From the NCBI GenBank assembly GCA_045535205.1, contig JAZSLF010000097.1:3860-67859 (forward strand): a stretch of DNA of 64,000 bases, in the 5' to 3' direction. Position 1 is the first letter of the stretch, and each line of letters begins with the position of its first letter. The position numbers and the translations under genes were made by a program. The stretch comes from Eubacteriales bacterium (GTDB taxonomy: Bacteria > Bacillota > Clostridia > Oscillospirales > CAG-272). Positions 1 through 64,000 of this stretch are shown here, piece after piece. The notes under the pieces are model-generated. The model was not told the origin of the DNA. It saw nothing but the letters and a program-made list of their open reading frames with translations, and did not search any database.

Positions 1-1
1 C

Positions 2-814
2 ATTTCACAGCTTATGAAAATGGGCGAAAACGGCTCTAAAAAGAAGCTTTCAAAGCGTGATATGGGTGCAAACATGGATGACTACAAGAGAATGGGTTAT
101 GCACCTGAATGTGTAATGGAATACGTAATGACCCTTCTTAATTCAAATTATGAGGAATGGCATACAGCCAACATTGATAAATCATATCTTGATTTTCCCT
201 TCAGCATAAAGAAAATGAGTGCCTCCGGATGTCTCTTTGACTTCGGCAAGCTCAATGACGTAAGCAAAAACGTAATTTCACGCATGAGTGCCGATAGAGT
301 ATATAACGAAGCATCAGAATGGGCTATGGAATTTGATCCGGAGTTTGCCGCAGCATTTACAAAAGATGCAGAGTTTACCAAAAAGATACTCGCCATCGGC
401 AGAGGCGGTAAGAAACCAAGAAAAGACATAACTGTCTGGAGTGGTGTAAAGGACTACATGGGATTTTTCTATGATGAATTTTATACCGTACAGGACGAAA
501 TTCCCGAACAGTTTGAAAACGATGATGTAAAAACTGCACTTTCACTTTTTGTTGACAGCTATAATCCTTCTGACGATCAGGACACTTGGTTTACTAAAAT
601 AAAAGAAATTGCTGAGAAATGCGGCTTTGCAGGCGAGACTAAGCAGTATAAGGTAGATCCCGACTCATATAAAGGACACGTCGGAGACATCAGTATGTTC
701 CTTCGTATCGCAGTTACGGGAAAAATGAACTCTCCCGATATGTATGCTGTAATGCAGATACTCGGTGAAGATAAGGTAAAAGAAAGAATTAATAATTTTG
801 CAGGAAGGATATAA
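2..814 (+). CDS. gltX: glutamate--tRNA ligase, C-terminal part (5' end outside window)
   Basis: Reading frame is open from the window edge. A class-I 'KLSKR' (KMSKS-type) motif lies near the start of the fragment. It is followed by a long helical C-terminal region typical of long clostridial-type GluRS. Confidence 0.8.
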   Translation: MSQLMKMGENGSKKKLSKRDMGANMDDYKRMGYAPECVMEYVMTLLNSNYEEWHTANIDKSYLDFPFSIKKMSASGCLFDFGKLNDVSKNVISRMSADRVYNEASEWAMEFDPEFAAAFTKDAEFTKKILAIGRGGKKPRKDITVWSGVKDYMGFFYDEFYTVQDEIPEQFENDDVKTALSLFVDSYNPSDDQDTWFTKIKEIAEKCGFAGETKQYKVDPDSYKGHVGDISMFLRIAVTGKMNSPDMYAVMQILGEDKVKERINNFAGRI

Positions 815-818
815 GCTC

Positions 819-2459
819 ATGGCTGAAAATTCCAACTTTATTCATGATATAATAGACAAAGACCTTGAAGACGGCGTTTATGACGAGATACACACCCGTT
901 TTCCTCCCGAACCCAACGGCTATCTTCATATAGGTCATGTTAAGGCCATCTATATAAACAGCACAACTGCTAAAAAGTATAACGGAAAATTCAATCTCCG
1001 TTATGATGATACAAACCCCTCAAAAGAAGATACTGAATTTGTAGACGCTATTATCGGCGACCTCAGATGGCTCGGTGCTGAGCCTGATGGAATTTATTAC
1101 GGCTCCGATTATTTTGAACAGTGCTACGAATATGCTGAAAAGCTTATCAGAGACGGTAAGGCATACGTTTGTGACCTCACCGCTGAAGAACTCAGAGAAT
1201 ACAGAGGAACACTTACAGAGCCCGGTAAAGAAAGTCCCTACCGAAACCGTTCCGTAGAAGAAAATCTTGATCTGTTCCGCAGAATGAGAGCCGGAGAATT
1301 TGCAGACGGAGCAAAGACACTCAGAGCAAAGATCGATATGTCATCTCCCAACATAAACCTCAGAGACCCTGCAATATACAGAATACTCAGAGCACACCAT
1401 CACCGCCAGGGTGACAAGTGGTGTATCTATCCTCTCTATGATTACGCCCATCCCATTCAGGATGCAATTGAAGGTATTTCTCACTCACTTTGTTCAATTG
1501 AATTTGAAAATCACAGACCTCTTTACGAATGGGTAATTGACAATATCGGCTTTGAAAAGAAGCCTAAGCAGAGAGAGTTTGCTAACCTCAATGTAACATA
1601 TACTGTAATGAGCAAGCGTTATTTCAGAAAGCTTGTCGAAGATAATATGGTTGACGGTTGGGATGACCCCAGATGTCCCACTCTCTGCGGTCTTCGCCGC
1701 AGAGGCTACACACCTTCCGCACTTTTTGAATTTGTAAAGAGAGCAGGTGTTGCCAAGAACTACAGCCTTGTTGATATTGAGCTTCTTGAATATTGCATCA
1801 GAGAAGAGCTTAACAAGACTGCACAGCGCAGAATTGTTGTTCTTGATCCCGTCAAGGTTGTAATTGACAACTATCCTGAAGGCAAAACAGAATATTTTGA
1901 AGTATCAAACAACCCAGGCGATGCCGAAGCAGGAACAAGAAAGGTTGCTTTTACAAGGGAGCTTTATATCGACCGTGAGGATTTTGCAGAGGTGCCCCCG
2001 CCCAAGTTCTTCAGAATGAAGCCTGACGGTGAAGTCAGACTTATGGGTGCGTACATCGTTAAATGTGTAGGCGTTGAAAAGGATGAAAACGGCGATGATG
2101 TAATTCATTGTACAGCTGACCTCGAAACAGGAAACGGAATGCCCGTTGACGGCAGAAAGGTGAAGGGAACTATTCATTGGGTTTCCTCCGAAAACTGTGA
2201 TGATATCGAAGTGCGTCTGTATGATAAGCTCTTTACACTCAAAAATATGGGTGATATGCCCGAAGATAAGACGTATAATGATTATCTCAATCCCGATTCT
2301 CTTAAAATACTTACAGGCTGCAAAGCGGAAAAATCACTTCTTGAATGCGACAAAACACACTTCCAGTTTGTAAGAACAGGTTATTTTGTTAAGGACAGCA
2401 AATATCCCAACACATTTAACCGTATAGTTTCTTTAAAGGATAGCTATAAGCCCGAATAA
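819..2459 (+). CDS. glnS: glutamine--tRNA ligase
   Basis: 'PEPNGYLHIGH' (HIGH) and 'VMSKR' (KMSKS) motifs, plus 'FNLRYDDTNP' and 'YDYAHP'. ATG 819 is preceded by AGGAAGGA. The ORF-track start at 798 would overlap the gltX stop. Confidence 0.92.
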   Translation: MAENSNFIHDIIDKDLEDGVYDEIHTRFPPEPNGYLHIGHVKAIYINSTTAKKYNGKFNLRYDDTNPSKEDTEFVDAIIGDLRWLGAEPDGIYYGSDYFEQCYEYAEKLIRDGKAYVCDLTAEELREYRGTLTEPGKESPYRNRSVEENLDLFRRMRAGEFADGAKTLRAKIDMSSPNINLRDPAIYRILRAHHHRQGDKWCIYPLYDYAHPIQDAIEGISHSLCSIEFENHRPLYEWVIDNIGFEKKPKQREFANLNVTYTVMSKRYFRKLVEDNMVDGWDDPRCPTLCGLRRRGYTPSALFEFVKRAGVAKNYSLVDIELLEYCIREELNKTAQRRIVVLDPVKVVIDNYPEGKTEYFEVSNNPGDAEAGTRKVAFTRELYIDREDFAEVPPPKFFRMKPDGEVRLMGAYIVKCVGVEKDENGDDVIHCTADLETGNGMPVDGRKVKGTIHWVSSENCDDIEVRLYDKLFTLKNMGDMPEDKTYNDYLNPDSLKILTGCKAEKSLLECDKTHFQFVRTGYFVKDSKYPNTFNRIVSLKDSYKPE

Positions 2460-2465
2460 AATTTA

Positions 2466-2488
2466 TGCCCCCGCAGCAACGGGGGCAT
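2466..2488. terminator. bidirectional hairpin between convergent glnS and yibE/F-like gene
   Basis: ATGCCCCC-gcagcaac-GGGGGCAT inverted repeat directly after the glnS stop. Confidence 0.6.
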
Positions 2489-2504
2489 TATTCTGTACGT
2501 ATTA

Positions 2505-3713
2505 CTAATCTATATTATCGGCTGAGCTCAGAAGTTCTACAAACTCATCCTTCGTTTCTTGCTTTACGGGAATTTTCTCGTTATTATTCTTTGAATAAAA
2601 CAATGCACTTATAAATGATGTTAAAGGCAGAGCAGAAAGTATACCAAGGCTTCCGATAATGATTTTAAGTATCTCAATAATAATATTTTCTTTGTTGAAA
2701 AGATTTAGAAGTGAAAAACTGTTATTATAAATAATCAGCAAAACAGCACACAGAGAGCTGCCTACGTAAGCTAAAATAAGCGTGTTTGACATCGTTCCTA
2801 TTATATCGCGGCTGATTGTCAGACCGGATTTGAAAAGCTCTGAAAAGGACGGTTTATCGAGCTTTACGGCAATTTCATGAAGTGATGCCGCTATATTAAC
2901 TGCAACGTCCATTACAGCACCGATAGCACCTATAATGATACCTGCAAAAACAAGAGCTTTAAGGTCGATTTTTCCATCACCTATTCCCATAATATATATC
3001 GCATGTTCGTCGGTGACGCCGGTAAGCTTTAAAAACAGATCCATAATAACAGTAACAGCGGCAGAAATAAGCACACCGCCCATACATCCAATACCCGCAA
3101 CAAGACTCAGATCAGTAAGTCCGTTTACAATAATGAGGGTCATAACTGTGATATACAGACACACAAGAATAGACCAAAGATAAATGTTTCCGCCGTCAAG
3201 AATAACCGGAATAAGAACGAAGAATACTGATACGAGCGTAAGTATCAACGATAATAATGTCCGTATACCTTTAATACCGCCGAATATTATCAGAACTGCA
3301 CAAAAAATTACAGCCAAAACTATTATGGCATCGCTTCGCACGTATTCTGCAAAGCTCCATGTGCTTTCTCCGCCAATGTCTGCTTCATATACGATCACCT
3401 TGTCACCCTGAGTAACAGGCTCAGGGTTGATCATGGAATAATTGCTTATAAGCTGTGTTGCACTTAAAATCTCGCCTTTTTTGTCGCCGGATGTTACCTT
3501 CATATTGAAAACGTAGGTCGTATCTACCATCGTACCGTCTTCGTCAAGCTCAGTCACAAAAGTTTCAGTTACCTCGGTCACGACTCCTTTGATATATTCA
3601 GTATCAAAAGAAGGTCCGAACGGGTTTTCATTTGAAGCAACTATGAAGAAAGCTGTAAAAGGAAGTGCTATACATATAACTATTGAAATAATATAAATTA
3701 ATCTGTTTTTCAT
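2505..3713 (-). CDS. YibE/F family membrane protein
   Basis: 402 aa. N-terminal anchor, then an extracytoplasmic beta-rich segment ('GVVTEVTE..', 'GDKVIVY'), then about 7 TM helices. This is the YibE/F-like architecture. Confidence 0.7.
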   Translation of the reverse strand: MKNRLIYIISIVICIALPFTAFFIVASNENPFGPSFDTEYIKGVVTEVTETFVTELDEDGTMVDTTYVFNMKVTSGDKKGEILSATQLISNYSMINPEPVTQGDKVIVYEADIGGESTWSFAEYVRSDAIIVLAVIFCAVLIIFGGIKGIRTLLSLILTLVSVFFVLIPVILDGGNIYLWSILVCLYITVMTLIIVNGLTDLSLVAGIGCMGGVLISAAVTVIMDLFLKLTGVTDEHAIYIMGIGDGKIDLKALVFAGIIIGAIGAVMDVAVNIAASLHEIAVKLDKPSFSELFKSGLTISRDIIGTMSNTLILAYVGSSLCAVLLIIYNNSFSLLNLFNKENIIIEILKIIIGSLGILSALPLTSFISALFYSKNNNEKIPVKQETKDEFVELLSSADNID

Positions 3714-3752
3714 TTTCTCACAAAAGGCGACCTTGCGGCCGCCTTATTACAG

Positions 3753-5078
3753 TTATTTTTTGAGTTCAAATTCTTCGCCGAACTTGAGTGTCTGGTTGCC
3801 GTTTTCCCAAAGACTCTTGTGGTACTCGTATGTTTCAGCGGGAACCTCTTCATGAGGAAGGGAAGTACGGGGCAGAAGCTGATCGCCTGCAACCTCAGGT
3901 GTTGTACAAGCGTGATCGTTTCTCCATGCGTCTCTTTCTTCAACGTTACGGAGATTGGGGATCTTGATGGGTACATTACCCTGAAGAACGGATCTGTAGC
4001 CGAGAATACCGCAGATACCCATATCAACTGCCTGATAAACGTCAATTGCATACTTGCCGTCAGGTCTGCCGAGGATTTTTTCTATAAAGAAGTGTGTTGC
4101 ATAAAAGTCAGAACCGCCATGTGTGCCGAATTCTTTAGCCTTTTCGGGTGCTATCGGAGGTTCGGGATAATAGTCCTCCCATTCACCTACGCAGTACTCC
4201 TTGCTTTCCTTGTAAACGTGCATAAGCTGTTCTGTGTAAGTAGCTTTAATGCCGTTTCCCTCGATCTCTCTTTCTTTATCGGGGAAACGGGCAGCTTCCA
4301 TCATACCCTTCTGACCGTAGATCATGTAAGTATAACTTGAGGGTTCACGCTTGAGGTCACCGTGAACACTTCGTGCAATAGCACCGTTGTCAAGAGTGAT
4401 CATCTCTATGCCTGCACCTCTTAAAATTGCAGTCTTTTTGTAATCCTGCATAAGAGGAGCTTCAAATCCGACTACCTGAACGGGACGTCTGCCTGTAATC
4501 GTAAGCATGGGGCCTATGGAGTGTGTGCAATAGAAGGTAGCATACATTCTGTTTCTCCAATGGTCAGGCTCACCGTAGGTGATCTGAGGCCAGATGGAAG
4601 TACAGTCGTGAATGTATTCGCCTTCAATATACATAACCTCGCCTATTTCGCCTTTTTCATAACGCATCTGCATTTCAAAAGCATGACGCATATAACAGTA
4701 GTTTTCAGCGTATGCATATACCATTCCTGTTTCTTCAACAGTTTCAATAAGCTCAACAGCCTGAGCCATTGTTTCACAGGGAAGCACCTCAGTCATTACG
4801 TGAAGACCGAGTTTCATACAACGGATCGCATATGTCGCATGCTCAGTTGCATAATTTGCAAGTACGACAGCATCCATGTCATGCTTTATAAACTCTTCAA
4901 AATCTGTATAAAGAGCAACGTTAATTCCTTTTTCTTCAGCTTCTTTTTTTACACGTTCAAGGAGAGGCTCATATTTATCGCATACAGCGACAAGCTCAGC
5001 ATCATCATGATTAAGAAGCACATTGATCATTGTATGTCCACGGTAACCGCCGAACACACCAATTTTAAGTTTCGCCAT
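3753..5078 (-). CDS. Gfo/Idh/MocA family oxidoreductase
   Basis: N-terminal Rossmann motif 'KIGVFGGYRG' with 'AELVAVCD'. Its 441-aa length is typical of the long Gfo/Idh/MocA subgroup. Confidence 0.8.
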   Translation of the reverse strand: MAKLKIGVFGGYRGHTMINVLLNHDDAELVAVCDKYEPLLERVKKEAEEKGINVALYTDFEEFIKHDMDAVVLANYATEHATYAIRCMKLGLHVMTEVLPCETMAQAVELIETVEETGMVYAYAENYCYMRHAFEMQMRYEKGEIGEVMYIEGEYIHDCTSIWPQITYGEPDHWRNRMYATFYCTHSIGPMLTITGRRPVQVVGFEAPLMQDYKKTAILRGAGIEMITLDNGAIARSVHGDLKREPSSYTYMIYGQKGMMEAARFPDKEREIEGNGIKATYTEQLMHVYKESKEYCVGEWEDYYPEPPIAPEKAKEFGTHGGSDFYATHFFIEKILGRPDGKYAIDVYQAVDMGICGILGYRSVLQGNVPIKIPNLRNVEERDAWRNDHACTTPEVAGDQLLPRTSLPHEEVPAETYEYHKSLWENGNQTLKFGEEFELKK

Positions 5079-5284
5079 AACAGGTTCCTTTCGGGTTTAA
5101 ACTATAAATAACATGCTATATTAATTATACTAAATTAGACCGTATTCTTCAATGTGCACAACATACAAAATACAGAGAATAATTTATGCAATTTTAATAA
5201 TTATTGTTTTATACTTTACTATTTAATAATTTTGTACTATAATATGTAGTAATGATATTGAAGTAATAAGCATTGAGGTTTTTT

Positions 5285-6451
5285 ATGATAAATACTGATT
5301 TAAGCATATGGGCTGAAATCGATATTGATGCAATTGAGAATAATTTCAGACTTCTTTCGGAATTTCAAGGCAATAATATTTTAAAGCTCGCTGTATTAAA
5401 AGCAGATGCCTACGGACACGGTGCGTCTTATCTTGCGAAGATTCTTGAGCCAAAGGTAGATTTTTTTGGAGTTGCACGGATAGAAGAAGCGATAGAGCTT
5501 CGGCGTGCAGGGGTTAAAACAAAGATACTGATACTCGGACATACTCCTGTTACACGCTATGACTCACTTATCGACCACGGTATTATACCGACAGTATATA
5601 ATATAAGCGAGGCGGAGAGCTTAAATGAAATATCCTTAAAGAAGGGAACAGTATCTCCGATACATATTGCCGTCGATACCGGAATGTCAAGAATAGGTTT
5701 TTCCCTTACACCTGAAAGTATTGAAAGCATCAAAGCAATCAATGCTTATGACAATGTGAATATTGAAGGCATATTCAGCCATCTTGCCAACGCAGACGAT
5801 CTTGTTGACGTAAGCTTTACCGAAAAACAACGTGAAGGGTTTGCTTCATTTGTTTCCGATCTAAGTAATAACGGAATTGAAATACCGATAAAGCATTTGT
5901 ACAACAGTGCAGGGATCTGCAGCCTGAGTGCTGATTTTGATATGATACGAATGGGGATATGTCTCTACGGTAATTTACCCGATGAAGCTTTTAACGTAAA
6001 AGGTATCGGCAGGCTTACCCCGGTCATGTCTCTGTATTCTAAGGTAATACACTTGCATGAAATTCAGAAAGGTACACCGGTAGGTTACAACTGTACTTTT
6101 GTTGCAGATAAGAACATTAGAGTTGCAACTGTTTCCGCAGGCTATGCAGACGGTTATCCCAGACTTTTATCAAATAACGGTTCAGTTATCATTAATGGAA
6201 AAAAAGCACGTATCATAGGCAGGATATGCATGGATCAGCTTATGTGCGACGTTACCGATATTGACAATGTAAAGGTCGGAACAACTGTTACCTTGTTCGG
6301 TAAAGACGGTGACGTAGAAATATCCGCACTTGATGTCGGAAAGGCAGCAGGAACAAATTCCTATGAAATTCTCTGCGGTATTTCCAAAAGAGTTCCGAGG
6401 GTATATGTTGACCGAAGCGGTATACGTCATATTCACTATGGAATAAACTGA
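5285..6451 (+). CDS. alr: alanine racemase
   Basis: PLP-lysine motif 'AVLKADAYGHGA', 'VARIEEAIELRRAG', and C-terminal 'GRICMDQLMCDV' and 'YEILCGISKRVPRVY'. ATG 5285 follows GAGG. The ORF-track TTG at 5273 is less likely. Confidence 0.92.
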   Translation: MINTDLSIWAEIDIDAIENNFRLLSEFQGNNILKLAVLKADAYGHGASYLAKILEPKVDFFGVARIEEAIELRRAGVKTKILILGHTPVTRYDSLIDHGIIPTVYNISEAESLNEISLKKGTVSPIHIAVDTGMSRIGFSLTPESIESIKAINAYDNVNIEGIFSHLANADDLVDVSFTEKQREGFASFVSDLSNNGIEIPIKHLYNSAGICSLSADFDMIRMGICLYGNLPDEAFNVKGIGRLTPVMSLYSKVIHLHEIQKGTPVGYNCTFVADKNIRVATVSAGYADGYPRLLSNNGSVIINGKKARIIGRICMDQLMCDVTDIDNVKVGTTVTLFGKDGDVEISALDVGKAAGTNSYEILCGISKRVPRVYVDRSGIRHIHYGIN

Positions 6452-6464
6452 TAATATCAAAAAT

Positions 6465-6491
6465 AATGCCCCCGATTTTTTCGGGGGCATT
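6465..6491. terminator. bidirectional hairpin between convergent alr and TRAP permease
   Basis: AATGCCCCCGA-ttttt-TCGGGGGCATT inverted repeat. Confidence 0.65.
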
Positions 6492-6502
6492 ATCAGTCTG
6501 CA

Positions 6503-8644
6503 TTATGCCGTTTTTTCTTTATTCTTTTTGTGAGTAAGCTTTTGAATAATGAAGATACCGCCTACGACTGCTACACCGATAAGGTCTGTCTGCCAACCGG
6601 GAATAATGAGACAAAGACCGCCGGCTGCGATAAGTATTCTGAATATTACGTTAAGCCTTCCTTCAAGGTAACCCTCAAGGGCAGACGATACGCCGCACAT
6701 ACCGATACAAGAGGAGATGAATATCAGAATAATATCAAATATGCTTACATCTCCGATGAACAGCATTGCGGGATTGTACACGAATATATACGGAATAATA
6801 AATGCCGCAATAGCAAGCTTCGAAGCATTAATACCTGTTTTCATAGGATTTGATTTTGCAATTGCACTGCCCGCATAAGCCGCAAGAGCAACGGGAGGAG
6901 TGATGTCTGCAACTATTCCGAAGTAGAATACAAACATATACGCCGCAATAGGATCAATGTTGAGATTAATAAGAATGGGAGCACAGGTAGTGGCCATAAT
7001 TACAAAGTTTGCAGTTGTGGGTACGCCCATGCCGAGAATGATACAGGTAATCATTGTAAGGAACAGAGCAAGGAACATTGAATGTTCAGCAACTCCGCCT
7101 ATAGTGGTGTTAAGAAGATTTGCAACACCTGTCTTTGTAACAACACCTGCAATTATACCCGCAACACCGCAAGCAATAGCAACTGAAATACAGCTCTTTG
7201 CACCGTCTGATAAAGCCTTAAAGAATGTTCCTATATCCATGGAATCATTCTTTTCGATCTGACATACCGCTACAATAATAAGAGCAGTTGTAAGTGCAAT
7301 AAATTTTGTGGGTACGGATGTCATTCCGAAAATGAACGCACCTGCAGTACCGAGTGCTATAGCAACAAGCTTGATTGTAAGTGTAAGAGCGTTCTTACTT
7401 CTCTTAACTGAGGATACCGCCATTGCTGCAATTATGGAGAGAAATGCAGAAACAGCAAGAGCCTGAGTAACTATAACAAGAACGATGAGAACTATAAGGG
7501 GTATGAGAAGGAAGCCGTAGTTTTTAAGAAGGGGAAAGAGCTTTGGAAGTTCTTCCTTGCTGAGTCCTTTAAGGCCGAGCTTTTTAGCTTCAAGGTGTAC
7601 GCTGATAAATATACCGCCGAAATACAAAATTGCGGGAAGTATAGCAAGCAGAGCAACTCTGCCGTAACTTATACCCATATATTCAGCCATAAGGAACGCC
7701 GCAGCACCCATAATAGGAGGCATTATCTGACCGCCCGTAGAAGCTGCCGCCTCAACTGCACCGGCAAATTCAGGCTTGTATCCGGTCTTTTTCATAAGAG
7801 GAATGGTAACGGAGCCCGTAGTAACGGTATTGGCAACTGAGGAGCCGGAAACCATGCCGCAGAGTGCCGATGAAATAACGGCAACCTTTGCAGGACCGCC
7901 GACGGAACCGCCGGCAACGGAGTTAGCAAGCTGAATAAATACCTGAGAAATACCTGTAACTTCAAGGAATGTACCGAAAAGCACAAACAAAACAATGTAT
8001 GTAGAGCATACGTTGATCGGTGTTCCGAGAATACCTGTATCTGTGTAAAAAAGATTATATACTATAGTTTTCAGATTAATAGAACCCAGAGTATTAAACT
8101 GGAAATAGAAGTAATATGCGATAAACGCACCTGCAACCACCATGATAGGAACGCCTACAACTCGTCTGCAGGCTTCAAACAGTACAACGGTGCTTACGAT
8201 ACCGAGAATGATTTCAAGAGTTGTGAGAGATCCTGCACGGTTAACTATATCCTGGAATTTAATTACGTAGTAGAAAAATCCTGCAGAACCTGCAAGAGCA
8301 AGTATAATATCATATACGGGAATATGATTTGCTTTTAAAGGCTTGTCCTTTCTGATAGGGAAGACCATAAAAGCAAGAAGAATAATAAAGCCTACGAATG
8401 AAGCCTTTCTCGCTCGGTTATCCCATGTAGAAAAGAGATTCATATAAAGGGTATATACTGAAAACAGAGCAAGTATTATTTTTGTGACCGTTGCAGGTAC
8501 GCCGGTATAGATTCTGACGTTTGACTCACGGTCGTATTTTTTCATTATAGCATCGACGTCTGTCTGAACGGAGCTTGCAGCTTCAGCACTTTCGTTTACC
8601 GCTGAAGTGTTTACGCTTTCGTCGTTTATGGATTTTTTTGACAA
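6503..8644 (-). CDS. TRAP transporter fused permease (TAXI-associated, DctQ/DctM-like fusion)
   Basis: 713-aa polytopic membrane protein with Gly/Ala-rich DctM-like helices. It lies immediately downstream of a TAXI solute receptor. TTG start with GGAGAA RBS. Confidence 0.85.
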   Translation of the reverse strand: MSKKSINDESVNTSAVNESAEAASSVQTDVDAIMKKYDRESNVRIYTGVPATVTKIILALFSVYTLYMNLFSTWDNRARKASFVGFIILLAFMVFPIRKDKPLKANHIPVYDIILALAGSAGFFYYVIKFQDIVNRAGSLTTLEIILGIVSTVVLFEACRRVVGVPIMVVAGAFIAYYFYFQFNTLGSINLKTIVYNLFYTDTGILGTPINVCSTYIVLFVLFGTFLEVTGISQVFIQLANSVAGGSVGGPAKVAVISSALCGMVSGSSVANTVTTGSVTIPLMKKTGYKPEFAGAVEAAASTGGQIMPPIMGAAAFLMAEYMGISYGRVALLAILPAILYFGGIFISVHLEAKKLGLKGLSKEELPKLFPLLKNYGFLLIPLIVLIVLVIVTQALAVSAFLSIIAAMAVSSVKRSKNALTLTIKLVAIALGTAGAFIFGMTSVPTKFIALTTALIIVAVCQIEKNDSMDIGTFFKALSDGAKSCISVAIACGVAGIIAGVVTKTGVANLLNTTIGGVAEHSMFLALFLTMITCIILGMGVPTTANFVIMATTCAPILINLNIDPIAAYMFVFYFGIVADITPPVALAAYAGSAIAKSNPMKTGINASKLAIAAFIIPYIFVYNPAMLFIGDVSIFDIILIFISSCIGMCGVSSALEGYLEGRLNVIFRILIAAGGLCLIIPGWQTDLIGVAVVGGIFIIQKLTHKKNKEKTA

Positions 8645-8680
8645 TTTTGTTTCTCCTTTACAATGGATTTACTTATACTA

Positions 8681-8737
8681 ATTACCGCAGAGACATTAGA
8701 TCCTAAGGGAGAAACAAGATCTTGTCTCTGCGGTAAT
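8681..8737 (-). promoter_or_regulatory. intercistronic stem-loop between the TAXI receptor and the permease
   Basis: 15-bp perfect inverted repeat, ATTACCGCAGAGACA (8681..8695) and TGTCTCTGCGGTAAT (8723..8737), with additional inner AGATC/GATCT pairing. No T-run follows on the transcribed (-) strand. Confidence 0.5.
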
Positions 8738-8767
8738 AAATTTAACTGTATGAAGCTCAGATTAACA

Positions 8768-9715
8768 TCAGTCTACGTTAACACCGATCTCAGCGTAATA
8801 TTTAGCTGCACCTGCGTGGAGGGGAACACCGCCGAGGTCGCTGGTTGCATATTCTGTATCAATGAAGGATGCCTTGTCGTGTGTAATGGAATCTTTATTT
8901 TCAAAGATAGCCTTTGTGAGCTCATAAACTGCATCTTCGCTGAGGTTATTGGATACGATGATAGTAGCCTTTATAGCAACAGTCTGAATATCCTCATCAA
9001 TGCCGTTATATGTACCGCCTGCAATAGTTCTTGCTGCATAGAAGGGGTAATCTCTCTGAAGAATAGCTATATGCTCATCATCAATACCGAGAAGGTTGAT
9101 CTCATTTGTTGTTGCAAGGTCAACGATTGCTGTTGTGGGGTCGCCTGCTGTACAGAAGAAAGCGTCGATCTTTCCGTTCTTGAGAGCATCTGCAGAGTCA
9201 CCGAAGCTCATATTTGTGGGCTTGATGTCTTCAAATGTAATGCCGTAAGCAGCAAGTATCTGCTTTGCGTTAAATTCAACGCCGCTTCCTGCATCGCCTA
9301 CTGAAACAGTTTTGCCCTTGAGATCTTCAATGCTTGTAATATCAGCAGTTGAGATGATCTGACATGTTTCGGGATACATGGCAGCTACAACAGAGAAGGA
9401 CTTAATAGCACCCTGTTCTGAGAAAAGGTCTGTGCCTGTATAAGCGTAAGACATTACGTCATTCTGAACGAATGCCATGTTAGCTTCGCCGTTGTTGATA
9501 GAAAGAATGTTGGCTTTGGAGCCTCCGGAGGTCTGTGCTGTAACTGTAAGATTTTCAGATACATTGTTTACAGTTGTAGCAATAACTCCGCCGTAGGCAT
9601 AGTATGTGCCCTGTTCACCGCCGGTAACGAAAAGAAGCTTTGTGCTGCTGTTTGAACAAGCTACAAGCCCTGTGCACATAATAGCTACCAGTATTAAGCA
9701 AATAATTTTTTTCAT
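8768..9715 (-). CDS. TAXI-family TRAP transporter solute-binding lipoprotein
   Basis: Lipobox 'GLVAC', 'TGGEQGTYYAYGG' and 'TSGGSKANI' typical of TAXI receptors. AAGGAG RBS. Confidence 0.85.
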   Translation of the reverse strand: MKKIICLILVAIMCTGLVACSNSSTKLLFVTGGEQGTYYAYGGVIATTVNNVSENLTVTAQTSGGSKANILSINNGEANMAFVQNDVMSYAYTGTDLFSEQGAIKSFSVVAAMYPETCQIISTADITSIEDLKGKTVSVGDAGSGVEFNAKQILAAYGITFEDIKPTNMSFGDSADALKNGKIDAFFCTAGDPTTAIVDLATTNEINLLGIDDEHIAILQRDYPFYAARTIAGGTYNGIDEDIQTVAIKATIIVSNNLSEDAVYELTKAIFENKDSITHDKASFIDTEYATSDLGGVPLHAGAAKYYAEIGVNVD

Positions 9716-9877
9716 GATATATCTCCTTGTTAAAATAAATTTAACTTATTTTAGCACAATAAAGTGCTTAAATCAAGGTTTTTTTGAAAAAATATAAGCT
9801 TTTGTTGTAAAAACATACAAATTAGAGTCAAAATAGCAGAAAATAATAAATAATTATCACAAATTATGGATAATTTA

Positions 9878-11161
9878 TCATTCACCTCGTTTTAAAAGCT
9901 CAATTATTGCATCCGCTTTAGCAGACCAACTGTTAACCATCGCTTCGTCATTGAGTTTTGCTATGTATGCTGTGTCGCTGCTGAGCTGTTTTGCCTTATC
10001 AAGTAATTCAATAAACTGCTCATGACTGTGTGCTATCATAGGTGTTTCATATTTCATGCATTCATTCATAGCAGTTGTTACGATAGGCTTTTCGAGTGCC
10101 ATATATTCAAAAAGCTTCAGCGGAGACGTTGCCTTTGTTATATCATTAATAACGAAGGGAATAGTTAAAACATCGATTTTTGATGCATAATATTTTAGAA
10201 CTTTATAGTCCTTTGAGCCGAGAAAATGAACATTCGGCAAGGATAGAATTCCGGAAGCGTCAAGAGAGTCGTCATATCTTATGCCAAACAATACTACAGA
10301 GTATTCATTGGTATCATTGATAGCTTTTATGAGGTCATAGTCTACCCATTTTGCCATCGCACCGTAATAGCCGACGGTTGTTTTGCTTCCGGAGATAATT
10401 TCAGAAAACTCTGCTTCAAATTCTATAGGCTTAGACAAGTCTTTAAAGAAATCATAATCTACACCGTTAGTTGAAAAGGCGAGATTTTTATCACCTCTTT
10501 TATTTACAACATCATCTCTGAGCAGATCTGCAGTAACAACAACGTATACGTTGTCGGTATCCGTCATAGCAAAATCATATTTATCCTTGATATTTACAGG
10601 TAACTCCTTTGTACCTGCAAGCTGCGGATTTATATCATCAATATATTCATATAGCAGCTTATAGCCCTTGCTTATGAATTCTTTTACGTAGGAAAGCTTC
10701 ATTGTCCAATCCGTAGAATAAAACTGGAGATATTTTGGCTTGTCGGAGCTGTCCGTTCGGGAAAGCAAAAGCTCAGTGATTTTTTTGTTATTGAAATTAA
10801 CAAGATACAAATTGTCGGATAACTTCTCGATGGCCTTGACATCGTCCGTCATAGATGTGACCTCATAAAAAACAAGACATCGTTTTTTTGAAAGATTAAG
10901 AGATATGTGCTGAGGACGCTGAAACAAAGGAACGTTCCAACCGAAAGAGCTTCTCCAAATCAAAATCCTGTCAAAGCCGGAATTCAAAGCATTGTCAATG
11001 AGCTCTTCGTAATGTTTTTTGTTTTTTGAAAAATCCATGCGGTACGCAAGCCCCATGTGTTTCTTGAACATGGTTTTAATATATCGCACCACTTTTGAAA
11101 CTGCAATTTTGAAGCCGTCTTTTTTAAAAACGGAAATTACCTTTGATATTTTTTCTTTCAT
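9878..11161 (-). CDS. glycosyltransferase, GT-B fold (GT4/TuaH-like), paralogue 1
   Basis: C-terminal 'SPLKLFEYMALEKPIVTT' (E-x7-E-type region of retaining GT-B enzymes) and 'GYYGAMAKWVDYDL'. No TM segment or signal peptide. Confidence 0.7.
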   Translation of the reverse strand: MKEKISKVISVFKKDGFKIAVSKVVRYIKTMFKKHMGLAYRMDFSKNKKHYEELIDNALNSGFDRILIWRSSFGWNVPLFQRPQHISLNLSKKRCLVFYEVTSMTDDVKAIEKLSDNLYLVNFNNKKITELLLSRTDSSDKPKYLQFYSTDWTMKLSYVKEFISKGYKLLYEYIDDINPQLAGTKELPVNIKDKYDFAMTDTDNVYVVVTADLLRDDVVNKRGDKNLAFSTNGVDYDFFKDLSKPIEFEAEFSEIISGSKTTVGYYGAMAKWVDYDLIKAINDTNEYSVVLFGIRYDDSLDASGILSLPNVHFLGSKDYKVLKYYASKIDVLTIPFVINDITKATSPLKLFEYMALEKPIVTTAMNECMKYETPMIAHSHEQFIELLDKAKQLSSDTAYIAKLNDEAMVNSWSAKADAIIELLKRGE

Positions 11162-11229
11162 TTTTAAACCTCGGTATTTTACATATGACTCTTATATAAT
11201 TAAAGAGAATTAATGCTCTTGCCTGTATA

Positions 11230-12390
11230 TCAACCAATAGCAAAATCAAGTAACTCCTTACATTTTGAATGCCATGTGTTTTCAAGAGCTTCTTTTTTCA
11301 AAAGCTTTTTGTATTCTTCGTTATCAGAAAGCTCTACGGCTTTATCTAACATTCTTATAAACTCATCATGATTTGAAGCACAAAGGACAGAAGAGTATTT
11401 TTTACACTCTGTAAGCTCCGTTGTGACGATGGGCTTTTCAGCCGCCATGTATTCAAATAGCTTTACGGGAGAAGTTGAAGCGGTCAATTCATTACAAATA
11501 AAAGGAATGATACATACATCGAAGTGAGCTGCATAAGAGGGGAGTACGGCATAATCTTTTTTCCCTAAGAAATATATGTTCTCGTTTGTACCGAGACCGC
11601 TTCGTTCAAACGTCCCGTCATAGCTGATGCCGAGAAGGACAACTCTGTATCTGCCTGTATTTGCTATAGCTTGAAGCAGACCGTAATCCATCCATTCCGC
11701 AACAGCACCGTAATATCCAACAGTTATCTTGTTGTCAGTAAAACGCATATCTACAGGTGTATCATGAGCAGCAGCCTTAAAATGCTCATAATCGCATCCG
11801 TTGGTAATAAGAACAGCCTCGGTTCTGTCTTTGATTCCATCAAACAGACGGGTTGCGGTACATACGGTTTTGATTTTGTTTTCCATCATATATTCATGCT
11901 TGGCTAACAGCTTTGAATAAACACGTTTTGAAGAAAGCGCAGGGTTTAAATCATCAACATATTCATATATTACATTGAAATCGTTTTTTTTGTACAAATC
12001 TATTATTTTAAGCGACGTTGGGTCTGTCGAGTATACTATTAAGAATTTATTTTTGGGAAGAGAAGTATCAACAGCAAGAATTTTTCTGTATATATCTAAA
12101 TTTATAAGATACAAATTATCCTTTATCTTTTTATAAAACAGTCCGTTTGTGTAGCTGTCCTTTGTTGAATGATATAAAACAAGAGTTTTATCATCAAAAG
12201 AGGAAGCAATTTGCTGAGGTCTCTGCATCATTATGCCATTCCATCCGAATGTACTTTCAAGAACTACCAACCGTTCAAATTTTCCGAAATCAAAAAGGAT
12301 GCTTTTATATTTCAGCTCTTTGTTTAAGGTCATTATGGGTAACAATGTGCGTTTAATTTTATTCAGTATTCTGTTTATCATGTAAATCAC
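11230..12390 (-). CDS. glycosyltransferase, GT-B fold (GT4/TuaH-like), paralogue 2
   Basis: Colinear with 9878..11161: 'FGWNGIMMQRPQQIA', 'GYYGAVAEWMDYGLL', 'SPVKLFEYMAAEKPIVTT'. The start is either GTG 12390 or ATG 12381. Confidence 0.7.
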   Translation of the reverse strand: MIYMINRILNKIKRTLLPIMTLNKELKYKSILFDFGKFERLVVLESTFGWNGIMMQRPQQIASSFDDKTLVLYHSTKDSYTNGLFYKKIKDNLYLINLDIYRKILAVDTSLPKNKFLIVYSTDPTSLKIIDLYKKNDFNVIYEYVDDLNPALSSKRVYSKLLAKHEYMMENKIKTVCTATRLFDGIKDRTEAVLITNGCDYEHFKAAAHDTPVDMRFTDNKITVGYYGAVAEWMDYGLLQAIANTGRYRVVLLGISYDGTFERSGLGTNENIYFLGKKDYAVLPSYAAHFDVCIIPFICNELTASTSPVKLFEYMAAEKPIVTTELTECKKYSSVLCASNHDEFIRMLDKAVELSDNEEYKKLLKKEALENTWHSKCKELLDFAIG

Positions 12391-12640
12391 CGTTCATATG
12401 TAAAGTAAAAGTACCGCAAATGAGTTGCTTTGCAATAACCCCTATCGTATGATAACATAATTCTTTCAAAAAATCAACAAACTAATTTTACCCGTTAAAT
12501 ATTTTTGTGTTCAAAGACGGTCGGGTGTTTATAAAAAACGCAAACTCGAACACCAACAAAAGTTGTGAACAAAGTGCAAATTTTATCGAAACATAATAGC
12601 ATTTGTTGATAATTAAATTTACATTAAATTAATATTTGTA

Positions 12641-12669
12641 TTGACAAATAAATATTATAAGTGTATAAT
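12641..12669 (+). promoter_or_regulatory. sigma-A-type promoter for the 1,880-aa gene
   Basis: TTGACA (12641..12646), 17 nt, TATAAT (12664..12669), with an AT-rich upstream region. Confidence 0.55.
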
Positions 12670-12726
12670 TAAATTGTAATATCATTTTCCTGTGATATGA
12701 TATAATACTTTGTAAAGGAGTCAGTT

Positions 12727-15700
12727 ATGAAAAGAGCACCAAAAGTTTTAATTTCACTTCTGCTGCTTGTGTCTATGCTCGGAAATCTTATTCCGATAGT
12801 TTCACTTGCGGCCGACAGTGATACTGTCGGCGGTTTTTATTATAAACCCGCTTCATCAGTAGTCCCCGGAAAAGAATATCTCGTACTCAGCACCAACAAC
12901 ACGGGCACCGCTTATGCCCTCGCACCCACAGACAGCGCAAGTACGGAAAACAAAAACACAACAAAATCAGTACCCGTATCTATCAATGCGGACGGCACCG
13001 TTTCGGGTTCTGACAGCACAGCGGAACTTGAATGGGAATTTATTCAGTCCACTCCTACCACCTCTGATAACAGAGCAAAAGTCCTTTATATGCTTCAAAA
13101 TAAGGCCACCGGAGCTTACCTGTGGAATCCTTCATATGAAGTTGACACAAGTGTATTCGGTACTTGTATTACGCCTATACAGGATGCATATAACGGAAGT
13201 ACATTTGCTGCATTCGATTACAACACAGCATTAACTGCTGCAACGGGATCAGAGAACATTCTCGGCGATATAACCGGAACAGCAACGTTCCAGGGAGCAT
13301 GGATGAAACTTCAGTCTCCTTCAAACGGTGACGGCAACTTCGCAGTTAACTTTACGAGAAGCACCCTTTCTACAAACACCTGGAGATTTTTCACATATAC
13401 ATATCACACAGGTCTTGCAGCTCAGGGAACTACTCTTACTGTTGGTCAGCAAGCACGTATTTATACCGACACTACAGGTAATCCCGGTTTTGCACAGGAT
13501 TATTCTTTCCTCGTATCATCAAGCCCTATTCAGAGTGGATGGAATTCACCGAGCCTTGATCTTATTTCTTTTGCAAAGTTGAATGGAGCGTCCTTCTTTA
13601 CAGGTAATATCAAGAGAATCAGACTCGACCTTCAGGATACAAACACTAAGCCAAATCAACACGGTTTTGTTGACTCTGTAGCTCTCGGTAAGACAGCTGC
13701 AGGTATCCAGACCTTGGCAATGTACAGAAATGATGTAGCGAACGCTCGCGGCGGTGGCCTTATGCCTTCCGTTGAATATCCCTTCTGTCAGTTTGAAATC
13801 GGTAACATCAATAACAATCATTGGGCAATTGCTTTCTATTCAAATCAGTCCGCAAGTAAGAATTATATGATGGCTCCTGATACTGACGGCGGTCCTTTCA
13901 GATTCGGTTATAACCATGCAGGAATTTACCTTTATGAAAAAGTTTACGATGATAATAGTTCCTTTGAATGGGTAATAGCCGATGAGTTAATTAATGGTGA
14001 AGAATTTGCTCTCGTAAGTGTGAACAACGGTACAGGCAAAATATTCAATTGTGACGGTACAGTTTCAACAGTTACGGTATCGGGTAACAGAATTATTTCC
14101 GAAGTACCTGCAACATCCACATGGTCAGCGTATATTAATAGTGATATAAACGGAACTAATGCTGTCAGCGGTCAAAAAGGCTTCTGGCTTGCAGCAAATT
14201 ATTTAATTGCAAGTACAGCAGCACAGCCTCAATATATAAATATCAGGCCCTTCCTTATCACTCATGGAAATAATGTAAATACCACATATCCTCACTCTTC
14301 TGTAGTTGGAAATTACTACGATACAAATCTTTGTAATTACACATGGAACTATGAAAACGGTAAGCTTATAAGTGCTCACATCAATAAGGCACAGGTCGTT
14401 GGCGCAACTAATGATGCAACGAAATCTGTTGGATTCAGCGGTGATGCACTTACAACAGACGGTACAGGAACAGTTTACATTTTCAAGAAGACATATCATG
14501 AGCATAATTACGTTGAAACAAACAGAATAAACGCAACTTGTACAACTGCGGGTGAAGTAACATATATTTGCGAATGTACAGCAACAAAAACAGATGTAAT
14601 CGGTGCACTCGGTCATGTGACAGGAGCTCTTTCATCTGTTGACAGAGATTTTCATGGCTATACGTGTACACGTTGCTCCGAGCTCGTTAAATCAGCTCAC
14701 ACGATAACATACGAAGATGATGATGCAGTTTATCACGAAAGAATATGTTTATATTGCGATTACCACGAAACCGAAACACACACACTTGATGTAACTACGG
14801 TAGATCCCAACTGTGTACACGGTACGATTACAATATCCCATTGTAATTATTGCGGATTCCATGATGAAAGTGATGACGGGGATTTTTCGGGTCACGTAAA
14901 TAATCCCGGTAGCGTACTTATACCTGCAAGCTGTACTACTGAAGGTACGCTAAAATACACATGTCTTGTGTGCGGTGATGCTTCCGGCATAGGAACTATT
15001 GAAGCACACGGTCATATGTATTCAGATTGGTACAATAAAAACGCAACCACCAGAGTGAAAAAATGTCTCCATTGCGGAGATGAGATTACTGAAAATTACA
15101 GTAATTATACCACTGATTATGTATACGGCCTCGTTGATTATCCTATCTCTGGCAGAGATTACATTATTGCGAATACAGCTTATACCGGAAACGGTTTCGC
15201 TGCTGCTTCTCCTAATTATGTTGATTCATCAAAGGAAACTATAGTATCAACTCCTATCATCATTAACGGTAAAGACAGTACCTCCCCTGTTCCTTATATT
15301 AAACCGAATTCCGCAGGCGAAAATATTCTCTGGACGGCAGAAGTGAACGGAAATAAGTTTGCCTTCAAAAATATCGGAACAAATGAATACCTTTGGGCAA
15401 GAACAATGACAAGCGAATCCTGTCCTGAATGGATCCATAATAATATCGGTTCTTCTACAAATCTTTCCGATTATCTTTTCAGTGCCGTCACAGCTTCAGG
15501 TGCAGGCGGTAGCGGTGAGGCTATAATCTCAGGACTCGGTACGGAACTTATTGCTCCTACAGGTATCAGAGTTGGTTTTGAGGAGAATATTTATTCAAAC
15601 GGATTTACTATTCCCGGTAAAAATGCTCTTCGTTTCCAGCCCGGAGATTTCCACTATCCTATAGTTGGTTTTGTTAATCCCGACGGTAATGTAATAAGAC

Positions 15701-18369
15701 ACGAGAACGATTTATTCCCCGATATTACAGGAAATCTCACTATTGACTTTGATCTGCATTTCACGTCGCCCGACTGTTGTATCATTCTTTACAAGCCTGA
15801 TTATACGAACGGACTCTACGGTCAGAGAATTGAAATTCTCGGCGGCTCATATAATACGGATCCTAACGGCGGCACATGCGTCAACTTTGTTACAAATACA
15901 ATAAATCCCAACGGCTCTTTAAATAATGACGCTTACGTTTACGGAATCAACCTCAATGATCCTAAGTTTGACGGAACTGACATTGATAACGGTCTTACTT
16001 GGGGCGAAAACACATGGCATCATATAAGAATTATTTGCGATGAAACTTCCAACAGTACAGAGCTGTATATTGACAACGTACTTGTTGCAAAAGTAGATGG
16101 TTGGATCTTTAAGTCTCCCGTTATCAATGATGCCGATGGTGTTGTAAGTAATAAGCATTCTCATAAGGGCATTTATATGCTCAGCTGGATCAATAAGGCG
16201 GGTAACCCCGTACACACTCAAAGCGGAATGCCTATGAGATTTATTCAATACGGATCTGATAATGGCGATTGGAATGTTTGGGTCGATAATCTTAATATCA
16301 AGTCCGAACGAGTACATATATACGATGACTACGATGATACAAGAAATGCAGTATACGGCGTCGAAAGTAATATTACAGCTGAATTTGTAAACGTCGTGGA
16401 TCCTACTGTGGTTTCTCCTGAACTTATCGCTCAGAATGTATTTGTAGCAGATAATGACGTTTCAAACAAAGTATATCTTTATGAAAAGATGTATAAATAT
16501 GACATTGAGTATTACTATGACGGAATTAAAGACGACAGCCTTACGGAAACAGGCTATCGTTCAATTGGGGCATCTGTAACATATTCTGATAAAGCCAAAC
16601 TTGGTTATATTTTTGACAAAGCTTCCCCCGCAGGAACAATAACTGTAGGAGAGAATACAGCAAATAACGTTATCAAAGTATATTATGTAAGTGCCGGATC
16701 TGCTAATAACGACAGCTATGCTGTAAGTTTTTCCAAAACAGCAATACCTGCAGCTTATTTTGCAGAAAACGATACTATCAGAAATTCTGTTACAAATTAT
16801 ACACTTAGCGGTATAGCTTCTGCTATAAATGGAAGTGTTAATACTATTTATACATCAAGTATTGTAAATAACGCAGTAGTAAACAGCAATGGTGTAACAG
16901 TTACTCTTGAAAACGGTAACGTAATTGTAAATTCCACGAATACTACAGATATTAATGTAGATTTTTATCTCCAGTATTCATTTACGCAGAATGGACAGAC
17001 AGCATATATCTATTCTTCAGCAAAACTTATTTCCGCAACATCTATTTATTTTGAAGATAACGCAGGGCTTATAAATTATGCCGGCGGAACACTTCAAAAC
17101 GGTGGTAACTACGGTTGGGAAAAGGTTGGATCAGGCTCTGTTCCTACAGCCCTTTATAACGATGTTTACGGATATTCCGATACATATAATAATGTAGCAA
17201 ACATTCAGTATAGTGCAGGCTCTTCATACAAGCTTACAATGCCCGAAAGACCTGATTATGAAAACGAGGCTTACGCTTCATTCATATTTAACGGCACAGG
17301 CTTTGATGTTATCAGCCACGCCGATTCAACCGCCGGTATAGTATTCGTAGATGTTTATAACGTGGTAAACGGTGTTCGTACAGGCGATGCTGTCAGAAGT
17401 TATTTTGTAAATAACTATCTTGGCTACACTTACAACGGAGAAGAATGGCTTCCTACAGACAACGCCGATGCTATTTGGCAGGTTCCCGTGATCAAGGTTG
17501 ACGATCTTGCATACGGCACTTATGAAGCTGTAATTACACCTACATACGTCAGAGACTTTAAGGGCAGAACAGAGGGTGATACAAACTTCTATCTTGACGC
17601 TGTAAGAATTTACGCACCTATGGAAAACAATGAAGCATTCAATTCTGTTTATGCCGCTGTCGGACAGTATGCACCTGTATATTACGATATAGGCGAGCTC
17701 ATTATCAGCAGCGATAACGACAATTGGAACAGCGGATGTTCCGGTGTCATGTACATTACGGGTAAGGGCTCGACAGCAACAGCGTCCGATTACACAAAAT
17801 TCGGTCCTAACCACGAGGTATATCTTAACAGCTCCGATTATATTTCTTTCTATCTTGTATCTGACTCTCCCTCAGCCAATATTGCAATCGGTGCATCTGC
17901 CATCGGTTCTGCGGCAACTCTCAGCACAGCACACGGAAAGAATACCACAGAATATACGCTTAAATCGGGTCTCGATATGTATTATCCCTTAAACGTAGAA
18001 TGGACCTTTGAAAACGGTGCTTATAAGACTGATATTATAACAGTATCAGCTAAGTCAGGTCTCGTTTCCGTAACAGATATAAGATGTACAGAAGAGGCAG
18101 CTGCAGTTTCAACATTATCCTTTGAAACATATTCCGCTTCCGTAATGGAAAGCTCTTTGGATAGTATTATCGAAATTCTTAATGCAGTTCTCGGCGATGT
18201 AAACGGTGACAACGTAGTGAACGCTCTTGACTCTCTTATAGCAAAGCTTTACGTAACAGGTTCCAAGGAACTTACCGAAGCACAGCTTTACGCACTTGAC
18301 CTTAACGGCGACGGTGTAATAAACAGTAAAGACGTGCTTAAACTCAAGTTACTCATTCTCGGTAAATGA
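12727..18369 (+). CDS. giant secreted multidomain protein with C-terminal type-I dockerin
   Basis: Signal peptide 'LLLLVSMLGNLIPIVSLAAD'. Three copies by eye of a ~100-aa module ('G.EY..L....G..YAL...W.F....G.YLW'). A Cys/His repeat region (14497..15099). A LamG-like segment ('NTWHHIRIICDETSNSTELYIDNVLVAKVDG'). A MucBP-like segment ('YDIEYYYDGIKDD...VIKVYY'). Dockerin 'GDVNGDNVVNALD...DLNGDGVINSKD' (18193..18366). Confidence 0.85.
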   Translation: MKRAPKVLISLLLLVSMLGNLIPIVSLAADSDTVGGFYYKPASSVVPGKEYLVLSTNNTGTAYALAPTDSASTENKNTTKSVPVSINADGTVSGSDSTAELEWEFIQSTPTTSDNRAKVLYMLQNKATGAYLWNPSYEVDTSVFGTCITPIQDAYNGSTFAAFDYNTALTAATGSENILGDITGTATFQGAWMKLQSPSNGDGNFAVNFTRSTLSTNTWRFFTYTYHTGLAAQGTTLTVGQQARIYTDTTGNPGFAQDYSFLVSSSPIQSGWNSPSLDLISFAKLNGASFFTGNIKRIRLDLQDTNTKPNQHGFVDSVALGKTAAGIQTLAMYRNDVANARGGGLMPSVEYPFCQFEIGNINNNHWAIAFYSNQSASKNYMMAPDTDGGPFRFGYNHAGIYLYEKVYDDNSSFEWVIADELINGEEFALVSVNNGTGKIFNCDGTVSTVTVSGNRIISEVPATSTWSAYINSDINGTNAVSGQKGFWLAANYLIASTAAQPQYINIRPFLITHGNNVNTTYPHSSVVGNYYDTNLCNYTWNYENGKLISAHINKAQVVGATNDATKSVGFSGDALTTDGTGTVYIFKKTYHEHNYVETNRINATCTTAGEVTYICECTATKTDVIGALGHVTGALSSVDRDFHGYTCTRCSELVKSAHTITYEDDDAVYHERICLYCDYHETETHTLDVTTVDPNCVHGTITISHCNYCGFHDESDDGDFSGHVNNPGSVLIPASCTTEGTLKYTCLVCGDASGIGTIEAHGHMYSDWYNKNATTRVKKCLHCGDEITENYSNYTTDYVYGLVDYPISGRDYIIANTAYTGNGFAAASPNYVDSSKETIVSTPIIINGKDSTSPVPYIKPNSAGENILWTAEVNGNKFAFKNIGTNEYLWARTMTSESCPEWIHNNIGSSTNLSDYLFSAVTASGAGGSGEAIISGLGTELIAPTGIRVGFEENIYSNGFTIPGKNALRFQPGDFHYPIVGFVNPDGNVIRHENDLFPDITGNLTIDFDLHFTSPDCCIILYKPDYTNGLYGQRIEILGGSYNTDPNGGTCVNFVTNTINPNGSLNNDAYVYGINLNDPKFDGTDIDNGLTWGENTWHHIRIICDETSNSTELYIDNVLVAKVDGWIFKSPVINDADGVVSNKHSHKGIYMLSWINKAGNPVHTQSGMPMRFIQYGSDNGDWNVWVDNLNIKSERVHIYDDYDDTRNAVYGVESNITAEFVNVVDPTVVSPELIAQNVFVADNDVSNKVYLYEKMYKYDIEYYYDGIKDDSLTETGYRSIGASVTYSDKAKLGYIFDKASPAGTITVGENTANNVIKVYYVSAGSANNDSYAVSFSKTAIPAAYFAENDTIRNSVTNYTLSGIASAINGSVNTIYTSSIVNNAVVNSNGVTVTLENGNVIVNSTNTTDINVDFYLQYSFTQNGQTAYIYSSAKLISATSIYFEDNAGLINYAGGTLQNGGNYGWEKVGSGSVPTALYNDVYGYSDTYNNVANIQYSAGSSYKLTMPERPDYENEAYASFIFNGTGFDVISHADSTAGIVFVDVYNVVNGVRTGDAVRSYFVNNYLGYTYNGEEWLPTDNADAIWQVPVIKVDDLAYGTYEAVITPTYVRDFKGRTEGDTNFYLDAVRIYAPMENNEAFNSVYAAVGQYAPVYYDIGELIISSDNDNWNSGCSGVMYITGKGSTATASDYTKFGPNHEVYLNSSDYISFYLVSDSPSANIAIGASAIGSAATLSTAHGKNTTEYTLKSGLDMYYPLNVEWTFENGAYKTDIITVSAKSGLVSVTDIRCTEEAAAVSTLSFETYSASVMESSLDSIIEILNAVLGDVNGDNVVNALDSLIAKLYVTGSKELTEAQLYALDLNGDGVINSKDVLKLKLLILGK

Positions 18370-18401
18370 GCGACACCAGAAATATATATAGGAGGATAAC
18401 G

Positions 18402-18650
18402 ATGAAAAAGAGTTATACAAAACCTGAAATAACCTTTGACAGTTTCGGTGTTTCTGCAAATTTTGCAGCTTCTGTCGGCTCTTGTGCCCATGCGGCAGAC
18501 CTTTCACTCGAAGCAAGCTGCGGCGTATATATTGCCGGAAGACTTTTATTTACCAGTGAGATAACAGGTTGCAAATATATTTCTAATGATGGTGAATTCG
18601 GTGCATGTTATTATATTCCCAGTGGAGACAGCAACGTATTTATATCGTAA
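18402..18650 (+). CDS. small Cys-containing protein/peptide (82 aa) co-transcribed with the giant gene
   Basis: AGGAGG (18390..18395) lies 6 nt upstream of ATG 18402. It sits between the giant gene's stop and the first terminator. It has four Cys and no hydrophobic signal peptide. Confidence 0.55.
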   Translation: MKKSYTKPEITFDSFGVSANFAASVGSCAHAADLSLEASCGVYIAGRLLFTSEITGCKYISNDGEFGACYYIPSGDSNVFIS

Positions 18651-18668
18651 AGAATAACTGAAACTATA

Positions 18669-18700
18669 GACCGCACGCCCAATGGGTGTGCGGTCTTTTA
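18669..18700 (+). terminator. rho-independent terminator of the giant-gene/peptide unit
   Basis: AGACCGCAC...GTGCGGTCT followed by TTTT. Confidence 0.7.
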
Positions 18701-18750
18701 TATTGAAAGAGCCTCAGCCTTTGCAGCTTGAGACTCTTTAGTATTTGATT

Positions 18751-19491
18751 TTATGCAAGCTTATCTCTCAAATAAGCAAAAATCTTTTTTTCTTCTCTTG
18801 AAATCTTAACCTGAGTCATACCGAGCTTTGCAGCTGTCTCTTGTTGAGACAGGCATTTATAATAACGCAGAATAATGATTTTACGCCATGTTGGCTCAAG
18901 GCTGTTAATAGAGTCAAGAAGTGCAATTCTTTCTATTTCACTTTCAAAGGGATTTTCAGAAGCCGCAAGTGAATTTTCAAGCGTTAATCCTTCGTTGTCA
19001 CCGACAACCGCTGAAAGAGAATATACAGGAGAGATCGCATCAAGTGCTTCGCAGATCTCCTCACAGCTTAATTTGCACATATCGGATAATTCGGATACGG
19101 TTGGTTCCCGACCGTTTTCCGAGGCGTATTTTTCTTTTGCTTTAATAATCGCATATCCGTTTTGTTTTCGTATTCTGCTTACTTTTATAAGACCGTCATC
19201 TCTGAGAAATTTCCGTATTTCTCCCATTATCATGGGAACAGCATAAGTAGAAAATGCGTTTCCTTTAGTTATGTCAAAGCTTCTTATAGCTTTCAGCATT
19301 CCGATTAGTCCTATTTGTATCAGATCTTCAAGCTCACAGCCTCTTCCTATAAATCGTTTTGCAACAGATGTTACAAGTGTATAATTATCACGTATTAATG
19401 CTTCCATGGCGAGCTCGTCGCCGTTTGCGGCACTTTTTAAATATTCAAGGTTATTCTTATACTGTTTTCCAGACTTCTCCATATGTATCAA
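18751..19491 (-). CDS. sigF: sporulation sigma factor SigF
   Basis: 'STYAVPMIMGEIRKFLRDDGLIKVSR' (SigF/G signature) and 'YYKCLSQQETAAKLGMTQVKISR'. It is the third gene of a spoIIAA-spoIIAB-sigF arrangement. Confidence 0.9.
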   Translation of the reverse strand: MIHMEKSGKQYKNNLEYLKSAANGDELAMEALIRDNYTLVTSVAKRFIGRGCELEDLIQIGLIGMLKAIRSFDITKGNAFSTYAVPMIMGEIRKFLRDDGLIKVSRIRKQNGYAIIKAKEKYASENGREPTVSELSDMCKLSCEEICEALDAISPVYSLSAVVGDNEGLTLENSLAASENPFESEIERIALLDSINSLEPTWRKIIILRYYKCLSQQETAAKLGMTQVKISREEKKIFAYLRDKLA

Positions 19492-19925
19492 GCAATCTTT
19501 TTCACAAGTCTTACTCTTGTGCCGTTACCGTTTTTGGAATAAACCTTAATTTTATCGGTAAATGTTTCCATGACCGTAAACCCCATTCCGCTTCTTTCTC
19601 CATCTGTATTTGTCGTATACATCGGCTCCATAGCCTTTTCTACATCATCAATACCGCAGCCTTTATCAATGATGTCGATAATTACAATACGTTCATCTGT
19701 AAGTGAAGCTTTAAGCTTTATGATCCCCACAGTACCGCTATAGCCGTGAACTATTGAATTGGTAACAGCTTCCGAAACAGCACATTTAATATCCGAAATA
19801 TCCTCAACGTTCGGATTCAGTTGCATCAAAAAGGAAGAGATAAATGAACGTGCAAGTGATTCATTTACGGAAACGGAAGGGAATATCAGTTGTGATGAGT
19901 TAATAATTACAGTTTTCTTTTTCAT
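19488..19925 (-). CDS. spoIIAB: anti-sigma F factor (serine kinase) SpoIIAB
   Basis: 'AVSEAVTNSIVHGY' and 'GMGFTVME' (GHKL ATPase motifs). 4-nt overlaps with both neighbouring genes. Confidence 0.9.
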   Translation of the reverse strand: MKKKTVIINSSQLIFPSVSVNESLARSFISSFLMQLNPNVEDISDIKCAVSEAVTNSIVHGYSGTVGIIKLKASLTDERIVIIDIIDKGCGIDDVEKAMEPMYTTNTDGERSGMGFTVMETFTDKIKVYSKNGNGTRVRLVKKIA

Positions 19926-20260
19926 ATTATTTTCTTCTTTCCGGTTATTTCAAAAAATTTTTCACACCCTGCAATTTTGAGGATCTTCATTACATTTTTA
20001 TTAGGATTTAAAATTTTAAAGGTTGAGCCGACTTCAGTTGAAAGTCTGTACCGCCCGAGTATAAGACCGAGACCGGAGCTGTCCATAAATGAAACGTCAG
20101 AAAGATCCAGATATATCATTTTAGGTTGCTCGATAAATATATAAGAATCTATTTTCTTTTTCAATATAGCTGCACTATGGTGATCAATATCGCCGTTAAT
20201 TCCGATCACAATACAGTTATCCTTTTTTTCTATTTTCAGTTGTTCGTCAGATGTTCTCAT
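19922..20260 (-). CDS. spoIIAA: anti-sigma F factor antagonist SpoIIAA (STAS domain)
   Basis: 'VSFMDSSGLGLILGRY' contains the phosphorylatable Ser. Confidence 0.9.
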   Translation of the reverse strand: MRTSDEQLKIEKKDNCIVIGINGDIDHHSAAILKKKIDSYIFIEQPKMIYLDLSDVSFMDSSGLGLILGRYRLSTEVGSTFKILNPNKNVMKILKIAGCEKFFEITGKKKII

Positions 20261-20422
20261 AAAATATCCCTTGTTAGTATTTTTTATTATATTGTAACGC
20301 TGCTAAGTTGAAAAGAAGGTCGAAAAACAATGCTAATAAATCTTTTTTTTATAACTTTATTGACAATTACGTTTATGTGTGTTAGACTTATATATAATAT
20401 ATAATATATAATTGGAGGTTGT

Positions 20423-21667
20423 ATGTCCATTCTTAAAGGTGCAGCTGTAATCGGTCAGTCCGGCGGTCCTACAGCAGCTATAAACGCAAGTCTTGCGGGT
20501 GTTATTAACGGACTTCTCGATAATAAGGACACAATTACCACCGTATACGGAATGAAGAACGGTATAGAAGGCTTTTTAAAGGAAGACCTCATTAATCTTT
20601 CGGAAGTATTTTCAATTCTCGGCGACAAGGAAAACGACAAGCTGAGATGCCTCTCCCTCACTCCTGCGGCAGCACTCGGTTCATGCCGTAAAAAATTACC
20701 CTCACCTGAAAGCGATCCCGAATTTTTTGAATGTCTCGTTGATCTTTTCAAAAAATATGACATAAGATATTTCTTTTATATCGGCGGCAACGATTCTATG
20801 GATACGGTTGCCAAGCTTACGGCTTATACAAAAGAGCATGATTACGATATGCGTATTATCGGAGTACCAAAAACCATTGACAATGACCTTTGCGGTACTG
20901 ACCATACCCCCGGCTTCGGTTCTGCGGCAAAATATATCGCAACAACCATGCAAGAGATCATTAGAGATTGCTCTGTATACACAGTTCCCGCAGTAACTAT
21001 TGTGGAAATAATGGGCAGAGACGCAGGCTGGCTCACAACAGCAGCCGCAATTCCCGGTCCTGTAAACGGCTACGGACCCGATTACATATATTTACCTGAA
21101 AAAACATTCAGCCTTGATAAGTTTATTGAGGACGTTAAAACAGCTCTTAATAAGCATCCGAATGTAGTAATCGCTGTTTCCGAAGGCATAAGATTTGAAG
21201 ATGGCAGATACGTAGGCGAAGGCACTCAAAGCGGTGTTGCAGACGTATTCGGACATAAATATCTTTCAGGAACCGGTAAAGCTCTTGAGCTTTACGTAAA
21301 GGAACAAATAGGATGCAAGGTACGCTCTGTTGAACTCAATATTTCACAGCGCTGTGCTTCTCATATCGCTTCTAAGACAGACATTTCCGAATCCTTCGGA
21401 GTCGGCGATTCTGCAGCAAACTGTGCAGTAAACGGTTCTACCGGCTGCATGATGTCCATAGTTCGCTTGGAAGGCGAATATGGCATCAGCTATGAACCCC
21501 GTGAGATATTCGGCATAGCAAACGCAGTAAGATGTGTTCCCGGCGAATATATCAATGACGAGGGAAATCACGTAACCGATGCTTGTATAAACTATTTGCT
21601 TCCCTTAATTAACGGCGAAGTTCAACACAAGTACAACATGGGTCTTCCCGAAATATTTGTATTTTAA
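20423..21667 (+). CDS. 6-phosphofructokinase, probably pyrophosphate-dependent
   Basis: 'GQSGGPTAAINAS', 'IGGNDSMDT' (Asp where ATP-PFKs carry GGDGS), 'PKTIDNDL' and 'MGRDAGWL'. GGAGG RBS. Confidence 0.85.
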   Translation: MSILKGAAVIGQSGGPTAAINASLAGVINGLLDNKDTITTVYGMKNGIEGFLKEDLINLSEVFSILGDKENDKLRCLSLTPAAALGSCRKKLPSPESDPEFFECLVDLFKKYDIRYFFYIGGNDSMDTVAKLTAYTKEHDYDMRIIGVPKTIDNDLCGTDHTPGFGSAAKYIATTMQEIIRDCSVYTVPAVTIVEIMGRDAGWLTTAAAIPGPVNGYGPDYIYLPEKTFSLDKFIEDVKTALNKHPNVVIAVSEGIRFEDGRYVGEGTQSGVADVFGHKYLSGTGKALELYVKEQIGCKVRSVELNISQRCASHIASKTDISESFGVGDSAANCAVNGSTGCMMSIVRLEGEYGISYEPREIFGIANAVRCVPGEYINDEGNHVTDACINYLLPLINGEVQHKYNMGLPEIFVF

Positions 21668-21705
21668 TTATATTAATAATATTTATTCTATGAAGGAGAA
21701 AAAAG

Positions 21706-21927
21706 ATGGCAGGCTTTAAGTATGAAATCGTTAAAACACTTGGCGTAGTGTCTCAGCCTAACAATGGATGGATCAAAGAACTTAACATGATCAGCTGGAA
21801 CGGCAGAGAACCTGTTTATGATCTTCGTACATGGGACGAAAGTCATGAAAGAATGGGTAAAGGCATTACACTTACAGAAGACGATCTTAAAAACCTCAAG
21901 GATCTTCTTAACGAATTAAACGTATAA
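21706..21927 (+). CDS. YdbC/PC4-like ssDNA-binding protein
   Basis: 'NGWIKELNMISWNGREPVYDLRTWDESHERMGKGITLT' closely resembles the Lactococcus YdbC family, recalled from memory. Confidence 0.65.
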   Translation: MAGFKYEIVKTLGVVSQPNNGWIKELNMISWNGREPVYDLRTWDESHERMGKGITLTEDDLKNLKDLLNELNV

Positions 21928-21974
21928 GAGACCCTGAGTTAGCTTTCGGCAGCAGAGAGCTTTATGCATTAACT

Positions 21975-22003
21975 AAAAAAAGGAAGCATTGCTTCCTTTT
22001 TTT
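21975..22003. terminator. bidirectional terminator
   Basis: AAAAAAAGGAAGC-att-GCTTCCTTTTTTT. Confidence 0.7.
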
Positions 22004-22018
22004 ATTAGGTATGAACAC

Positions 22019-22201
22019 TCATCTTGTATAATCTGCAATATTCTGCATGATGGTTCCTACGGTGTCAAGTGCATTTGCAGTTTTATACTTAATGGTCTTT
22101 TTCTTAGGCTTCATTGAGCCTATCGCAACCATTCCCACAGCAGTACCGATTATAACTCCTGTAAGAACTCCTTTAACAATACCTTTTTTCTCACCGGTCA
22201 T
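22019..22201 (-). CDS. small YtxH-like membrane-anchored protein
   Basis: 60 aa with one Gly-rich TM helix, 'GVLTGVIIGTAVGMVAIG'. Flanked by terminators on both sides. Confidence 0.4.
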   Translation of the reverse strand: MTGEKKGIVKGVLTGVIIGTAVGMVAIGSMKPKKKTIKYKTANALDTVGTIMQNIADYTR

Positions 22202-22310
22202 TTCTATGTCCCCCTTAATACACTATTTGTATATATTATTGACCTATTTCAATAAATAATACAGTATACGTACAATTTATATATAATATAATGAAACAAA
22301 TATCATATTA

Positions 22311-22339
22311 AAAAAAACTGCAGTAAGCACTGCAGTTTT
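22311..22339. terminator. hairpin terminator
   Basis: AAAAAAACTGCAG-taagca-CTGCAGTTTT. Confidence 0.6.
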
Positions 22340-22360
22340 ATTTATAACAAATAGTTTAGT

Positions 22361-23131
22361 TTATAGGTTCTGACGAAGCACCTCGTAGGACAGTATAGAA
22401 GCAGCACTTGCCGCTGAAAGAGAACCGTTGAAATCTCTGCCGTATTCAAGTCTGACAACAATATCACACAAATCAAGAACTGAGCGAGAGATACCTCGTT
22501 TTTCTCCTCCTACTATAAGGAATAAAGGCTTCTTTAAATCAGCGTCGAACGCTGAAACTGAGTTTCTGATACCTGCCGCAACTATTTTATAATCCTTACC
22601 TCTGAATACGGATACAGCATCCTCGGGTGAAGCAGCAAAAATCGGAATAAGCTCTGATGCTCCTGCTGACGAACGGCAAACAACACCTGCGGCACTCATC
22701 CAATTGCGAGGCGAAAGAATTATTCCGTTCGCTCCGGCTGCAAATATCGTTCGTATGGCATAACCGAAATTATAAGGATCCTCAATACCCTCTATCATTA
22801 CGTAAAAGCCGCTACTGTCAATTTTGTCAGGAGCAAGACAGGGAATAGTTCTGTCCGAACAAAAAGCGATAATACCGCCGTGGCTGTTACCTGTTGTAAA
22901 AGAGTCGATTTCTCCGCTGTCAACAAAGCTTATATCAAACCCCTCGGCTTTGGCACAGCGTTCAAGAAAAGCTATTTCTTTTTCTTTGCTCCTTCTCTTT
23001 GCATTATCGATCAAAACCCTCTCAATGTGACGGTCCGTTACACCGTTTTTTCTGCCGTTGATCACGGCACTTATGGAGGTCATTCCTTCAAATACTGTTG
23101 AAGGAACCTGTCTGGTGGCTTCCTGCTTCAT
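22361..23131 (-). CDS. TrmH/SpoU-family RNA 2'-O-methyltransferase (RlmB-like)
   Basis: SPOUT motifs 'DPYNFGYAIRT', 'LIVGGEKRGIS' and 'SLSAASAASILSYE'. Start overlaps the prfB stop (TAATG). Confidence 0.8.
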   Translation of the reverse strand: MKQEATRQVPSTVFEGMTSISAVINGRKNGVTDRHIERVLIDNAKRRSKEKEIAFLERCAKAEGFDISFVDSGEIDSFTTGNSHGGIIAFCSDRTIPCLAPDKIDSSGFYVMIEGIEDPYNFGYAIRTIFAAGANGIILSPRNWMSAAGVVCRSSAGASELIPIFAASPEDAVSVFRGKDYKIVAAGIRNSVSAFDADLKKPLFLIVGGEKRGISRSVLDLCDIVVRLEYGRDFNGSLSAASAASILSYEVLRQNL

Positions 23132-24240
23132 TATTTGCCTGCGTTCATTTTAAGATATGCGTTTATAAAGCCGTCAATTTCACCGTCCATAACGGACTGA
23201 ATATTGCCGTCCTCATAGCCTGTACGTGTATCCTTCGCAAGAGTGTAAGGCATAAACACATATGAACGTATCTGTGCACCCCATTCAATATTTGTTTTAA
23301 CCCCTTTGATGTCGTCGATTTTTTCAAGCTTTTCTCTTTGCTTAATTTCCATAAGTTTTGATTTTAGCATCTTCATTGCAGTTTCCTTGTTCTGAAGCTG
23401 GCTTCTTTCTGTCTGACATCCGACAACAATGCCTGTGGGAATATGAAGAATTCTGATGGCGGAGTCGGTTTTATTAATATGCTGACCGCCCGCACCGCTT
23501 GAACGGTGGGCTGTGATCTCAAGGTCTTCATCACGAATTTCAATCGTATTATCATCCTCAAATTCAGGCATAACTTCAACAGAAGCGAATGAAGTATGTC
23601 TTCTTCCGGAGGAATCAAACGGGGATACTCTTACAAGGCGGTGAACACCGTTTTCGCTTTTAAGATAGCCGTAGGCATTAATTCCTTCAACCATTATTGT
23701 TGCTGATTTAAGGCCTGCTTCTTCACCGTCAAGCCAGTCGATGAGCTTAACGTTATAGCCATGCTTTTCGCCCCATCTCGTATACATTCTGTAAAGCATA
23801 AGTGCCCAGTCCTGAGCCTCAGTTCCGCCTGCACCGGGATGAAAACTGAGAATAGCGTTATTTCTGTCATATTCTCCTGAAAGAAGAATTTCAATTCTTT
23901 GACGTTCTTCTTCTTTTTCAATATCAGCAACATCATTTACGATTTCATCAACGAGAGATTCATCGTTCTCCTCGATGGCCATTTCACAAAGAACGAGAGT
24001 GTCCTCAACCTTTTGTACGAGCTTTTCGTAAGCTTCGATTTTTGATTTTAACTGTTTAATATTTCTGAGTATTTTTCCGGAATTATCCGAATCAGACCAA
24101 AAATTAGGATCAAGAGTAAGCTTTTCAAGCTCCTCGGCCTCATTTTTAAGATCATTTATACGCAAAGCTGCACCGAGTTCAACGAGCTTTTCATCAAAAT
24201 TTGAAAGTGTATATTTTGCATCTTCAAGAGCGATAATCAC
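23131..24240 (-). CDS. prfB: peptide chain release factor 2
   Basis: 'SGAGGQHINKTDSAIR' (GGQ) and 'SPF' in 'RVSPFDS'. Uninterrupted ORF from a GTG with AAGGAGG RBS, so no +1 frameshift site. Confidence 0.93.
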   Translation of the reverse strand: MIIALEDAKYTLSNFDEKLVELGAALRINDLKNEAEELEKLTLDPNFWSDSDNSGKILRNIKQLKSKIEAYEKLVQKVEDTLVLCEMAIEENDESLVDEIVNDVADIEKEEERQRIEILLSGEYDRNNAILSFHPGAGGTEAQDWALMLYRMYTRWGEKHGYNVKLIDWLDGEEAGLKSATIMVEGINAYGYLKSENGVHRLVRVSPFDSSGRRHTSFASVEVMPEFEDDNTIEIRDEDLEITAHRSSGAGGQHINKTDSAIRILHIPTGIVVGCQTERSQLQNKETAMKMLKSKLMEIKQREKLEKIDDIKGVKTNIEWGAQIRSYVFMPYTLAKDTRTGYEDGNIQSVMDGEIDGFINAYLKMNAGK

Positions 24241-24258
24241 AATTAAATCCTCCTTAGG

Positions 24259-24477
24259 TTATTCTTCATCAGACTCTATATCAATGTATTCAAGCGGCTC
24301 TACCTTTAAGGTCTTGGGCGGAATACGTTTCAGCGGATCATAAACAAATTTGCGGCAACAATAAGCAGCATCTACAATTCCGTTTAATTCGCACAAAACA
24401 TTATCAGGATCAAAAATCAGTCTTGAATGCTCACATTTGGCACAGATCTGCTCCAGTTCCATTTGTTTTATCTTCAT
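24259..24477 (-). CDS. hypothetical small Cys-rich protein
   Basis: 72 aa with 'CAKCEH' ... 'C' ... 'CC', a possible zinc-binding pattern, and an acidic tail. Lies between ylbJ and prfB on the same strand. Confidence 0.45.
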   Translation of the reverse strand: MKIKQMELEQICAKCEHSRLIFDPDNVLCELNGIVDAAYCCRKFVYDPLKRIPPKTLKVEPLEYIDIESDEE

Positions 24478-24533
24478 ATAAAACTCCGATCAAATTCTTA
24501 CTTAGCTTATTATACTTTAAATATATTAGGAAA

Positions 24534-25592
24534 TCAAGACTTTTCTCGTGACTTATAAAGATTTAAACAAAATTGTATTGCGACAGTACATAAATAAGCA
24601 ATGATTATTGTCAAAGTAACCAGCGAAGGCGTTCCTCCGTGTAAAACGTTTACAGTTCCGCTTTCCGTAGATGCAGACTGAAGTTCAATATTGGTCGGTA
24701 AAAAGCAATAACAAAAGACAGAGGTTAAAACTCCTTGCATTAGTTTAAGAATAAAGAAATGCCGCACGTTAATATTTTCTTTCCTTAAAAATATTATGCT
24801 CTGGAGTATTACGGACATACCGGAAAATCCGGCGGAGAACGCACAAACAGCAAGTGCATCCGAATATTGAAGCTGCACAGCCTCCGCACAGCCTCTCGAC
24901 ATCTCAAGTATTGCTGCAGTAATACATACAAAAACAGACGGAAGTCCTGCTTTATTTATAATTCCGGCAGAATAATTGATTATTATTGAAAAAAATGAAA
25001 TAAAGGCAGCAATATTTATACATGATATTGCAGAGCCTGTAACTGAATTTTTAAAGCTTTCCAAGAGGTCATAACGGTTACTGTCATATACCGTATGATT
25101 TTGGTTTGTTCGGTATATTTGCCTCTTTGTTAAAAGCAAGTATAAAACAGAAACAATTACAGAACACAATAATTGGGTTGCATATAAGAATACTCCGATA
25201 TTTCTGCACGAAAACAGTTTTTCACCAACGTAAAAGATCAAAAAAGACGGGCTTACGTTATTACATAAAACAGCCGATATTACAGCTCCTTTTTCAGAAA
25301 TGTCACCCTCGCTTTTCATTCTCGATGTCAGCTTCGCACCGATGGGAAATCCACACAGATTTGATAAAACAAAGACAAATATATATTTATTTAAACGGTT
25401 ACTGCTTTTGTCAGTATGATAGAGTAAGGAAATTATTAAATCCGATACTACCATCAGCGGAAATATTGACGGAATTATTCCTTTTGTTGTATTAATGACG
25501 GCACCGAGTACAGCCTCACTTGCTACTGCGGGGGAAACAACTATTGCCGAAAGTAAAACAGCAAGTATCAAAGACAATATCAATCTTTTCAT
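24534..25592 (-). CDS. ylbJ: sporulation integral membrane protein YlbJ-like
   Basis: 'GFPIGAKLTSRMKSEGDISEKGAVISAVLCNNVSPSFLIFYVG' matches the YlbJ pattern G.P.GAK...G..S...A......NN.SP.F. Confidence 0.65.
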   Translation of the reverse strand: MKRLILSLILAVLLSAIVVSPAVASEAVLGAVINTTKGIIPSIFPLMVVSDLIISLLYHTDKSSNRLNKYIFVFVLSNLCGFPIGAKLTSRMKSEGDISEKGAVISAVLCNNVSPSFLIFYVGEKLFSCRNIGVFLYATQLLCSVIVSVLYLLLTKRQIYRTNQNHTVYDSNRYDLLESFKNSVTGSAISCINIAAFISFFSIIINYSAGIINKAGLPSVFVCITAAILEMSRGCAEAVQLQYSDALAVCAFSAGFSGMSVILQSIIFLRKENINVRHFFILKLMQGVLTSVFCYCFLPTNIELQSASTESGTVNVLHGGTPSLVTLTIIIAYLCTVAIQFCLNLYKSREKS

Positions 25593-25704
25593 TTGGAATA
25601 TCCTTAAATATTGAATTTAGTAAGTATTGAGTGCATATTTTTATAATACATATCTAGTCATTATAATTTATTATTCATGACTGAAAAATATTACGGAGGT
25701 GCAT

Positions 25705-25974
25705 ATGAAGGGTAAAGGTAAATACATATTCGAAAAACTTACGGATATAGGAGCCGAAATAACAAGCAATACTGTAGTGGAGATACACATCGGGACGGTT
25801 TGCTACGTTTCGGGATGTAACAGTATCACGTCTTACGAAGATGATTGTATAAAAATGAACTGTGGTGATGTAGAGCTGTCTTTTGAAGGCAACGGACTGA
25901 GTCTTGAAAATCTGATCAACGGACAGCTGTCTGTTTGCGGAAAGATCAAAAAGGTGGAGTTTATGTATGATTAA
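25705..25974 (+). CDS. yqfC: sporulation protein YqfC
   Basis: About 90-aa YabP/YqfC-like protein directly upstream of yqfD-phoH-ybeY-era-recO, the same order as B. subtilis yqfC-yqfD-phoH...era-recO. GGAGG lies 5 nt before ATG 25705. Confidence 0.7.
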   Translation: MKGKGKYIFEKLTDIGAEITSNTVVEIHIGTVCYVSGCNSITSYEDDCIKMNCGDVELSFEGNGLSLENLINGQLSVCGKIKKVEFMYD

Positions 25975-27148
25975 TTATTTTACATTTATCATATGCGGAA
26001 GCTACAGAATAACACTTCCCGTAAAATACAGAGAATCAGCTGTCAATCATCTTTTGAAAAACAAGATAAGATACAAAAATTTGACAAATAACGGAATAGA
26101 GTTCGGATTTGATATTTTATCCTTCAGTAAAAAGAGGCTGACGGAGTCATTCAGAGAAAAAGCAATTCCGTTTTCTGAAAGCAAAATAAAAGGTGCACCA
26201 AAGCTGCTGTTAAAATACCGCAACAGATACGGTATTTTTATAGGAATTATCATCTTTTTCATAGCTGTTTTCCTTTCTCAAAACTATGTTTGGTATATGG
26301 ATGTGAAGGGCTGTAAAAACGTATCGCCGGAATCGGTATTGGAAAATCTTGAACAATTGGGATTTACATACGGAACAAATTACAAAAAAACAGATTTCGA
26401 TTACCTCAGACATAATTATCTCAAAATTAACGATGACCTGTGTTGGATCTCCGTAAATATGCAGGGAACGTATGCACACGTTGAAGTAAGGGAGCTGTCA
26501 GACCCTCCGGATAAGTTAAATTCGGGGTGCTCAAACATAATAGCTTCGGAAAGCGGACAAATAGTAATCGTTGAATGCTACGAAGGCTCACCCGCCGTCT
26601 CGTCGGGTGATTACGTTACATCTGGAGATCTGCTCATAAGCGGACTCATGACATCCGGTGAGGACAGCTTGAGATACGAAAGAGCCGACGGACGTGTTTT
26701 AGCTCAGGTCGAACGCAAATTCAAAGTGATAATTCCCAAAACAAAGCTGAATAAAACTTATACAGAAGAACAAAAGAGAGATGTTGAATTGATTTTTTTC
26801 AAAAAAACTGTAAAAGTTTTCGGAAACTGTAGAATTTCGTATGCGGAATATGATACAATAATAAATAAACAACAGTTGAATTTATTCGGCTATATTGATC
26901 TTCCGTTATTTGTTAACTTAAAAACATATGTCCCGTATTCAAGCGAAAGCATAGAGCTATCGGAAACAGAGATTTCGGAAATGAAAAAGAAATTGATTTC
27001 AAAGAGAACTGCGGAAGCCGCAAGCGATGCTGAGCTTATCGCCGTTGAAACGGTAGAATTTGAAAAAGAAAACGAGCTTATCGTTATAGGAACGGTAACC
27101 TGTGTTGCGGATATAGGGGAGAGTATTGAAGTCGATATACAAAACTGA
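25967..27148 (+). CDS. yqfD: sporulation protein YqfD
   Basis: 393 aa with a central TM helix. Position is conserved between yqfC and phoH. Overlaps the yqfC stop. Confidence 0.75.
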   Translation: MINYFTFIICGSYRITLPVKYRESAVNHLLKNKIRYKNLTNNGIEFGFDILSFSKKRLTESFREKAIPFSESKIKGAPKLLLKYRNRYGIFIGIIIFFIAVFLSQNYVWYMDVKGCKNVSPESVLENLEQLGFTYGTNYKKTDFDYLRHNYLKINDDLCWISVNMQGTYAHVEVRELSDPPDKLNSGCSNIIASESGQIVIVECYEGSPAVSSGDYVTSGDLLISGLMTSGEDSLRYERADGRVLAQVERKFKVIIPKTKLNKTYTEEQKRDVELIFFKKTVKVFGNCRISYAEYDTIINKQQLNLFGYIDLPLFVNLKTYVPYSSESIELSETEISEMKKKLISKRTAEAASDAELIAVETVEFEKENELIVIGTVTCVADIGESIEVDIQN

Positions 27149-27163
27149 AAAAATATAAAGCAG

Positions 27164-28204
27164 GTGACTGTCATCAAAAGACTTTTAAACACACAAAGTA
27201 CAGAAATGACTGCCAAGATATTCGGCAGCTATGATAAAAACGTAAGAAGGCTTGAGGATAGCTTCGGGGTCAGAATTACAAACAGAAATTCAGACGAAGC
27301 TTTCGGTGACGTTATCGTTATTGACGGAGAAGATTCAGCGTGCGAAAACGCTTATAAAGCGATGGTATACATGAAAAAGATCGCAACTCTTAACGATGAT
27401 GTAACCGATCAGAACGTTGAATACGCAATAGGTATGGTAAGCGACGACAGATTTGAAGAGTTGGAGGGGTTCGACGAGGATTGCTTTTGTGTAACTGCAA
27501 AAGGAAAACCCGTTAAGGCGAAAACAGTCGGTCAAAAGAAATATGTCGATGCAATACGCAAAAACACCGTCGTTCTCGGCGTAGGACCTGCAGGCACAGG
27601 TAAAACATATCTTGCCGTTGCCATGGCTGTAAAAGCACTTAGGGCACATGAAGTATCAAGAATAATTCTTACTCGTCCCGCTGTCGAAGCAGGGGAGAGA
27701 CTTGGATTTCTTCCGGGTGATCTTCAAAGTAAGATAGATCCTTATCTCAGACCTTTGTACGATGCCCTCTATGATATGCTCGGACCTGAGAACTGTCAAA
27801 GACTGATGGAGAAAATGACCATAGAAATTGCCCCTCTCGCATACATGAGAGGCCGAACTCTTGACGATTCATTTATAATTCTTGACGAAGCTCAGAACAC
27901 GACCTGTGAACAAATGAAAATGTTTCTTACAAGACTCGGTCAGGGCTCTAAGGCCGTAGTCACGGGTGACCTTACTCAGACAGACCTTCCTCACGGGCAA
28001 AAAAGCGGTCTTGCACAGGCGGTCAGAATACTTGAAGGTGTTGAAGATATCGTAATACATCAGTTTACTGAAAGAGACGTAGTGCGACACAGACTTGTAC
28101 AGCGAATAATTGCGGCTTACGATAAATACGAGCGAACAAGATCTGCCCGTACAGATAAAGTAAAATATAAAGTAAAAAGGAATAACAGCGGAGAGAAAAA
28201 ATGA
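27164..28204 (+). CDS. phoH: PhoH family ATPase
   Basis: Walker A 'GPAGTGKTYLAVA', 'ILDEAQN' and 'VVTGDLTQTDLP'. Confidence 0.9.
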   Translation: MTVIKRLLNTQSTEMTAKIFGSYDKNVRRLEDSFGVRITNRNSDEAFGDVIVIDGEDSACENAYKAMVYMKKIATLNDDVTDQNVEYAIGMVSDDRFEELEGFDEDCFCVTAKGKPVKAKTVGQKKYVDAIRKNTVVLGVGPAGTGKTYLAVAMAVKALRAHEVSRIILTRPAVEAGERLGFLPGDLQSKIDPYLRPLYDALYDMLGPENCQRLMEKMTIEIAPLAYMRGRTLDDSFIILDEAQNTTCEQMKMFLTRLGQGSKAVVTGDLTQTDLPHGQKSGLAQAVRILEGVEDIVIHQFTERDVVRHRLVQRIIAAYDKYERTRSARTDKVKYKVKRNNSGEKK

Positions 28205-28671
28205 GCATTACCGTATATTACAGCAATAAGTTAAAAGAAACCACCGAAACAATAGGTCTTCTTTTCCTCGTAAAAAAAGCAATCAGAGAAACACTCGATT
28301 ATATGAATTTCCCTTATGATACGGAAGTTTCGGTTACATTTTGCGGTGACGAGCATATCCGTACTCTTAATGCAAAATTCAGAAATAAGGATACCGTAAC
28401 AGACGTACTGTCATTTCCTCTCAATGATTTCAGAAACGGAGACGTGCCCGACGAAGAGCTGACAGAGCTCGGCGATATTGTGATCAATCTTAAAAGAGCA
28501 AAAGAACAAGCGGACGAATACGGACATACCTATGAAAGAGAAGTCGCTTTTTTGGCGGTTCATTCAACGCTTCACCTTCTCGGAATTGACCATGAAGTAT
28601 CAGAGGAAGAAGATAAATTCATGTGCGAGCTTCAAAATGAAGTGATGAAAAAACTCGGACTTACAAGATAA
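28201..28671 (+). CDS. ybeY: rRNA maturation endoribonuclease YbeY
   Basis: Zinc motif 'HSTLHLLGIDHE'. ATGA overlap with phoH. Confidence 0.9.
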   Translation: MSITVYYSNKLKETTETIGLLFLVKKAIRETLDYMNFPYDTEVSVTFCGDEHIRTLNAKFRNKDTVTDVLSFPLNDFRNGDVPDEELTELGDIVINLKRAKEQADEYGHTYEREVAFLAVHSTLHLLGIDHEVSEEEDKFMCELQNEVMKKLGLTR

Positions 28672-28688
28672 GCTGTGAGGTAAAAACA

Positions 28689-29585
28689 ATGAAAAAAACA
28701 GGCTTTATTTCTATAGTAGGACGTCCCAACGTAGGCAAATCAACTCTTTTGAATGCAATTTTAGGAGAAAAAATTGCCATAGTTTCCAGCAAGCCCCAGA
28801 CTACACGAAACAGAATTACAGGAATTCACACAGTAGGTGAAAACCAATTTGTATTTCTTGATACCCCCGGTGTGCACAGCCCCAAAACAAAACTCGGCAG
28901 CTATATGATGAAATCGGTACGAAGCTCAATAGTATCCTCTGATGCCGTTGTATTTATAGTTGAAGCGGGATACCCCGCAGGAGAGATTGAAAAGAGAATT
29001 ATCCAGAAGATCAAAAAAAGCGGTCTGCCTTGTGTTATCGTCATAAACAAGATCGACCTTGTAAACAGAGAAAGACTTGCAGAAACAATAGCCGAATACT
29101 CAACTCTTCATAATTTTGATGCATATGTACCTGTAAGTGCGGCAAAAGGTAAAAATGTTGAAATAGTTCTTGAGGAATGTGAAAAATTCCTTTATGAATC
29201 TGAATGGATGTTCCCCGACGATATAGTGACCGACCAACCCGAAAGACAGATCGCTGCTGAAATAGTCAGAGAAAAGCTTCTCAGAATGCTTAGTGATGAG
29301 ATTCCCCACGGGACAGCTGTTGTCATCGAAGAATTTAAGGATGAAGGAAAAATCATCAAAATCCGTGCGGAAATTTTCTGTGAAAGACAGTCTCACAAAG
29401 GTATTATTCTCGGCAAAGGCGGAGAAATGCTTAAAAAAATAGGCACCTACGCAAGAGAAGATATGGAAGAGTTTTTCGGTGTTCAGGTATACCTGAATTT
29501 ATGGGTAAAGGTCAAGGAAAAATGGCGTGACAGCGATTCTAATCTCAGCAATTTCGGCTTTAATCCCGCAAAGATCGATTCATAA
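28689..29585 (+). CDS. era: GTPase Era
   Basis: 'GRPNVGKSTLLN', 'DTPG', 'NKIDL' and a C-terminal KH domain. Confidence 0.93.
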   Translation: MKKTGFISIVGRPNVGKSTLLNAILGEKIAIVSSKPQTTRNRITGIHTVGENQFVFLDTPGVHSPKTKLGSYMMKSVRSSIVSSDAVVFIVEAGYPAGEIEKRIIQKIKKSGLPCVIVINKIDLVNRERLAETIAEYSTLHNFDAYVPVSAAKGKNVEIVLEECEKFLYESEWMFPDDIVTDQPERQIAAEIVREKLLRMLSDEIPHGTAVVIEEFKDEGKIIKIRAEIFCERQSHKGIILGKGGEMLKKIGTYAREDMEEFFGVQVYLNLWVKVKEKWRDSDSNLSNFGFNPAKIDS

Positions 29586-29590
29586 GAATA

Positions 29591-30364
29591 ATGGAAGAAT
29601 TAACCGTTAAGGCTCTTGTTGTTAAAAGCGTAGATTACGGTGATTTCGATAAATTGCTTACCCTTGTCACAGAAGACAAGGGTAAACTGACAGTTACGGT
29701 AAAGGGTGGAAAAAGTCTCAGAAGCAAATTTGTTTCTGTAAGTGAACCTTTTACTTATGCTGTTTTCAACCTACGCAAATCCAATAAATATTTTTATGTA
29801 TACGACAGTGATCTGCTTGAGGATTTTTACCTTCTGAGAGACTCTATAGAAAAGCTTTCGCTTGCCGCATATATTTGTGACATTACAGCTGAGCTGTCAC
29901 TTGAAGGCATAAGTGAGCCTGAAATATTACAGCTGTCACTGAATACCCTTTATGCATTAGCATATAAGGAGGAATACGATATTGCTCTGATAAAAGGTGC
30001 CTTTGAATTTAAAGCTGCCGTTATCGGAGGATTTATGCCGGATCTTACTGGGTGCGACTTGTGTTCAAAAACAGACGGGGAAACGATGTATCTTGATATA
30101 AGAGGAGGCAGACTTCTTTGTGAAAGCTGTATCTCCTTAGGAAGCGAAACAACCGGACTTGATCCCAATTCAATTATAGTCCCCGTTACCGTTCCCGTAA
30201 TTTTATCTCTGATATATATAGCCACAAGCCGAATACAGAGGTTTTTATCATTCAGACTTGATAAAAGCGAGCTTGGTCTGTTTTCTGCCGTGACCGAAAA
30301 GTATCTTATTAACCATCTTGAAAAGGAATTTTATACTTTGGATTTTTATAAATCCGTTATGTAA
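29591..30364 (+). CDS. recO: DNA repair protein RecO
   Basis: N-terminal OB-fold pattern ('VVKSVDYGDFDKLLTLVTEDKGKL'), a Cys4 zinc motif ('CDLC...CESC'), and position after era. Confidence 0.85.
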   Translation: MEELTVKALVVKSVDYGDFDKLLTLVTEDKGKLTVTVKGGKSLRSKFVSVSEPFTYAVFNLRKSNKYFYVYDSDLLEDFYLLRDSIEKLSLAAYICDITAELSLEGISEPEILQLSLNTLYALAYKEEYDIALIKGAFEFKAAVIGGFMPDLTGCDLCSKTDGETMYLDIRGGRLLCESCISLGSETTGLDPNSIIVPVTVPVILSLIYIATSRIQRFLSFRLDKSELGLFSAVTEKYLINHLEKEFYTLDFYKSVM

Positions 30365-30375
30365 TTATAGTTAAT

Positions 30376-32751
30376 ATGAACAGTAAAGCATTATCAATAC
30401 TTGAATTTAATAAAATACTTGAGCTTCTTTGCGATCTGTGTCAAACAGAAGGAGCAAAACAGATGGCAAGAAGACTAAAACCTGAAACCAACGAGGAAAA
30501 AGTCAGAAAGCTTCTGCTGCAGACAGATGAAGCGAAAAAGCTTTCCGGTATAAAAGGACTTCCTTCGTTTTCCAACGTCACAGACGTCAGAGAAAGTATT
30601 GACAGAGCCGAAAAAGGTGCAACACTTTCTCCTCATGAGCTTCTTGCCGTTGCAAATGTACTGAGAGTGGCGAGAGGTCTTCTTGATTACATCAAAGGTG
30701 AGCGAAATTTTGAAGTAACAATAGAAGAGATATTTCTTAGACTTATTCCCGAAAGGACCCTTGAGGAAAGAATATTAAGAGCAATAATTTCAGAGGATAT
30801 GATTGCTGACGAGGCCAGTCCGGAACTTGCTGAAATAAGAAGAAAAATGCGTAATGTCAGTATTAAAATACACGACATTTTGCAAAAGTACACTACAGTA
30901 AACAGCGTATCAAAATATCTTCAGGAAAACATTGTAACAACAAGAGGCGGCAGGTACGTTATTCCCGTTAAAGCTGAATATAAAAATGAAGTTAAAGGTC
31001 TTGTTCACGATGTATCGGCATCAGGAGCCACTCTCTTTATAGAGCCCGCTTCGGTTGTGGATGCCAACAACGAGCTCAGAACCCTCGAAAGTAAAGAAAA
31101 ACATGAAATTGAAAGAATACTTTCTGAGCTTTCTGCAAAGGCAGCTGAAAATTCAACCTCGATAAGACTTAATTATCTTAATATCACAGAGCTTGCCTTT
31201 ATATTTGCAAAAGCTGATCTTTCCTACAAAATGGATGCGGTAGCACCAATTATTTCAAACAAACGGCATTTCTCATTGGTGAGAGCACGCCATCCTCTTC
31301 TTGACACAAAAAAAGTAGTTCCTATAACTGTAAGTCTCGGAAAGGATTATTCTTTACTTGTCATAACCGGCCCCAATACAGGCGGTAAAACCGTAACGCT
31401 GAAAACTATCGGTTTGTTTGCCGCCATGGCACAGGCAGGGCTTCATATTCCGTGTGACGAGGGAAGTGAGATATGTTTATTTGATGAAATATTCTCAGAC
31501 ATCGGAGATGAGCAAAGTATAGAACAATCTCTCTCAACTTTTTCGGCACACATGGTAGGAATAGTCTCCATTATCGACAAGATGACAGACCGTTCTCTCG
31601 TTCTTTTTGATGAGCTTGGTGCAGGTACCGACCCGATCGAAGGTGCTGCTCTTGCGATGTCTATCCTTGAAGAAGTGAGATCTGCCGGTGCACTATGTGC
31701 GGCAACTACCCATTACGCAGAGCTAAAGGCTTATGCCGTTGAAACAGATGGGGTTACAAACGCTTCCTGTGAATTTAACATAGAGACTCTTATGCCTACT
31801 TACAGGCTTATAATCGGTGCTCCCGGCAAATCCAACGCTTTTGCAATATCCGAAAAGCTTGGATTACCGGATTATATTGTTAAAAGAGCAGGCGAATATG
31901 TTGATAACGGAACAAGAAGCTTTGAAGCGGTCATTGAAAAGCTCGACAGAGAAAGACAACGGCTTCGTGAAGAAACGGAGATCGCAAAACAGAGCCGTAT
32001 TGAAGCGATACGCATGAAGGAAGAAACGGAGCGGAACCTTGACAGATCAGTTAAAGAAGCCAAAAAAGAAGCTGAAAAAGCACGCAAACAGGCTCAGGCT
32101 ATGCTTATAAGCACAAGGGCGACTGCTGATTATATTATTAATGAGCTTGAGGAAGTCAGAAGAAATAAAAACTCCTCGGATTTTGACAAAAAGCTATCTG
32201 ATGCCAAAAGAGCAGTAAGGCAAAGGCTAAGAGAAACAGATGATGCTCTTAATCCTGTCGATAATATAAACACCGAGAATTACGTGCTTCCAAGGGAATT
32301 GAAAAAAGGGGATTCTGTAATACACAAAACGCTCGGAACAAGCGGGGTTCTGCTTGACGATCCTGATAAAAAAGGAAACGTTGAGGTTCAGATGGGCATT
32401 ATTAAAAGCAGGGTTAATATTTCTTCGTTGATGCTTGATGAAAGCACAAAGGTATCAGTAAATTCCCAAAAAGGAACAAAGGGATATACTGCAACTGTAA
32501 GCCGCAGCTTCAGTCCTACACTCGATGTCAGAGGCTCTACGGGAGATGATGCATGGTTTACTCTTGATAAATATCTTGACGAAGCAAACGTTGCCTCTGT
32601 AAAATCTGTTACTGTCATACACGGTAAAGGAACAGGAGCACTTCGTGCTGCCATATGGAAAAATCTGAAGACAGATAAAAGAGTCAAAAGCTTTAGGGCA
32701 GGACAGTACGGAGAGGGCGATTACGGAGTTACTGTAATAGATCTGAAATAA
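30376..32751 (+). CDS. mutS2: endonuclease MutS2
   Basis: 'ITGPNTGGKTV' Walker A, 'DELGAGTDP', a long coiled coil, and a C-terminal Smr domain ('VIHGKGTGALR'). Confidence 0.92.
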   Translation: MNSKALSILEFNKILELLCDLCQTEGAKQMARRLKPETNEEKVRKLLLQTDEAKKLSGIKGLPSFSNVTDVRESIDRAEKGATLSPHELLAVANVLRVARGLLDYIKGERNFEVTIEEIFLRLIPERTLEERILRAIISEDMIADEASPELAEIRRKMRNVSIKIHDILQKYTTVNSVSKYLQENIVTTRGGRYVIPVKAEYKNEVKGLVHDVSASGATLFIEPASVVDANNELRTLESKEKHEIERILSELSAKAAENSTSIRLNYLNITELAFIFAKADLSYKMDAVAPIISNKRHFSLVRARHPLLDTKKVVPITVSLGKDYSLLVITGPNTGGKTVTLKTIGLFAAMAQAGLHIPCDEGSEICLFDEIFSDIGDEQSIEQSLSTFSAHMVGIVSIIDKMTDRSLVLFDELGAGTDPIEGAALAMSILEEVRSAGALCAATTHYAELKAYAVETDGVTNASCEFNIETLMPTYRLIIGAPGKSNAFAISEKLGLPDYIVKRAGEYVDNGTRSFEAVIEKLDRERQRLREETEIAKQSRIEAIRMKEETERNLDRSVKEAKKEAEKARKQAQAMLISTRATADYIINELEEVRRNKNSSDFDKKLSDAKRAVRQRLRETDDALNPVDNINTENYVLPRELKKGDSVIHKTLGTSGVLLDDPDKKGNVEVQMGIIKSRVNISSLMLDESTKVSVNSQKGTKGYTATVSRSFSPTLDVRGSTGDDAWFTLDKYLDEANVASVKSVTVIHGKGTGALRAAIWKNLKTDKRVKSFRAGQYGEGDYGVTVIDLK

Positions 32752-32756
32752 TTAAA

Positions 32757-32776
32757 GGGGCTGAAAAGCCCCTTTT
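32757..32776 (+). terminator. rho-independent terminator of mutS2 (copy 1 of a duplicated 22-nt sequence)
   Basis: GGGGCTGAAAAGCCCC followed by TTTT. Confidence 0.7.
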
Positions 32777-33069
32777 CAGAGTGTAGACAAAGTCTACACT
32801 CTGACCGGACTAAGAGAAACGACGGTAGATTTGGCGATTTTTTCCTCGTCGGCATAGTTTGTCTATGGTAGAGGGAAAAACTCGCCAAAAGCAGAGAACC
32901 TCAAGTCGCCAAAGGCAACTTGGGCCTAATCAGATGTGGCGGGCTTTTGCCCGCCTTTTCAGTATAAGATGATTTCATCAAGAAAAGCTTGTTTTATACA
33001 AATCCTTTCACTCACATCTGCGTTATACCGAGTTTGTCTTCGGTCTGAAGGGGCTGAAAAGCCCCTTTT
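32777..33069 (+). other. highly structured ~290-nt intergenic element (candidate sRNA or small inserted element)
   Basis: Contains several perfect hairpins and ends in a second copy of the mutS2 terminator sequence. See findings. Confidence 0.3.
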
Positions 33070-33641
33070 TATACTATAAATAACGGACGAAGCTGCTTAC
33101 AAGCTCTTGCCGCCTCAAATGACTCTCTGAATTGCGAAAAATCCGACACCAAAGAATGCGGTTTTTTATTTGGGTCATCCTGGATCATCGGAAGAAAGAA
33201 TACATTTTTTCTATTGAGCAAAACAGAAATATTTTTTAAATTTGTACTCATCGCATCGTTGGATGCGAGAGCTATAAGCATCGGTCTGTCGGAACGCAAA
33301 TGTGCTTTAGCCGCCATAGTTACAGGCGTATCCGTAATGCCGTTTGCTATTTTCGCAAGCGTGTTGCCGGTGCAAGGACAAATAACAAGCAATTCAAGAG
33401 GAGTTGCAGGTCCAAGCGGTTCCGCAGTTTCGATCGTATTGATACACTTTCTGCCGCAAGTATTTTCAATTATTTCAACAAACTCACTCGCTTTTCCAAA
33501 ACGTGTATCTATATTCAGAGTATTAAAACTTATTATGGGCTGAATATCATAATCCTTGCACAAATCAGTCAGTATTTCAAGACTTTTTGAATGGGTACAA
33601 AACGAGCCGCAAATTCCGTAACCTATCATCAGCTCACCCAC
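33069..33641 (-). CDS. dpaB: dipicolinate synthase subunit B
   Basis: Flavoprotein-type 'GICGSFCT' N-terminus, about 190 aa. Overlaps and follows dpaA. Confidence 0.85.
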   Translation of the reverse strand: MGELMIGYGICGSFCTHSKSLEILTDLCKDYDIQPIISFNTLNIDTRFGKASEFVEIIENTCGRKCINTIETAEPLGPATPLELLVICPCTGNTLAKIANGITDTPVTMAAKAHLRSDRPMLIALASNDAMSTNLKNISVLLNRKNVFFLPMIQDDPNKKPHSLVSDFSQFRESFEAARACKQLRPLFIV

Positions 33642-34486
33642 CCTTCCAGATCCTTTTGAATAGCTTCGGCAATAATTTTGCCTGCCGTTACAGGAACAGT
33701 TCTGCCCGGCAAAGAGGAGGCTCTGATATATTTATCACCAAAAACTTTAAGTGCTTCATTGTCACATCCGTAAGGTGCTGAAGCAAGATCAATAAACAGA
33801 TGCGTATTTGTTTTTTCAGCTTTATCCTTATCAAAGAGTCTGAAAGGAACAGTATTAAAAATACAATGTGAAAAACAAGGAAAGCTGAAGAAATCTTTAA
33901 TGGAAAGACTCTTCATACCGTCAGTAAATGCAGTAGCAATATCCTTGCTGCTTCGAGCACATACCGTGACCGATGAGCCGAGAGCCTTCATTCTCAATGC
34001 AAGCGACCTTCCGATTCTTCCGTATCCGAAAATAACAGTCTCAGAGTTCATTATAGTGATCGGAAGTGATGTAAGAAAGGTTTCAATTGCTCCTTCTGCA
34101 GTTGCAACAGCATTTTTTATCTGTATTTCTTCAAACTCATAATAATCCGTTATATTGAGCTTCAGTTCGCTGAAGTATTTTTTTTGGAAATTATTCGGCA
34201 TACCGAGATATACTTTATCGTCTGTTGTAAAACGGCTGAAAGTTTCTGTAAAACCGTAATCCATTTTGCTGAGAGGACAATTTATATTCAAACCGTCTCT
34301 GCTTACAGGTAAAGGAAAAATATTAATATCAGCAGGCACAAAGGAGTCCGTGAACATATCTTCTGCACCGTGTTTTTTGAGGATGCTTTCATCTATAGCA
34401 AATATGTGTACGTTATGACCCTTGCTTTTAAAAAATTTAGCTGCGGAGATCTGTCTGAGATCTCCACCGAATATAAGTATGTTCAT
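33629..34486 (-). CDS. dpaA: dipicolinate synthase subunit A
   Basis: 'MNILIFGGDLRQ' N-terminus and Rossmann motif 'GYGRIGRSLA'. Paired with dpaB. Confidence 0.85.
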   Translation of the reverse strand: MNILIFGGDLRQISAAKFFKSKGHNVHIFAIDESILKKHGAEDMFTDSFVPADINIFPLPVSRDGLNINCPLSKMDYGFTETFSRFTTDDKVYLGMPNNFQKKYFSELKLNITDYYEFEEIQIKNAVATAEGAIETFLTSLPITIMNSETVIFGYGRIGRSLALRMKALGSSVTVCARSSKDIATAFTDGMKSLSIKDFFSFPCFSHCIFNTVPFRLFDKDKAEKTNTHLFIDLASAPYGCDNEALKVFGDKYIRASSLPGRTVPVTAGKIIAEAIQKDLEGWVS

Positions 34487-34577
34487 TCTCTTTATCCTTT
34501 AAATTCTTTTCTTTTAAAATAGTAACGCCCTAACGGGCTTACTATATTATATTCAAAAAAACAATAAAGTGATATGC

Positions 34578-35009
34578 TCAGACGTGCCTTTTATACATCG
34601 TTCTGAACTTGTTTTTTTCAGGCTTTTTCTTACTTAAAAAGGACGTAACAGCTGACAATATCATAATCGCAAGTCCAAGTATTACGCTGTTAAGTAAAGG
34701 AGAGCCGTCTTTGTATACAGCAGAGAAAAACAGTAATATTAAAGCAATTACGGCAGTACAGACCAGATTGCATACAACGCTTGCTCCCATTATCCTTGTT
34801 GATAGTGCTGATGACACAATAATAGAAATACCCAAAGAGGACAATGCTGCTATCTTAATAATAGCGAGCGGGTCGCTGAGCATACCGGTGATAAATGCAC
34901 CCAAAAGTAAAAAAACAAAGATGACAGCCAAGTATAATACAAATGAAAACAGGTATTTTAAATAAACCGAAAGCTCTTTCCGCCTCGTTCTTGAATTGAA
35001 ATTTTGCAT
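34578..35009 (-). CDS. hypothetical membrane protein (4 TM)
   Basis: 143 aa with four hydrophobic helices. No recognisable motif. Confidence 0.45.
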   Translation of the reverse strand: MQNFNSRTRRKELSVYLKYLFSFVLYLAVIFVFLLLGAFITGMLSDPLAIIKIAALSSLGISIIVSSALSTRIMGASVVCNLVCTAVIALILLFFSAVYKDGSPLLNSVILGLAIMILSAVTSFLSKKKPEKNKFRTMYKRHV

Positions 35010-35079
35010 AAAAAATCCTCCGCATCACATTCTGTACAAATGTATGCGGAGAACTTAATCGTTATAACCTATCAAAATA

Positions 35080-35409
35080 TCAGTCAGCTGCGTCTTCAGC
35101 TTTAACGTCAATCTTTGCTACGGCAGAACGGAGCAGACGGATCTTTGTTCTGTCTTTGCTTGTTTCGATAACCATAGTTTCTTCTTTAATTGAAACAACT
35201 TTACCTATGATACCGCCCTTTGTTGTAATTTCGTCACCGGGCTGAAGAGAGTTCAGCATGTTGTTAAATTCTTTTTCCTGCTTTTTCTGAGGTCTGATAA
35301 GGAAGAAATAGAAAACAACGATCATAAGAACGAGAAAAATAATTGAACCGTACTGAGCAAAAAAGCCGGTCTGAGTATCGGTTGCAGTTTCCATCATGAA
35401 TCTAAGCAT
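35080..35409 (-). CDS. yajC: preprotein translocase subunit YajC
   Basis: 'FFLIRPQKKQEKEFNNMLNSLQPGDEITTKGGIIGKV' is the canonical YajC pattern. Confidence 0.88.
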   Translation of the reverse strand: MLRFMMETATDTQTGFFAQYGSIIFLVLMIVVFYFFLIRPQKKQEKEFNNMLNSLQPGDEITTKGGIIGKVVSIKEETMVIETSKDRTKIRLLRSAVAKIDVKAEDAAD

Positions 35410-35611
35410 AATAGTTCCTCCATAAAACGATTTGTTAAATTATACACTCATTTTCACATTATTACAAGCGATATTTTGAAAATTCATAAAAAATACATAT
35501 TATAAATTGAAATGTATTTTCCAAAATAAGAAGGGTACAATAAGAATACTGTATTAACAAATGTAAATTTGGCTTTACAGCATTATATTCAATTATATGG
35601 AGGTTTTGAAA

Positions 35612-35824
35612 ATGCTTGACAGAATAGCACTTATACTCGTAATAGTAGGGGCTGTGAATTGGGGAAGCATAGGTCTTTTTCAGTTTGACATAGTATCCTG
35701 GATATGCGGCGGACAAGATGCTCTGTTTGCACGTATAATTTATACTGTAGTTGCACTCGCAGGCCTTTGGTGTATCTCGCTCCTTTTCAGAAGCAGAGAA
35801 GTTGAAAGCAGCGAAAACTATTGA
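35612..35824 (+). CDS. DUF378 family membrane protein
   Basis: 'LILVIVGAVNWGSIGLFQFDIV' is the hallmark of DUF378. GGAGG lies 8 nt before ATG 35612. Confidence 0.75.
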   Translation: MLDRIALILVIVGAVNWGSIGLFQFDIVSWICGGQDALFARIIYTVVALAGLWCISLLFRSREVESSENY

Positions 35825-35878
35825 TTTTTCCAAAAATGTTAAAAGAATGCCCGACACTGCTGTGTCGGGTTTTCTTGA

Positions 35879-36532
35879 TTAATTCAAATAATTAATAATA
35901 TCCGAAAGATGAGAAATTACGGGAACACCCGCACCCATCAGCTTTTCCTTAGCATCGTGGCCGCCGCTGTAGAGAAGACAATCGGCACCGATTGCTCTTG
36001 CCGTGTCAAGATCATGAAGGGTATCTCCGATAAAAAGGGCATTGAAGCTTTTTCCTTTTGCCCATTGTTTTGCCATTTCAGCTTTACCGCCCGCATACAC
36101 GTTATCAAGACCGAGAATTACGTCAAAATAGTCATAAATACCAAGTGCTTTTGCTTCACGTGTAAGCATATTTACTTCCGATGACGAAAGAATTATCTGG
36201 GAAATTGATCTTCTTTTAATCTCATCAAGCACATATAGTACACCATCGCTTAAAGTCATGTCCTTTTCTCTGCTGAGATATTCTTTCACCCATTCATCAG
36301 CAACTATGCTGTAAGGCTCTTTATCAAAATCAAATCCAAGCTTTTTATAGTATTCAATTATAGGAAAACAAAAAATACTGCGATAGTGCTCCGTATCTTT
36401 TATAAGAGGCATATTTCGTCTCCCCAGAACTGAATTAATACTGTCGATCCCAATTTGAAGATCGTCGGTTAACGTTCCGTTAAAATCCCATATTACAAGA
36501 TCATATTTCATTATTCTGCCAAATCCCTTCAA
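35879..36532 (-). CDS. HAD family hydrolase (phosphoglycolate phosphatase-like)
   Basis: Motif I 'IWDFNGTLTDD', motif III/IV 'FIGDTLHDLDTA'. Confidence 0.8.
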   Translation of the reverse strand: MKGFGRIMKYDLVIWDFNGTLTDDLQIGIDSINSVLGRRNMPLIKDTEHYRSIFCFPIIEYYKKLGFDFDKEPYSIVADEWVKEYLSREKDMTLSDGVLYVLDEIKRRSISQIILSSSEVNMLTREAKALGIYDYFDVILGLDNVYAGGKAEMAKQWAKGKSFNALFIGDTLHDLDTARAIGADCLLYSGGHDAKEKLMGAGVPVISHLSDIINYLN

Positions 36533-36641
36533 AAATCAAGATGTTTTGCAAAGAAGCTCTAATATGATACCAAATCTTTATCATAAGGTCAAGCAGTTTT
36601 AATGTTATTTCGGAATATACTGTTAAAAACCGGAGGTGATT

Positions 36642-37328
36642 ATGATATATTTTTATTTATACGCTATACTTGCAGCTTCATTTTTAATGCTGAGTGTATC
36701 CCAAAACCAAAACTTTCCGCCCCCGTTGTCCTGTGAAGAGGAAGAGAATCTGTTTTGTATGTTTAAGGAACAGGGAAGTCTTGAAGCGAGGGACATTCTT
36801 ATAATTCACAATCAAAGGCTTGTCGCACATATTGTCAGGAAATATTACAGCGGGTCAAAAAATACAGACGACCTTGTTTCTATCGGAACAATAGGACTTA
36901 TAAAAGCAATCGACTCCTTCAATCATAACAGTAACGTTAAATTTGCCACGTACGCTTCAAGGTGTATTCAAAATGAAATTTTAATGTACTTCAGAGCACG
37001 CAAAAAGCAAAATCTCGAAGTATCGATCAACGAAACAATTGACATTGATAAAGACGGAAATCCGCTTACATATCTTGACATAATCAAAACCGAGGACACC
37101 ATCGCAGAGGATCTTGACAGAAAAGAAAAATGTCAAAAAGCATTATATTATATAGATAATATTCTCTCCGAAAGAGAACGTAAAATTGTAAAGCTTCGTT
37201 ACGGTATCGGTTACGGAAAAGAAATCACGCAGAGAGAGGTCTCCGAGCTTCTCGGAATATCACGCTCATACGTAAGCCGTATAGAAAAGAGTGCTCTCGA
37301 TAAAATATCAGCCTACCTGAAACGTTAA
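36642..37328 (+). CDS. sigK: sporulation sigma factor SigK (pro-sigma-K, uninterrupted)
   Basis: Hydrophobic pro-sequence, then 'NFPPPLSCEEE' (compare B. subtilis 'AFPQPLSSSEE'), 'RLVAHIVRKY', 'LVSIGTIGLIKAIDSF' and 'ATYASRCIQNEILMYFR'. GGAGG lies 5 nt before ATG 36642. Confidence 0.85.
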   Translation: MIYFYLYAILAASFLMLSVSQNQNFPPPLSCEEEENLFCMFKEQGSLEARDILIIHNQRLVAHIVRKYYSGSKNTDDLVSIGTIGLIKAIDSFNHNSNVKFATYASRCIQNEILMYFRARKKQNLEVSINETIDIDKDGNPLTYLDIIKTEDTIAEDLDRKEKCQKALYYIDNILSERERKIVKLRYGIGYGKEITQREVSELLGISRSYVSRIEKSALDKISAYLKR

Positions 37329-37453
37329 GTTTTTTTACGGCTTACGTTTTGAAGCCGTTTAATAATTGTGTGTTATTATTTATATAATATATATTGACCT
37401 TGTGTGCGGTTTTAGTGTATAATATACTGTAAAAGTATGAAAAGGAGGATGTT

Positions 37454-38758
37454 ATGGTAAAAATAACTTCCGTTATTCCTCGTTCAAGAGCCGCCAAGGC
37501 AGGTATACGTACTGAAGATATACTCATATCGATCAACGGCAAAGAAATCAGGGACGTACTCGATTTCAGATTTTACCTTGCTGATGAAAATATATATATT
37601 ACAGTTGACAGAAACGGTAAAGTATTAGAATTTAATATAAAAAAAGATATTTATGACGATATTGGTCTCGAATTTGAAACTCCCCTGATGGATAAAAAAA
37701 TGAGATGTGCCAACAAATGCATTTTTTGCTTTATCGATCAGCTTCCCAAGGGACTAAGAAAATCACTTTACTTCAAGGATGATGACTCACGTCTGTCGTT
37801 TCTTCACGGCAATTACATAACCATGACAAATCTTGAAATCAGGGATATAGAGAGAATAATTGAAATGCGTATTTCTCCCGTGAACATTTCCGTACACACC
37901 ACCGACCCTGAGCTCAGATGCAAAATGATGCTTAATAAAAATGCAGGTAAGGTTCTTTCTTATCTTGATATGCTCTATGAAAACGGTATTTCCATGCGTG
38001 GACAAATAGTTCTGTGCAGAGGAGTAAACGACAAAGAGAACCTTACCAAAACAATGAATGATTTATCAAAACTGTTTCCACATATGGAAAGTGTATCTGT
38101 CGTTCCTGCCGGACTTACCGCATACAGAGACGGCTTATATCCTCTTGAACCCTTCACCGAAGAGGAATGCAGAGAGGTTGTTCGTCAAGTATCGGATTTT
38201 TCAGATAAATGCTTAAAGAAATACGGCTCAAGGATATTCTTCTGTGCCGATGAATTTTATTTAAAGGGCGGCATCGATATTCCCGATTACGAATATTGGG
38301 AAGAATTTACACAGATTGAAAACGGTGTGGGAATGATCTCATCCTTTGACCGTGAATTTCAAAATGCCATGCTCAACATTAATGACGAGGACAAAGCATT
38401 AAGCAGAAATATATCAGTAGCTACGGGCGAAGCCGCTTATGAACTGATAAAAAAATGCTGTGACAGGCTGAGCGAGTTTTGTCCCCACCTAAAGATCAAC
38501 GTTCATAAGATAAAGAATAAATTTTTCGGCGGAGAAGTGACTGTAACAGGCCTTCTCACCGGACAGGATATTCTGAACAGCCTCAGCGGCATCGAGCTCG
38601 GCGAAGTATTGCTCCTCAGCCGATCTATGCTCAGAGCCGAGGGAGACCTATTTCTTTGCGGTATGACTCCGGAGGAGCTTGCCGAAAAGCTCGGAGTTGA
38701 AATACAATTTGTTGAAAATGACGGTGCAGATTTCCTTTTCACTTTGTTGGGAGAATAA
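37454..38758 (+). CDS. DUF512 protein (PDZ plus radical-SAM-like domain)
   Basis: N-terminal PDZ ('GIRTEDILISINGKEI') and 'CANKCIFCFIDQLPKG' (CxxxCxxC). Conserved position upstream of der. Confidence 0.8.
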   Translation: MVKITSVIPRSRAAKAGIRTEDILISINGKEIRDVLDFRFYLADENIYITVDRNGKVLEFNIKKDIYDDIGLEFETPLMDKKMRCANKCIFCFIDQLPKGLRKSLYFKDDDSRLSFLHGNYITMTNLEIRDIERIIEMRISPVNISVHTTDPELRCKMMLNKNAGKVLSYLDMLYENGISMRGQIVLCRGVNDKENLTKTMNDLSKLFPHMESVSVVPAGLTAYRDGLYPLEPFTEEECREVVRQVSDFSDKCLKKYGSRIFFCADEFYLKGGIDIPDYEYWEEFTQIENGVGMISSFDREFQNAMLNINDEDKALSRNISVATGEAAYELIKKCCDRLSEFCPHLKINVHKIKNKFFGGEVTVTGLLTGQDILNSLSGIELGEVLLLSRSMLRAEGDLFLCGMTPEELAEKLGVEIQFVENDGADFLFTLLGE

Positions 38759-38760
38759 CA

Positions 38761-39522
38761 ATGAAATTTAATACAAAGAAGCTTCTTCTCACTATTGCAT
38801 TTCTGTGTCTTGCGGCGGCGGTATTAATTATCATATTAATGCCGAAACCGGAAAAGGTTCTGCCTGAGCTTCCCGAAGCTATTTTTAACACAGAAATCAG
38901 AAATATTGAGACTAATAAAAACGGATATATAAAAATAATCAAATTTCCTGTTGTTTCATCAAGCGACGGCAGGGATCTTAATGAATTCAATTCAATACTC
39001 AGACAGAATGAAGAAGAGTATTGTAACGGAAGTAATTTTCCGTATCAGGAAAACCAGAGTGCTTCATATATAATCCATCAGTATAATATCATGCTTCAGG
39101 CGGGGGATTTTCTATCCTGCAAAGCTGAAGGAACATATTCCAACAGCTCGGAGGATTATTATTTCAAAATTCTGAAAAGCGTAAATTATAACGTTGCTAC
39201 GGGAGAAACGATCGGATTTGATGAGGTCGTCTCCGATCTTAAAAAATTTTATAAAGCTTTTAGCAACGGTAAATTTACCATGACTCAAAGTAACGATACC
39301 CAGCTTGACAGCAAAAGCAGCGAAGAGCTTCTCGGAAATTTTCAACCTGCATACAGCATATATCCCGATTACTATATAGACGGTGAATACTTTGTCATAA
39401 TAGCAGATGTTCCAGAAGTATTCGGAGGATATACCGAATACAGAATTTCGCTTATCGAAGCAGAAGCGTTTTTAAATAAAAATTGTGATTATATTAAAAT
39501 GATTTATAACGGTAAATATTAA
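38761..39522 (+). CDS. hypothetical membrane-anchored protein (DUF3298/RsiV-like by pattern)
   Basis: N-terminal anchor. 'SVNYNVATGETIGFDEVV' resembles the DUF3298 '..D..TGk.l.l.Dlf' segment. Weak call. Confidence 0.4.
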   Translation: MKFNTKKLLLTIAFLCLAAAVLIIILMPKPEKVLPELPEAIFNTEIRNIETNKNGYIKIIKFPVVSSSDGRDLNEFNSILRQNEEEYCNGSNFPYQENQSASYIIHQYNIMLQAGDFLSCKAEGTYSNSSEDYYFKILKSVNYNVATGETIGFDEVVSDLKKFYKAFSNGKFTMTQSNDTQLDSKSSEELLGNFQPAYSIYPDYYIDGEYFVIIADVPEVFGGYTEYRISLIEAEAFLNKNCDYIKMIYNGKY

Positions 39523-39538
39523 ACGGAGGTTGAAAAGT

Positions 39539-40870
39539 ATGTACAAACCCGTGATTGCAATAGTGGGACGACCCAATGTGGGTAAAAGCACTTTATTCAA
39601 TAAGCTCATCGGAGAAAGAAGGGCAATTGTCGAAGACGTTCCCGGAATAACACGTGACCGCATTTACGGTGAAACGGAATGGAGAGGAAAAAAATTCATT
39701 GTAATCGATACAGGCGGTATCGAACCGAAAACCGACGACATGATCCTCAAAAAGATGAGAGAACAGGCACAAATAGCAATTGATACAGCAGACGTAATCG
39801 TATTTATGTGCGATATTAAAACAGGGCTTGTTGCAGATGATATGGATATTGCCGTTATGCTTAAAAAAAGCGGAAAACCTGTTATACCTTGTATAAATAA
39901 AGCTGACTCTATAGGTGCTGTTCCTCCGGAATTTTATGAATTTTATGAGCTCGGATTTGATAGTGAGCTGATTGCACTTTCATCTATCCACGGCACAGGT
40001 ACAGGCGATATGCTTGATGCCGTAATGGATGCGTTACCCGAAATCGACGATGCCGAAGGTGACGACGATGACGTTATCAGCGTTGCGGTTATCGGAAAAC
40101 CCAATGCGGGTAAAAGCTCGCTTATCAATAAAATTCTCGGTGATGACAGACTAATTGTATCTGACATGGCAGGAACAACACGTGATGCAATAGATACTCA
40201 TTTTGAAAACGAACACGGCAAATATAATCTGATCGATACCGCCGGCATACGCCGCAAGAGTAAGGTCAATGACAGAATAGAACAGTTCAGCGTACTCCGT
40301 GCAAAAATGGCAATAGAGAGAGCTAACGTATGCATTCTTTTAATTGATGCGGCGGAGGGCGTGACCGAACAGGATGAAAAAATTGCAGGTCTTGCACACG
40401 AAGCAGGCAAGGCTGTAATTATTGCAGTCAATAAATGGGACAAGGTTGAAAAGGATAATAATACTGTCAACGATTACACAAAAGACGTATACGAGGCTCT
40501 CGGATATATGAGATACGCTCCCATTATGTTCATTTCCGCAAAGACAGGTCAGCGTGTCGATAAGCTGTTTGAATACATTAATTATGTTCATAACCAAACT
40601 ATGATGAGGGTTACTACAGGTATGCTCAATGACGTGCTTGCTGATGCTGTCAACAGAGTTCAGCCCCCCTCAGACAAGGGAAGACGTCTCAAGATATATT
40701 ACATGACACAGGCATCTGTTGCACCTCCCACGTTCATCACATTCTGCAACGATGCTGAGCTTTTCCACTTCTCTTATCAGAGATACCTTGAAAACTGTCT
40801 CAGACAGACCTTCGGATTTAAGGGAACTCCCATAAGGATCGTTGTCAGACAAAAGGGTGAAGAAGAATAA
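39539..40870 (+). CDS. der: ribosome biogenesis GTPase Der (EngA)
   Basis: Two G domains ('GRPNVGKSTLFN' and 'GKPNAGKSSLIN') plus a KH-like C-terminus. GGAGG lies 9 nt before ATG 39539. Confidence 0.93.
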   Translation: MYKPVIAIVGRPNVGKSTLFNKLIGERRAIVEDVPGITRDRIYGETEWRGKKFIVIDTGGIEPKTDDMILKKMREQAQIAIDTADVIVFMCDIKTGLVADDMDIAVMLKKSGKPVIPCINKADSIGAVPPEFYEFYELGFDSELIALSSIHGTGTGDMLDAVMDALPEIDDAEGDDDDVISVAVIGKPNAGKSSLINKILGDDRLIVSDMAGTTRDAIDTHFENEHGKYNLIDTAGIRRKSKVNDRIEQFSVLRAKMAIERANVCILLIDAAEGVTEQDEKIAGLAHEAGKAVIIAVNKWDKVEKDNNTVNDYTKDVYEALGYMRYAPIMFISAKTGQRVDKLFEYINYVHNQTMMRVTTGMLNDVLADAVNRVQPPSDKGRRLKIYYMTQASVAPPTFITFCNDAELFHFSYQRYLENCLRQTFGFKGTPIRIVVRQKGEEE

Positions 40871-40889
40871 AACATAAGGGAGCAGCATC

Positions 40890-41618
40890 ATGTTGTATTA
40901 TAATTTCATATCCAGATTTGTAAGCGAAAAATTTGCTGATGCAAACGGACTCTCGTCAGCTGTTATAATATTAGGTGCAATTTTGATTGCGGCAATAGGT
41001 TATTTTCTCGGAAGTCTGAATTTCGGCATAATCTTCTCTAAAATATTTTATAAGGATGATATACGCAATTACGGAAGTCATAATGCAGGTGCAACAAATA
41101 TGCAAAGAACCTACGGCACGGCTGCAGGTGTTATAACCATTTTAGGAGATGCTTTAAAAGCTGTTGCGTCTTGTTTTATCGGCGGTTTTTTACTCGGTCT
41201 TTTCGGGACCTATCTTGCAGGACTTGCCTGTATCTTCGGGCATATATTCCCCATATATTACGGCTTTAAGGGCGGCAAGGGTGTTGTAACCGTAGCTGTA
41301 CTTATAATGATGACGAGCATTAAAACATTCATTCCTATCCTGCTTATATTCCTTATCCTTGTTATCGGAACTAAATATATTTCAATGGGCTCTGTTATCA
41401 GTGCACTCGTATATCCTCTCATATTGTTCAACGTAGTATCTATCAATCCGAATTCATACAAAGTTGAATATTGCGGTGTATTGTTCGCCTTCATAGTTGC
41501 GGCTATCGTAACTATAAAACACAAAGAAAATATCAAGCGTATTTTAAACAGAACCGAATCCAAGATCAGTTTCAAAAAGAAAAAAGATAAGGATCAGGAA
41601 GATAGTAAAAAAGCATAA
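40890..41618 (+). CDS. plsY: glycerol-3-phosphate acyltransferase PlsY
   Basis: 'GYFLGSLNFG', 'GSHNAGATN' and 'GFKGGKGV' motifs. Follows der, as in many Firmicutes. Confidence 0.88.
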   Translation: MLYYNFISRFVSEKFADANGLSSAVIILGAILIAAIGYFLGSLNFGIIFSKIFYKDDIRNYGSHNAGATNMQRTYGTAAGVITILGDALKAVASCFIGGFLLGLFGTYLAGLACIFGHIFPIYYGFKGGKGVVTVAVLIMMTSIKTFIPILLIFLILVIGTKYISMGSVISALVYPLILFNVVSINPNSYKVEYCGVLFAFIVAAIVTIKHKENIKRILNRTESKISFKKKKDKDQEDSKKA

Positions 41619-41623
41619 GAATA

Positions 41624-42832
41624 ATGGAAAACACATCAATAAACGATAATGCTATTAAATTTTCGAGAATTGTAAAGACAGCACTCGAAAACGGAGCTCT
41701 ACGGAGCTTGACATTTTCAAAGCTACCCGCAGGAGACGTTCTGAAGATCAAAGGAACTCAAAAGAACATATCAAACGAATACGTAATTCAGCTTGAATAC
41801 TTTCTGACGGAAGGCCGAGTGACCCACAAAAATATAAATGCTCAAGAAATTTGCTCTGCTGTAACAGAGATAATCTCGTCGGGAGCAAAGCAGGCTGACC
41901 TTAACACAACGAACGGCACCGCTTCCTTGATGATATCTAAAAAAGGGAAGTGCACTCTGATCACAAAAGTCGACAACACCGTCAAAGTACAAAATATAAA
42001 AGAATCTAACGACAGAGAGAAGAATTATATTTTCGACGGAACTGAGGAATTTCTTAAATACCTCGGAATTTCCGATAAAAACGGACGTGTTCATGATAAA
42101 AAGCAAGCAAAATTCAGACAGATCAACCGTTTTGCAGAACAGGTACGTGACATCGTTAAGTATCTTCCCAAGGAGGACATGCTTTTCGTTGCCGATCTTT
42201 GTTGCGGTAAAAGTTACCTTAGCTTTGCACTTTATCATTATCTTACAAAAACACTAAACAGAGATGTTGAGCTTACGTGCATTGACCTTAAAGAAAGTGT
42301 TATTAATTATTGCAGTAAGGTAGCATCGGATTTAAATTACGACGGTATGTGCTTTATTTGCGGTGACATAATGAAATATAAGCCTGACCATCCCATACAC
42401 CTCGTTGTATCTCTCCATGCTTGCGATATTGCGACAGATATTGTCCTTGACTGTGCAATAAGAAATCGTTCAAAGGTTATTCTGTCTACACCTTGCTGTC
42501 AGCACGAAATGTTTAATATTATGAACTGCCCTGAGCTTGAATTTCTTTCAAAGTATTCTATGCTCAAGCAAAAGCTCTGCAGTGCGGCAACAGATGCACT
42601 CAGACTTGCAAGACTTGAAGCGGCAGGCTACAGGACAGATGCTATTGAGCTTATTGACCCCGAAGATACTCCGAAAAACATACTTTTGAGAGGGATAAGG
42701 CGTGATAATTATTCGCCAAGCTCAAATGATACAAAGAGTAAGCTTGATTTTTATATCAACTCATACAAATTTATGACAGGCAAAGAGCCGTCAGCTATTC
42801 CCGGCGTAAACGACGGATCATGCGGAGAATAA
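41624..42832 (+). CDS. class I SAM-dependent methyltransferase with N-terminal accessory domain
   Basis: 'VADLCCGKSYLSFALY' (motif I-like) and 'VVSLHACDIATD'. Substrate unknown. Confidence 0.6.
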   Translation: MENTSINDNAIKFSRIVKTALENGALRSLTFSKLPAGDVLKIKGTQKNISNEYVIQLEYFLTEGRVTHKNINAQEICSAVTEIISSGAKQADLNTTNGTASLMISKKGKCTLITKVDNTVKVQNIKESNDREKNYIFDGTEEFLKYLGISDKNGRVHDKKQAKFRQINRFAEQVRDIVKYLPKEDMLFVADLCCGKSYLSFALYHYLTKTLNRDVELTCIDLKESVINYCSKVASDLNYDGMCFICGDIMKYKPDHPIHLVVSLHACDIATDIVLDCAIRNRSKVILSTPCCQHEMFNIMNCPELEFLSKYSMLKQKLCSAATDALRLARLEAAGYRTDAIELIDPEDTPKNILLRGIRRDNYSPSSNDTKSKLDFYINSYKFMTGKEPSAIPGVNDGSCGE

Positions 42833-42834
42833 AT

Positions 42835-44124
42835 ATGGAAAAATATTATTACTTAAAAGATATTATGTTCGACCCGAACGCAAATAAAGACGATAGACTT
42901 TCAGCGCTGACCGATATATACAGAATGCACTGCGAAGGGCTTCTTGATATGCCCGAAACAAAGGAATTTGTAAACAACCACATACATACCTGCTATTCAT
43001 TTTCACCGTACACACCCTGTGCTGCTTTATACACGGCATGGCTCTCGGGTCTTAAAACAGCCGGGATCATGGATCATGACAGCGTTGGCGGTGCATATGA
43101 ATTCATCGAAGCGGGAAAAATCCTCGGAATGCCCGTAACGGTAGGCTGTGAGGTCAGAGTAAGTCTTACTTCAACGGAATTTGAAGGGAAGCGTCTCAAC
43201 AATCCGGATCAGATCTCCTGTGCATATGTCGCTATGCACGGAATACCGCATCAAAATATTGAAAAGGTTGAAGCTGTACTCAGAACAAAGAGAATTGCCA
43301 GAAATCTGAGAAATGCCGCAATGTGTGATAAGATCAATGAACTTTGCTCACCATACGGCATAGAGCTTTCATTTGAACAGGATGTATGTCCGTTATCAAA
43401 GAGAAATGACGGTGGAAGCATTACGGAAAGACACGTTCTGTATGCTCTGACAAACATGATATGCGATATATATCACGATAGAAAAGAAGCAGTATCATTT
43501 ATTGAAAAGCTTCAGGGAAAAATGCTTGCCGATAAGAAAAAGCAGGATTTGTTGGAAGCCCCCGAAAAATTCTACAAATATGATCTGTTGGGCATTATGA
43601 AAAGCGGTCTCATAGAAAAAATATATATAGATGCAGATGATGAGCTTCTTCATATAACCGAGTTTGTAAAGCTCGCAAGAGAAGTGGGGGCAATATCTGC
43701 ATATGCTTATCTCGGTGATGTTGGAGACTCCCCTACGGGTGACAAAAAAGCACAGAAGTTTGAGGATGATTACCTCGACAGTCTTGTGTCATATTTATCT
43801 AAGATCGGATTCAATGCAATTACCTACATGCCATCCCGAAACACTATGGAGCAGCTTGAAAGAATTATGTCTCTTTGTGAGGCTAACAACTTCTTTCAGA
43901 TAAGCGGCGAGGATATAAATTCACCGAGACAGTCTTTTATCTGTCCGGCAGCCGAGGCTCCCGAATTTTCACATCTGAAAAAAGCAACATATGCCCTTAT
44001 AGGCCATGAAATCTGTGCTACCGGGAATATGGACAACTCCATGTTCAGCACAGCTTCAGAAGAAAAATCATTGAAAGAAAGAATTGAATACTATGCCGTA
44101 AAAGGCGGCTACATAAATAAGTGA
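42835..44124 (+). CDS. PHP (polymerase/histidinol phosphatase) domain protein
   Basis: 'VNNHIHTCYSFSPY' and 'GIMDHDSVGG' metal-binding His/Asp motifs. ATG 42835 lies just after the upstream stop. Confidence 0.6.
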   Translation: MEKYYYLKDIMFDPNANKDDRLSALTDIYRMHCEGLLDMPETKEFVNNHIHTCYSFSPYTPCAALYTAWLSGLKTAGIMDHDSVGGAYEFIEAGKILGMPVTVGCEVRVSLTSTEFEGKRLNNPDQISCAYVAMHGIPHQNIEKVEAVLRTKRIARNLRNAAMCDKINELCSPYGIELSFEQDVCPLSKRNDGGSITERHVLYALTNMICDIYHDRKEAVSFIEKLQGKMLADKKKQDLLEAPEKFYKYDLLGIMKSGLIEKIYIDADDELLHITEFVKLAREVGAISAYAYLGDVGDSPTGDKKAQKFEDDYLDSLVSYLSKIGFNAITYMPSRNTMEQLERIMSLCEANNFFQISGEDINSPRQSFICPAAEAPEFSHLKKATYALIGHEICATGNMDNSMFSTASEEKSLKERIEYYAVKGGYINK

Positions 44125-44131
44125 GGTAAAC

Positions 44132-45163
44132 ATGAATATTGCAGCATTAACAGCAGCCGAATTAAGATACAGTCTTTCCGATAAATCCGGTAAGTTTATT
44201 GTAAAATTTATTGGAGAAGCCAATGAAGGCTGTGAAGCTACCGCAGCTCCGGGTGCTCTGTTTGAGCTTAATGGAAAAACACCTGTCAGCGTATATGTGG
44301 ATGGCATTGGCTCCTACTCAGTCAGCACAGTAAACGGTTGCGGCGAATATACAGGAAAGACCGCTGTTATCACCGGAAGTGCACAGGGCTTCGGACTTGG
44401 AATTGCAGACTATTTTGCATCAAAAGGTGCAAACATTGTCGTCGCTGATATGAACGAAGAAGGTGCTAAAGCAGCGGCAGAGGAATTCAGAAACAAATAC
44501 GGGGCAAATGCGATAGCAGTTACGACCAATGTTACTGATGAAAATTCCGTTAAAGCTTTAATCGAAACAACTGCTCTTACATTCGGCGGAGTTGACTTCT
44601 TTATTAACAACGCAGGAATAGTCAGAGCAGGAAGCCTTGATGAAATGACTCTTGCAAACTTTAATCTCGTTGAAAACGTCAACTATAACGCATATTTTCT
44701 TTGTGCAAAATACTCTTCAAAGGTGATGAAGGCACAAAGAAAGGCAAATGACGAGATTATGTTTGATATTATCGAGATCAACTCAAAATCAGGCCTTGAG
44801 GGAAGCAATAAAAACTTTGCTTATGCAGGCAGTAAATTCGGAGGAATAGGTCTTACTCAGTCCTTCGCCATGGAGCTTGCTCCTTACGGAATAAAGGTCA
44901 ATGCCGTATGCCCCGGTAATTTCCTCGACGGTCCGCTGTGGTCCGATCCTGAAAAAGGGCTTTTTGTCCAATATCTCAACGCCGGTAAGGTTCCCGGAGC
45001 TAAAACCGTTGAAGACGTTCGTAAATTCTATGAATCTAAGGTTCCTCTCGGAAGAGGATGCCGTACCGAAGACGTTTGTCTTGCTATTTCATATATTATT
45101 TCACAAAAATATGAGACCGGTCAGGCCGTTCCCGTAACAGGCGGACAGGTTATGCTTAAATAA
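44132..45163 (+). CDS. SDR family oxidoreductase (sorbitol-6-phosphate dehydrogenase-like) with ~75-aa N-terminal extension
   Basis: 'TAVITGSAQGFGLGIA' (TGxxxGxG), 'NNAG', 'YAGSKFGG' (YxxxK) and 'VNAVCPGNF'. Confidence 0.8.
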   Translation: MNIAALTAAELRYSLSDKSGKFIVKFIGEANEGCEATAAPGALFELNGKTPVSVYVDGIGSYSVSTVNGCGEYTGKTAVITGSAQGFGLGIADYFASKGANIVVADMNEEGAKAAAEEFRNKYGANAIAVTTNVTDENSVKALIETTALTFGGVDFFINNAGIVRAGSLDEMTLANFNLVENVNYNAYFLCAKYSSKVMKAQRKANDEIMFDIIEINSKSGLEGSNKNFAYAGSKFGGIGLTQSFAMELAPYGIKVNAVCPGNFLDGPLWSDPEKGLFVQYLNAGKVPGAKTVEDVRKFYESKVPLGRGCRTEDVCLAISYIISQKYETGQAVPVTGGQVMLK

Positions 45164-45192
45164 TTCATTATTTTACATAAATATACAAGCTA

Positions 45193-45232
45193 TCCCCATT
45201 AATATTCAATCAACTTTGAATATTAATGGGGA
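45193..45232. promoter_or_regulatory. 17-bp perfect inverted repeat (terminator and/or operator) between the SDR gene and spoIIID
   Basis: TCCCCATTAATATTCAA (45193..45209), tcaact loop, TTGAATATTAATGGGGA (45216..45232). Confidence 0.5.
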
Positions 45233-45344
45233 TATTTATGTTATTATGAATTTTTTCATTTCAAAAAATTCATATTTATTTTTTTTGAATAAATCAGCAC
45301 CTTTATTCATATATTTAATCAGAATGAACGGAAAGGGAACACCT

Positions 45345-45638
45345 ATGGGATATTCTGAGACATTAAACAGACGGTGCGAAGCTCTTGCTGTGTACCTGGT
45401 AGAACACGAAACTACAGTCCGAGAGACAGCGGCACACTTCAACATCAGCAAATCAACGGTACACAAAGACATAACGGAAAGGTTAAAATACATAAACGGA
45501 GAATTATATGTGAAGGTTTCCGAAATATTAAAACGCAATAAGATGGAAAGACATTTAAGAGGCGGAATGGCAACGAAACAAAAATACTTAAAATTGAAAG
45601 AAAATGCAAGAAAGATCGATCGTTCAGTCATACCGTGA
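45345..45638 (+). CDS. spoIIID: stage III sporulation protein D (SpoIIID)
   Basis: 'TVRETAAHFNISKSTVHKDITERL' and 'RHLRGGMATKQKY' match B. subtilis SpoIIID ('SKSTVHKDLTERL', 'RHLRGGEATKLKY'). Start is ATG 45345 or 45324. The ORF-track 45216 start lies inside the inverted repeat. Confidence 0.85.
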   Translation: MGYSETLNRRCEALAVYLVEHETTVRETAAHFNISKSTVHKDITERLKYINGELYVKVSEILKRNKMERHLRGGMATKQKYLKLKENARKIDRSVIP

Positions 45639-45720
45639 CAATTATAAAAAGGCAAAATATTCACGCATTTTTGTATATTGTTTACAAAATAACACGCTAA
45701 AAATTATAACATTTGAATTA

Positions 45721-45749
45721 TTGAATTAATTGAATTTTTATGGTATAAT
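45721..45749 (+). promoter_or_regulatory. sigma-A-type promoter upstream of carD-like gene
   Basis: TTGAAT (45721..45726), 17 nt, TATAAT (45744..45749). The -35-like TTGAAT occurs three times in tandem (45713, 45721, 45730). Confidence 0.45.
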
Positions 45750-45795
45750 TATACTGTGCTAAATTTGGTACAAATAACAGAAAAGGGGAGATAGA

Positions 45796-46302
45796 ATGTA
45801 TTCATCGGGAACTGCAATAATATACGGAACACACGGAGTTTGCACAGTTAAAGAACTTGCAGAGCACTCCTTCGGCGATAAAATAAATACATATTATGTA
45901 TTACAACCGTTGAACGACGTTCATTCCTTGATATACGTCCCCTGTGAAAATGAAACATTAGTATCACGAATAAGACCTATCCTTACAAAAAGTGAAGTTG
46001 ACAGCGTTATTGATAAATTGTTGACCGGAATTACCGAATGGGTTTCCTGCGAGGTAAAACGCAAAGAATTTACAAATAACCTACTAAAAAGCGGAGATAA
46101 AGCAGAAATTATAGCTGTTATTGAACAGCTGTACGTTAAACAGGATGAGCTCAGACGTCAAAAGAAACATTATCAGTTAACGGACGAGCGTTATCTCAAA
46201 GAAGCGATGAAGCTGCTTATTGACGAGTTTGCGTTTGTTCTAAGCATTTCTTCTGACGATGTCACGGATTATGTTGTTAGTAAACTGAAAGTTCCAAACT
46301 AA
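45796..46302 (+). CDS. CarD/CdnL-family transcription regulator
   Basis: N-terminal 'GTAIIYGTHGVCTVKEL...YYVLQPL...IYVP' matches the CarD_CdnL_TRCF RNAP-interacting domain pattern. Confidence 0.7.
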   Translation: MYSSGTAIIYGTHGVCTVKELAEHSFGDKINTYYVLQPLNDVHSLIYVPCENETLVSRIRPILTKSEVDSVIDKLLTGITEWVSCEVKRKEFTNNLLKSGDKAEIIAVIEQLYVKQDELRRQKKHYQLTDERYLKEAMKLLIDEFAFVLSISSDDVTDYVVSKLKVPN

Positions 46303-46306
46303 AGCT

Positions 46307-46331
46307 TCGGCCCCTGTTATGCAGGGGCCGA
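46307..46331. terminator. bidirectional terminator
   Basis: TCGGCCCCTG-ttat-GCAGGGGCCGA between convergent genes. Confidence 0.7.
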
Positions 46332-46333
46332 CT

Positions 46334-47227
46334 TCAGCTTTTTTTAGATTTTCTTAATTCGGGAAGTGCTTCGCTTATCATTATAGCAGCAAAAATTATA
46401 ATAAAACCGAGTGCTTTTTTTGCCGATAGCTTTTCATGATAAAATATTATTGAAAATAACGCACCGAAAACACTTTCAAGACTTAGTATGATTGAAGCAG
46501 AAGCGGGTGGAACGTATTTCTGACCGACATTCTGAAGAAGTAATGCGATCGTAGTACAAAACAGAGCGAGATAACCAAGTGATAACAAATCTCCTCTGTT
46601 TACGGAAGTAATTGCCGAAACATTCCCCTGAATGAAGGACATTGTCCACGAACATACCGCAGCAGCCCCGAATTGTATTATAGTAATCAGAATTATATCC
46701 TTGCTTTTTGAGCAGTTTGAGATTATAATAATGTGGAAAGCATACATCAAGCCTCCGACAAGCGTGAGCAAATCACCCCAACCGACAGTTCCTTCGCCCT
46801 CAACCGCTATGAGCCATATTCCCAATATGCACACAAAAGCTGCAGCAATATTAAATACGCTCGGACGCTTTTTGTTGAATATCCAAAACAAGAATGGTAC
46901 AATGACACAGTATACAGCCGTTAAAAATGCATTTTTACCCGGAGTATGTACAGGGTCGGTCAGTCCGAGAGTCTGCATAAGATAAGCTGTATACAAAACA
47001 ACTCCTGCAAGGGAACCCCACTTCAAATAATAAGCATCTGCTTTTTTCCATTTTACCGCAAAAATAAGAGATAGTGCAAAAAAACCGAAAGTAAATCTGA
47101 TTGCAAGAAGCAGATTGGAGGGAATGTGCTCAACCGTATTTTTCATAATAAAGAAGGAGCTTCCCCAAATGACCGTTGCCGCAAACAAAGCGAGCTTTCC
47201 GAGAAACGATGAATATTTTTTTATCAT
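46334..47227 (-). CDS. DMT superfamily (EamA) transporter
   Basis: 297 aa with 10 TM helices and two EamA-like halves. Confidence 0.82.
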   Translation of the reverse strand: MIKKYSSFLGKLALFAATVIWGSSFFIMKNTVEHIPSNLLLAIRFTFGFFALSLIFAVKWKKADAYYLKWGSLAGVVLYTAYLMQTLGLTDPVHTPGKNAFLTAVYCVIVPFLFWIFNKKRPSVFNIAAAFVCILGIWLIAVEGEGTVGWGDLLTLVGGLMYAFHIIIISNCSKSKDIILITIIQFGAAAVCSWTMSFIQGNVSAITSVNRGDLLSLGYLALFCTTIALLLQNVGQKYVPPASASIILSLESVFGALFSIIFYHEKLSAKKALGFIIIFAAIMISEALPELRKSKKS

Positions 47228-47359
47228 AAAACAGTTCCTTATTTTTTATTCATATATGATTATATGATACAATGTATTCTGCTGTTTTTCAAGATTTATG
47301 CGAAATTTAATTATTCTACACGTTAAATAATATGTTATAAAGCTTAAAGGAGTGATTAT

Positions 47360-48124
47360 ATGTGGTCAATATCAGAAGTTAAGGAAAGAGGTCTGTTTTT
47401 CTTTAAAAAGAATTATTGGAAAACTGTTCTTGTAGCCTTAATTATTACAGAATTTTTAAACGGTAGCTCAAATGCCTCATCGTTTTTGAATATTACTCTT
47501 AACATGAGTGATATTAACAGTACGGACAGTAATCTGTCAACGAGTATTCCCCCGCAGATCAAAGAATTTTTCGCTCAGTACAGCGAAGTATTCACAGTAT
47601 TTGCAGGTATAACGGCTGTAGTAGCATTTGCAGTCTTCACATTTGCCGTTTTAATTAAAATATTCGTTCTTTCGCCCCTTGAGATCGGAACTTCCGCTTA
47701 TATGTACAATTCACTTTACCAACCCGGCAAAATACTTAATGTCTTCAACGGTTTTAAGTGCAATTATAAAAATAACGTTAAGACTATGTTCCTAAAAGAT
47801 CTTTATATTACACTATGGTCTATGCTGTTTATAATTCCCGGTATCATTAAAGCTTATGAATACAGACTTGTACCGTATCTGCTTTCCGAATGTCCGGATA
47901 TGTCAGCAAATGATATTCTCCGCCTCAGTTCTCAAATGATGAAGGGTCATAAAATGCATACATTTTTGCTTGACCTTTCTTTTATAGGTTGGGGAATATT
48001 TACCTTGATTTCATGCGGTATTGCAGGAATTCTTTATGTAAATCCTTACATTTATATGACGAACGCAGCACACTATGATAAGATGAAATTTCTTTACAAC
48101 GAAAAGTATATTACTTCCAATTAA
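47360..48124 (+). CDS. DUF975 family membrane protein
   Basis: 'KKNYWKTVLVALII' N-terminus and 'LSFIGWGIFTLISCGIAGILYVNPY', typical of DUF975. Confidence 0.65.
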   Translation: MWSISEVKERGLFFFKKNYWKTVLVALIITEFLNGSSNASSFLNITLNMSDINSTDSNLSTSIPPQIKEFFAQYSEVFTVFAGITAVVAFAVFTFAVLIKIFVLSPLEIGTSAYMYNSLYQPGKILNVFNGFKCNYKNNVKTMFLKDLYITLWSMLFIIPGIIKAYEYRLVPYLLSECPDMSANDILRLSSQMMKGHKMHTFLLDLSFIGWGIFTLISCGIAGILYVNPYIYMTNAAHYDKMKFLYNEKYITSN

Positions 48125-48130
48125 TCAAGA

Positions 48131-48164
48131 CAAATCCCGGGAATTTTCTCGGGATTTGCTTTTT
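48131..48164 (+). terminator. rho-independent terminator after the DUF975 gene
   Basis: CAAATCCCG...CGGGATTTG followed by CTTTTT. Confidence 0.65.
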
Positions 48165-48183
48165 GATCAATACGCACAAAAAA

Positions 48184-48212
48184 TTGACAATTCAGTTGAA
48201 TTATTGTATAAT
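48184..48212 (+). promoter_or_regulatory. consensus sigma-A promoter of paralogue A
   Basis: TTGACA (48184..48189), 17 nt, TATAAT (48207..48212). Confidence 0.6.
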
Positions 48213-48243
48213 TTATTCACAAAATATAAACAAGGAGAAAAGT

Positions 48244-51200
48244 ATGAAAAGATTGATTTCCGTTCTTATGGTATTAGTACTGATCATGTCTGCATTCAGC
48301 ATACATGTATCAGCACAACCGGAGGATAAATGCTACGGCTTTGACGAATCAGGAAGCTATGCATTTTTCAACAACTTAACTCTTTCACCGTCAGACAGTT
48401 CAATCGAATTTGATTGGTCATTTGCCAAAAACTCACAGGAGAACCCAAAGCTCTTGATCAATGCGGCCGTAGAGATTACGGAAACATCTATAATTGCAGG
48501 AGGAACAAATCAGCCTATTCTTTGGGGTGATGCTGAAATCACCCATTGGAGACACGTTGAGGTAGTCTTTTCAACTGCAGGCTGTACCGTGTATCTTGAC
48601 GGAGAACAGGTGTTTTTTGCAGCAGGAGTGCAAGGAAGAAACGATGGATTTTTCTTCATAGCATTCCCCGGAGATCATTATATTGATAATGTTAAGATAA
48701 AATCAAACGGTGCAGAATTGGTGTCTGTTGATTTCAGCAGCAATTCCGTTATTGCATCTTGTCTTTCGGCGGATTCCTCAGGAACTGTAAAAACCGTTCC
48801 TCAGAATTCATATTATGATTATGAGCCTGATGTTACAACTGCAAACATCAGCTATATTTTCAACAGCGAAGACAGCTGTACTGCATTGACGACAGGTACT
48901 GAAAAAAACATTCTTCTCGGAGACCTTACCGATGACGGTGTTATCAATGCAAGAGATATTCTCAAGATGAAGCGTGCAACCGTACACGGCGACAGCGTGG
49001 ATAATCTTGCAGCTGATATGAACTCCGACGGTCTTATTAACGGCAAGGATTCTCTGCAGCTTAAAAGGACAGCTACAGGCAAGCTTAATCCTGTATACAA
49101 AGTTGTCGGCTCACAGACAAAAGCAGAATATGATACGGATATGAACAGTGCTAAGCTCACAGCTTCGGAAACTGTAACAGAAGGAATTGATGCAACACTT
49201 AATTTAGACAGTATTGACCCCGAATCATATAAATTTGCTGTAATCACTTACATGACACCGAACAGCAAGGATAATAAAAACTCAAATGCCGCTGTTGCTT
49301 CTTCCTTCGGAGCATACGGCAACCTTGTAGAATATGAGCTTATAAATGACGGATTTTTCCACTCACAGATAATTGACCTTTCAGAGATCAGCACGTGGAA
49401 CGGAGATAAAGCAACGCTTCGTTATTTCACAGCTGCCAATGAAGGCGATACTGTTTATATTGATTCCGTAATATTTACGGCAACCCTTTCAAAAGCAAAA
49501 ACCGCAGCAGCCGAAAGAGAAGCTTTCAAAGCCTCCTACAGCATAGTAGACAAGCCAGACCCAACTGCCGCTATCGGTTCCGTTGACAATAACGGAAATT
49601 ACGTTATCAGATTTGATACGGAAGACAAAGTCATTAACAAAGTTACTAACGGCAACAACAGTAAGGCAGCCTTTGAGAACGATTCACTGAAGGCAACGGC
49701 AACGGCAGGTTCTGACCCCAGCATTTATCTTGACCTTGCCGCAGAAAATATTTCTGCAAACACATATAAATACATCGTGTATACTTATATGATACCCACA
49801 ACAACACAGAGAAGCGACCCTCCCGCAAATATGTATTTTGTAAATGAATATATTGACGGTCCTGCTGCAGGATATGAAACACCGTTGTTCAACTGTAAAA
49901 AGTCCGGAAATTACGCAGTTGCAATTATTGACATGAATAGTGTCAGCACATGGAACGGAATGCTTTCGGGACTCAGAATCGACTATTTCTCAGATTGCTA
50001 CGCAGGTGATACAGTATACATAGATTCCATTGTTTTCGCTAAAGACTCAACCTCTGCAATCAAGATAGGTAACGACAGAGTAAAAGACAGAAACGGCGGC
50101 GGCTCCGCCTTTAACGCTTCGGGCATATGGAATGAATTCTGTGCCTATCACCAGTATTCAAACAGTAATGAATTTGTTACGGTAAGCGGCACAAACGTTA
50201 CACTTTATTTCCGCTATAATACAGATTCAACTAAATTCACACCCCGTTCACTCGGCGACAGACTCGGCAGAGCTATAACCGAAGCGACAGGCTATCAGAT
50301 TACAGCTGAAGTACACAGCGGCTTTGAAGATCTTCTGAACAATTTCGGTTATGCAGAACCGAGAGCAAACGTATTCTACACAATAACTTACGAAGGCAAG
50401 TCATATTGCATATACGTTGAAACAATAATTATGAAAGACTCTTCATACTATGATGTACTTGACGGAACAGAGAGCGACCCTCAGCCTGTATCATATAACA
50501 CAAACACATGGTTTTCCGACGGTCTGTACATTTCCGATTCTACGTCTCTGCCTCACTCTACCAGCCCTCTCGCAGCTCACAGTAATCATGAAACAAGAAT
50601 AGTAGAAACGCCTTACGGTACTTTTGCCGTTATTCCGTTGTGGGCAGACAGCAATTCCTGGGGAACAATAGGCGGTGCTAATTTTACACTTTTCAGAATT
50701 TATGACGATGGCTCATATACACAGCTCGGCACTTGGGACATGGCACATCACACGTCAAAGCCTAACATAATGTATGCAGCAGACGGAAATATATATATTT
50801 CTCAGAACGATGACCAAAGTGATTACGTAAGCAGTCTGATGCTTTATTTCGATCCCTCTGCACCCAACTCAGACGGTTCGTACAATATTCACGGCGGCAG
50901 AACGAACATCAGCTATACCGGCGGCAGAGCACCCGGCGGATACGGATATATCCAGCCCATACTCGATGATACAAATGGTAAGATTTATATTATGGCATCC
51001 GGCGGTTCAAACGGCGGTTATCTTGCGTGGACTATATACAATTATAACACACACTCCTGGGAAACAAGTTCATCCTATACAGCACAAATAAATACCTACA
51101 GGCATTGTTATTTCTATGGTTACAGCGACGGAAACAGAGGTATATATCTTGTTGCAGGCCGTGATGTGCTTCTTTCAACACTTGGTCTCGCAGGCACAGT

Positions 51201-51819
51201 AACCGGTGCTGATTATGCCTGGGATGAAGTTAACCTCTTCCACATCCCTAACATGAACAACACAGGATATACAAGAACAGTTGTACTTGAAGCAGACTAT
51301 ACTCAGACGTACCGCCAGCTTTATCCCACGATAGCTAATAACAGAAACGGTGACACATATCTCACCGAAGACGGTTACCTTCATATACTTTCAACAAAGT
51401 TTATGCACGGTACCTATCACCACGATACAAGGTATCAGGAAATGTGGCATGCGGTATACGATTGTACAACTCCGGGAATGAAGCCTATTGAGATATATAA
51501 TAAACCAATTAAGTTTATCAGTCCTTCTCATTTCTATTCAGTAAGAATGACAGAGAACACAGACGGCGAGCTTTACATTTTTGCAATGCCTACAGACAAA
51601 AGTGCCCGTTGTGAAATATGGAAAGAAACAGATCAAAATGCATTGTCCTTTGATCTTGTAGGCTGCAGAGCATTTTCCGACGGTTCAAGTCCTTCAACCT
51701 CAATTATCATAACAAATAGAAGAAGCGGTTCTACCATAAACAATAAGGTCTACTGCATTTACCCGACCGACAGCAACGGAGGTACATTGTATAAATTCTT
51801 TACAGCAGAGCTTCCGTAA
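48244..51819 (+). CDS. secreted LamG-like/internal-dockerin/2x unknown module/His-rich C-terminal domain protein, paralogue A
   Basis: AAGGAGAA RBS before ATG 48244. Signal peptide 'VLMVLVLIMSAFSIHVSA'. LamG-like 'THWRHVEVVFSTAGCTVYLDGE'. Dockerin at 48919..49086 ('GDLTDDGVINARD...DMNSDGLINGKD'). Colinear with the next two ORFs. Confidence 0.85.
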   Translation: MKRLISVLMVLVLIMSAFSIHVSAQPEDKCYGFDESGSYAFFNNLTLSPSDSSIEFDWSFAKNSQENPKLLINAAVEITETSIIAGGTNQPILWGDAEITHWRHVEVVFSTAGCTVYLDGEQVFFAAGVQGRNDGFFFIAFPGDHYIDNVKIKSNGAELVSVDFSSNSVIASCLSADSSGTVKTVPQNSYYDYEPDVTTANISYIFNSEDSCTALTTGTEKNILLGDLTDDGVINARDILKMKRATVHGDSVDNLAADMNSDGLINGKDSLQLKRTATGKLNPVYKVVGSQTKAEYDTDMNSAKLTASETVTEGIDATLNLDSIDPESYKFAVITYMTPNSKDNKNSNAAVASSFGAYGNLVEYELINDGFFHSQIIDLSEISTWNGDKATLRYFTAANEGDTVYIDSVIFTATLSKAKTAAAEREAFKASYSIVDKPDPTAAIGSVDNNGNYVIRFDTEDKVINKVTNGNNSKAAFENDSLKATATAGSDPSIYLDLAAENISANTYKYIVYTYMIPTTTQRSDPPANMYFVNEYIDGPAAGYETPLFNCKKSGNYAVAIIDMNSVSTWNGMLSGLRIDYFSDCYAGDTVYIDSIVFAKDSTSAIKIGNDRVKDRNGGGSAFNASGIWNEFCAYHQYSNSNEFVTVSGTNVTLYFRYNTDSTKFTPRSLGDRLGRAITEATGYQITAEVHSGFEDLLNNFGYAEPRANVFYTITYEGKSYCIYVETIIMKDSSYYDVLDGTESDPQPVSYNTNTWFSDGLYISDSTSLPHSTSPLAAHSNHETRIVETPYGTFAVIPLWADSNSWGTIGGANFTLFRIYDDGSYTQLGTWDMAHHTSKPNIMYAADGNIYISQNDDQSDYVSSLMLYFDPSAPNSDGSYNIHGGRTNISYTGGRAPGGYGYIQPILDDTNGKIYIMASGGSNGGYLAWTIYNYNTHSWETSSSYTAQINTYRHCYFYGYSDGNRGIYLVAGRDVLLSTLGLAGTVTGADYAWDEVNLFHIPNMNNTGYTRTVVLEADYTQTYRQLYPTIANNRNGDTYLTEDGYLHILSTKFMHGTYHHDTRYQEMWHAVYDCTTPGMKPIEIYNKPIKFISPSHFYSVRMTENTDGELYIFAMPTDKSARCEIWKETDQNALSFDLVGCRAFSDGSSPSTSIIITNRRSGSTINNKVYCIYPTDSNGGTLYKFFTAELP

Positions 51820-51832
51820 TTAAAGTACAACC

Positions 51833-51860
51833 TAAGGCTCCTCATAAACGGGGAGCCTTA
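51833..51860 (+). terminator. terminator of paralogue A
   Basis: TAAGGCTCC-tcataaacg-GGAGCCTTA followed by TTT. Confidence 0.6.
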
Positions 51861-51896
51861 TTTAAATTGATTTTTAGTACCTTTATATAATATGCA

Positions 51897-51925
51897 TTGA
51901 CAGATCGCACCAAAAACTGTATACT
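51897..51925 (+). promoter_or_regulatory. sigma-A promoter of paralogue B
   Basis: TTGACA (51897..51902), 17 nt, TATACT (51920..51925). Confidence 0.55.
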
Positions 51926-51968
51926 ATTTACATAATGGTAAAAACAAATATTTTACGGAGGTATAATC

Positions 51969-54900
51969 GTGAAAAAAATCATTTCTCTCTTGTTGATCGC
52001 AACAATGCTGTTACCAATGTTCATATTCAGCGTGTCTGCGACACCGCAGGACAAATGCTACGTTCTTGATGAAAGAGGAAGCTATGCCTTTTTCACAAAC
52101 GTTACTATCGACCCTGCCGACACTCTTATTTCATTTGATATGTCTTTTTCAAGAAACTCTGACGGAGCAGCAACTCTTTCGGTAAACAGCACGCTTACCA
52201 TCACTTCGACCAATGTTTCAATCGGCGAAACCTCAAAAGCAATATCGTGGGGGGCTATGGAAATTGAGCATTGGAGAAAAGTTGAAATCAAATTCGACTC
52301 CGCAGGATGTACGGTGTACATAGACGGCGAAGAAATTATCAACAGTCCCGGAACAAGCGGAAGAAACGATGGTTTTTATTTGATCGGCTATCCCGGTACC
52401 CACCATTTCGACAACATTAGCATTACGTCGAAATCAAAAGAAGTTCTGTTTATGGATTTTTCCGACACAAGTGCCATCGGTGCAAATATGTCTGCTGACT
52501 CAAGCGGCAACATTGTCACGGTTCCCGAAGGCTCCTACTATGACTACGATGCAAATGCTGCCGCTAATATCACTTATCTTTTCAACAGCACAGACAGTTG
52601 CTCTGTTCTTACAGTAGGTTCAGTTGAAACAGTTCTTGTGGGAGATATTAATCTTGACAAGCTTATCAATGCTAAAGATGTATTACTGTTAAAGCAGTCT
52701 ACAACAGGAAAAAAAGAAATAGATTATCGGTTTGGAGATTTTGATTATAATGCTGTTCTTAATGCAAAGGACTCATTGTCTCTCAAAAAGACCGTTCTCA
52801 ATATTATCACACCGGTATACAAGGATTACGGTAGCACGTCACCTGCTGACTTCGACGAAGAACAAGCTGCAGCCAAGCTGACCGCAAACGATATATCAAC
52901 GAACGGTCTTGATGCAACTTTTACGCTCGATAACATAGATCCCACCGTATACAAATATGCTGTAATTACTTACATGACACCCAACAGCGACGAAGTATCC
53001 AACTCTGCGGTTGCCTTTCAATCCGCATTTGGTGCATACGGAAATCTTATTAATTATGAGCTTATCACAGACGGTTATTTTCATTCAAAGGTAATCGATC
53101 TTTCAACCGTCAGCACCTGGAACGGAGATAAAGCTACCATAAGATTTTTCACCGCAGCCAATGAGGGTGACACCATTTACATTGATTCCGTTATATTTAC
53201 ATCAACAGAAAACAAAGCAGAAGCGGCCGCTTCAAACAGAACCGCTTCAAAAACGGGTTACGGTATATACAATGACCTTGATCCAAACGGTCCCATCGGC
53301 TCATTTGACGGGAACGGAAATTACGTGATCAGATTTGATTCCGAAGAAAAAATTTCCTATAAAGTTTCCTCATACAATAACAGCTCCGTATCGTATGAAG
53401 ACAATTCACTCAAGGCTGTTGCAACTGCAGGAAATGACCCGAGTATTTATCTTGACCTTGCCGCAGAGAACATTTCTTCTGACACTTATAAATTTATTGC
53501 CTACACATACAAAATTCCTGTTGAAACACAAAGATACGGACCTCTCGCTAATATCTATTTCGTAAACGAAAATATTTCACAACCTACAGCGGGATATGAA
53601 ACACCGTCTTTCGGTTGTGAAAAGACAGGGAAGTATGCAACATATATTATCAACACTTCAAATATTTCCACATGGAAAGGACTTCTCACCGGTTTCAGAA
53701 TTGACTTCTTTACAGATTGCTATGCAAACGACACCGCTTATATTGATTCCATTATTTTCTGTAAATCAGAGACCTCCGCTGCACAGGCAGGAGAACTGAG
53801 AGTAAAAGACAGAAACGGCGTCAGCCTTGCAGCATCTACAGCTGAAATCTGGAATGAATACTACTCTTATCACAGAAACGCAAACGGATACGAATATATC
53901 TCTGCAAACGGCTCAGATGCAGCAATGTATTTCCGTTTCCATACGAAAACCGAAAGATTTACTGCACGTTCTCTCGGAGACAGAATGGCACGTGCCATTT
54001 CCGAAGCTACAGGTAAAAAAATAGAATGCGAAGTCAACAACGGTTTTGCAAGTCTCAAAGACAGCTTTAATTCAAGTGATTATCCGTCAGGATACATTCA
54101 TTATACTCTTACATATAAGGAAAAATCCTATAATGTGAGAATATTGACCTGTATCAATAAGGATGACACTTATCATGACGTGCTTGACGGTACGGCTGAT
54201 GATCCTGTCGTTTCAACAGTAAACACAAGCACATGGTTCAGCGAAGATCTCTCTGCAACCGACTCTGTAAATCTTCCCAAAGTGGAAGCCAGCCTTGCAA
54301 TTCACAGCAACCACGAAACAAGACTTGTCGATACACCTTACGGAACATTCGCAGTTCTTCCTCAATGGGAAGACAGCTCAAGATGGGGAGTTATCGGTGC
54401 GGCTCATTTCGGACTTTACAGAATTTACGATGACGGTTCTTCAAAGGAGCTCGGCTCATGGGATTTTGCTTACCACACATCAAAGCCGAATATTATGTAC
54501 GCAGCAGACGGAATGGTCTATGTAGTAAGCACCGATGACCAATGGGACCACATGAACAACCTTGTTCTTTACTTTGATCCCTCTGAACCCAATTCGGACG
54601 GCTCTTACGACATTCACGGCGGAAGAACGACCATTCCTTACAGCGGCGGTCCTTGTCCCGCAGGCTATGGTTATCTCCAACCCATACTTGACGATACAAA
54701 TGGTAAAATATACGTATTTGCATGCGGCGGACAGGATGCAGGTTACTTCGCATGGACTATTTACGACTACATCGATCACGAATGGGAACCCTACCAATAT
54801 TCAACTGTAATCAATTCCTACAGACATTGTTATATTTACGGTTTCTCAGACGGCAAAGACGGTATATATTTGGTTGCCGGAAGAGACGTACTCCTTTCAA

Positions 54901-55541
54901 CACTCGGACTTGCGAATACAGTAACAGGTGCAGATTACGCTTGGGACGAAATGAATCTTTTCCATTTCCCCGACATTCATTCCACAGCATACACCAGAAC
55001 CTGCATACTCGAAGCAGACTATACTCAAAGTGCACGTTCTCTCTATCCTACAATCGGAAATAACAGACACGGTGATACTCTTCTTACCCAGGATGGATAT
55101 CTGCACGTGCTTTCCACAAAATCTATGCATGGAACATATCATCACGATTATAAGTACAGTGAAATGTGGCATGCGGTATACGATTGCACAACACCTGGTA
55201 TGAAACCTCTTGAGGTTTATAACAAACCTATAGCATTCGCAACCGAATCAAACGGATATACAATGCGAATGGCCGAATCTGCAAAGGGCGAACTTTATAT
55301 ACTTGCCATGCCCACCGACAGAGGTGCAAGATGCGAGATTTGGAAGGAAACAGATGATAAAGCCTTTACGTTTGAACTTGCAGGATGTAAGAATTTCTCA
55401 GACTCCACCACACCAAACTCTTCGATCATTACAACTAACTCAAGAAACGGATCAGTTATAGATAACGTTGTTCCTTGTTTCTATCCGGTGGAATCCGGTG
55501 GTGGATACATTTACAAATATTTCACAATAACTTTACCTTAA
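51969..55541 (+). CDS. secreted LamG-like/internal-dockerin protein, paralogue B
   Basis: GGAGG lies 7 nt before GTG 51969. Signal peptide 'LLLIATMLLPMFIFSVSA'. 'EHWRKVEIKFDSAGCTVYIDGE'. Divergent dockerin at 52641..52802. Confidence 0.85.
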   Translation: MKKIISLLLIATMLLPMFIFSVSATPQDKCYVLDERGSYAFFTNVTIDPADTLISFDMSFSRNSDGAATLSVNSTLTITSTNVSIGETSKAISWGAMEIEHWRKVEIKFDSAGCTVYIDGEEIINSPGTSGRNDGFYLIGYPGTHHFDNISITSKSKEVLFMDFSDTSAIGANMSADSSGNIVTVPEGSYYDYDANAAANITYLFNSTDSCSVLTVGSVETVLVGDINLDKLINAKDVLLLKQSTTGKKEIDYRFGDFDYNAVLNAKDSLSLKKTVLNIITPVYKDYGSTSPADFDEEQAAAKLTANDISTNGLDATFTLDNIDPTVYKYAVITYMTPNSDEVSNSAVAFQSAFGAYGNLINYELITDGYFHSKVIDLSTVSTWNGDKATIRFFTAANEGDTIYIDSVIFTSTENKAEAAASNRTASKTGYGIYNDLDPNGPIGSFDGNGNYVIRFDSEEKISYKVSSYNNSSVSYEDNSLKAVATAGNDPSIYLDLAAENISSDTYKFIAYTYKIPVETQRYGPLANIYFVNENISQPTAGYETPSFGCEKTGKYATYIINTSNISTWKGLLTGFRIDFFTDCYANDTAYIDSIIFCKSETSAAQAGELRVKDRNGVSLAASTAEIWNEYYSYHRNANGYEYISANGSDAAMYFRFHTKTERFTARSLGDRMARAISEATGKKIECEVNNGFASLKDSFNSSDYPSGYIHYTLTYKEKSYNVRILTCINKDDTYHDVLDGTADDPVVSTVNTSTWFSEDLSATDSVNLPKVEASLAIHSNHETRLVDTPYGTFAVLPQWEDSSRWGVIGAAHFGLYRIYDDGSSKELGSWDFAYHTSKPNIMYAADGMVYVVSTDDQWDHMNNLVLYFDPSEPNSDGSYDIHGGRTTIPYSGGPCPAGYGYLQPILDDTNGKIYVFACGGQDAGYFAWTIYDYIDHEWEPYQYSTVINSYRHCYIYGFSDGKDGIYLVAGRDVLLSTLGLANTVTGADYAWDEMNLFHFPDIHSTAYTRTCILEADYTQSARSLYPTIGNNRHGDTLLTQDGYLHVLSTKSMHGTYHHDYKYSEMWHAVYDCTTPGMKPLEVYNKPIAFATESNGYTMRMAESAKGELYILAMPTDRGARCEIWKETDDKAFTFELAGCKNFSDSTTPNSSIITTNSRNGSVIDNVVPCFYPVESGGGYIYKYFTITLP

Positions 55542-55554
55542 TTTATTTCAAATG

Positions 55555-55587
55555 CACACAGCCTTATCGGCTGTGTGTTGTTTTTTT
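55555..55587 (+). terminator. terminator of paralogue B
   Basis: CACACAGCC-ttatc-GGCTGTGTG followed by TTGTTTTTTT. Confidence 0.7.
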
Positions 55588-55607
55588 GATAATTATGACA
55601 AAAAGCA

Positions 55608-55635
55608 TTGACTTTTGATTTATATAGTGTATAAT
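55608..55635 (+). promoter_or_regulatory. sigma-A promoter of paralogue C
   Basis: TTGACT (55608..55613), 16 nt, TATAAT (55630..55635), with TG immediately upstream of the -10. Confidence 0.55.
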
Positions 55636-55665
55636 ATAAATAATTATTTATTTATGGAGGATAAA

Positions 55666-58600
55666 ATGAAAAGAATTTTATCATTAGTGCTTGCTTTAAT
55701 GATGATCATATCATCTATGGCAATCATCTCAAGTGCAGCTCCTTCAGAGCAGTGTCTTGAACTCAGTGGTGACAATGTTTATTCATTCCTGACAAACATG
55801 TCGATAAATGCCACCGATTCGTCAATTTCATTCGAAATTTCAATGGCAGCAGATGCTGAAGGTGCCCCGGTTTTGGCCATCAACGCAGGTGCCGTTGAAA
55901 TTACACCCACTCACATTAAGGTCGGCTCCCAGACTAAATCAATAGAATGGGGAGAAGTAGCTTCTACTCACTGGAGAAGAGTAGAGCTTCAATATACTTC
56001 AGCAGGTTGTACTGTATACCTTGACGGTGTACAGGTTACATCAGTTGCAGGTCAGACATGCAGAACAGACGGTGTTATCCTTATTGGTTACCCCGGTATT
56101 ATCATGATCGATAATTTCAAAGTTGTTTCTGCAGGTGTAGTGACAACTGAATTGAACTTTGAGGATGAGGGCGAATACCTCAACCACAAGCATGGCGATT
56201 CTACAGCATCAAGAAGTCCTGTTCCCGAAGGTTCTTACTGCGACTACGAAGAAGTAGTTCTTCCCGACAATATCGAATACATATTTGACAGTGCAGCAAA
56301 TTGCGAATCCCTGACAATTGGTTCCGAAGAGACAATTCTTATCGGTGACCTTACAGGCGACGGAATTATCAACGCAAGAGATATTCTCAAGATGAAGAGA
56401 GTTACCATTCACGGCGAAGCAGTTGACACACGCAAAGCTGACTTCAACGAAGACGGTCTTGTAAACGGTAAGGACTCTCTTATGATGAAGAGAACGGTAT
56501 CCGGTCTTCTTCAGGCTGTAACAAAGGTATTCGGCTCAGCAGAAGCACTTCCTTTTGAAGCTACACAGCAGTCAGCTAAGTTTGTTGCTTCTGAAACCGT
56601 TTCAAACGGAATCGATGCTACACTTAACATGAGCGAAATCAGCTCTGACGATTATAAATACGCAGTTATCACATATATGACTCCCAACAGCTCAGAAATC
56701 AGCAACTCTGACGCTGCTGTTGAATCTGCATTCGGTGCATACGGTAACCTCGTTTCCTATGAACTGAATACAGACGGTCGTTATCACGCACAGATCGTTG
56801 ATCTTTCCAACGTAAGCACTTGGAACGGTGACAGTGCAACACTCCGTCTCTTCGTCGGTGCAAATGTAGGCGATACCATCTATATTGATTCCATTATATT
56901 TACAGCATCACTTGCAAGAGCAAACTCCGTAGCAACGGCAAGAGAAGCTGCAAAGGCTTCCTACAGCATTACAGATGCTCCCATTAAGGAAGGTCTTGGT
57001 TACTACTTCGGCGATGATTATGTAGTTCCTTTCAATTCCGAAGGAAAGCTTGAATACGTTTCAAATTCCAACAACAGTAGAATTGAATATTCCGCTACAC
57101 AGAATGCAATTAAAGCAACAGCTACAGCAGGTGCTGACCCCAGCATTTATGTAGACCTTACAGAAGAGGGAATATCCGCTGATACATATAAGTATATTGT
57201 ATACACCTACAATATGCCCACAACAGTACAGAGACAGGGCCCCAAGGCTAACTTCTACTATGTATGCGGCAACATTGATGTTCCCACAGGCGGATATGAA
57301 TGTCCTACATTCTCTTGCACAAAGAGCTCTGAATTCAAAACACAAATTGTTGACCTTTCTGCAAACAGCAATTGGTCCGGAAGTATCAAGGGTCTTCGTA
57401 TAGACTACTTTACTGATGCAATTGTAGGCGACTGCGTATACATCGACTCTCTTGTTTTCTGCAAGTCACTTTCCGCAGCAAATACAGCCGCAAGACTTCG
57501 TCTTGAAGAACGCTACGGAGTTGCTGAAGTTGATGCAGCAGGCGTATGGAATAACTACTGGAACTATTACCAGAACCAGAACGGTTATGAATTTATCGCA
57601 GGTTCTGCTACAAACCTTCAGATGTACTTTAAGTACAGTAGCGAATCAGCTCTCACAGCTCGTTCACTCGGTGACAGATTTGCACGTGCTATCTCCAATG
57701 CTACAGGTTATGAAGTAACAGCAGAAGTATACGGCGGTTTCGTTGAGCTCCACAGCAGCTGGTCAAATTCTTCACCCAATGCTTATGTATTCTATACGAT
57801 CAGATATAACGGTGAAGCATACGTAGTTCGTGTTAAGACAAACATCATCAAGGATTCCTCTTATTCTGATGTACTCGACGGTACCTCCGCAGATCCTCAG
57901 GTTGGCTATGAAAACACAAGCAACTGGGCTTCCGATGGATACGCAATTACCGACTCCAAGAAGCTTGCAAGCTTCTCATCATATCTCGCTTACCACAGTA
58001 ACCACGAAGCAAAAATGCTTAAGACTCCTTACGGTACTTTCGCAGTTTACCACACATACGCAGACATGGATCGTGGCAATTACACAGGCGCTGGTAAGAT
58101 CACGCTCTTCCGCATCTATGACGACGGTTCCTATAAGGCTCTTGGCGAATACTCGGTAACAGCTCACACAACAAAGCCTCAGCTCATTTACGGTGATGAC
58201 GGTCTTGTTTACTTCATCTGTCCTGATGACGATTTTGACGACCCTGCATATGCGTCCATCTCTCTCGGTTACTTTGACCCCTCCAAGCCCAATGCTGACG
58301 GTTCTTATAACATCACATACTCCAGAACAAACAGAGCATATCCCGGCGGCGATGCTCCCGGCGGTTACGGCTACTCACAGCCTGTAATGGATAAGACAAC
58401 AGGCAAGATCCAGATCTTCTACTGTGGCGGTCGTGACGAACTCGGATTCTATGTATGCTGGTTCACATATAACTACCGTACACATCAGTGGGAAGGCGGA
58501 AACAGCACAGTAATGTGGGATCACTACAGAAACTGCTACCTCTATACATTCCCGGATGGAAAGGGAGGTATGTACATCATTGGCGAAAGAGCATGTCTGC

Positions 58601-59247
58601 TTGAATGTGTAGGACTCAAGGGTATTGTTTACAACGTAAACTACGCTTGGGATGAAATCACTATGTTCCATATTCCCGATATGACTAAGTCAGGATATAC
58701 AGCACAGACAATAGTTCCTGCAGACTACTCTCAGGTTGCAAGAGAGCTTTATCCCACAACAGGTAACAACGCAAACGGCGACGTTTATATCACAAGCGAT
58801 AACAAGATGCACGTTCTTACAACAACAAGAATGCACGGCAGAGATCATCACGATACACAGTATTACCAGATGTGGCACACAGTATATGATATCGCAACTC
58901 CCGGTGCAGAACCCAAGCTTCTGTTCAACGAACCCATCGCATTCGCATCTCCTTCAAACTTCTACTGTATGAGAATGATCGAAAACACAGATGGCGAACT
59001 CCACATCCTTGCAATGCCTGTTGACAGAGATGCAAGAGTAGAAATATGGAAAGCTGATGATTCACTCGGAAAGACATTCTCCCTTGTTGCATGTCAGAAC
59101 TTTACACAAAAGAATGAGGTAACAACATCACTTATCATTTGTTCACCCAGAAACGGATCTATAGTTGATAACAAGGTTCCTTGTATGTATCCTATTGATT
59201 CATCCGGTCAGAGCAGATATATGTACTTTGAAGTAACACTCCCTTAA
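55666..59247 (+). CDS. secreted LamG-like/internal-dockerin protein, paralogue C (most divergent)
   Basis: GGAGG before ATG 55666. Signal peptide 'LVLALMMIISSMAIISSAA'. 'THWRRVELQYTSAGCTVYLDGV'. Dockerin at 56344..56511. Confidence 0.85.
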   Translation: MKRILSLVLALMMIISSMAIISSAAPSEQCLELSGDNVYSFLTNMSINATDSSISFEISMAADAEGAPVLAINAGAVEITPTHIKVGSQTKSIEWGEVASTHWRRVELQYTSAGCTVYLDGVQVTSVAGQTCRTDGVILIGYPGIIMIDNFKVVSAGVVTTELNFEDEGEYLNHKHGDSTASRSPVPEGSYCDYEEVVLPDNIEYIFDSAANCESLTIGSEETILIGDLTGDGIINARDILKMKRVTIHGEAVDTRKADFNEDGLVNGKDSLMMKRTVSGLLQAVTKVFGSAEALPFEATQQSAKFVASETVSNGIDATLNMSEISSDDYKYAVITYMTPNSSEISNSDAAVESAFGAYGNLVSYELNTDGRYHAQIVDLSNVSTWNGDSATLRLFVGANVGDTIYIDSIIFTASLARANSVATAREAAKASYSITDAPIKEGLGYYFGDDYVVPFNSEGKLEYVSNSNNSRIEYSATQNAIKATATAGADPSIYVDLTEEGISADTYKYIVYTYNMPTTVQRQGPKANFYYVCGNIDVPTGGYECPTFSCTKSSEFKTQIVDLSANSNWSGSIKGLRIDYFTDAIVGDCVYIDSLVFCKSLSAANTAARLRLEERYGVAEVDAAGVWNNYWNYYQNQNGYEFIAGSATNLQMYFKYSSESALTARSLGDRFARAISNATGYEVTAEVYGGFVELHSSWSNSSPNAYVFYTIRYNGEAYVVRVKTNIIKDSSYSDVLDGTSADPQVGYENTSNWASDGYAITDSKKLASFSSYLAYHSNHEAKMLKTPYGTFAVYHTYADMDRGNYTGAGKITLFRIYDDGSYKALGEYSVTAHTTKPQLIYGDDGLVYFICPDDDFDDPAYASISLGYFDPSKPNADGSYNITYSRTNRAYPGGDAPGGYGYSQPVMDKTTGKIQIFYCGGRDELGFYVCWFTYNYRTHQWEGGNSTVMWDHYRNCYLYTFPDGKGGMYIIGERACLLECVGLKGIVYNVNYAWDEITMFHIPDMTKSGYTAQTIVPADYSQVARELYPTTGNNANGDVYITSDNKMHVLTTTRMHGRDHHDTQYYQMWHTVYDIATPGAEPKLLFNEPIAFASPSNFYCMRMIENTDGELHILAMPVDRDARVEIWKADDSLGKTFSLVACQNFTQKNEVTTSLIICSPRNGSIVDNKVPCMYPIDSSGQSRYMYFEVTLP

Positions 59248-59277
59248 TTAATTAAGTTAATTTCAAGTGTTAATTAT

Positions 59278-59310
59278 TCAGCACCCATAGTTATCTATGG
59301 GTGCTGATTT
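59278..59310 (+). terminator. terminator of paralogue C
   Basis: TCAGCACCCATAG-ttat-CTATGGGTGCTGA followed by TTT. Confidence 0.7.
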
Positions 59311-59382
59311 AATAAAATAGGAAAGCAGAGAAGAAACGTTGGGTATAATTATCAATAATTATTTCTAACTGATCTATACCTG

Positions 59383-59414
59383 CAATTATACAAAATGAAA
59401 ATTTTGTATAATTG
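59383..59414. promoter_or_regulatory. 14-bp perfect palindrome upstream of coaX (candidate operator overlapping a -10-like TATAAT)
   Basis: CAATTATACAAAAT (59383..59396), gaaa loop, ATTTTGTATAATTG (59401..59414). Confidence 0.4.
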
Positions 59415-59446
59415 AGAGAATGTATTTTTATATTTTGGAGGTTAAA

Positions 59447-60253
59447 ATGCTTATTGCAGCTGACATTGGTAATTCAAACATAAAATTCGGAATTTTCAAC
59501 CTGAACTCCGATGAGTTTTATGAGCCGCTGTGTACGTTTATGATATCATCACTGTCTCCCAAAAGCATTGATGAGTATGTTCTGATAATTCGTTCTTTGT
59601 TAAACGCCAAGGGTTTTGATAAAGATGTTAAACGATGTGTTATTTCTTCCGTCGCTCCGTCATTAACTCACAATGTAGCGGCTGCACTTCGTGAGATCAC
59701 ACGAAGCCAACCTTTTTATATTGGTTCAGGCACAAAAACTGGATTTACTATTTATACAGATAATCCGGCTGAGCTCGGCTCTGATATTGTGTGTAACGTT
59801 GCGGCGACGTTAAAGCTGTTTAATCCTCCTGCCGTTATTGTTGACATGGGTACTGCGACCACAATATCCTTTGTCGATGATAAAAAACAATTTATAGGTG
59901 CCGCAATTTTACCGGGGGCTTCCATGGCATTAAACTCATTGTGTGAATCAACAGAGCTTATCGGAAAATACCCTTTAAAGAAGCCCAAATCTATCCTTGG
60001 GAAAAATACGGCAGACAGCGTTATTGCAGGTGTGATCTACGGGAATGTGTTCACAATTAATTCATATATTGAGCATATTCTCAGGAGTAAGGCGTCTCTT
60101 GATATTAATAAAGAACTTCGGTTTATTGCAACAGGCGGAAATGCAAAAAGTATTATTCCCTATTGTAATGACGAATACGAGATAGTAGAAAATCTTACAG
60201 TAATCGGTGCAGCCATACTTTATAAGAAAAACCAACCATATAAAAAATATTAA
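59447..60253 (+). CDS. coaX: type III pantothenate kinase
   Basis: 'MLIAADIGNSNIKFGIF' (ASKHA phosphate-1 motif of CoaX), 'VDMGTATT' and 'ATGGNA'. GGAGG RBS before ATG 59447. Confidence 0.88.
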   Translation: MLIAADIGNSNIKFGIFNLNSDEFYEPLCTFMISSLSPKSIDEYVLIIRSLLNAKGFDKDVKRCVISSVAPSLTHNVAAALREITRSQPFYIGSGTKTGFTIYTDNPAELGSDIVCNVAATLKLFNPPAVIVDMGTATTISFVDDKKQFIGAAILPGASMALNSLCESTELIGKYPLKKPKSILGKNTADSVIAGVIYGNVFTINSYIEHILRSKASLDINKELRFIATGGNAKSIIPYCNDEYEIVENLTVIGAAILYKKNQPYKKY

Positions 60254-60271
60254 TTCATAAAGCTTGAATGA

Positions 60272-60300
60272 TTGACATTTGTATTTTTTGATGATATAAT
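60272..60300 (+). promoter_or_regulatory. consensus sigma-A promoter of the ECF S-component gene
   Basis: TTGACA (60272..60277), 17 nt, TATAAT (60295..60300). Confidence 0.55.
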
Positions 60301-60380
60301 CAAAAACATAAAATTTTACATACGTTTCACCATAAGAGTTTATGGGAGGCAGTATTGGGTTAAAGTCCCAGGAGGTAATT

Positions 60381-61034
60381 GTGTCAAAGCAATCTCACAA
60401 CAAACTTGTAAGGCTCGTTTTTTTAGGGCTTCTGTCAGCAATCGTTATCATTTTTCAATTGCTTGGCAACTTCATTAATCTTGGTATTACGTCAGTGTCT
60501 TTAGTTCTTGTTCCTGTTGTAATCGGTGCTGTAGCATTGGGTTATAAAGAAGGAGCTTGGCTTGGCTTTCTTTCAGGCTGTGTAATACTATTTTCAGGTG
60601 CTGCAGCGGCTTTCTTTTCACTCAGCCCCATCGGAACGGCTGTTATCGTTCTTTTAAAAGGTACGCTGTCAGGTTTAGCAGCAGGTCTTGTTTATTCAGG
60701 TATAGAGAAACTAAGTGGAAAATTCCCTATTGCATTAACAGTTGTTAGTAGAGTTTTAGCTACATATTTAGCAGCAATCGTATGCCCTGTAGTTAACACA
60801 GGCGTTTATGTAATCGGTTGTTTAACCGTATTCAAGCCTTTTCTTACGAAATTCGGATTCGAAGGTGGAAATATTTTGATGTTTGTATTTATAACTATGG
60901 TCGGATTAAACTTCCCCTTTGAGCTTGTATTAAATATAATTCTTTCGCCAGTTATTAGCGCTATTAGCAAACTCGGAGTTACATATTTTAACAAAAAAGA
61001 AAAAAAGTCTGACGTTTATAGAAAAAAAGCCTGA
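60381..61034 (+). CDS. ECF transporter S component (possibly pantothenate-specific, PanT-like)
   Basis: About 217 aa with 6 TM helices and a Gly/Ala-rich S-component pattern. AGGAGG lies before GTG 60381. The substrate guess rests only on adjacency to coaX. Confidence 0.6.
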   Translation: MSKQSHNKLVRLVFLGLLSAIVIIFQLLGNFINLGITSVSLVLVPVVIGAVALGYKEGAWLGFLSGCVILFSGAAAAFFSLSPIGTAVIVLLKGTLSGLAAGLVYSGIEKLSGKFPIALTVVSRVLATYLAAIVCPVVNTGVYVIGCLTVFKPFLTKFGFEGGNILMFVFITMVGLNFPFELVLNIILSPVISAISKLGVTYFNKKEKKSDVYRKKA

Positions 61035-61129
61035 CTTTTTTTACAATTATTCATTTTACCTCTTCCATTTTATTGATTAATATGTTATCATTAGTTATGT
61101 AATATAAAAGAATTTTTGGAGGCATCATC

Positions 61130-61558
61130 ATGCAAACTGTAAAAATGAGAGTAATTTACTCTACACCTAAAAAGAAGGTTATTACCTTCGCAACCGCAAT
61201 TTCCGAAGCATTTAAGTGTCAGGTAGACGACGTTCCCCCCGCATTTCCCTGCGATAAGGAAAAGCTCGTTGTTATCTGCCTTACAATGAAGGATATGCCC
61301 AACGATAAGCTCAGAAGATTCTGCGGCGAGCTCAATAAACAGAGAGCTCTTAACGTTGCTCTCGTTGTTGACGGCGACAAGGACAGCAAGGGTGTTAAGG
61401 TCGTTAAGGATATCCTTACAGAAGCAGGTACAAACGTACTTGATGACATCTACACCATTGATGGCGGTAAGTTCTCATTCGTTAAAAAGATCTCTCTTGA
61501 AGAAAGAACAAATATCGTTAAGTGGGTCGAAGGCATAATCGCAGCAAACTTTGACTAA
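61130..61558 (+). CDS. hypothetical protein (flavodoxin-like alternation of beta/alpha segments)
   Basis: 142 aa. GGAGG RBS. No diagnostic motif. Confidence 0.45.
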   Translation: MQTVKMRVIYSTPKKKVITFATAISEAFKCQVDDVPPAFPCDKEKLVVICLTMKDMPNDKLRRFCGELNKQRALNVALVVDGDKDSKGVKVVKDILTEAGTNVLDDIYTIDGGKFSFVKKISLEERTNIVKWVEGIIAANFD

Positions 61559-61573
61559 TCGTAAATACAAAAA

Positions 61574-61595
61574 CCTCAAGCAACATCGCTTGAGG
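61574..61595. terminator. bidirectional terminator
   Basis: AAAACCTCAAGC-aacatc-GCTTGAGGTTTT between convergent genes. Confidence 0.7.
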
Positions 61596-61623
61596 TTTTC
61601 TACTATTCCCTATCATATTTGCC

Positions 61624-62358
61624 TTATGCTTTTTTAGCTTCAAGATAATTGATCTTAAAGCCTTTGGCTGAAAAATTACGCTCATATTCGGTCTGAATGT
61701 TGTTTTCATTCTTTATATCAGTATGGAGATCCTTAGTGTAGTATACAAGCTCAAGCTCTGAATTTTCAACTGTTTCAAGTGAATATTCAAACAACTGAAT
61801 ATTGTCAGTTTTGAAAATAAACATTCCTCCGGGTTTTAAAAGACTGTTATAAATCTTGAGAAATCCGGGTGCAGTAAGGCGTCTGTCAGCCTGTCCGTTT
61901 TTAGTCCACGGGTCGCTGAAATTTGCATAGATCGTGTCAAATGTTTCGGGAGGAAACATTTTAGTAAGCTCACCGGCATCTCCGGGAATAAATCTTACGT
62001 TACCCCTCATTTCCATCGGTATATCCCAGCATTCACCATCTTCATATATATGACCGTCAGGACCTTGCCAGTTACCGTGAGGAGAAAGTCCTCCAAGACC
62101 TCTTGACGAAGCATATTTTTCAGCAGCAACCACTATAACGTCATTTACTTTTTCCATAGCAAAATAATTATATTCATTATCACGCTTTGAAAGCTGACAT
62201 ATAAAATCACCTTTTCCGCAGCCTATTTCAAGACGAAGGGGAAAACTATTTTTAAACAAAGAATCAAAATTTCCCTCGTACTTTGCAGGATTTTCACATA
62301 TTATAGAAGAAAGTGCAAAAAGTCTTTGTGCTCCACGCTTTTTTTTTCGCATTCTCAT
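61624..62358 (-). CDS. trmB: tRNA (guanine46-N7)-methyltransferase
   Basis: 'LEIGCGKGDF', 'NFSDPWTK', 'FKTDN..LFEYS' and 'TEYE..F' motifs. Carries an extra ~30-aa insert. See findings. Confidence 0.88.
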   Translation of the reverse strand: MRMRKKKRGAQRLFALSSIICENPAKYEGNFDSLFKNSFPLRLEIGCGKGDFICQLSKRDNEYNYFAMEKVNDVIVVAAEKYASSRGLGGLSPHGNWQGPDGHIYEDGECWDIPMEMRGNVRFIPGDAGELTKMFPPETFDTIYANFSDPWTKNGQADRRLTAPGFLKIYNSLLKPGGMFIFKTDNIQLFEYSLETVENSELELVYYTKDLHTDIKNENNIQTEYERNFSAKGFKINYLEAKKA

Positions 62359-62454
62359 ATTGAAATTTGCTCCTTTTTTTGTTATTATAGTAATGATACA
62401 TTATTATAATAAAAAATTCAAGTAATTATAAAAAATTTCCTACGAGGTAATACA

Positions 62455-63408
62455 ATGGAAATTAAAGCCTTTTTAATTGGATTTGAACAGTCCCTGATCG
62501 AAAACGGGCTGACAAAGGAAGCATCCCGTCATCATACCCTGAAGGTTGCAAAAGCACTCACAGATAGCGATAAAAAAAGAATTGCTTCTTTCAATGACTT
62601 GGTTCAAGTTGAAGAGCTTGCGACAAATTACGTTATCAGACTGCGTAAAAAAAATGAGAGCATAAAAGACACCGTAAATAACGACGTAAATTCAACCACT
62701 GCAACCATATCGAAAAATTTCAGTAAGTCTATTGCTGTAAATGATGATAAAACCGATGTAAAAGTATATACACGCAGGGATGACACTTCAAATAAAACTG
62801 CCTCGGAAGCAAAGACCATGCTATTTACTTCTGTTAAAACAGAGAGCACTTCAAATACAGATACATCGAACTTCAAGACAACACAGATCAAAGCAGTTCA
62901 CAACAGAGAAAAGAAGAATTCGGACAATAATTTCACATCAACTGAAAGCACAAAGATCATTTCAAAGGTCGGTAATTCCAAGCAACAGCTTTCTGCAGAG
63001 GGTAAAAAAGAATTTGCAAAAAGAATTGCTCCTAAAGCTCCTTTGATTGCTCTCGGATTTGTGGGAGCAGGCGTTGGTGCACTTGCAGTGTACATCCTCA
63101 TCGGAGCTCTGATTCTTTTCTTTATTTTGCTTCTTGTAGCCTTGATAGCAGTCGGCGGTGTTGGTACATTTGCGGGGCTGATTTACGGAATTATCAAAAT
63201 ATTCTCCGTTCTTCCCGAGGGTCTTTATGAGATCGGATTTGCTTTAGCACTTGCGGGAGTCACTTTAGCACTTTCAATTTGCAGTTATAATACCGCTGTG
63301 CGTGCAATTCCGATTTTATGGAAAAAATTCTCTGATTTTCTTTCCGGTTGCTTAAAGAAATATAAAGCATATATAAACCGCATCAGAAAGGAGTGTGCCG
63401 GAGCATGA
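62455..63408 (+). CDS. hypothetical membrane protein (helical N-domain, S/T/N-rich linker, C-terminal TM bundle; DUF1700-like architecture)
   Basis: The architecture, and translational coupling (ATGA) to a downstream DUF4097-like ORF, resemble DUF1700/DUF4097 pairs. Sequence similarity not verified. Confidence 0.4.
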   Translation: MEIKAFLIGFEQSLIENGLTKEASRHHTLKVAKALTDSDKKRIASFNDLVQVEELATNYVIRLRKKNESIKDTVNNDVNSTTATISKNFSKSIAVNDDKTDVKVYTRRDDTSNKTASEAKTMLFTSVKTESTSNTDTSNFKTTQIKAVHNREKKNSDNNFTSTESTKIISKVGNSKQQLSAEGKKEFAKRIAPKAPLIALGFVGAGVGALAVYILIGALILFFILLLVALIAVGGVGTFAGLIYGIIKIFSVLPEGLYEIGFALALAGVTLALSICSYNTAVRAIPILWKKFSDFLSGCLKKYKAYINRIRKECAGA

Positions 63409-64000
63409 AGCCTATGTCTAAGTTTTTCCTTGTTGTAGCCGGCATACTGACAGTATTCGGAATTATTGTTTGCCTTATTGCATCAAGTATTGCAAAATCA
63501 AACGGTATACTTCTCTTCCCTCAAAAGACTGACGGCAAATACATATATACCGTTGAGCTTAATAATACGGAAATATCAAAAATATCACTTGATGCGACAG
63601 ATGCAGACATTAACGTTTACACAGGTAATGACAACGAATATATTGAATTCATAAATTTCAATGAAAACTATTATTCTATATCCACAACAAACAGAGTAAT
63701 TTCCTTCGATGAATACGTTGACATTTCATCAATGCTTACTTTTTGGGATTCTGATTACACCTTTAAAGGAATACGATCTCTTCTCAGACTCGGTAATAAA
63801 ATAGAAGGAACTAAGGAAATCAACATCTATATCTCCGATGAAAGAGATATCAATATTCTTGATTTTACAATTGCAAACGGTAATATTAACGTTTCGGATA
63901 TGTCGACAGAAACCGATTATAAGTTCTGTTTAGATAAAGGAAAAGTATCTTTCACCAACATATCAACCGTATCAAGCGTGTCTGTCACCGCAAATTACAG
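63405..64000 (+). CDS. DUF4097-like membrane-anchored beta-repeat protein (3' end outside window); absent from the supplied ORF track
   Basis: ATG 63405 overlaps the upstream TGA. I translated the frame to position 64000 without meeting a stop: 'MKPMSKFFLVVAGILTVFGIIVCLIASS...ISLDATDADINVYTG...DFTIANGNINVSD...'. Confidence 0.6.
   Translation, partial: MKPMSKFFLVVAGILTVFGIIVCLIASSIAKSNGILLFPQKTDGKYIYTVELNNTEISKISLDATDADINVYTGNDNEYIEFINFNENYYSISTTNRVISFDEYVDISSMLTFWDSDYTFKGIRSLLRLGNKIEGTKEINIYISDERDINILDFTIANGNINVSDMSTETDYKFCLDKGKVSFTNISTVSSVSVTANY

Follow-up and report, generated by a model that had tools for sequence, protein, structure and literature searches.

What lies at this locus? Three intact open reading frames, which we call paralogues A, B and C, follow one another in tandem on the forward strand of the 64,000-nucleotide stretch of DNA that we analysed (the window). 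Each encodes about 1,190 residues, and the products are 51–58% identical (A–B 58%, A–C 51% over the full length). The first positions listed in table 1 are likely the true starts; for A, the ATG at 48244 was preferred to the TTG at 48163, since that codon precedes the predicted promoter. Terminator-like hairpins follow the upstream DUF975 gene, A and B, so that each paralogue appears to be transcribed as a unit of its own.

Three tandem dockerin genes and their common C-terminal domain

Paralogue A opens with a signal peptide (MKRLISVLMVLVLIMSAFSIHVSA|Q) and a weak LamG/ConA-like N-terminal domain, a sub-threshold match to Pfam Laminin_G_3. There follow an internal dockerin, two duplicated modules of about 115 residues, a linker domain of about 100 residues and the C-terminal domain discussed below. 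The dockerin of A matches Dockerin_1 (PF00404) at an E value of 4.1e-8. Against a cut-off of 22.9 bits, A scores 33.8, C 34.9 and B a sub-threshold 18.4; dockerins of the PDB match as well (6kg9, for example, at 5.4e-9). By this type I dockerin the window proteins would count as cellulosomal components. The two duplicated modules of A are 37% identical to each other, each ending in GDTxYIDS[IV][IV]F. They look beta-sandwich-like, and they gave no Pfam match and no family assignment.

Table 1. Positions in the window of the three paralogues, their domains, the flanking signals and the conserved elements of copy A.
Feature	Position	Strand	Basis or remark
Paralogue A	48244..51819	+	ORF, translation, three-copy alignment
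Paralogue B	51969..55541	+	Layout as paralogue A
Paralogue C	55666..59247	+	Layout as paralogue A
Dockerin type I module of A	48916..49068	+	Pfam PF00404; internal, residues ~226–276
Dockerin equivalent of B	~52641–52799
Dockerin equivalent of C	~56344–56499
Two tandem ~115-residue modules of A	49123..50070	+	BLASTP E 1e-15; DNA repeat family D5
C-terminal domain of A	50440..51816	+	AF2 model, predicted seven-bladed beta-propeller
C-terminal propeller domain of B	54165..55538	+	Family HMM score 742, HMM positions 2–460
C-terminal propeller domain of C	57856..59244	+	Family HMM score 750
Sigma-70-like promoter before A	48184..48212	+	12/12 consensus positions; consensus match only
Sigma-70-like promoter before B	51897–51925		11/12 consensus positions; consensus match only
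Sigma-70-like promoter before C	55608–55635		11/12 consensus positions, -10 element ending 55635; consensus match only
Terminator-like hairpin 3' of DUF975 gene	48131–48158
Terminator-like hairpin after A	51833..51860	+
Terminator-like hairpin after B	55554–55578
H47-S-N-H-E-T-R53 of A	50578..50598	+	Loop before strand A, blade 1 (DSSP topology)
R221-H-C-Y224 ... R241 of A	51100..51162	+	Strand A and end of strand B, blade 4
H315 codon of A	51382..51384	+	Start of strand C, blade 5; 87% conserved family-wide
MHGTYHHDT block of A	51403..51429	+	Loop between strands C and D, blade 5
R428-S-G-S431 of A	51721..51732	+	Blade-7 loop with short helix

A C-terminal domain of about 455 residues is common to all three paralogues. 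An earlier reading of the sequence alone had proposed such a domain and listed its conserved motifs. Both are confirmed: nearly all the motifs lie where they had been placed, and HSNHE has its first His codon exactly at 50578 in A, 54303 in B and 57994 in C. A regular-expression check found every block in the three copies, with two small slips of wording: GGYGY reads AGYGY in copy B, and two wildcards rather than three precede [LM]FH in the YAWDE block. Nor is the domain more than mildly His-rich (2.8–3.5% His, against 1.0–1.1% in the N-terminal part). In A it comprises 459 residues, is stop-free on translation and is ordered over about residues 23–457. Within it the identities are 67% (A–B), 51% (A–C) and 49% (B–C). 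Synonymous differences between paralogues are saturated (pS ~0.75), while pN is just 0.22–0.35; the paralogues have been kept intact by selection. Judged by this low pN and by the at least 130 other cluster representatives described below, conservation of the domain exceeds chance.

Predicted fold and structural neighbours

What fold might this domain adopt? The AF2 model of the copy A domain (me44e7ec03281; pLDDT 85.2, pTM 0.88) is all-beta with 28 strands, and that of a relative, P0045, 27% identical to the window copy, likewise has 28 strands (pLDDT 91.1). We read these two independent models as seven-bladed beta-propellers with four strands per blade, which bears out the earlier guess at a propeller. 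The periodic DG.[IVL]Y[IVF] pattern that had suggested it occurs in its strict form just once or twice per copy, but in a looser form three to six times. The six looser matches in copy A (positions 115, 179, 232, 311, 375 and 447) are turn-plus-strand elements in six of the seven predicted blades.

The best Foldseek matches of the copy A model in the PDB are the PL42 structures 7esl/7esk (E 2.8e-11, TM 0.57/0.61); PL24 (6byx, 6byt, 7drq), GH145 (5mul) and PL25 (5uam) entries are among the other leaders. With the P0045 model, the best ten hits are all PL42, GH145 or PL24. Both models match 7esl/7esk with a Foldseek probability of 1.00 (TM 0.51–0.61), and PL24 and PL25 entries fall within the top 10–35 hits. 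This similarity to the lyase propellers appears to be one of fold only (TM 0.45–0.6, 9–13% identity), and seven-bladed lectins and WD40 proteins score nearly as high with either model. Pfam and NCBIfam gave no match to the propeller domain of the window copies, and searches of the PDB by sequence and by profile returned nothing significant, with no PL42, PL24 or PL25 entry at E ≤ 10 in the profile search. Neither profiles nor Foldseek place the domain confidently in any characterized family. It was rightly called unclassified, and the family is named in none of the databases consulted (Pfam, NCBIfam, PDB).

Is it a BNR_4 propeller, as had been suggested? FoRham1 and the PL25 enzymes belong to Pfam BNR_4 (PMC8377490, PMC13193363). 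The suggestion led to the right neighbourhood, the best structures being PL42 FoRham1, GH145 BT3686 and PL24, but membership itself fails. The three window proteins have no hit to BNR_4 (PF15892) at E ≤ 1. Among 59 multidomain members the best score is 20.5 bits (P0115, E 3.3e-4, in a rotated register), and a looser scan adds P0089 at 13.3 bits, both below the gathering score of 27.3; ten distant standalone members gave no BNR_4 match in the Pfam search. The Asp-box expression S.D.G.[ST]W is found in 0 of 106 family domains (the BT3686 control gave SFDNGVTW), and a relaxed pattern found nothing in the three window copies. With all scores below the cut-off and no Asp-box, we reject BNR_4 membership. 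The supposed HH..KP resemblance, too, is not a feature of the family.

How close is the relation to PL42 (formerly GH145; FoRham1 7ESK/7ESL/7ESN, BT3686 5MUK/5MUL)? The seven blades that define PL42 are present in the AF2 models, and the size is similar. FoRham1 is an L-rhamnose-alpha-1,4-D-glucuronate lyase with a central, anterior site built of Tyr, Arg and His from several blades (PMC8377490). Against the PL42 profile (A7), hhalign gave a probability of 2% (A3) or 7% (106-sequence profile). In the collinear, non-significant alignment at 7%, Y170, Y224 and R241 lie opposite Tyr150, Tyr202 and Arg220, the uronate-site residues of FoRham1 (PMC8377490). The catalytic His85 (base/acid), the supporting His105 and the neutralizer Arg166 (PMC8377490) lie opposite a gap, D125 and A186. 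The PL42 His-His-Arg set thus appears to be lost, a weak test at an alignment probability of 7%. Other members align in rotated blade registers with similarly weak scores, so residue equivalences to the lyases are unreliable. The segment most similar to PL42 is the SGxSxxG...W stretch of blade 3. A GH88 gene follows the PL42 gene in loci L038–L040, whereas none adjoins a propeller-family gene; PL42 occurs in Bacteroides and fungi, the propeller family in Clostridia.

The PL24/PL25 ulvan lyases (LOR_107 6BYT/6BYX, Uly1 7DRQ, PLSV_3936 5UAM/5UAS) are also seven-bladed and secreted. They need no metal for catalysis, which falls to anterior-face His, Tyr and Arg residues. The catalytic sets are H146, H167, Y243 and R259 in LOR_107 and H123, H143, Y188 and R204 in PLSV_3936 (PMC8377490). 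By inspection, the conserved residues of the propeller family match neither the order of these sets nor their H-(20)-H-(45 to 76)-Y-(16)-R spacing (PMC8377490). The hosts of the ulvan lyases, unlike those of that family, are marine Proteobacteria and Bacteroidota, and their substrate is ulvan.

The family and its conserved residues

How widespread is the domain? At least 130 cluster representatives carry it, as an exhaustive HMM search showed. The domain HMM matched 137 of 155 retrieved proteins, 103 of them over its full length, and distant members are just 21–27% identical in sequence. All 31 genome loci are in MAGs of uncultured Clostridia, Oscillospiraceae or Ruminococcus from ruminants, horse, chicken and human, and the named cluster members are entered as 'hypothetical protein [Clostridia bacterium]'. 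On present sampling, all members of known source are from uncultured Clostridia of gut and rumen. Tandem arrays are common. The partners in the 59 multidomain members include SLH (23/59, as three repeats in the anchored relatives) and dockerin (5/59), besides fn3, Ig, Big_2 and FctA; a known catalytic domain was never found by Pfam beside the propeller. In signal peptide, dockerin or three SLH repeats, beta-sandwich modules and tandem paralogues these proteins resemble the modular CAZymes that Clostridia carry on cellulosomes or anchor in the S-layer. They differ in that the module in the catalytic position of the window proteins belongs to no CAZy-linked Pfam family, and in that their dockerin is not C-terminal but follows the LamG-like domain and precedes the duplicated modules.

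The genomic context, scanned at 30 genome loci and around the window genes, is mostly housekeeping; no gene, GH88 and GH105 included, recurs as an operon partner at the family loci. Sugar-utilization genes are sporadic. One locus has the propeller, an SBP-like lipoprotein (called by eye from the sequence) and a GH78 alpha-L-rhamnosidase; a second has fucose isomerase, AXE1, Mannitol_dh and a DeoR regulator; a third has an ABC sugar transporter, an AraC regulator and AXE1. DUF4838/GH67N-type proteins make up 3 of 118 scanned neighbours.

Which residues are conserved? Counted over 106 family domains (17 close and 89 distant members; copy A fragment numbering), the polar residues conserved family-wide are H47 (94%), R53 (88%), Y170, R221 (87%), Y224 (98%), R241 (88%), Y259, D262, Y287, H315, R428 (96%) and S431 (95%). 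Each is unique to an individual blade; only a generic turn-plus-strand pattern recurs. By DSSP topology, they lie in D–A loops, at the starts of A strands and in B–C loops, which we infer to be the 'anterior' face. The face of R428/S431 depends on the blade-7 assignment; in the P0045 model this loop lies between strands B7 and C7. Since most of the conserved residues fall on one face by topology, the models suggest a single central site, and in them the R221/Y224/R241 segment is the core of this candidate site. It is on the anterior face that the one central active site of propeller enzymes is usually found. The remaining blocks are of another kind: H50, E51, K107, H222, H268, H323 and H328 are residues of the close subfamily only. 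H323 and H328 are conserved in 88–94% of the close members against 0–1% of the distant ones. The 'His-rich' blocks (MHGxxHHD, HH) are, on this alignment, subfamily-specific.

A putative glycan-active enzyme

What, then, might the propeller do? An unclassified carbohydrate-active domain, as first proposed from the sequence, remains the best hypothesis. We give slightly less than even credence to its being a new glycan-active enzyme, which would probably act on acidic or rhamnose-containing glycans. The Sec signal peptide would export the propeller proteins. At the cell surface, the window proteins would be displayed by their internal dockerin and the relatives by SLH repeats or Ig-like stalks. 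As no known catalytic domain stands alongside, we take the propeller to be the functional end of these proteins. Its conserved polar residues would, by DSSP topology, form one central site on the anterior face. Metal-independent polysaccharide lyases work with just such a cluster of Arg, Tyr and His, in which an Arg neutralizes the uronate carboxylate and His or Tyr serves as base and acid, and the PL42, PL24 and PL25 propeller lyases cleave rhamnose–uronate linkages. Because these lyases are the nearest structures, beta-elimination is the most likely mechanism. On this reading the substrate would be an acidic plant or host glycan, perhaps one that contains rhamnose, and the enzyme would cleave it by beta-elimination or possibly by hydrolysis, with a catalytic set that would differ from that of PL42, PL24 and PL25.

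Might the propeller bind rather than cleave? As a lectin-like tip or adhesin it would tether the cell or the cellulosome to plant or host glycan, the conserved Arg, Tyr and His being the binding site; we consider this rather unlikely. The Photorhabdus lectins (PLL, PHL; 5MXG, 8Q83, 6RFZ) have the same fold, bind carbohydrate outside the cell, as the propeller would, and show the highest target-normalized TM (0.63–0.66, none above 0.66), and a propeller on an Ig/fn3/FctA stalk with an SLH anchor fits a fibrillar adhesin. The absence of a conserved Asp/Glu pair and of the lyase catalytic triad, and a context mostly poor in CAZymes, point the same way. On the other hand, the blades of those lectins are internally repeated, with one binding site per blade interface, whereas here the residues differ from blade to blade and converge on one face by topology. 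The family domains are also about 100 residues larger, with long loops. We reject a PLL/PHL-type lectin, as no binding motif repeated per blade was found in the conserved residues. Some 12 polar residues highly conserved at 21–27% identity are more typical of an active site, and in the window proteins the LamG-like domain and the two duplicated modules already make three other candidates for binding.

Alternatively, the domain might be a retaining or inverting glycoside hydrolase using the carboxylates D262, D341, E392 or D138, after the manner of GH145, sialidase- or GH43-type propellers, which we judge improbable. GH145 BT3686 and its homologues are at the top of the Foldseek lists, where sialidases, GH43 and GH32 enzymes also appear. 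D262 (94%), D138 (90%) and D341 (74–94%) are conserved, and one locus includes the GH78 neighbour. However, several conserved Asp occupy a 'DG' turn between strands A and B or the lower end of strand A; in the models these positions make a structural or metal-binding role more likely, and the Asp-box is absent. A low-probability hhalign alignment pairs H47 with the catalytic His48 of BT3686 (GH145). His48 is on the posterior face, in the A1–B1 turn (PMC8377490; its position after strand A1 was read from the sequence). In both AF2 models four strands separate H47 from blade 2, which would put H47 before strand A1, unlike His48, and the pairing may be a register artefact.

A function away from glycans, as a protein–protein platform, a peptidase-associated propeller or another surface enzyme, seems to us more improbable again. 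WD40, Kelch-like and peptidase propellers occur in the Foldseek lists, several members give sub-threshold Kelch matches, and the neighbouring genes are mostly housekeeping. Several features speak for glycans instead: the bacteria are gut Clostridia that degrade fibre and display the domain by dockerin or SLH, a LamG-like domain accompanies it, PL42 and PL24 rank consistently at the top, and several loci have sugar-utilization neighbours. It is very improbable that the His clusters (HSNHE, HH, MHGxxHHD) bind a catalytic metal, as first suggested from the sequence; the parallels would be PL22 and the carotenoid oxygenases with their four-His iron site. His is about three-fold enriched, H47, H50, H268, H315, H323 and H328 are 88–100% conserved in the close subfamily, and carotenoid oxygenase propellers appear low in the Foldseek lists, but the clusters are not invariant in the family, with just H47 (94%) and H315 (87%) conserved family-wide and H102/H103 not conserved. 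The MHGxxHHD loop, missing from about half of the distant members, faces away from the conserved site by DSSP topology, and PL22 is absent from the top 50 hits.

Returning to the glycan-active enzyme, we propose, tentatively and with somewhat less confidence than its being an enzyme at all, that it represents a new CAZy-type family, a lyase or an unusual hydrolase. Such a family would share a distant ancestor with PL42, PL24 and PL25, its apparatus having been rebuilt as H47/R53/R221/Y224/R241/H315/R428 and deployed on cellulosomes and S-layers in diverged tandem copies. To our knowledge, the Firmicutes are currently without a known enzyme for an acidic, possibly rhamnose-capped glycan of this kind. 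If the proposal is true, such a glycan, of plant or host origin, would be the target.

Three tandem dockerin genes

ORF calling in the window gives three tandem plus-strand ORFs, A, B and C, of about 1,190 codons each. Over their full length A is 58% identical to B and 51% identical to C, and the repeat families of the paralogues share 60–76% DNA identity. The paralogues are old. Their pS is about 0.75, that is, saturated, with a pN of 0.22–0.35; we conclude therefore that selection maintains all three copies. Each gene is preceded by its own near-consensus sigma-70-type promoter (11–12 of 12 positions) and terminator-like hairpins follow A and B, which suggests separate regulation of the copies, not a single operon. 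Housekeeping genes flank the array: CarD, EamA, DUF975, type III pantothenate kinase, an ECF transporter component and a TrmB-like methyltransferase. The window encodes a second large cellulosomal protein of 1,880 residues, its function not assigned, in which Pfam recognises only a type I dockerin at the C-terminus (4e-12).

How are the three proteins built? A Sec-type signal peptide can be read directly from the sequence, followed by a Laminin_G_3/ConA-like domain whose match is weak and sub-threshold. The type I dockerin (residues ~226–277; Pfam, and PDB dockerins up to 5.4e-9) is not C-terminal but lies between this LamG-like domain and a duplicated module; that of copy B is degenerate, at 18.4 bits versus the Pfam cut-off of 22.9. 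The module, of about 115 residues, ends in GDTxYIDS[IV][IV]F, its internal copies are 37% identical (E 1e-15), and it has no match in Pfam or the PDB. It could represent a new CBM-like type. A related module lies at the N-terminus of P0001, P0002 and P0004, three retrieved family proteins. A linker domain of about 100 residues then leads to the C-terminal domain. This conserved stretch (A residues ~630–735; IWNEF...SLGDR...ATGY...) directly precedes the propeller, recurs in P0001–P0004 and partly in P0006, and is without family assignment.

Coordinates of features in the window and in the family loci
Feature	Location	Position	Strand
Paralogue A, likely true start to stop	window	48244–51819	+
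Paralogue B, likely true start to stop	window	51969–55541	+
Paralogue C, likely true start to stop	window	55666–59247	+
Promoter before A	window	48184–48212	
Promoter before B	window	51897–51925	
Promoter before C	window	55608–55635	
Further hairpin	window	48131–48158	
Hairpin after A	window	51833–51860	
Hairpin after B	window	55554–55578	
Dockerin, A	window	48916–49068	
Dockerin, B	window	52641–52799	
Dockerin, C	window	56344–56499	
~115-aa modules of A (equivalents in B and C)	window	49123–49515; 49648–50070	
~100-aa domain before the propeller, A	window	~50130–50440	
C-terminal fragment, A	window	50440–51816	
First His codon of HSNHE in A, B, C	window	50578; 54303; 57994	
1,880-aa dockerin ORF	window	12727–18369	+
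P0056, lipoprotein, GH78	L042	8001–13571	
P0056, lipoprotein, GH78	L043	2645–8215	
Upstream divergent ORF (~960–990 aa)	L015	4024–6990	-
1,028-aa Laminin_G_3 protein	L034	8837–11923	-
Split PL42 ORFs	L039	1223–2161; 2206–2520	

Fold of the C-terminal domain

The C-terminal fragment of A translates cleanly into 459 residues, whose numbering we use here. The domain has no match in Pfam or NCBIfam, and PDB searches gave nothing significant, whether started from the single sequence or from a 41-sequence profile. The alphavirus capsid protease matched by the former (E 0.054) was rejected as chance, as were the SRSF1 RRM domains, the only matches of the latter. AlphaFold2, from a 10-sequence alignment, predicts copy A as all-beta with 28 strands (pLDDT 85.2, pTM 0.88). 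The model of P0045, a standalone member 27% identical, built with a 41-sequence alignment, has the same topology at a pLDDT of 91.1. We read the predicted strands as the seven four-stranded blades of a beta-propeller, the fold that the sequence-only reading had guessed from a periodic DG-x-hydrophobic-Tyr-hydrophobic pattern; the copy A model shows this pattern as a tight turn plus the next strand in six of its seven blades. The blocks quoted in that reading were each found by regular expression in all three copies, HSNHE exactly where claimed, with two trivial slips (AGYGY in copy B, and a YAWDE block with two wildcards, not three). The enrichment behind its term 'His-rich' is modest: His makes up 2.8–3.5% of the domain versus about 1.1% of the N-terminal part.

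Which known structures does the model resemble? Foldseek against the PDB placed first the PL42 L-rhamnose-alpha-1,4-D-glucuronate lyase FoRham1 (7esl/7esk; E 2.8e-11, TM 0.57/0.61). The PL24 ulvan lyases LOR_107 and Uly1 and the Bacteroides GH145 protein BT3686 were also leading matches and PL25 came later, with CylK, Photorhabdus lectins and sialidases scattered among them. The P0045 model reproduced this independently, its best ten matches all being PL42, GH145 or PL24 entries. FoRham1 and the PL25 enzymes are members of Pfam BNR_4 (PMC8377490, PMC13193363), and so the earlier, tentative association with BNR_4 propellers pointed to the right structural neighbourhood. Membership itself did not hold: no window copy matches BNR_4, the best relative reaches 20.5 bits versus a cut-off of 27.3, and none of the 106 members has an Asp-box. 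The similarity lies at the level of the fold only (9–13% identity, TM ~0.5).

Can individual residues be equated with those of PL42? We rebuilt PL42 sequences from a split Bacteroides-type gene in metagenome locus L039 and from the PDB alignments that this gene yielded. A word-indexed search with an OCR fragment of BT3686 (supplement, PMC8377490) had returned ~100-residue fragments only, one of which led to the L039 gene. Against these hhalign gave a probability of 2% with the 41-sequence profile and of 7% with a 106-sequence profile (E 0.005 for a single comparison, 256 collinear columns). In the latter alignment FoRham1 Tyr150, Tyr202 and Arg220 stand opposite Y170, Y224 and R241, whereas the catalytic His85, His105 and Arg166 stand opposite a gap, D125 and A186. 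BT3686 His48 pairs with H47 in the hhalign alignment; this reading we set aside as doubtful on strand count. Four strands lie between H47 and blade 2 in both models, which would put H47 before strand A1 and not behind it. Since weak matches also occur in rotated registers (residues 354–498 of the family protein P0115 against BNR_4 positions 41–174), the residue equivalences with PL42 are suggestive at best.

On four independent metagenome contigs (L038–L041) a Bacteroides-type PL42/GH145 gene, with about 90% identity to BT3686, is broken into two or three ORF calls and has GH43 genes on one side and a GH88 gene on the other; in L039 the ORFs encode 312 and 104 residues and the GH88 gene follows. 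The break may reflect a recurrent pseudogene, a frameshift or an artefact of gene calling.

Conserved residues and their probable placement on the anterior face

Conservation was scored over 106 aligned domains, 17 close and 89 distant members, with identity to copy A as low as 21%. Besides the residues tabulated, the 80% threshold is reached by several structural Gly, by T57 and at the positions that align with N201 and N434 (Asp in most members). The MHGxxHHD loop is missing from about half of the distant members, and it and HH were rejected on conservation as family-defining motifs.

Residues with 80% conservation or more over 106 domains, with placement from DSSP topology
Residue	Conservation	Placement
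H47	94%	loop before strand A1
R53	88%	loop before strand A1
D138	90%	
G169	88%	
Y170	83%	start of an A strand
D176	97%	
W197	85%	
W207	89%	
R221	87%	start of an A strand, with Y224
Y224	98%	start of an A strand
D230	93%	
R241	88%	end of strand B4
Y259	84%	start of a C strand
D262	94%	start of a C strand
Y287	90%	D4–A5 loop
H315	87%	start of a C strand
G376	93%	
R428	96%	B7–C7 loop (P0045 model)
S431	95%	B7–C7 loop (P0045 model)

Placement was taken from the DSSP strings of the two models and the usual propeller convention, by which strand A begins on the 'anterior' face, where the D–A and B–C loops also lie; the PL42 literature confirms this convention for His90 and His110 versus His48 (PMC8377490). 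On this topology all the conserved polar residues that have a placement in the table would lie on the anterior face. They are blade-specific and do not recur from one blade to the next, which argues for a single central site over lectin-type multivalency. A non-catalytic lectin or adhesin module is an unlikely alternative, and a hydrolase using the conserved carboxylates we consider less probable again.

Occurrence, neighbourhood and meaning of the family

A word-indexed search found only nine relatives, the best at 45–46% identity, and a second with the 41-sequence profile found no further homologues. An exhaustive search by HMM, covering 1.84 billion cluster representatives, showed a larger family: of the 155 proteins retrieved by then, 137 matched the domain HMM, 103 of them over its full length. 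Its raw matches numbered 3,324, a count inflated because the query profile also held a dockerin; the family comprises at least 130 clusters at 50% identity. GTDB representative genomes contain 31 loci, the closest 59% identical, all in uncultured Clostridia, Oscillospiraceae, Ruminococcus or 'Ca. Avispirillum' MAGs from goat, sheep, yak, roe deer, horse, chicken and human gut. The 59 multidomain members carry SLH repeats (23), dockerins (5) or, in others, fn3, Ig, Big_2, He_PIG or FctA modules, and none has a known catalytic domain. Many members consist only of a signal peptide and the propeller (~450–500 residues), and tandem arrays are frequent (L005, L010, L012, L013, L023, L027 and L044, with three copies in L020 and L037). 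Named sources read 'hypothetical protein [Clostridia bacterium]', and literature searches found no description of the propeller family. The family is real, unclassified and within a known fold class; its function is a prediction.

Do the neighbouring genes point to a function? Among 118 flanking ORFs at 30 loci there was no conserved partner. Most neighbours are housekeeping, and a few loci point to sugar use; a function unrelated to glycans we regard as rather improbable. Three of the contexts looked up lie on short contigs with few informative neighbours. The most suggestive context of all is that of the standalone family protein P0056 in L042 and L043, where its gene is followed in the same orientation by one for a ~500-residue lipoprotein, solute-binding-protein-like from its sequence, and by a GH78 alpha-L-rhamnosidase gene; upstream of these, L042 also has three GH109-like oxidoreductase genes. 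One further locus holds fucose isomerase, AXE1, DeoR regulator, Mannitol_dh and GHL6-like genes, and in another there are an ABC sugar transporter, a regulator of AraC type and an AXE1 gene that also gives a faint CE15 signal. Neighbours further include a xylose-isomerase-like gene and one for an FGGY kinase, and 3 of the 118 neighbours match DUF4838 and Glyco_hydro_67N. In three rumen MAG loci (L014–L016) an ORF of ~960–990 codons lies directly upstream of the propeller gene and divergent from it; we take these ORFs to be those three matches. In L034 a Laminin_G_3 protein adjoins P0045, echoing the LamG-like domain that the window proteins carry in the same chain as their propeller.

The metal-site enzyme suggested by the sequence-only reading is very improbable. 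The most striking His blocks of that reading are not features of the family: conservation of H50, E51, K107, H222, H268, H323 and H328 is confined to the 17 close members. We tentatively favour a glycan-active enzyme, displayed on the surface or the cellulosome, whose one active site, on the anterior face, would be rich in Arg, Tyr and His. Such a site would have the chemistry of the metal-independent uronate lyases, on a fold related to PL42, PL24 and PL25 but with a different catalytic set.

Were the domain catalytic, it would found a new family of enzymes acting on complex acidic glycans (for example arabinogalactan-protein caps, pectic side chains or ulvan-like polymers). Firmicutes would then have their equivalent of the PL42/GH145 system of Bacteroides, and the domain would be a case in which a propeller lyase scaffold carries its catalytic set in a new place. 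A domain that only binds would be a surface lectin or adhesin module of a new kind. In both cases the family can be tested directly, from its domain boundaries and the list of conserved residues. Dockerin- and SLH-displayed proteins without assigned function are a large blind spot in fibre breakdown by rumen and gut Firmicutes, and this family is always extracellular, often amplified in tandem and without annotation anywhere.
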